The notes: a model not told the origin generated them from the sequence alone. Shown: positions 1 through 32,000, numbered from the stretch's first letter. The stretch is DNA of 32,000 bases from Verrucomicrobiota bacterium (GCA_021294815.2 CP095464.1:420001-452000), one strand, 5' to 3'. A program made the numbers and translations.

Positions 1-1
1 A

Positions 2-136
2 GTCCAACGCAATTTTCTGGGTACAGGAGCACCGCAATTCCAGGAGTCCTCAACCGAAACTCGTGGGTCCATAAACCACGTTCTATCAAATTTGCGTGAG
101 GCGCGGGAAGCCGAGTCGGTGCCACCAGAGTTATAA
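2..136 (+). CDS. 3' end of an unidentified protein-coding gene (partial, starts left of the window)
   Basis: Frame 2 is open from the window edge to TAA at 134-136 (...NFLGTGAPQFQESSTETRGSINHVLSNLREAREAESVPPEL*). A stem-loop terminator follows 3 nt later. It is missing from the ORF track only because it has no in-window start. The family is not recognised, and a minus-strand open frame over the same bases cannot be excluded. Confidence 0.3.
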   Translation, partial: VQRNFLGTGAPQFQESSTETRGSINHVLSNLREAREAESVPPEL

Positions 137-139
137 CGG

Positions 140-163
140 GAGCGGTCCTAGACCGCTCTTTCT
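140..163 (+). terminator. Stem-loop terminator candidate at convergent gene ends
   Basis: GAGCGGTC-cta-GACCGCTC forms a perfect 8-bp stem and is followed by TTTCT. It lies just after the TAA at 134-136 and overlaps the ruvC stop codon on the other strand. The T-tail is short. Confidence 0.5.
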
Positions 164-701
164 AAGAAACAGGCGTCCCGATATTCCACAGACAACACAG
201 CGCGGCAGCGGCGGCATCGGTCTCGTCAAACCCGACTTCAAGCGAAGTTTTCAGAATCCCCTGCACCATCCGCGACACCTGTTCCTTCGAGGCCCGACCA
301 TACCCACACACGGCCTGCTTGATCCGCAGCGGCGCGTATTCATAGAGCGGCTTCTCTGCGAGCGCAACGGCTGACAAAATCGCTCCACGTGCAATTCCCA
401 TTATCTGCGCCGTTTGGAAGTTCTGGACATAAATTGTCTGCTCCGCCGCGCATACATCGGGCTGGTACTTATTAAGAATCTCCGCCACTCCTTTATGGAT
501 TTTCCCTGTACAGGACAGCAAATTCTCTTTTGCGGGGATTTTTAAGGTTTGGGAATAAACCAGTGCGATCCGGTGATCCTCAAAAACTTCTAAAACTGCC
601 AAACCAGTTCCCCGCAAGCTAGGATCAATACCTAAAATTCGCCCCTGAAATGCGTGGTTTTGTGTTTTTTCCCTCAGCGCCTGCTCCCAATCGGAGCTCA
701 C
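162..701 (-). CDS. ruvC: Crossover junction endodeoxyribonuclease RuvC
   Basis: The translation contains the RuvC N-terminal catalytic motif RILGIDPSLRGTGLAVLEV and the C-terminal ...ETDAAAAALC motif. The tracked ORF (162..806) begins at a TTG about 55 codons upstream of that motif, which is longer than usual for RuvC. I chose the in-frame GTG at 701 (TTG at 704 is also possible). The start is uncertain. Confidence 0.85.
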   Translation of the reverse strand: MSSDWEQALREKTQNHAFQGRILGIDPSLRGTGLAVLEVFEDHRIALVYSQTLKIPAKENLLSCTGKIHKGVAEILNKYQPDVCAAEQTIYVQNFQTAQIMGIARGAILSAVALAEKPLYEYAPLRIKQAVCGYGRASKEQVSRMVQGILKTSLEVGFDETDAAAAALCCLWNIGTPVS

Positions 702-880
702 CAACCGTCGCTTCGACGATCGTTTTATCGTGCGCACCGCGCCACCGGTACATAGCGCCCTTGTCCATAATCCCCTTCGACTCCGAGCACTACACACAGC
801 AACCAATAAAAAAACGCCCCTCCCTCAGGCAAGAAGGAAGGGGAAATTTATGGTTAGACAACCACTTTATCTATTAACGG

Positions 881-1837
881 TTACTGATCGATATCCCCGG
901 CAATTTCTTGCAAACGCCCAATCGAATCATTCAGATCCCACTTATTGCTGTCACTTTGAGTTTTTTCGAGTCCTTGTAATTTTTCAACAACCTCCTGAAT
1001 CCAGCTTTTGATCGCATGGTTACATGCTTTCTCGTCCTTCAAAAGCCCAGAAAGATCGAACCCAACCTGTGAACCATTTACCGTCAATGCCTCATCTGAA
1101 GCTAATATCGTACAAAAATTATCAACAACCCCGGTTAAGTGCTGCAGTTGTTTGCTGCTAGAGGCCTTCTTTATGGCAAAATTTATATCCTTGTACTTAT
1201 TGGGAAGCGAGCTAAACATCCCTTCGGTATCGAAAACTCGCCGCACACAATCTTTAAATGCCAGAAAGGATTCGAGAGAACTACATGAATCATGGACACC
1301 CTGATCCCGTAGACCCAAACGCATCAATAAAGAAACCAAAGTTGCGTCACAGGAGCGTACAGTCTCCGCAACCTTGGCTAGCCTATTTTTCCATTCCGTC
1401 GTGAGTTCCAGAATCTTTTCATTGCATTGCTCGAACTGACTCTGCAGTTTTGCCCGTTCTTCCGCGATTTCCTGTTGGTTTTGCTGGGCCTCATGTTCCC
1501 ACTGGTTTCGTTTTCTCTTGGCTACTAGGTAAAGCGATTTGGAGAATTTTAGCTTCCGACCTATGCGCGCCTTTTTGAATCCACCCGCCTGGAGGTGCTC
1601 ATTAACCAGAGTGCGCTTTTGGGCGTCGTCAATGCGATACTGGCTGGCCCATTGTTGAACCTTTTTAGTATTCTTGAGGAGTTTCTTTATCTCTTTCGCA
1701 TCCCAAGAATCGAAATTCTGATACTTACTGGCATATACCTCTAACGCCAGCAGCTTATTGAGCTCTTCATCGCTAATGGTATAGTTCCCAACAGGGATAT
1801 CGGAAGTTTCAATGTAATGATCAATGCTAATGTTCAT
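881..1837 (-). CDS. Coiled-coil family protein CC-1 (hypothetical, divergent N-terminus)
   Basis: 318-aa ORF whose ATG sits 6 nt after a -10 hexamer. It keeps the family box GRKLKFSKSLY and has a K/E/Q-rich heptad-like body. No signal peptide or TM segment. Confidence 0.8.
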   Translation of the reverse strand: MNISIDHYIETSDIPVGNYTISDEELNKLLALEVYASKYQNFDSWDAKEIKKLLKNTKKVQQWASQYRIDDAQKRTLVNEHLQAGGFKKARIGRKLKFSKSLYLVAKRKRNQWEHEAQQNQQEIAEERAKLQSQFEQCNEKILELTTEWKNRLAKVAETVRSCDATLVSLLMRLGLRDQGVHDSCSSLESFLAFKDCVRRVFDTEGMFSSLPNKYKDINFAIKKASSSKQLQHLTGVVDNFCTILASDEALTVNGSQVGFDLSGLLKDEKACNHAIKSWIQEVVEKLQGLEKTQSDSNKWDLNDSIGRLQEIAGDIDQ

Positions 1838-1843
1838 GGAGTA

Positions 1844-1871
1844 AGCATAACATTTTTACATATTTTGTAAA
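1844..1871 (-). promoter_or_regulatory. Sigma-70-type promoter predicting a leaderless CC-1 mRNA
   Basis: Minus strand reads TTTACA-16 nt-TATGCT-TACTCC-ATG. The -10 ends 6 nt before the start codon. Confidence 0.6.
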
Positions 1872-1966
1872 TAAATTATTTAAACTCTAGCGGCATTTAT
1901 TGATAAAATTTTCAACAACTTACATACAGAAATTGCTCTTGCTGGGGACTGCCAGGCCCCCAATAA

Positions 1967-2773
1967 TCACTTCTCCTGGGCTTCCTTTGCCTCCTTAATT
2001 GCCAAATCGAGAGCCTGCAATTTTGTCCTTAAGAGCATTTCTTCTGTATTTTTAGATGTATCTAATCCGCCCCAGTACTTCGACTGAACCTGCCCATCGG
2101 CGTCGTAAAACTCTTTAAACTGCTTCTCCACTTCCTGTTGAAGTTTTTGCACGTTATCGGCGTTGGATTGGACTGCCTCTTTAAAATTCTCGATAGACTC
2201 CTTCAATTTTGCACTCGCAATACCCGCTTTTACAAACTTTCCCGCCATCGCGGTGTAATATTTTTCAAACAATTGAGTAACTTCACCGTGGTGTGCTTCC
2301 AGCTCCCGCCTCTTTTGCCGGTCTTTTATGCCTTTGATGGCCTCGGAATAAGAGTCCAACTGAGACTTGAAGTCGCTCCGATTGGTCTCATAGGGCGCCT
2401 TGTAGGCATCTACTTTTTCCTGATAGGGACTGATCTTCGCCTGATACTCCTCAGCTTTTGCCCTGTATGGTGCCATTTTTTGCTCGAGATTCTGATATTC
2501 GATTTTCTGCTGGTGCTTTGTGCTCTTCGCCTTGTGATACTGCTGTGCAGAAAACTTCAGGGCCTTCTTTCCTTCGTCTACATCAAATCCCTGAATATTG
2601 GCGTATTTTATGATCTTGGCTTTGGTCGCCCTGTAGTCTTCCGAGTTCGTTAAGCTCCCCCAGACTTGCTTCACAAAGTTACCAAAAATTGTTCCACCCT
2701 GCCGCTCTGTGCGGAACTTCGCCGCTTCCCATGCAGTAATGCCGTAGCTAGATCCATTAATATCGATTTTCAT
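1967..2773 (-). CDS. Coiled-coil family protein CC-2 (hypothetical)
   Basis: N-terminus MKIDINGSSYGITAWEAAKF and box GKKALKFSAQQY match the paralogs. The rest is K/E/Q-rich coiled-coil-like sequence. Confidence 0.85.
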   Translation of the reverse strand: MKIDINGSSYGITAWEAAKFRTERQGGTIFGNFVKQVWGSLTNSEDYRATKAKIIKYANIQGFDVDEGKKALKFSAQQYHKAKSTKHQQKIEYQNLEQKMAPYRAKAEEYQAKISPYQEKVDAYKAPYETNRSDFKSQLDSYSEAIKGIKDRQKRRELEAHHGEVTQLFEKYYTAMAGKFVKAGIASAKLKESIENFKEAVQSNADNVQKLQQEVEKQFKEFYDADGQVQSKYWGGLDTSKNTEEMLLRTKLQALDLAIKEAKEAQEK

Positions 2774-2794
2774 AGTAAATTCCCCAATTGAAAG

Positions 2795-2823
2795 TGCATA
2801 GTCTCCGGAAACAATTATTGAAA
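2795..2823 (-). promoter_or_regulatory. Possible internal promoter for CC-2
   Basis: Minus strand reads TTTCAA-17 nt-TATGCA, then 21 nt containing GGGGA, then ATG. It is weaker than the family promoters and does not follow the leaderless geometry. Confidence 0.3.
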
Positions 2824-2833
2824 TTCCTGGACG

Positions 2834-4219
2834 CTAACCTACTTGATAACCAAAACAAAATCTCCCTTTGCTGCGCTCGAGAAAATCTCGGATTTTTTTA
2901 GCGACTTCAGGATTATCCTTGCTGATATTTTCTACCAAATCATCAAGACTCCTTTCCCTGGCGTTAAGGGATTTGCGGACGTCGTCAGTCGCTTTTTGCA
3001 ACCGGCTTGCGAGCCCACTAAATGCAGAATTATCATTATTTTTGGAAGGATCTCGCAAATGCGACTTCTCCTCGGGAATTGTCCCTTCAGAATCCACAAA
3101 CTCTTGAAACGCTATAAGGTTATTTTGCAGGTCAATTTTGCTATCGCTACCACCCTTGCCATTTAAAAAATTCTCAGCTTGCTTTATGTTTTCCTTGAGA
3201 TTGTCATATGGTTGCAGTTGCTCCTCCACCTGGAGGTAGAGTTGTTCTATTTTATTACGAATCCGGTTAATTTTTTGGATATGCGGATTACTGGCATCGT
3301 TTTTCCATTCTTTCGGAATATACGTTTGCATGGTATCGAGAAGTCTTTTCCTTCCATCACACATTGTTTTAATCTTCGAGCGACAGGTCTCTATACAGCC
3401 ACCGTAAGCTTTGCACTCTGTTTTAGCTCTTGGTAGCGTTGCTTGCAGCTCTTCCGCGCGCTTCTTAAAATCGTTGAGTGTATTTTGGAGGGCCGTAGCT
3501 TCATCGTCTAAATCTGTTATTATGCTATGATCTTCTTCAACGCCGAGTTTTTTGTCCATCGTGCTAATAATCCAGTTAAACCCTTTATTGATCGTGTCAT
3601 TTTCCTGTTTAAATTTGGATAATTCTTGATTCTTTAGCGCCATCGAGGCATCGACATTTTCTTGGAAAAAACGACAATTTTTGCGGACTGTTTCAATCGA
3701 AGTCATCTGTTCATCGAGTTTTTTCTGAATGGCGTCGCGCTGATCGATTATGCTTTTGAGCACAGTTATTCCTTGGGAATGAAGATTACTAATGGCGTCG
3801 TTAAGGGACTTAAGCTGATTGGAAAGTCTTGCACATGTCGCTTGGCGGCTCTCTGAGCGCTTATCGATTTCAACAACTGAGCCTCGAATTGCCTGCCAAG
3901 AAGAACGCATGGAATTGATCTCATTCCGCTCTTGCTGACGGTCCGTCCGAGCAGCGAGTAACTGATTTTTGACGAATTTTAATTTTCCCTTTTTGACTAC
4001 GAACGCGCCTCTCTTGACATAATCTTCCAAAAGGGGTTTCAGCCCTTCTTGATAGCCGGACTTATCGTTGATGATTTTTTTAGCGATTCCGCTCTGCCTG
4101 ACCGCGTCCAAGAAGCCCGCTTTTGACTTACCATCTATCATCGCCTTCTCCGAGGCCAGGAGCTTCGAAAGTTCCCACTGGCTGATGCGGCAGCTTGCTC
4201 CATTGATGTTGATGTCCAT
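2834..4219 (-). CDS. Coiled-coil family protein CC-3 (hypothetical)
   Basis: N-terminus MDININGASCRISQWELSKLL and box KGKLKFVKNQL. 461 aa, heptad-rich. It lies 40 nt downstream of CC-4 with no promoter-like hexamers, so it is probably co-transcribed. Confidence 0.85.
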   Translation of the reverse strand: MDININGASCRISQWELSKLLASEKAMIDGKSKAGFLDAVRQSGIAKKIINDKSGYQEGLKPLLEDYVKRGAFVVKKGKLKFVKNQLLAARTDRQQERNEINSMRSSWQAIRGSVVEIDKRSESRQATCARLSNQLKSLNDAISNLHSQGITVLKSIIDQRDAIQKKLDEQMTSIETVRKNCRFFQENVDASMALKNQELSKFKQENDTINKGFNWIISTMDKKLGVEEDHSIITDLDDEATALQNTLNDFKKRAEELQATLPRAKTECKAYGGCIETCRSKIKTMCDGRKRLLDTMQTYIPKEWKNDASNPHIQKINRIRNKIEQLYLQVEEQLQPYDNLKENIKQAENFLNGKGGSDSKIDLQNNLIAFQEFVDSEGTIPEEKSHLRDPSKNNDNSAFSGLASRLQKATDDVRKSLNARERSLDDLVENISKDNPEVAKKIRDFLERSKGRFCFGYQVG

Positions 4220-4259
4220 ATTAAAGTGAATCTGAAATTTGAATGTTTGTTCCGTCCCA

Positions 4260-5720
4260 TTAGGGATTCGTCTGGGCTGGCAATTTCTGTAGACCTTGCC
4301 ACATCTTGACGATCTCCCGCATGTCAGAATTCATTTTCGTGATAACCTCGTCAGGGATCTTGCGAAGACTCTGTTTTGCCGCGTCTTTTTCTTCTCGGAC
4401 CCGGTGATCGATTAATAGGAGAGTTGCATCTTCTCCATAACTTAAATCAAAATAACCCGAGTCTTCTTCATCCTCTGAATGATGATTTTCCTTCCAGTAA
4501 CACATGCATTTTCGAAACTCCTTAATCGTATTTTCCATCTCATCTTCAAGAGTCTTGATATTGCCACCTGCACCACGGATCTTTCGCTCCGAACACACAA
4601 TAGAATCTTTCGCAACATCAAACGAATGGAATTTTTCCACAAATCCGCTGAAAATTTTTTCGATATCCGCAAGGCCCTGGTTGATGGCCTGAAGTGATGG
4701 ATCTTTATCGGCAGAATTGAGATCTTGGCCTTGTATAAAAGATTTCATTGCCTCTAGATTCGCTTTTTCTTTGTCACACTTTGCCCGAAGCTTTTTTCGA
4801 GAGTCTTCGATCGCCTTGCCGTACTCGTCGAGTTCTTTTCGGTAGAGTTGAATTTCTTCCTTTACCTCAGGCTTCCATTGTGACTCCAGACTTGCCGTAA
4901 ACTCGTCGACCTGCGATTGTAAATCTTTCAGGGCCTTAGCACCTTCTGCGCCCAATTCTTTGTTGATCTGCGGGCCAAGTGGCTTAAGATATTCGTAGAT
5001 ATTATCGTCTACTTGCTGGTATTGTAACAAGTCTTTCTCTGTTAGTTCTGGCATTTCCAATGCGGCATTAACAGCGGGTTTAGCCATACGCAGGGCCTCA
5101 TCTGTTCGGCGAAGTTGTGTCTTCTTCGCCTCAAAATTCTTCAGAATGGTATCGAACTTCGTAGCGAGATCCCTTATTTCGTTTACTTCTTTCAAGCCAT
5201 TGAAACTCCCTCCTCGGTGCTGATCCGCTTTAGGCTTAAGTTGTCCAACAACATAATCCTTCGCCCCTTTGAGAAACTGTATTTTCAAGTCGAGTTCCTG
5301 ATACGCTTTCTGGCGTTGATCGAGCAGAGAGCGATATTCCTTAAAACCGCGCTGAACCCCTTGCCAATTGGCGATGTATTTATCCTTCCCGGGTTGCTCC
5401 TCCTGCTTTTTGAGGCGCTGCGTCTCTTCCTTGTATTGCGCCTCATCAATCTTCTGTTTCGCCCTCTTGAACTTTGTTTCGGAAAACTTGAACTTGTCCC
5501 CGTTGAAATCGAAACCGTCGTGGTTAATGTACTCACCCAGCTTTTTATAAAACGTCATTGCCTCTGCTGAATTCATTTGCATGCTCTTGATCTGGCGATA
5601 CTCATGGGCAACATTCCGAAAATTGACCTTCAGTCCCTTCTCCGCGACAGCGAATTTCGCCATCTCCCACTGCATTTGCCTGGTCTGAAAATTATTCCTG
5701 ATCTGCTCAACAACGCTCAT
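4260..5720 (-). CDS. Coiled-coil family protein CC-4 (hypothetical)
   Basis: N-terminus ...QTRQMQWEMAKFAV and box GDKFKFSETKF. 486 aa, K/E/Q-rich. The ATG lies 6 nt after the -10. Confidence 0.85.
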   Translation of the reverse strand: MSVVEQIRNNFQTRQMQWEMAKFAVAEKGLKVNFRNVAHEYRQIKSMQMNSAEAMTFYKKLGEYINHDGFDFNGDKFKFSETKFKRAKQKIDEAQYKEETQRLKKQEEQPGKDKYIANWQGVQRGFKEYRSLLDQRQKAYQELDLKIQFLKGAKDYVVGQLKPKADQHRGGSFNGLKEVNEIRDLATKFDTILKNFEAKKTQLRRTDEALRMAKPAVNAALEMPELTEKDLLQYQQVDDNIYEYLKPLGPQINKELGAEGAKALKDLQSQVDEFTASLESQWKPEVKEEIQLYRKELDEYGKAIEDSRKKLRAKCDKEKANLEAMKSFIQGQDLNSADKDPSLQAINQGLADIEKIFSGFVEKFHSFDVAKDSIVCSERKIRGAGGNIKTLEDEMENTIKEFRKCMCYWKENHHSEDEEDSGYFDLSYGEDATLLLIDHRVREEKDAAKQSLRKIPDEVITKMNSDMREIVKMWQGLQKLPAQTNP

Positions 5721-5726
5721 ATTGCG

Positions 5727-5754
5727 AGTATAGCATTATTGGTTAATTTGTAAA
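5727..5754 (-). promoter_or_regulatory. Sigma-70-type promoter predicting a leaderless CC-4 (CC-4/3/2 operon) mRNA
   Basis: Minus strand reads TTTACA-16 nt-TATACT-CGCAAT-ATG. It is preceded by the AT-rich TTAATATTTAT sequence shared with the promoter at 7115-7142; the promoter at 1844-1871 carries a variant (AAATAATTTAT). Confidence 0.65.
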
Positions 5755-5914
5755 TAAATATTAAATTACGTCATTCCATCCCTTCATTTTACAGCAGCTG
5801 CTCGCCAGAGGGCGGATCGGAGGATTTTTTTTGAAAACTCTCGGGTATTAATGGTTCTAAACCTAATTCCTCTGCGGAAGGCGGAAGCGGATAGTTGGAG
5901 GTCCCAAACGGTTC

Positions 5915-7108
5915 CTAAGAACTGAAGTCATATGGATCTAGTGGAATGAACCCTTCAAACGTATTCGCGTTGTCAGACGTGGTGGATTGCCATGAGGGAA
6001 TTTCACTGTCATACACAGGTTGCGCACTTTCTGCAACATCGAATGTCTGCTGATCATAGTTTTGTTCATCGGGCGACTCTGTCCCTTGGATATCTGGCAT
6101 TGAATTATCAACGTGTGCCTGCTGTGCTATTTCATTGGGGTTGAAAATTTCATTGGGGCTGAAAGATGGATCAAAGAAGAATTGGCCGTGTGGCATCCCG
6201 AACTCATCGAACGAATTCTCTGGCATAACAAAACCCTGATCGCCATATGGTGGAACCGCATTCACCTCATCGCTGACAAATGGAACCAATGGCGTGAAAT
6301 TATTCTCCCAGTCGTCCTCTTCTTGAGGAGAATGAGCGTACAACGATACAGCGTTTTGTACCTCAGCCTTATCCTCATAGGTCTTCAATTTTTGCTCAAG
6401 TTCCTCAATCCCACGTTCGATGGAGGAACAATCTTGCTGAACTTCCCAACTTCTATTACCAACTTTTTCCTCCAGATCCCTAATACTTTCGCGCTGTGTT
6501 TGAAGTTCTTCCATATTTCCCTGTACCAATACCTGCTTCCCTTCTTCGCATTTCTGTTGCAACTGACCTACTGATTGTTGCAATGCGCCAATTCTTGCTT
6601 GATGATAATCACTGTCTTGCGAAAGCCCGCGGTACGTATTCCAAAGCTCATAACGCTTACTGGAAAGTTCATGATGCTCTGTACTTCCCGTTTGCTCAAA
6701 AGGTTTTAACCTCGCATCAAGGGCTTCGAGTCGACTGCGAAAAGATTCAAGTTGCTCCGGATATTTATTGATATTACGGTTAATTATGCCGATTCTCTGT
6801 TCACAAAAATTCAAAGAATGCTGTAAATTCATTTTAGCATCCCGCAATTGTCGATAGGCTTCATCAGAAAACTGGAGTTTGGAAGCACCAAAAATATTTT
6901 TTGTTGTCACAAAGGCCTCTCTATTTTCGTTTAGCTGATCCTTGATGACATCACTCTTACCTCCCATTACCTTTATTGCAATATTAACAAGTTGTCCAAT
7001 CATAGCGAATGGGCCAACTTTTTCGCCTTGTTCAGCCTTTTGTGCAACAAACAACTTCGCCGCTTGTATCGCATTCGCCCGACCCCCTCCTTCGAGTGCA
7101 AACGTCAT
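5915..7108 (-). CDS. Coiled-coil family protein CC-5 (hypothetical) with acidic/aromatic C-terminal tail
   Basis: N-terminus MTFALEGGGRANAIQAAKLF, then GEKVGPFAMIGQL and GASKLQFSDEAY. The C-terminal tail carries DEQNYDQQTFDV..AQPVYD. It stops at TAG 5915-5917, but paralog-like sequence continues in frame to TAA at 5789-5791. Confidence 0.85.
   Translation of the reverse strand: MTFALEGGGRANAIQAAKLFVAQKAEQGEKVGPFAMIGQLVNIAIKVMGGKSDVIKDQLNENREAFVTTKNIFGASKLQFSDEAYRQLRDAKMNLQHSLNFCEQRIGIINRNINKYPEQLESFRSRLEALDARLKPFEQTGSTEHHELSSKRYELWNTYRGLSQDSDYHQARIGALQQSVGQLQQKCEEGKQVLVQGNMEELQTQRESIRDLEEKVGNRSWEVQQDCSSIERGIEELEQKLKTYEDKAEVQNAVSLYAHSPQEEDDWENNFTPLVPFVSDEVNAVPPYGDQGFVMPENSFDEFGMPHGQFFFDPSFSPNEIFNPNEIAQQAHVDNSMPDIQGTESPDEQNYDQQTFDVAESAQPVYDSEIPSWQSTTSDNANTFEGFIPLDPYDFSS
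6008..6073 (-). repeat. Conserved DNA segment encoding the shared C-terminal module (copy in CC-5)
   Basis: Aligned by eye to 7319-7384, about 56 of 66 nt are identical. It encodes ...DEQNYDQQTFDVAESAQPVYD. Confidence 0.7.
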
Positions 7109-7114
7109 ACATCC

Positions 7115-7142
7115 AGTGTAGTTTTATTGATTCATTTGTAAA
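7115..7142 (-). promoter_or_regulatory. Sigma-70-type promoter predicting a leaderless CC-5 mRNA
   Basis: Minus strand reads TTTACA-16 nt-TACACT-GGATGT-ATG. Confidence 0.6.
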
Positions 7143-7168
7143 TAAATATTAAATATTTAGAACTTAGG

Positions 7169-7894
7169 CTATTTAGAAGAAGGTGGAACCAACGGGGAAA
7201 GCGGCGTATCAGGTAAAGGCGGTAGCGGCGAAGGACCAAAGTCATCAGGGAACGACTCTGGATTCAACACCGATATATTACCTGTCACTGTAGGTTGTAA
7301 TTCCGGAAATGGCGATTCGTCGTACACAGGCTGCGCATCTTCTTCAACCTCGAATGTCTGTTGATCATAGTTTTGCTCGTCGGATAGAATGCTTTCCTTC
7401 GTATTTCCTGGTGCCACAGTGGGTTGCTGTTTCACGGAAGGTGGAATTTCCGAATTGTTTTGATTGTCGTATTCCCATTCTTCTTCGCTGAAGTCTTCTA
7501 AAAAGGGATCAAACGGATCATTTATGATATCATTGGGATCACCATTGAAAAGTGGATTCTCGTACTCCTCCCCCCAGTAATGTTCTTCATTGAAATTAGC
7601 CTCCTGAACTTCTCTCTCGGACTTCTCTGCCTCCAATTGGTCGTATTTGCTTTGTGAAAATTTAGGCTTCGATAGAAGAAACCTATCGCCTCCAACGAAA
7701 GCCGTCGCATACGTGTCCAATTCTTGCCGAGTCATACCGCCAGCGTTCTCTCCTTTAATCAGCTTTCTGGCATTCCCGAGCTGTTGATAAACGTCCCGAA
7801 ATCTAACCTTTTCTCCCGGTTGCGTTTGTTTAGTCGCTAACAATTTCGCCACCTGCCATGCACCCACATTTTTCCCATTAACTTTAAAATCCAC
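7169..7894 (-). CDS. Coiled-coil family protein CC-6 (hypothetical, short, acidic/Pro-rich tail)
   Basis: The tracked ORF starts at TTG 7915, but that would place the -10 hexamer inside the CDS. The GTG at 7894 gives (M)DFKVNGKNVGAWQVAKLL, which aligns with the paralog N-termini and sits exactly 6 nt after TATGCT. Box SKPKFSQSKY is present. The tail carries DEQNYDQQTFEVEEDAQPVYDE and ends PLPPLPDTPLSPLVPP. Confidence 0.8.
   Translation of the reverse strand: MDFKVNGKNVGAWQVAKLLATKQTQPGEKVRFRDVYQQLGNARKLIKGENAGGMTRQELDTYATAFVGGDRFLLSKPKFSQSKYDQLEAEKSEREVQEANFNEEHYWGEEYENPLFNGDPNDIINDPFDPFLEDFSEEEWEYDNQNNSEIPPSVKQQPTVAPGNTKESILSDEQNYDQQTFEVEEDAQPVYDESPFPELQPTVTGNISVLNPESFPDDFGPSPLPPLPDTPLSPLVPPSSK
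7319..7384 (-). repeat. Conserved DNA segment encoding the shared C-terminal module (copy in CC-6)
   Basis: See 6008-6073. This is the same module in the adjacent paralog. Confidence 0.7.
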
Positions 7895-7900
7895 GATTAA

Positions 7901-7928
7901 AGCATAACACCACAAGATAGTTTGTAAA
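7901..7928 (-). promoter_or_regulatory. Sigma-70-type promoter predicting a leaderless (GTG) CC-6 mRNA
   Basis: Minus strand reads TTTACA-16 nt-TATGCT-TTAATC-GTG. The -35 is the 3' end of a T7 tract preceded by CCTGTAAGGCG. Confidence 0.55.
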
Positions 7929-7932
7929 AAAA
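7926..7932 (-). repeat. Homopolymer tract (T7 on coding strand) fused to the -35
   Basis: The plus strand shows A7 between tgt and cgcc. This is the shortest of the four tracts at equivalent positions. Confidence 0.9.
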
Positions 7933-8325
7933 CGCCTTACAGGAAATTTTTACGTTTCTTCAGGGAAATTCAGCACTAAAGTGGTCAACATAGAATGGGC
8001 TCGCGCTCACTCAAATAAAAATAGGTCGAATGCTTACAGGCGATTTTGAGACTGAAAAACGAGTTAAAGAAACTCATTCTCTGCCATTCCCCTGTAGGTT
8101 TTATGGAGATTATCTTAGATCATTTTTTACAAAAGGCACCCTAGGCCTTCGCGCTATCATTTTTCAAGTTGACTTTTTTATAAGTGGAAAATTTCCATTA
8201 ACTGGAATTTTTCCATCTCGTCAAACTAATAGCTCAAGAGCCTGTCTACCAACTGACTCCGAAGCATAAAGTTCTTGGGTTCTAGTTATTTAGAGTTTTC
8301 ATGAGCGGGCAGAGTTTTAGGAGCC

Positions 8326-9385
8326 CTAGTAGGCGCCCTTAATCTGTGACTCTTCTGCTGTCCATATGTCACCATCCGGATCAAATGCCTGTTGATCGTA
8401 GGACTACTCATTTGTTAAGACGTTGGCACCATCAGAGGCGCTTCTGATAATGCCCCCTATCGACATGCACTACCCCATCGGCCCCCAGCCCTCGTCCACA
8501 CCAGGAGCATCGTTGAAATCGGAGTCGTTAATATTAAGCTCTTGGTTTATCAGTGGCTCGGAAGGGACATCCTTCATGTTGGGATCGTTTTCATCTGGAA
8601 CAAACATAGGGGCATCTGCGTTGGGATCTTGTGACAGTTGCTTAAACGCTTCGTCCGCGGTGTCTTTTCCCAACAATCCTTCCAACTGAGTTTTCAACTG
8701 CTCGAACATCTTTATCGCGGATGAACACAAATCCGCGCCGGTCTCTTTGAGCTTATCTTTAGCTATATTTAATCCTGCTATCATTTTATCGCAGTCGCCT
8801 TGTAGGTCTGAAATTTGTTCTTGCGGCAGCTGACGATCTTTGACACTAGTGACCAAACCATCAAATCCCTGACAGAGGTTCGAAAAAGTTGTGAGCAACG
8901 ATCGAATTTCTTCCTGAGAAGCAAAGTTTGGTCTTGTTGCAATAGCCCCCACGTGCTGCTCATATCCCTTTAGCTTCTCCCCTGTCTCCTTCAGAGACTC
9001 AAGTTTTTGATCCCACCCCAGTTTTTCATTACGCAACTCGTGGCACTTTGCTTTATTCAGTTTCAAAGCAGTCTTTCCTTTTTCTGAAGTCAAAGCCCCC
9101 TGCTTTAACATACGCTAACACTATATTGCCAATATTGTCTATTTTGTCCCGCTCCTTCTGGCTTAACCCGCTTAACCCGACTTTATCCGCTTTTTTGAGT
9201 AAGCGACTGATAATGAAGCTTTTGATGCCCTGTTTAATGCGCGCAAAGGGACCAGGTCGTTTACCTTTTAGCTCTTTATTCGTGATTAGGCTTTTTGCCA
9301 CTTCTTTCGCGCTGATATCTCCAATCTTCTCCTCCCCCTGTGTAACAGTAAATCCCCTCGGGCCAACTGCTATTCTGAAATCCAT
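8326..9385 (-). pseudogene. Decayed coiled-coil family member CC-7 (one frameshift, two in-frame TAG)
   Basis: ORF 9053..9385 (MDFRIAVGPRGF...KRPGPFARIKQG...YVKAGGFDF) and ORF 8470..9111 (...EKGKTALKLNKAKCHE...) are two halves of one paralog. They are joined by a 1-nt frame change at the A5 run (plus-strand T5, 9079-9083). After TAG 8470-8472 the same frame continues ...ANVLTNE-TAG(8404-8406)-SYDQQAFDPDGD..., which matches the DEQNYDQQTF tail of CC-5 and CC-6. It ends at TAG 8326-8328. Confidence 0.75.
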
Positions 9386-9391
9386 ATTTGA

Positions 9392-9419
9392 AGTATAACT
9401 TTATAAAGCAATTTGTAAA
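9392..9419 (-). promoter_or_regulatory. Sigma-70-type promoter with leaderless geometry upstream of CC-7
   Basis: Minus strand reads TTTACA-16 nt-TATACT-TCAAAT-ATG. The -35 ends a T12 tract preceded by ATGTAAGGCG. Confidence 0.55.
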
Positions 9420-9428
9420 AAAAAAAAC
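9417..9428 (-). repeat. Homopolymer tract (T12 on coding strand) fused to the -35
   Basis: Plus-strand A12 run. Confidence 0.9.
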
Positions 9429-9709
9429 GCCTTACATAAACTTTTTTAACCTTCTTGCGAATAACCTCAAGTTTCAGGCTATTGAAAAATAAGCAGATAC
9501 TTCTCTCACATAAAGAAAGGTCCCCTCCCTGGTATTTTTAAATGCTTTTGGGGAAACCGTCATCAGTCGATGATGCTTTTCAATGGGAAACTTTAACTCA
9601 CTATCGGGCATTAAGATTCCTCTAACGGCGACCTTTGAAATCCCGCGAAGAATTTTATCAATTGGAATCTTTGAAAACCCTTATTTTCATACTGAGACTT
9701 TATGTCGTA

Positions 9710-11983
9710 CTAATTTTTTCCTAACATCTCCTTAATCTCTTGGCATACTTTATGGAATGCTTCATAGTTTTGAGCAAAATCTTCATTCGTCCCATTCAAG
9801 CCTGCTACGTTGCTATTATATGCCTGCTCGATCTTTTGTTTACTTTGCTCGATAAGCTCCTGTAATTGCTCCAAATTAACCAAAAGTTCCTGGCCTTCAG
9901 TCGATTCTAATTCACCCTCATCTGAAGGTTCAACTGCGGATCTGGTGATTTCTGCGAGTGTTGCAGCATAGCCGATTGATCTATCAATTTGAGCCTTATC
10001 CCTATCAATTAAAATTCGACACCCTGCTGGCGTCTTCAGCAGTTCCGTTTCCAGAGCGCTCAGCTTTTCCATACACGCCTGTTGTAGTGGTTCAATTTCT
10101 TGATTTTTCTTTTTTACTTCATCTGAATCGCTCTTGAACCGCTTGTGGACCTCTGCAAACTTTTGTATAACCTCGTGATCGATCGTCACATCGGCCGTTC
10201 GAAATTTCTCCTTAGCACTATAGCAGTCGCTATAAACGGATTTTGCTTGCCGACTTGTTTCCTGGATACCCGCTTGTAAATCATCGGAGGCTTTGACAAA
10301 AGCATCATAAAGCGATTGGATATTGTCGGGTAATGTTTTGCCGTCAGATAATAGGTTATCGATAGCACCCTTAAAATCCTCCGCAGTTTGAACGTGTTGT
10401 GCATGTATCGCATTAGCCTTTTCTACATTGGTCTTGATTGCTGTATTGAATGCGTTGAGCTGCCTCCACGAAGCGGTTGAAGTACTGGCCTTCAGCCTTG
10501 ATAATGATTTCTTTTCGCTTCTCCCTTGTGGGGCGATTCGACTCAGAAGCCCAATGTTCTGATCTATATCCTTGCAGAATTTCTCAATATCCTGAATCCT
10601 TCTTGAATCGCCGATTTTTAGCTGCTCAAGTTGAGCTTCGTACTCTTTTATGGTTTGCTCAACTCCCAAAGCAAATTCCTGACGGGTTTCAGTTTTATAC
10701 GTCTCCAACTCGCCATATTCCTTTTCTAAGGCTTTCTGAAAATCTGGATCATCCAAAGCCAAAGTTGCAAATGCCTTCAGTGCAGCTTCATGATGTGCAC
10801 AAATTTCGTCAAAATTTTTATTCCATTCTTCTTGTTTAGCTTTAAATCGGTCAAGCTTTGTCTGTGGCAGTGATTGGGCGTACTGCTTGAGCCCGCTGAG
10901 CGCAGTTTCGGCATTAGTCATTTTACCTTGAAGCCTTGATATCTTCCTATTCACATCCTCCTTTATCTGCCCCATACTTTGGTCCGTATTGGCAAAGAAC
11001 TCAGAAACTTTCTGAAAATCTGGTGATTTTTCAAAATCTTTGCTTGGTTTGGCGTGTCCTAGTCGACGAATGGCATCCTCTATACCTTGGAGTGGATTCG
11101 CGAAATCTGAAGGTTTCCTATAAGCGGCATTTTCAAGATCTATAACTGCTCCACGTTGCGCCTCTCTCAGATTTGCGTACCCCACTTTTAGTTGATCTTG
11201 TAACTGCGCTTTTTTCTCCGGGTCAGTTTCGTTGCCAATAAGCTTTTCAAGTTCATTGAACTCCGCTGTCATGAGTTCGCACTTCTGTGATAATTCCGCC
11301 TCATATCGTTCTTCGAGATCATTGATTTGCTCATAGCATTGATTTAACTTTGTTTGGAAATCATTACATTTGTTCTTAAGGGCCGCTTGGTATTTTGCCG
11401 CCGTCTGTTCAACTTCCTTTTTAAAACTTTCAATTCGCTTAGGAATTTCCTGAATCACGTTTTGGAGTACCCGAAGCTTCTCTTTATCGTTGTTGACCTG
11501 CTTAGGATCATTTTTTAGAAGATTTTGTCCGACGAAAAGGTTCAGGTTCTTTTTAAGCTCTTTAATATCAGCGAGCATTTGGTTAAATTGGTTGATTTGC
11601 ACCTGTGTCATCACATGTTGATTATCCTGAACAAGCTGATTTAAGTCATTCACATATGCACTGGCACTCGATTTTATATCGTACGAACCATGAACAAAAT
11701 CGTTCACAACCTTCATGCCGTCCTTCACCTGCTTTTGCTCATTTTCCCATGCCTTTTCAAAACCCTCTTGATTGAATTTCCCAGCTTTAAAAGCACTCAA
11801 GCCAAATCTTTCGATATTCGCTTCTACAGAAGCTCTGCTGCCATTCTTAAGCTTAAAAAATTGCCCTATGGTCGTAGAAGACATTTTAAATTTACCGCCA
11901 CAAGCCTCACGATTTTTCCTCTCAATCGCCGATGTTAGCCTTGCCGCCTGCCACCGACTGACACCCCCAATCATTTCTCCCAT
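9710..11983 (-). CDS. Coiled-coil family protein CC-8 (hypothetical, largest member, 757 aa)
   Basis: N-terminus MGEMIGGVSRWQAARL matches the G-x-x-x-W-Q/E-x-A-K/R-L motif. The long K/E/Q-rich body has no TM segment or signal peptide. The ATG lies 6 nt after the -10. Confidence 0.85.
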   Translation of the reverse strand: MGEMIGGVSRWQAARLTSAIERKNREACGGKFKMSSTTIGQFFKLKNGSRASVEANIERFGLSAFKAGKFNQEGFEKAWENEQKQVKDGMKVVNDFVHGSYDIKSSASAYVNDLNQLVQDNQHVMTQVQINQFNQMLADIKELKKNLNLFVGQNLLKNDPKQVNNDKEKLRVLQNVIQEIPKRIESFKKEVEQTAAKYQAALKNKCNDFQTKLNQCYEQINDLEERYEAELSQKCELMTAEFNELEKLIGNETDPEKKAQLQDQLKVGYANLREAQRGAVIDLENAAYRKPSDFANPLQGIEDAIRRLGHAKPSKDFEKSPDFQKVSEFFANTDQSMGQIKEDVNRKISRLQGKMTNAETALSGLKQYAQSLPQTKLDRFKAKQEEWNKNFDEICAHHEAALKAFATLALDDPDFQKALEKEYGELETYKTETRQEFALGVEQTIKEYEAQLEQLKIGDSRRIQDIEKFCKDIDQNIGLLSRIAPQGRSEKKSLSRLKASTSTASWRQLNAFNTAIKTNVEKANAIHAQHVQTAEDFKGAIDNLLSDGKTLPDNIQSLYDAFVKASDDLQAGIQETSRQAKSVYSDCYSAKEKFRTADVTIDHEVIQKFAEVHKRFKSDSDEVKKKNQEIEPLQQACMEKLSALETELLKTPAGCRILIDRDKAQIDRSIGYAATLAEITRSAVEPSDEGELESTEGQELLVNLEQLQELIEQSKQKIEQAYNSNVAGLNGTNEDFAQNYEAFHKVCQEIKEMLGKN

Positions 11984-11989
11984 GGACCC

Positions 11990-12017
11990 AGTATATTTCC
12001 ATACAGCAATTTGTAAA
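11990..12017 (-). promoter_or_regulatory. Sigma-70-type promoter predicting a leaderless CC-8 mRNA
   Basis: Minus strand reads TTTACA-16 nt-TATACT-GGGTCC-ATG. The -35 ends a T15 tract preceded by CCTGTAAAGCG. Confidence 0.6.
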
Positions 12018-12029
12018 AAAAAAAAAAAA
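12015..12029 (-). repeat. Homopolymer tract (T15 on coding strand) fused to the -35
   Basis: Plus-strand A15 run. Confidence 0.9.
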
Positions 12030-12166
12030 CGCTTTACAGGAAAATTTTATAATTTCATTAATAATCTCACACTCTAAGTCATAGAATAAACAACTCACCT
12101 GCGCCCCGAAACGAGCATTCGTGCATCAATACAACCTAAATAACTTTCTCAAACAAGCCAATTTGT

Positions 12167-12303
12167 TTACATCTTAATCGACGATGTAACCTGCAATACA
12201 CTCGTAATCACACTTAAGGCGAGGATCGCGACGCCAACAAAGGCACAGCCGCTATAGCTATTGCTGCTTTGATATCTCTGATTTCTCTTTTGCCTTGTTG
12301 CAT
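12167..12303 (-). pseudogene. Truncated copy A of the gspF 3' end (last TM helix)
   Basis: 12167-12250 encodes GCAFVGVAILALSVITSVLQVTSSIKM*, which is identical to the GspF C-terminus. I count 5 nucleotide differences, all synonymous third positions. Upstream of 12250 a 2-nt insertion breaks the frame (AIAIA.. vs AIAMG) and similarity fades. Confidence 0.8.
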
Positions 12304-12308
12304 GTTGT

Positions 12309-12987
12309 CTAGCTTAAAAGAGGCAACGGCATCAAAGGGAGACTTTGAATGCTATACGATAACGTTGAACCGTCTTCGAGCGTGACTTTATTCTTTTCTT
12401 CAGCCATGGGTATAAGATTATTCAATGCCTCCGCCAGATCGTTGTATGCTTCTACCATAGCGTAATCTTCTTTAAGAACATTGTTATACTCATCGCGAAT
12501 AGTTGTATTCGTCTCTTGAGAACATTTTGCATCATCTGCATCTAGAGACTGTCCTATCTGATCAATTTTGCTTTGATATGTCGTAATTTTCGCTGACAGT
12601 TCCCGATACTCTTGAGAGTCTTCGCTCAGGTTTAGTGCCTTTAGTGTATTTTGAAGTGGTGCAAGATTCCTTGATGCTTTTCCTTAATCTCTTTGGTTGC
12701 ATTCGCTACCTTTTCCGCTTTTATCACATCATACTCTGATCTTACAAATTGAAGCTTTGAAGTTCCAAATATACCGTTTGTAGTGGGCTGGAAAGAACGC
12801 TCATACAAATTTAGTTTCTTCTCGATAGCAGCACGATCGCCCTTGATCAATTTTATTCCAATATTTATAGGCTGCTTGATCGTCGAGAGTGTATTGCTTC
12901 TCCCTATATTTGGGTTTTCTTCTGCAGCCAAAACTTAGCCGTCTCCCATGCGCTAACTTTACCACCACTCTCGAGCTTAAAGGACAT
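12309..12987 (-). pseudogene. Decayed coiled-coil family member CC-9 (at least two frameshifts)
   Basis: ATG 12987 gives MSFKLESGGKVSAWETAKF, then the frame breaks at the T4 run (plus-strand A4, 12930-12933). Tracked ORF 12641..12931 continues ...IGIKLIKG...GTSKLQFVRSEY (cf. CC-5). A third frame then carries ...LNLSEDSQEYRELSAKITTYQSKIDQ... to TAG 12309-12311. The promoter geometry is kept but the hexamers have decayed (ATTTAA-16-TTAACT-6-ATG, 12994-13021). Confidence 0.7.
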
Positions 12988-13198
12988 AAGTCGAGTTAAT
13001 GCCACACGACGTACTTTAAATCAATAACACATTTATTTACATTTTTAACCTATACCCAAATATGCGATCGCATTTCGTAGAAATTTTGTGTTCGTGTAAT
13101 ACAACTTCGCATTCGACCTTAGCCACCTGTCTTTTTACAGAAGGCCTTGTTAAAAATGCTACGCAAATGATGTAGAATGCGGTTCGACTATCTCCGTT

Positions 13199-13399
13199 TT
13201 ACATCTTAATCGAAGAGGTAATTTGCAAGACACCCGCAACGACGCTCGCGACGCCGACAAAGGCACAGCACATGGCTATGGCCGTGACTATACTCGACAT
13301 CATGTTGAGGTCGTTCATCAGGACCCCGTGATACTTCTTGTAGACGCTGCTCAGAAAATCTGCGAATCGATATTCTTGCAAATTGGCAGGCGAGCTCAC
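13199..13399 (-). pseudogene. Truncated, more diverged copy B of the gspF 3' end
   Basis: The tracked 66-aa ORF ends ...SSVYKKYHGVLMNDLNMMSSIVTAIAMCCAFVGVASVVAGVLQITSSIKM*. This is clearly homologous to GspF ...KSVYKKYHGDLINDLNMMSSAVTAIAMGCAFVGVAILALSVITSVLQVTSSIKM*, with a 4-codon gap. Nothing upstream corresponds to the rest of GspF. Confidence 0.75.
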
Positions 13400-13466
13400 A
13401 CCGTGATAACGTTTAAAACTTATGAAATTACAGAACTCGCACCAGCATCAATTACATGAGATGCTA

Positions 13467-15278
13467 CTACCATCCAAATCTCTGTCTCTTATTGGATCTT
13501 TCCGATTGTTTCCCAATTTTAGCAAACAAATCTTTCATTGCTTGGGGTGCCTCTGTTAGCAATGCTTGTATTGTGTCTTTAGGTACCTCTTTCAGTACTT
13601 CTTCCAAAATACCAGCTACATTCGCCCGATATTCCGTAAATAGCCCTTGAATATTCTCGTCTAGTTTTGCAAAAGTATTTCTGAATTCCGTAACCGTTTG
13701 CTCAACTGCTTTTTCACTCTCTTGAATTTCCCTAATATTTCCGCTTCCAATAAGACTTTCTAAATGCTCAATTGCGCTTTGAACCTTGCTCTTTGCCTGA
13801 TTGTATGATTGAAAATTGTTCGCAAATCGATCATAAGCCTCTTTAAGTTTTTGAATACCTTCTTCGAACTTTTGGGTATTGTGCGCGCCACTTTTAAGCT
13901 CCTCTAAATAGCCTATGGGAGCATCGTGGAATGGTTGAACATAACTCATGTAAGAATCCATGGAAGACGTGCATCCTTCACATGTGGCTTTAGCTGCGTC
14001 AAGATCTTGTTGGAGCATTTGCCTCAATTGCTCATTAAGATTCGTTTTTAGTTGATCAATTGCTGGTTGCAGTTTGGACTCACCCAAATGCTCAATTTCC
14101 TGTTGAATTTGACGGAACTGCTCAAGTATAAAAGCGTCTTGTCTTTGTAATTCAGCCTCATCTATGTTATCAGCTGACATTAGTTGGCTCTGCGAAGTGT
14201 TAATGCTCGCCTGAAGTAGCTGAAGTTTATTGGAGATTTCATTGGCCGCACTTTGTTGCTGTTGTAGCTTGTCTGCAACGGTGTTGTGTTGCTCATTAAG
14301 CTTGCTCAGAGTTTCCGTCCCCTGAAGTTTTTGGCCAACGTAATTCTTGAGATCCTGAAGCGACATCAGTTGCTCTTGAAGGTTTGAGCAACTTTTCTGG
14401 AGAGTTTTCAAAGAATTTTCCTGAGTACCTACATTTGCTCGTAACTGATCCCATTTCGATGCGTATAGGTCCCTAATTTGCTGGTTTTTAAGGTTTTGTA
14501 AGTCCGTTTTCAGCGCGTTGATTTCGGCCTGAAGGGATATCCCTTCTGCACCACCGAATGTCTTATTGATTTCATGGCCAATCTGCCCAACTTTCTCATG
14601 TATTGCTTCATCAAATTGCTGGCAAACAGACAAATTCTGATCTTGCGTAGGGGCCGTTTCGAAAATGTTCTGTCTCACATTATTGAGGTCCGCATTAAAC
14701 CGTGCTACAGATTTGTTTTGTTCCCTGATTTTATTTAGGAGTTCCTGATACCGGTTATTAATTTTGCTTAGTTTGTCTGCATACTTCGATCCCTCGGGAA
14801 CGCTGATCGCGTTCTTTTCTTCCTCAAACGATTTCAGTTGTCCTTCAAGTCCTAAACAATTCTTCTGTTGGTCGCTCAAAAAAGTCTCAAATTCCCCAAC
14901 GGCGTTTTGAAAATTGTCCCATTCTTTATGGTACTGGTCTTTGCGATCTTTAATTTGTTGCTGTGCGATATGATGCTGTTTATTTTTCATCTCCACTGTC
15001 TGGTTATACCCTGAACGAGAAAAATAGGGTATATCTATCTTTTTCCCGAACAAACTAATCGTCGCTTTTTTAAAAGTCTCAGTTTCAGCATACTTTTGTA
15101 GGTCTCCGTAAAATTTCCGCCCCTCGTCAGAGTACGGATTTTTTCGTGCATTTCTAACAGTTTTAAAATATGCCTTGATAACGTCTACGGAAAAGACGTT
15201 TTCTGGATTATACGATCGAGCTGCTGTAAATATCGCAGCGTTTAAACCGCCAACTCGCTTGTTGAGGTTTTCTACCAT
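13467..15278 (-). CDS. Coiled-coil family protein CC-10 (hypothetical)
   Basis: N-terminus ...RVGGLNAAIFTAAR and box LFGKKIDIPYFSRSGY align with the family. 603 aa, Q/E/K/N-rich. Unlike its siblings it has a leader of about 50 nt. Confidence 0.85.
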   Translation of the reverse strand: MVENLNKRVGGLNAAIFTAARSYNPENVFSVDVIKAYFKTVRNARKNPYSDEGRKFYGDLQKYAETETFKKATISLFGKKIDIPYFSRSGYNQTVEMKNKQHHIAQQQIKDRKDQYHKEWDNFQNAVGEFETFLSDQQKNCLGLEGQLKSFEEEKNAISVPEGSKYADKLSKINNRYQELLNKIREQNKSVARFNADLNNVRQNIFETAPTQDQNLSVCQQFDEAIHEKVGQIGHEINKTFGGAEGISLQAEINALKTDLQNLKNQQIRDLYASKWDQLRANVGTQENSLKTLQKSCSNLQEQLMSLQDLKNYVGQKLQGTETLSKLNEQHNTVADKLQQQQSAANEISNKLQLLQASINTSQSQLMSADNIDEAELQRQDAFILEQFRQIQQEIEHLGESKLQPAIDQLKTNLNEQLRQMLQQDLDAAKATCEGCTSSMDSYMSYVQPFHDAPIGYLEELKSGAHNTQKFEEGIQKLKEAYDRFANNFQSYNQAKSKVQSAIEHLESLIGSGNIREIQESEKAVEQTVTEFRNTFAKLDENIQGLFTEYRANVAGILEEVLKEVPKDTIQALLTEAPQAMKDLFAKIGKQSERSNKRQRFGW

Positions 15279-15334
15279 CGCATCGTACTCCCGATTAGGG
15301 ACAAAACCTCCTGCTGGGCCAATTCCAGAGCTCG

Positions 15335-15362
15335 TGAATATAAATTAATATTATTCTTGCAA
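15335..15362 (-). promoter_or_regulatory. Possible promoter for CC-10 (leadered)
   Basis: Minus strand reads TTGCAA-16 nt-TATTCA about 55 nt upstream of the ATG. GGGAG lies 9 nt before the ATG. Confidence 0.3.
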
Positions 15363-15622
15363 CTTACAAACAAATACATAATATACGTTGCCGATTGCTC
15401 GTATACTAGAGCGCGTTTTGGCAAGTCGCTACATAAGATGTCACAATACTATCCTTTCCCTGATAAAACCCAGTATGTTACTTAATAAGAGGCCTTCAAA
15501 ATTTTATTAAAGGCTTGATAGGTATGCTGGTGTACGATCAAATGCTTAAGCTCTTTTGGTGGTGATTACAAACTCCTGCCAAAAACTAAATCACTCTTCC
15601 AAGGAAGCCAAACCCAAAACCG

Positions 15623-15763
15623 CTACATCTTAATCGACGATGTAACTTGTAAGACGCTGGTGATTACACTCAAGGCGAGAATCGCGACACCGACGAAGGC
15701 ACAGCCCATGGCGATGGCCGTGACCACACTCGACATCATGTTGAGGTCGTTGATCAGATCCAT
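15623..15763 (-). pseudogene. Truncated copy C of the gspF 3' end (46-codon ORF)
   Basis: It encodes MDLINDLNMMSSVVTAIAMGCAFVGVAILALSVITSVLQVTSSIKM*. Compared codon by codon with gspF I count 14 synonymous differences and 1 replacement (A->V), plus TAA->TAG. The ATG is created at the truncation junction. Confidence 0.8.
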
Positions 15764-15931
15764 AGAAACATCACGCTTTGATTAAGCAGCGATTTTAAGA
15801 GAACTTACCCCATCACGCTCCACTAGGAATCGGGGTATTACCGAAATTGGGATCATTTTTGCACAAAGGAACTCCCTTCCTTTGATTGCGCTATCACATT
15901 GAGTTCAGTCACCCGGCGAAAAATTATTGAT

Positions 15932-17053
15932 CTATGCATTGGAAGTTCCACCGTCAAATAGCCTTATTTTGTCTTTTATTGAGAGTTTCTCAGCAGCCAT
16001 CTGCTGTTTCTCTGTCTCTGGTGTCTCCGTTTTTCCCGATTCCAGAGTTACAGGTTTTTCGGGTTTTGCTATCTCCTCTTTTATGTCTGTAGATGCAAAG
16101 CCCCGCCGACTATAATTTTGATCGTCTGAGATGCTTTTATCTTGTAGTGTCTCGGCTGTGTTTTCAGATGTTTTTTCCATTAGACGGCCCTCAAAATATT
16201 CCTCCGAGCATCCTTGCTCTTGATCCTGTATTAATGGATCAAATATTTCTGGATCAATTTCACCACCAACCCAAAGCGGCGGTTCGCCATTATTTTGAAG
16301 AGTTGTCTCCTCATTAGTTATCTGTTGAGGCCCGGAAGTATTTATCTCCGGCGTGGTTTGACTGTTTAACAAATCGTCGTATTGATTAATTAAAAGCTGA
16401 GTTGCTGTATTCATAGCGTCCATGGCATTGAATCGCTCCTTATCGGTATAACTCTTATAGACATATCTCCTTTCATATGGACTTGCGAAATAAGTAGCGC
16501 CGGAGCCAATAGCGGTAGCGTATGAAAATTTCCGGCCATTAGCTTCTATATACTGCTTTTCCGGAAGGAGCTTCTTCCATTCTTTGCCAAACTTGGCGTC
16601 TAATTGAGCTTCTTTTGTTTCTTTTTGTCGCCTCAATGCTTCAAATTCTTGCTTTAGTTCATGAAACTTATTTATGGACTCTAGTCCTTTACTCTGGAAT
16701 GTTGTCCGGAGTACACTTTTGTTCATCTTCCATCTCGTTTTCGAAAAAGCCTTTGTCTTAAACGCTTCTAGAGGTAACTCATCTAACAAGTTCTGCACCG
16801 CCTGCCCTATAGCGATTTCCTGACCTTGCTTATCCTGTATCAATTTCCCATTTTTAATTGCTGAGCATAACCGTATAGCCGCAAAGGGCCCCTTCCCGGC
16901 AAGCGCTTGAGCACTCTTATCTCCGAGTTTTGCCAGCTCAACAACAATTTTCGCCGCATCCCGTTTATCAATATCATAGCTAGGACCGAACGCCTCCGAT
17001 CTACGAAACTTATACGTGCCCCAATTGGTATTACTAGCCCCGCTAACACTCAT
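15932..17053 (-). CDS. Coiled-coil family protein CC-11 (hypothetical) with acidic C-terminal tail
   Basis: It carries GKGPFAAIRL (cf. CC-5 KVGPFAMIGQL, CC-7 RPGPFARIKQG) and a helical K/E-rich middle. The acidic tail has DDQNY, a weak match to the DEQNYDQQ module. The ATG lies 6 nt after the -10. Confidence 0.8.
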   Translation of the reverse strand: MSVSGASNTNWGTYKFRRSEAFGPSYDIDKRDAAKIVVELAKLGDKSAQALAGKGPFAAIRLCSAIKNGKLIQDKQGQEIAIGQAVQNLLDELPLEAFKTKAFSKTRWKMNKSVLRTTFQSKGLESINKFHELKQEFEALRRQKETKEAQLDAKFGKEWKKLLPEKQYIEANGRKFSYATAIGSGATYFASPYERRYVYKSYTDKERFNAMDAMNTATQLLINQYDDLLNSQTTPEINTSGPQQITNEETTLQNNGEPPLWVGGEIDPEIFDPLIQDQEQGCSEEYFEGRLMEKTSENTAETLQDKSISDDQNYSRRGFASTDIKEEIAKPEKPVTLESGKTETPETEKQQMAAEKLSIKDKIRLFDGGTSNA

Positions 17054-17059
17054 AAGTTG

Positions 17060-17087
17060 AGTATAAATTTACAGAGAGATTTGTAAA
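17060..17087 (-). promoter_or_regulatory. Sigma-70-type promoter predicting a leaderless CC-11 mRNA
   Basis: Minus strand reads TTTACA-16 nt-TATACT-CAACTT-ATG. The -35 ends a T14 tract preceded by CCTGTAAAGCG. Confidence 0.6.
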
Positions 17088-17098
17088 AAAAAAAAAAA
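17085..17098 (-). repeat. Homopolymer tract (T14 on coding strand) fused to the -35
   Basis: Plus-strand A14 run. Confidence 0.9.
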
Positions 17099-24063: not shown

Positions 24064-24864
24064 TTAATGAATATCTTTTTCCGCTCGGACACGTTCTTGG
24101 AACACCGTGGGCGTCAGCTTGAGATTCTCCTCTGTTTTGTACTCATCGGGGATACCATGCCACACTTCATCGCGTATTATCATCTCCTTCTTATCGCTGT
24201 CGTAATCTACGAGATCGTTATGGGGATAGTAAGGGAAATTCTTCCCCTGCCAATCTGACGTCATATCAGGCCAAAATACCAACTTATGCGCTGGCGTGAG
24301 GCTCCTATAATGCTGCCCTTTCCGATCATCGTCAAAGGCAACCCAAAACGGCTTAATGTCGTTCAAATGCAACGCCCCACTTTTTTCCCTCTCATAGAAC
24401 TTCCCATACCCACACGAGCGAAATTCCTGCATAATCTTATCGAAAATAGAAGACAGCTGATCTTGCGTCAGTATTGGGCATATCATCTCAACCCCACTTA
24501 CAGGAAAATCCCAGAGAATCTTGATGTCTCCCGTCTCACTAAGCTCTCGCGCCTTCCTTTTCGCAACCTTCTGCTGCCCCTCCTCTGAAAGATCATTAAA
24601 CGTGGCATTCCTCCCATACCAACTGAGTTTACGCCAATGCCCCTGCGCATGCCCCTTCGAGGTTACGTAATCATAAACTTCTGCAGGCGCTTCGATTGTT
24701 CCATCTTTTTGCCGGATATAAGTAACTTTCCCGAACGGCTCCTCGACAGTAACTTTTTCTCCCCTTTCTGCATTATGCTCGTCCTGATCGGAATAGTACT
24801 CATAATAGGCCTCCTCTTCGGAGCACGAACTATCTGCACTAGCACAAAGGAGATTTCCGCTCAA
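24064..24864 (-). CDS. Hypothetical protein distantly related to the W/F-repeat proteins; 5' end unresolved
   Basis: It contains HYRSLTPAHKLVFWPDMTSDWQGKNFPYYP and HWRKLSWYGRNATFNDLSEEG, which are repeat-like. The tracked start is TTG 24864, but a signal-peptide-like stretch is encoded in frame just upstream with no canonical start. Confidence 0.7.
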   Translation of the reverse strand: MSGNLLCASADSSCSEEEAYYEYYSDQDEHNAERGEKVTVEEPFGKVTYIRQKDGTIEAPAEVYDYVTSKGHAQGHWRKLSWYGRNATFNDLSEEGQQKVAKRKARELSETGDIKILWDFPVSGVEMICPILTQDQLSSIFDKIMQEFRSCGYGKFYEREKSGALHLNDIKPFWVAFDDDRKGQHYRSLTPAHKLVFWPDMTSDWQGKNFPYYPHNDLVDYDSDKKEMIIRDEVWHGIPDEYKTEENLKLTPTVFQERVRAEKDIH

Positions 24865-25171
24865 AGAACCTACTGATAGCAGCAGAATTTTTAAAGCTGT
24901 TTCTTTTTTCTTATGGATTGATTATCTTACTCATAAGTAGCCGCTGAGCGTCTATTTTCTTTTCAGGAACCGCAAGCTTTTTGTGCCAAAACTCCATCTG
25001 TTTTTATAAAATATCTCTTAGAATCTGAGGCTTACGTGCTTAAATTTCCCTCTAATCACATAATTTGCCGCTTCTTTTCTGCCAAATTGCCCAACTTCTT
25101 TGAGTGATCCGGGAACACGTTAGTTATTCCGCACCTTCACACTGAAAATTTTTCCTTAACGTTTACATCTG

Positions 25172-25187
25172 TGGCACGAAAATTGCT
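25172..25187 (+). promoter_or_regulatory. Sigma-54 (-24/-12) promoter consensus upstream of dnaK
   Basis: TGGCACGAAAATTGCT matches TGGCAC-N5-TTGCW exactly. GG is at 25173-74 and GC at 25185-86. It is in the same orientation as dnaK, about 97 nt upstream of its ATG. Confidence 0.55.
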
Positions 25188-25214
25188 AACTAGATCTGCA
25201 GCGTGTTTCAGTGA

Positions 25215-25230
25215 ACTCTTATAAAAGAGT
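25215..25230 (+). promoter_or_regulatory. Perfect palindrome in the dnaK leader (operator or 5'-UTR hairpin candidate)
   Basis: ACTCTT-ATAA-AAGAGT. The flanks (AGTGAACTC-N8-GAGTGGAGC) resemble CIRCE (TTAGCACTC-N9-GAGTGCTAA) only loosely. Confidence 0.3.
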
Positions 25231-25282
25231 GGAGCTGGAATAGTAACTGTTCTTTAATCATTTAATTAAAAGGAATTATATT

Positions 25283-27214
25283 ATGTCAAAAGTTCTCGGT
25301 ATCGATCTCGGTACTACAAATTCTTGCATGGCGGTCATGGAAGGTGGCCAGGCTGTCGTTATCCCGAATTCGGAGGGTGCTCGTACAACCCCTTCGATCG
25401 TCGCGTTCACCAAAAATGGAGACCGCCTCGTCGGTCAGGCCGCTAAGCGTCAGGCCGTTACAAACCCTCAAAATACGATTTTCTCCGCAAAACGTCTCAT
25501 CGGTCATAAGTATGAGGAAGTTCAGGAACTCGTTCATGACCTCCCTTATAAGGTCGTTCCCGGTAAGAATGGAGACGCCGCAATCCAATGTCAGGTCGGC
25601 GGAAAAACTGAAATCTTTTCCCCAGAACAAATTTCCTCTATGGTCTTGGCTAAACTCAAGGCCGATGCAGAAGCTTACCTCGGAGAGAAAATTACTCAGG
25701 CCGTCATTACCGTCCCGGCGTACTTTAATGATGCACAACGACAGGCTACTAAAGATGCCGGTACCATCGCTGGCCTCGAGGTGTTGAGAATTATTAATGA
25801 GCCAACGGCTGCTTCGTTGGCGTATGGTCTGGAGAAAAGCGGCGAGAAGAAGATCGCGGTCTATGACCTCGGTGGTGGTACGTTCGATATCTCGGTACTT
25901 GAAATCGGAGATGGGGTGTTTGAAGTAAAGGCAACCAACGGTGATACCCTGCTCGGTGGTGATGACTGGGATCGTGCAATTATCGATTGGCTCGCGGATA
26001 ATTTCAAGGCGGACAATGGGATCGATCTGCGGACGGATCCGGTAGCCCATCAGCGTTTGAAGGAAGAGGCGGAAAAGGCTAAAATTGCCCTATCATCGGC
26101 ACAACAGACGGATATTAATCTGCCCTTTATTACCGCCGATGCATCAGGACCGAAGCATCTCAATGTAACACTTACGCGGGCGCAATTGGAGAAAATCTGT
26201 GACTCCCTTTATCAACGGACGGTTCAGCCGTGTAAGAATTGTCTCCATGACGCCGGATTAAGCGCAAATGATATCGATGAGCTCGTGCTTGTTGGCGGTA
26301 TGACGCGTTCGCCGAAGGTCGTCGAAACTGCACGTGACATTGCCGGTCGGGATCCTCACCAGGGCGTTAACCCGGACGAAGTCGTTGCCGTTGGTGCGGC
26401 AATCCAAGGGGGTGTTTTAAAGGGAGAAGTTACCGATGTTCTGTTACTCGATGTGACTCCGTTAACACTTGGGATTGAAACCGCCGGTGGTGCGTCTACA
26501 CCGATGATCGAACGGAATACGACTATCCCGACGCAGAAGAGTCAGATCTTTTCGACTTATGCCGATAATCAGACGGCAGTCGATATCCATGTGCTTCAGG
26601 GAGAGCGTCCGTTGGCGTCTCAAAATAAGACATTGGGTATCTTTCGTTTGGATGGTATTCCGATCGCTCCCCGTGGAGTCCCGCAAATCGAAGTCACCTT
26701 CGATATCAATGCGAACGGTATTCTGAGTGTGACCGCTAAGGATCTCGGTAGTGGTAAGAATCAAAAGATTACGATTACCGGCGCGTCGGGGTTATCCGAA
26801 ACGGAAGTCGAAAAGTTGCGTAAAGAGGCGGAACAGTTCGCGGAATCGGATAAGCGTGAAAAGGAGCGGATCGAGGTCCGTAACCAACTCGACAGCTTGG
26901 TATATCAGACCGAAAAGCAGCTCAAGGACACCGGTGATAAGCTCCAGGATTCTGATAAGCAAAAGATGGAGAATGCGATCGCGGAGGCCAAAAAGGTCTT
27001 TGAAGATAGTAGCGCGTCGACCGATGCGATGAAGGCTGCCGTCGATCAATTAACAAAAGTATTTCAGGAAGTCGCCCAGGAACTGTATAAGAATGTACAG
27101 CCCAATCCTCAACCTCAGCCAGAGGCTGCGCAGTCGTCTACCGCGGGCGGTCAGCAATCTTCTGATGGTGTCGTCGATGCCGATTTCGAGGTCGTCGATG
27201 AAGGTAAGAAGTAA
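25283..27214 (+). CDS. dnaK: Molecular chaperone DnaK (Hsp70)
   Basis: [25 protein letters not shown] and the full Hsp70 architecture. 643 aa. Confidence 0.98.
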
Positions 27215-27233
27215 TCATGGAAAGGAGGTATGT

Positions 27234-27290
27234 ATGTTTGGTCCCGGAAATAAACCCTGCAAGGGCGGCGGTTGCGGCTGCGGCAAGTAA
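27234..27290 (+). CDS. Candidate 18-aa Cys/Gly-rich mini-protein
   Basis: AGGAGG (27223-27228) lies 5 nt before the ATG. The translation is MFGPGNKPCKGGGCGCGK*. It starts 20 nt after the dnaK stop. There is no homology evidence; support is the SD and the composition only. Confidence 0.3.
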   Translation: MFGPGNKPCKGGGCGCGK

Positions 27291-27339
27291 CCAATAGGGA
27301 GGATGAGATGAATATTTCATCCTCAGAGGTAACATTTAC

Positions 27340-27358
27340 CAGGGGATTTGTTCCCCTG
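27340..27358 (+). terminator. Hairpin in the dnaK-groES spacer (weak terminator or attenuator candidate)
   Basis: CAGGGGA-tttgt-TCCCCTG forms a 7-bp stem, followed only by TT. A second hairpin, GAGGATGA-N10-TCATCCTC, lies at 27299-27324. Confidence 0.3.
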
Positions 27359-27465
27359 TTCAGGTCCGTGGTATGGCAAAGGTCTGATAGGAGAGATTTT
27401 TGTTGCATTGGGCCGAGTTTTTCAACCCTATCCTAATTCTTTTCCCATCTAAAAATTGAATTGTT

Positions 27466-27759
27466 ATGAGTATTAATATCCAACCCTTAGGGGATCGTGT
27501 CCTCGTGAAGTTACTCGAGGAGAAGGAACAAGTGAAGGGCGGTATCATTATCCCCGATGCCGCGAAAGAGAAGTCGCAAGAGGCAACCGTCGTTGCGGTC
27601 GGCCCCGGTAAGCGTGATGAGCATGGTCAACGTTTGGCGATGGATGTCGCCGTCGGTGACCACGTGCTGATTAGTAAATACGGTGGCACCGAGGTCAAAC
27701 ATAGCGATGAGAAGTACACTCTCTTGCGACAAGATGACGTGTTAGCGATTTTTAAATAA
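27466..27759 (+). CDS. groES: Co-chaperonin GroES
   Basis: 97 aa. The sequence [11 protein letters not shown]...GGIIIPD...VVAVGPG is a typical Cpn10. Confidence 0.97.
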
Positions 27760-27780
27760 ACCCTTTAACATCATTGATGA

Positions 27781-29412
<1,632 letters not shown>

Positions 29413-29430
29413 GCGATTTTCTGTTCCAAC

Positions 29431-29456
29431 AAAAACCCTCTCCGGAGGGTTTTTTT
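29431..29456 (+). terminator. Rho-independent terminator after groEL
   Basis: AAAAACCCTC-tccg-GAGGGTTTTTTT. A GC stem with a 7-T tail lies 19 nt after the stop codon. Confidence 0.85.
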
Positions 29457-29500
29457 ATTTGGAGAAAGATAAAAAAACTTGCCAAAAGCACGCTTCATGG

Positions 29501-30868
29501 ATGTCGTTAGCACTTGTGCCGACGCAGAAGATCACTCCCGCTCATACCCCTCCTTTCAGTACGGATTGTGAGCAGGCACTTCTCGCGAGTTGCATTATTG
29601 ATGGTGGCCAAGATAGTATCACCATCTGCATCCAGGAAAAAATTACGACGGATTCGTTCTACTTTCCGGCTCATCGGATTATCTACCAGGCGCTCCTGGA
29701 TCTCTATGCTGAGAATACCGCTGCAAATGAGCTCATTGTCGCCGAAAAACTCGCTGCAAAAGGTCTTTTAGAGAAAGTCGGTAGCTATGAAGCCATTAAT
29801 AATATCGCAAGCCGTATCGATACGCCGACGCACCTCAAGTATTACGTCCAACGCGTCCGGGATCTCGAGCTCGTTCGGCGGATTGTTGATGTCGCTAATA
29901 AAAGTGTTGAAAGCGCGTATGCCGGCGTTGACGATGTGGGACAGTTTTTAGACGACGTCGAAAAATCAATCTTTGCGGTCTCAGAAAGCCGTGTTTCCGA
30001 TTCGGCCAAACACGTTCAAGAGTCGATCGATCGCGCAGCAAATCTCGTCCAAAAAATGCTCCAACATAAGGGCGAGCTCACCGGAGTTGCTTCCGGCTTT
30101 ATTGACTTAGATAAGCTGACGTTTGGTTTCCATCCGAGCGAGATGATTGTTTTAGCGGCTCGGCCTTCGATGGGAAAGACCAGTTTGGCATTAAATATCG
30201 CTGAAAATGCTGCGTTAGCGAATACGCCCGTTCCAACCTTGTTCTTTAGTCTGGAGATGTCTGCGGAACAACTCGCAATGCGGTTAATTTGTAGTCGTGC
30301 CGGTATTGATACCGAAAAGCTCCGGAATGGGTTTGTGCCAAAATCTGAGTTAACGGCGCTTAGTGCCGCCGCGAGTGCGTTTAAAAAAGCCCCGCTCTGG
30401 ATCGATGAATCCAGTAACCTTTCGGTCACCGAAATGCGCGCAAAAGCCCGGAGGATGTATAATAAACACAAACTCGGCCTGATTGTCATCGATTATCTCC
30501 AATTGCTCTCAAGCCCCGATCCACGAACCCCGCGTGAACAACAAATTGCTGAAATCTCCCGGGGCGTTAAAGCGATGGCCAAAGAGTTATCCCTCCCGGT
30601 GATTGTTCTGAGTCAGTTGAACCGTGCTTCTGAAAAAGAAAATCGGGCCCCAAGATTATCCGATCTAAGAGAATCCGGATCAATCGAACAGGATGCGGAT
30701 GTGGTGTTAATGCTCTCAAAACATCGCGAAGGTGAAGAGAATAGCGAAGTTTCACTTGATCTTCTCGCGCGAGACCTCATTATCGCCAAGCAGCGGAATG
30801 GCCCAACAGGCGTTGTGCCACTTGCATTTAGGAAAACTTTAACTCGATTTGAAAACTATGCCCAGTAA
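29501..30868 (+). CDS. dnaB: Replicative DNA helicase DnaB
   Basis: Walker A GARPSMGKTS, IVIDYLQL and SQLNR motifs. The tracked TTG start (29459) lies inside the groEL terminator tail. ATG 29501 gives MSLALVPTQK...PPFSTDCEQALLASCI, a normal DnaB N-terminus. Confidence 0.93.
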   Translation: MSLALVPTQKITPAHTPPFSTDCEQALLASCIIDGGQDSITICIQEKITTDSFYFPAHRIIYQALLDLYAENTAANELIVAEKLAAKGLLEKVGSYEAINNIASRIDTPTHLKYYVQRVRDLELVRRIVDVANKSVESAYAGVDDVGQFLDDVEKSIFAVSESRVSDSAKHVQESIDRAANLVQKMLQHKGELTGVASGFIDLDKLTFGFHPSEMIVLAARPSMGKTSLALNIAENAALANTPVPTLFFSLEMSAEQLAMRLICSRAGIDTEKLRNGFVPKSELTALSAAASAFKKAPLWIDESSNLSVTEMRAKARRMYNKHKLGLIVIDYLQLLSSPDPRTPREQQIAEISRGVKAMAKELSLPVIVLSQLNRASEKENRAPRLSDLRESGSIEQDADVVLMLSKHREGEENSEVSLDLLARDLIIAKQRNGPTGVVPLAFRKTLTRFENYAQ

Positions 30869-32000
30869 ATTTGTATGCCGCGCTTCGTTGCTCGGTTTGC
30901 TTTGTTGTCCCCCATCGCTCACAACTGTTTTTGGTGAGGATCTAGAGGAATCAACGGCACCTATTGCCGAAAATACAACAGAAAATTCCGAAGCAATCGC
31001 TCTCGATACAACTTCATCGCAGGAGGTCTCTACCTCCGAAGAATCGGAATCGTCAAAGATCGTTTCAGAGGGAAATACCTCGATTGTAGAGGATGGAAGC
31101 TCAGTGGAAACTTCCGAGGCGCTTTACCATAATAGCGTAGCTCAGGATGAAGCCGAAACTCCCGTCAACAGTCTCGGGACTTACGGGAAGCGCGAACAGT
31201 CGAAAAACTTCCCTGTCGCAAAAATCGAGATCCGCTCCGACGGAGAATTGGTTAGGGACGAAGCCTTTATTCGTTCCCATATCCGCTTTACCGAGGGAGA
31301 AGCTTTCGATCCCTTCGCTGCAAACGACGCGATCCACTCGCTTTATGCTGTAGGGATGTTCGACGATATCGAAATTACGGCGACGAAAAATAAGGATTTG
31401 TCGCTCAACGTCTTTGTCAACGTCAAGACGCGCCCGAGAATCGCCAACGTCAAATTTCCTTTTGAGAAAATCGGTAAGAAGAAAGTGCGCAAGGAGCTCA
31501 AAACGGTCGCAGGTCATTATCTGAACCGCGCGAACCTTAATGAAGACGTCCTCATGATCTACCGGTATTACCAGATGAACGGCTTCCCAAAACCGCAGGT
31601 CGATGCCCGCATCGAGCCGCTTGAGGATGGTCGCGTCGACGTTTGCTTTGATATCACACCAACAGATGCAATCCGCATTGCCCGCGTCCAATTCCATAAC
31701 TTTGGCGATATCGATACCGACCTCGTCCAAAAGAGTATGGCTCTGAAGCGTTGGGACCGGAACTTCTTTTCCTTCTTTACGAAAAAAGGTAACTTTGCGG
31801 ACCTCTACCTCGATCACGATAAGGAGGTCCTTGTCAATGCAATACGGGACGCTGGGTACCTCGATGGTAAACTCACGCGCGCGGAATTTGTAACCGAAGG
31901 CGAGCAACGTGGATCCCTCATCTTTGATGCCGACCTCGGAGAACGCTACTACGTCGGCGACATTAAACTAACCGGCGCAACGCTCTATGATCCAGAGGTT
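30858..32000 (+). CDS. bamA: Outer membrane protein assembly factor BamA (partial, runs off the window end)
   Basis: The frame is open from ATG 30858 to the window edge and overlaps dnaB by 11 nt. A signal-like N-terminus (CRASLLGLLCCPPSLTTVFG) and an acidic S/E/T-rich linker are followed by POTRA-like repeats (VAKIEIRSDGELVRDEAFIRSHIRFTEGEAFD..., IARVQFHNFGDIDTDLVQKSMALK...). It is missing from the track because there is no stop in the window. Confidence 0.85.
   Translation, partial: MPSKFVCRASLLGLLCCPPSLTTVFGEDLEESTAPIAENTTENSEAIALDTTSSQEVSTSEESESSKIVSEGNTSIVEDGSSVETSEALYHNSVAQDEAETPVNSLGTYGKREQSKNFPVAKIEIRSDGELVRDEAFIRSHIRFTEGEAFDPFAANDAIHSLYAVGMFDDIEITATKNKDLSLNVFVNVKTRPRIANVKFPFEKIGKKKVRKELKTVAGHYLNRANLNEDVLMIYRYYQMNGFPKPQVDARIEPLEDGRVDVCFDITPTDAIRIARVQFHNFGDIDTDLVQKSMALKRWDRNFFSFFTKKGNFADLYLDHDKEVLVNAIRDAGYLDGKLTRAEFVTEGEQRGSLIFDADLGERYYVGDIKLTGATLYDPEV

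What the first reader, a model, noticed from the sequence alone, without database searches (positions are those of the whole stretch)
25062..25187. An exact sigma-54 -24/-12 element in front of dnaK
**Seen in sequence**
- TGGCACGAAAATTGCT (25172-25187) matches the established RpoN consensus TGGCAC-N5-TTGCW at every fixed position. It points toward dnaK, about 97 nt upstream of its ATG.
- A 10-position match is expected well under once by chance in a window this size.
- About 85-110 bp upstream lies an imperfect inverted repeat, AATTTGCC-N11-GCCAAATT (25062-25088), at a distance typical of enhancer-binding-protein sites.
- Only a poor sigma-70 alternative is visible: TTTACA at 25162-25167 with no acceptable -10.
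- I found no convincing CIRCE element or sigma-32 promoter.

**Inference**
- Control of the main Hsp70 gene by sigma-54 would be unusual. dnaK is classically controlled by sigma-32 or HrcA/CIRCE.
Basis: partly seen in the sequence, partly recalled or inferred. Interest (0 to 1): 0.6.

Follow-up and report, generated by a model that had tools for sequence, protein, structure and literature searches.

The report
Conserved sigma-54 promoter driving dnaK-groESL
The exact sigma-54 promoter motif in front of dnaK is real and is kept in front of the dnaK-groES-groEL chaperone cluster in all 21 Verrucomicrobiota loci examined. This phylum therefore most likely runs its main chaperones from sigma-54, as already reported for Bacteroidota and predicted for Planctomycetota, instead of from sigma-32 or HrcA/CIRCE.

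Summary
TGGCACGAAAATTGCT lies at 25172-25187 (+), 95 nt before the dnaK ATG, and is the only exact TGGCAC-N5-TTGCW match in the window (0 of 100 shuffles).

- **Organism:** a Verrucomicrobiota (Opitutales/Puniceicoccales) MAG.
- **Conservation:** all 21 Verrucomicrobiota dnaK loci examined carry a GG-N10-GC element just upstream of dnaK. Six carry the identical 16-mer although the surrounding DNA is unalignable. Only 5 of 69 dnaK loci from other phyla reach 9/11 (p about 6e-12).
- **Operon:** dnaK-groES-groEL order is conserved in every locus. No CIRCE, sigma-32 or sigma-70 alternative exceeds chance.
- **Enhancer:** more distant relatives have TGTCACA/TGTGACA sites at fixed offsets (about -103 and -145), a typical enhancer layout. 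The window's own clade lacks them.
it is at chance level and absent from the closest relative.
- **Sigma factor:** rpoN is present in all surveyed Verrucomicrobiota genomes and essential in Verrucomicrobium spinosum.
- **Precedent:** TSS-mapped sigma-54 promoters at dnaK and groESL in Flavobacterium psychrophilum, and predictions for Planctomycetota.

Verdict: a real, very probably functional sigma-54 promoter, and a new member of a known kind. No transcript evidence was available, and the activator is unidentified.

The parts
25172..25187 (+). Sigma-54 (RpoN) -24/-12 promoter element TGGCACGAAAATTGCT (GG at 25173-25174, GC at 25185-25186)
   Evidence: It is the only exact consensus match in the window, with 0/100 shuffles. 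The identical 16-mer lies upstream of dnaK in L081, L082, L083, L087 and L210, with variants in all other Verrucomicrobiota loci. The same 16-mer precedes rpoN, glnA, pilin, HPr and groES/groEL genes in metagenome contigs.
25197..25200 (+). Predicted transcription start (inferred only)
   Evidence: Inference from the canonical sigma-54 geometry, in which +1 lies about 11 nt after the last motif base. No transcript data are available.
25198..25282 (+). Predicted dnaK 5' UTR, with a 5'-proximal stem-loop (about 25198-25250) and the Shine-Dalgarno AAGGA near 25271
   Evidence: RNA fold gives -19.4 kcal/mol, z = -1.9. L081 folds into the same shape, with different bases in the stem. The blocks AGCGTGTTTC and the last 45 nt are conserved between the window and L081. 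Support for the structure is weak, and no consensus structure was found across distant relatives.
25283..27214 (+). dnaK (Hsp70), 643 aa
   Evidence: Pfam HSP70, E = 6e-260. It is 98% identical to the DnaK of an Opitutales MAG.
27235..27291 (+). 18-codon Cys/Gly-rich ORF MFGPGNKPCKGGGCGCGK with a strong Shine-Dalgarno (GGAAAGGAGG)
   Evidence: It is conserved in L081 as MFGPGDKPCQGGGCGCGK. Five of the seven nucleotide differences are synonymous third-position changes. It was found only in these two closest genomes.
27466..27759 (+). groES (Cpn10), 97 aa
   Evidence: tblastn and Pfam Cpn10 hits in relatives. It lies downstream of dnaK in all Verrucomicrobiota loci. No + strand terminator is predicted in the spacer.
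27784..29412 (+). groEL (Cpn60), 542 aa
   Evidence: Pfam Cpn60_TCP1, E = 1e-78. dnaK-groES-groEL order is conserved in 20 relatives.

Best explanation
The 16-mer at 25172-25187 is a functional sigma-54 (RpoN) promoter for a dnaK-(small ORF)-groES-groEL transcription unit in a Verrucomicrobiota (Opitutales/Puniceicoccales) genome.

**Mechanism.** Sigma-54 RNA polymerase binds the GG (-24) and GC (-12) elements as a closed complex. It starts transcription near 25198 only when an AAA+ enhancer-binding protein (bEBP) remodels it. The two main chaperone machines are therefore switched by one activator, most likely in response to proteotoxic or heat stress.

**Shown:** the motif, its uniqueness in the window, its phylum-wide conservation in front of the same gene cluster, and the absence of CIRCE, sigma-32 and sigma-70 alternatives.

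**Inferred:** that it is used, the transcription start, co-transcription of groESL, the activator and the inducing signal.

**Enhancer.** More distant Verrucomicrobiota have a positionally fixed TGTCACA/TGTGACA upstream activating sequence (UAS). The window's own AT-rich clade shows no detectable UAS, so its activator may bind a diverged site or act without DNA binding.
For: **The site**
- The match is exact and unique, with 0/100 shuffles.

**Conservation upstream of dnaK**
- All 19 first-round Verrucomicrobiota dnaK loci have a GG-N10-GC element within 150 nt upstream of dnaK: 17/19 score at least 9/11, against 5/69 loci from other phyla (Fisher p = 6e-12), and 13/19 score at least 10/11, against 1/69 (p = 3e-10).
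- Two further loci, L210 and L211, also carry it.
- The identical 16-mer survives in six lineages with DnaK identity down to 77%. Meanwhile, DNA more than 40 nt upstream is unalignable even at 98% DnaK identity.
- The position-frequency table shows the sigma-54 signature (T1, C4, A5, Y6, T12, T13, W16) with a free spacer in distant relatives.
- The distance to the ATG varies from 11 to 134 nt, as expected for a promoter and not for a translation signal.

**Gene cluster and alternative promoters**
- dnaK-groES-groEL order is conserved in all loci, usually with a 21-56 nt dnaK-groES gap.
- No CIRCE-like site (up to 4 mismatches) occurs in 221 kb of these loci.
- No sigma-32-like or sigma-70-like promoter exceeds chance.

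**Enhancer sites in distant relatives**
- There are 10 exact TGTCACA/TGTGACA sites in 3 kb upstream against 2 in 83 kb elsewhere. They sit at about -103 and -135/-145 from the -24 element.

**The same 16-mer elsewhere**
- It precedes rpoN (one of these is Verrucomicrobiota), glnA, pilin, HPr and three groES/groEL operons in metagenome contigs.

**Literature**
- rpoN is present in 10/10 Verrucomicrobiota genomes surveyed, including the Puniceicoccales Coraliomargarita and Ruficoccus (PMC12316311 supplement).
- rpoN is essential in Verrucomicrobium spinosum and Planctopirus limnophila but not in E. coli. groL, groS and grpE are essential in V. spinosum (PMC12283558 supplements).
- TSS-mapped sigma-54 promoters precede dnaK and groESL in F. 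psychrophilum (PMC9723704).
Against: - No transcript, TSS or mutant data exist for this organism or any Verrucomicrobiota dnaK.
- rpoN and bEBP genes are not in the window or in the 18 first-round Verrucomicrobiota flanking loci scanned. Their presence in this genome is inferred from the phylum.
- No UAS could be found in the window's clade. The k-mer search gave no more than shuffles, and the TGTSACA motif is absent. In L210 the promoter sits only about 40 nt after the sufBD-family gene.
- A sigma-54-only promoter gives no basal expression without an active activator, which is awkward for an essential chaperone.
- In the window and L081 a 251-259 nt spacer precedes groES. Its last 110 nt are 100% conserved and may hide a separate groES promoter.
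- Heat induction is assumed from gene function, not shown.
Confidence: 0.75

Rival explanations
1. The element is a genuine sigma-54 promoter but is not a heat-shock switch. A constitutively active or differently cued bEBP (envelope, nutrient or growth-phase signal) drives housekeeping expression of dnaK-groESL, and temperature control, if any, lies elsewhere, for example in mRNA structure or stability.
For: - dnaK and groESL are needed at all temperatures, and groL/groS are essential in V. spinosum.
- In F. psychrophilum the sigma-54 chaperone cluster responded to blood agar, osmotic pressure and plasma, conditions other than classical heat shock (PMC9723704).
- The long leaders fold into 5' stem-loops.
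- No UAS is detectable in the window's clade.
Against: - No data bear on induction either way.
- The conserved, positionally fixed UAS in distant relatives argues for a specific regulated activator.
- The leader hairpins are not alignable and have modest z-scores.
Confidence: 0.15
2. The conserved 16-mer is the operator of another DNA-binding regulator, such as a repressor of the chaperone operon. It only resembles the -24/-12 consensus, and transcription comes from an unrecognised housekeeping promoter.
For: - PVC housekeeping promoters are poorly characterised, so a sigma-70-type promoter could be missed by E. coli-based scans.
- GCA-N7-TGC within the motif is weakly palindromic.
Against: - The conserved positions are exactly those contacted by sigma-54 (GG, GC, T1, C4, A5, T12, T13), at fixed N10 spacing with a variable spacer across the phylum. 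They are not a dyad.
- The same 16-mer precedes classical sigma-54 targets, including rpoN itself, in other contigs.
- The distance to the ATG varies from 11 to 134 nt.
Confidence: 0.06
3. The match is a chance occurrence with no function.
For: One-mismatch matches are expected about 0.9 times per window.
Against: - An exact match occurred in 0/100 shuffles.
- The identical or near-identical element is found at the orthologous position in 20 other Verrucomicrobiota loci, against 5/69 in other phyla.
Confidence: 0.02

Closest known systems
Sigma-54 (motif SM4) promoters of the proteostasis cluster in Flavobacterium psychrophilum (Bacteroidota), PMC9723704
   Same: A -24/-12 element lies directly upstream of dnaK and of groES-groEL. 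There is no sigma-32 or CIRCE logic, and the activator is not identified.
   Different: - There the starts were mapped by 5'-end RNA-seq; here nothing is mapped.
- There each chaperone gene or operon (dnaK, groESL, grpE-dnaJ, htpG, clpB, lon) has its own sigma-54 promoter.
- Here dnaK, groES and groEL are fused into one cluster behind a single element, in a different phylum (Verrucomicrobiota).
Predicted sigma-54 chaperone regulon in Planctomycetota and Bacteroidota (PSSM survey, PMC12316311)
   Same: Computational finding of sigma-54 promoters upstream of the DnaK, DnaJ, GrpE, GroES, GroEL and IbpA COGs. Planctomycetota belong to the same PVC superphylum.
   Different: The survey text reports enrichment for Planctomycetota and Bacteroidota only. 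For Opitutia and Verrucomicrobiia it mentions motility, ABC transporters and rpoN autoregulation, not chaperones.
E. coli sigma-54-dependent stress promoters (pspA with PspF, ibpB, rpoH P6). Recalled from established knowledge, not tested here.
   Same: Sigma-54 with a bEBP is used for stress-protective genes. PspF shows how a bEBP can be controlled by a titratable inhibitor.
   Different: In E. coli the main dnaK and groESL promoters are sigma-32 dependent, and sigma-54 is auxiliary and non-essential.
Myxococcus xanthus HsfA/HsfB control of lonD. Recalled from established knowledge, not tested here.
   Same: A two-component NtrC-type bEBP activates a heat-shock gene from a sigma-54 promoter, and rpoN is essential in that organism.
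   Different: The target there is a Lon protease paralogue, not dnaK-groESL, and the organism is an unrelated phylum.
Classical HrcA/CIRCE and sigma-32 heat-shock control
   Same: The regulated genes are the same (dnaK, groESL).
   Different: No CIRCE was found in the window or in 221 kb of related loci, and no sigma-32-like promoter exceeds chance.

Membership tests
Sigma-54 (RpoN)-dependent -24/-12 promoter | GG and GC dinucleotides exactly 10 nt apart within a match to TGGCAC-N5-TTGCW | tested here: met
   11 of 11 fixed positions match at 25172-25187, and the match is unique in the window with 0/100 shuffles.
Sigma-54 (RpoN)-dependent -24/-12 promoter | Sits in an intergenic region, oriented toward and within a few hundred nt of a gene start | tested here: met
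   It is on the + strand, 95 nt upstream of the dnaK ATG, in a 418-nt intergenic spacer.
Sigma-54 (RpoN)-dependent -24/-12 promoter | Element conserved upstream of orthologous genes with the sigma-54-specific pattern | tested here: met
   All 21 Verrucomicrobiota dnaK loci carry it. Of the first 19, 17 score at least 9/11, against 5/69 in other phyla.
Sigma-54 (RpoN)-dependent -24/-12 promoter | Genome encodes RpoN | tested here: inconclusive
   rpoN is not in the 32 kb window or in the flanks of relatives (regex scan; Pfam). At phylum level, 10/10 surveyed genomes have rpoN, Verrucomicrobiota RpoN proteins are abundant, and rpoN is essential in V. spinosum.
Sigma-54 (RpoN)-dependent -24/-12 promoter | Cognate enhancer-binding protein and upstream activating sequence about 80-150 nt upstream | tested here: inconclusive
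In distant relatives TGTCACA/TGTGACA sites sit at fixed offsets and are more than 100-fold enriched. No bEBP gene was identified.
Sigma-54 (RpoN)-dependent -24/-12 promoter | Transcription start about 11 nt downstream of the GC, and loss of the transcript in an rpoN mutant | not testable with these tools
   No transcriptome or genetics is available for this organism.
Sigma-54-controlled proteostasis regulon (as in F. psychrophilum cluster B254) | Several chaperone or protease operons (grpE-dnaJ, clpB, htpG, lon as well as dnaK and groESL) share the element | not testable with these tools
   Only dnaK-groESL lies in the window and the fetched loci. Whole genomes of the lineage could not be read.
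HrcA/CIRCE-controlled chaperone operon | TTAGCACTC-N9-GAGTGCTAA inverted repeat upstream of dnaK or groES | tested here: not met
   There are 0 matches with up to 3 mismatches in the window and 0 with up to 4 mismatches in 221 kb of Verrucomicrobiota dnaK-groESL loci. Four of 71 loci from other phyla have one.
Sigma-32 (RpoH) heat-shock promoter | TTGAAA-N13-17-CCCCAT-like hexamers upstream of dnaK | tested here: not met
   The best match is 8/12, below the shuffle mean of 8.6.

The most novel reading that the evidence does not exclude
Verrucomicrobiota, and perhaps the PVC superphylum as a whole, have replaced sigma-32 and HrcA with an essential sigma-54 circuit. One promoter drives a fused dnaK-groES-groEL operon under a dedicated, still unidentified proteotoxic-stress-sensing bEBP that binds TGTCACA/TGTGACA sites. 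This dependence would explain why rpoN is essential in Verrucomicrobium and Planctopirus. In the AT-rich clade of this window the UAS has been lost, so the activator would act from solution, like the DNA-binding-domain-less bEBPs of Chlamydia and Helicobacter.
Probability: 0.3. Interest if true: 0.7.

Novelty: new member of a known kind. Interest (0 to 1): 0.5.

Why it matters
- Heat-shock control is textbook sigma-32 or HrcA/CIRCE. A third scheme, sigma-54 plus an ATP-dependent activator, is emerging outside the model phyla.
- This window and its relatives add a whole phylum, including the gut symbiont Akkermansia muciniphila. They show an unusually compact form, with one sigma-54 element in front of a dnaK-groES-groEL cluster.
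- It offers a concrete, testable explanation for the reported essentiality of rpoN in PVC bacteria.
- It defines a candidate enhancer motif that could be used to identify the stress-sensing activator.

Tried and rejected
- **Exact-protein look-up of the window's DnaK:** it is not on record.
- **Rfam scan of the window:** no family matched.
- **Genome-collection scan with DnaK:** The remaining 71, 69 of them usable, served as the out-group control.
- **Metagenome scan with the exact 16-mer, meant as a regulon test:** It says nothing about grpE, clpB or htpG in this lineage. It did show that the 16-mer precedes classical sigma-54 targets and some groES/groEL operons.
- **Six-frame regex scan for GAFTGA, the bEBP Walker A motif and the RpoN box in the window and 18 loci:** nothing found.
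- **UAS search in the window clade:** shared 8-mers are no more frequent than in shuffles, and the group-B TGTSACA motif is absent.
rejected as unsupported. It does sit at the position where distant relatives have their UAS, and L008 has a loosely similar AATTTGGC...TGCCAAAA. That resemblance was not judged significant.
- **Second sigma-54 site before groES:** none scores at least 9/11. The L007 hit at 3883 is the MAKQL codons of groEL.
- **Consensus RNA structure of the dnaK leaders:** the sequences are not alignable, and 0 pairs were predicted.
- **Literature searches for sigma-54 with dnaK in Verrucomicrobia or Akkermansia:** no paper states it.

Full report
**1. The observation**

The sequence TGGCACGAAAATTGCT is at 25172-25187 on the + strand. 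It is the only exact match to TGGCAC-N5-TTGCW on either strand of the window, and none of 100 dinucleotide-preserving shuffles produced one. With one mismatch allowed, about 0.9 matches per window are expected, so exactness matters.

The next gene downstream is a 643-aa Hsp70/DnaK (25283-27214; Pfam HSP70, E = 6e-260). Ninety-five nt separate the motif from the ATG.

- AATTTGCC-N11-GCCAAATT is at 25062-25088.
- TTTACA is at 25162-25167, with no usable -10.
- No CIRCE is present.

My own scans found no sigma-32-like or sigma-70-like hexamer pair in the 418-nt spacer that exceeds shuffled sequence.

**2. Context and organism**

Downstream of dnaK lie groES (27466-27759), groEL (27784-29412) and dnaB. 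Upstream is a divergently oriented ORF with no Pfam hit.

The closest DnaK proteins in the public protein collection are from Opitutales and Puniceicoccales MAGs, at 98% and then 86-75% identity. The window therefore comes from a Verrucomicrobiota (class Opitutae). Its GC content is 45%, and the spacer is 36% GC.

**3. Conservation of the motif**

I collected dnaK loci from two sources:
- a genome-collection scan gave 9 Verrucomicrobiota loci and 71 from other phyla;
- exact-protein look-ups gave 11 closer relatives, L081-L089, L210 and L211.

Every Verrucomicrobiota locus has a GG-N10-GC element just upstream of dnaK.
- The identical 16-mer occurs in L081, L082, L083, L087 and L210, whose DnaK identity to the window is 98-77%.
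- Variants occur in L084 (TGGCACAATAATTGCT), L088 (TGGCATGAAATTTGCT), L085/L086/L211 (GGGAACA[A/G]AAATTGCT), Akkermansia muciniphila L007 (TGGCACACGCCTTGCG) and Verrucomicrobiales L008 (TGGCACAGCGATTGCA), among others.
- Of the first 19 loci, 17 score at least 9/11, against 5 of 69 usable loci from other phyla (Fisher p = 6e-12). Thirteen of 19 score at least 10/11, against 1 of 69 (p = 3e-10).

The conservation is selective. Between the window and L081 (98% identical DnaK), the promoter block, a short block just after it and the last 45 nt before the ATG are conserved. DNA more than about 40 nt upstream of the element cannot be aligned.

The position table shows the sigma-54 signature (T1, C4, A5, C/T6, T12, T13, T/A16) with a free spacer in distant relatives. 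GG and GC are invariant by construction of the search. The distance from the element to the ATG ranges from 11 to 134 nt. This fits a promoter and does not fit a translation-linked signal.

**4. The transcription unit**

dnaK-groES-groEL order is present in the window and in all 20 relatives, including Akkermansia. In most relatives the dnaK-groES gap is only 21-56 nt. No second element scoring at least 9/11 precedes groES. A single sigma-54 promoter therefore probably serves both chaperone systems.

The window and L081 have a 251-259 nt spacer instead.
- It holds an 18-codon Cys/Gly-rich ORF with a strong Shine-Dalgarno sequence and two hairpins.
- It has no predicted + strand terminator.
- Its last 110 nt are 100% conserved between the two genomes.

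A separate groES promoter cannot be excluded in these two genomes.

No CIRCE-like site (up to 4 mismatches) exists in 221 kb of Verrucomicrobiota dnaK-groESL loci, whereas 4 of 71 out-group loci have one.

**5. Enhancer**

Repeats of that quality occur at the chance rate in this spacer (3 observed, 3.9 expected), and it is absent from L081.

The more distant Verrucomicrobiota (L001-L008, L089) do show a striking upstream pattern. There are 10 exact TGTCACA/TGTGACA sites in 3 kb upstream, against 2 in 83 kb of the remaining locus DNA. One site always sits about 103 nt, and another about 135-145 nt, before the start of the -24 element. Several form palindromes, for example GTGTCAC-ACT-GTGACAC in L004. 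This is the layout expected for a dimeric bEBP acting on a sigma-54 promoter, and it independently supports the promoter assignment for the phylum.

The window's AT-rich clade lacks this motif, and no shared k-mer exceeds shuffles. In L210 the promoter lies only about 40 nt after the upstream sufBD-family gene. The activator site in this clade is therefore unknown. It may be diverged, may lie inside coding DNA, or may be dispensable.

**6. Is sigma-54 available?**

No rpoN or bEBP signature is present in the window or in the 18 first-round Verrucomicrobiota loci. This is expected for such short stretches.

Indirect evidence that sigma-54 is present in the phylum is good:
- The supplementary tables of a 2025 survey list one rpoN in each of 6 Opitutia genomes, including the Puniceicoccales Coraliomargarita akajimensis and Ruficoccus, and in each of 4 Verrucomicrobiia genomes (PMC12316311).
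- In metagenome contigs the exact 16-mer precedes four rpoN genes. One of them clusters with Verrucomicrobiota RpoN proteins of the Luteolibacter type, which fits the rpoN autoregulation that survey reports for Verrucomicrobiia.
- The same 16-mer also precedes glnA, pilin, HPr and three groES/groEL operons, so it is a working sigma-54 promoter sequence in nature.
- TraDIS data list rpoN as essential in Verrucomicrobium spinosum, and its orthologue as essential in Planctopirus limnophila, but not in E. coli. groL, groS and grpE are essential in V. spinosum (PMC12283558 supplements).

Sigma-54 dependence of an essential dnaK-groESL operon would explain that essentiality. This link is my inference and is not stated in that paper.

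**7. Comparison with what is known**

Sigma-54 control of the main chaperones is not new in kind.
- In Flavobacterium psychrophilum, 5'-end mapping placed -24/-12 promoters at groESL, lon, dnaK, grpE-dnaJ, htpG and clpB (PMC9723704).
- The 2025 PSSM survey found the DnaK, DnaJ, GrpE, GroES, GroEL and IbpA COGs enriched for predicted sigma-54 promoters in Bacteroidota and Planctomycetota (PMC12316311).

That survey's text does not report the chaperone enrichment for Verrucomicrobiota. My searches found no paper stating it for this phylum or for Akkermansia.

New here are the phylum, the fused dnaK-groES-groEL arrangement behind one element, the fixed-offset TGTSACA enhancer in part of the phylum, and the possible link to rpoN essentiality.

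**8. Mechanism and confidence**

The best-supported reading (confidence about 0.75) is a functional sigma-54 promoter. It forms a closed complex at 25172-25187, starts transcription near 25198 after remodelling by a bEBP, and produces a dnaK-(small ORF)-groES-groEL transcript.
- **Shown:** the sequence, its uniqueness, its conservation, the synteny, and the lack of alternative promoters or CIRCE.
- **Inferred:** use of the promoter, the start site, co-transcription, the activator, and induction by heat or unfolded protein.

The main rival keeps the sigma-54 promoter but holds that the cue is not heat. The operator-mimic and chance readings are unlikely given the conservation pattern.

**9. Verdict**

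Its proposed enhancer is not supported, and its 'unusual' label needs qualifying. I rate it a new member of a known kind, of moderate interest (0.5). The experiments that would settle it are simple to run in Akkermansia or Opitutus.

Noticed in passing
window 27235-27291 (+); L081 2266-2322: An 18-codon Cys/Gly-rich ORF (MFGPGNKPCKGGGCGCGK) with a strong Shine-Dalgarno sequence lies between dnaK and groES. In L081 it reads MFGPGDKPCQGGGCGCGK, and 5 of the 7 nucleotide differences are synonymous third-position changes, which suggests a real small protein. It is seen only in the two closest genomes; other relatives have a 21-56 nt dnaK-groES gap.
   Followed up: partly
L001-L004 and L089, immediately upstream of dnaK (e.g. 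L002 3974-3989, L004 about 3974): In Opitutaceae-type relatives the -24/-12 element ends only 11-14 nt before the dnaK ATG. A canonical sigma-54 start would therefore give a leaderless or 1-4 nt leader mRNA, even though Shine-Dalgarno-like purine runs sit in that short stretch.
   Followed up: partly
L001-L008 and L089, about 100-150 nt upstream of the -24 element: TGTCACA/TGTGACA sites, some palindromic such as GTGTCAC-ACT-GTGACAC in L004, sit at fixed offsets of about -103 and -135/-145 from the -24 element. There are 10 exact copies in 3 kb against 2 in 83 kb elsewhere. This is a candidate binding site of an unidentified bEBP.
   Followed up: partly
window 25283-29412 and all 20 related loci: The gene order dnaK-groES-groEL, with no grpE or dnaJ adjacent, is conserved across Opitutae, Verrucomicrobiales and Akkermansia. 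This arrangement is uncommon in other phyla.
   Followed up: yes
L109, L123, L146, L185 (metagenome contigs): The exact 16-mer TGGCACGAAAATTGCT lies 27-55 nt upstream of rpoN genes. The L123 RpoN is of the Verrucomicrobiota (Luteolibacter) type. This suggests rpoN autoregulation from the same optimal promoter sequence.
   Followed up: partly
L160, L174, L196 (metagenome contigs, taxa unknown): The same 16-mer precedes ~290-aa sigma-70-family genes (L160 Pfam-confirmed; L174 and L196 by sequence similarity to it). These three share a conserved AAGGAATTA block about 35 nt upstream of the -24 element. They may be sigma-54-controlled alternative sigma factors.
   Followed up: no
window 25198-25250; L081 231-278; L084 9941-9972; L083 about 527-610: The long dnaK leaders each fold into a 5'-proximal stem-loop built from different sequences (z = -1.9 to -4.7). 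No consensus could be derived because the leaders are not alignable. This could be an mRNA-stabilising 5' hairpin.
   Followed up: partly
window 27355-27465 vs L081 2394-2504: The last 110 nt before groES are 100% identical between the window and L081, whereas the region upstream of the dnaK promoter is unalignable. This hints at an additional regulatory element or an internal groES promoter.
   Followed up: no
window 881-15278: A run of large minus-strand ORFs (318-757 aa) has no significant Pfam domain. Two MgtE_N-domain proteins at 20670-23891 lie next to the chaperone locus.
   Followed up: no
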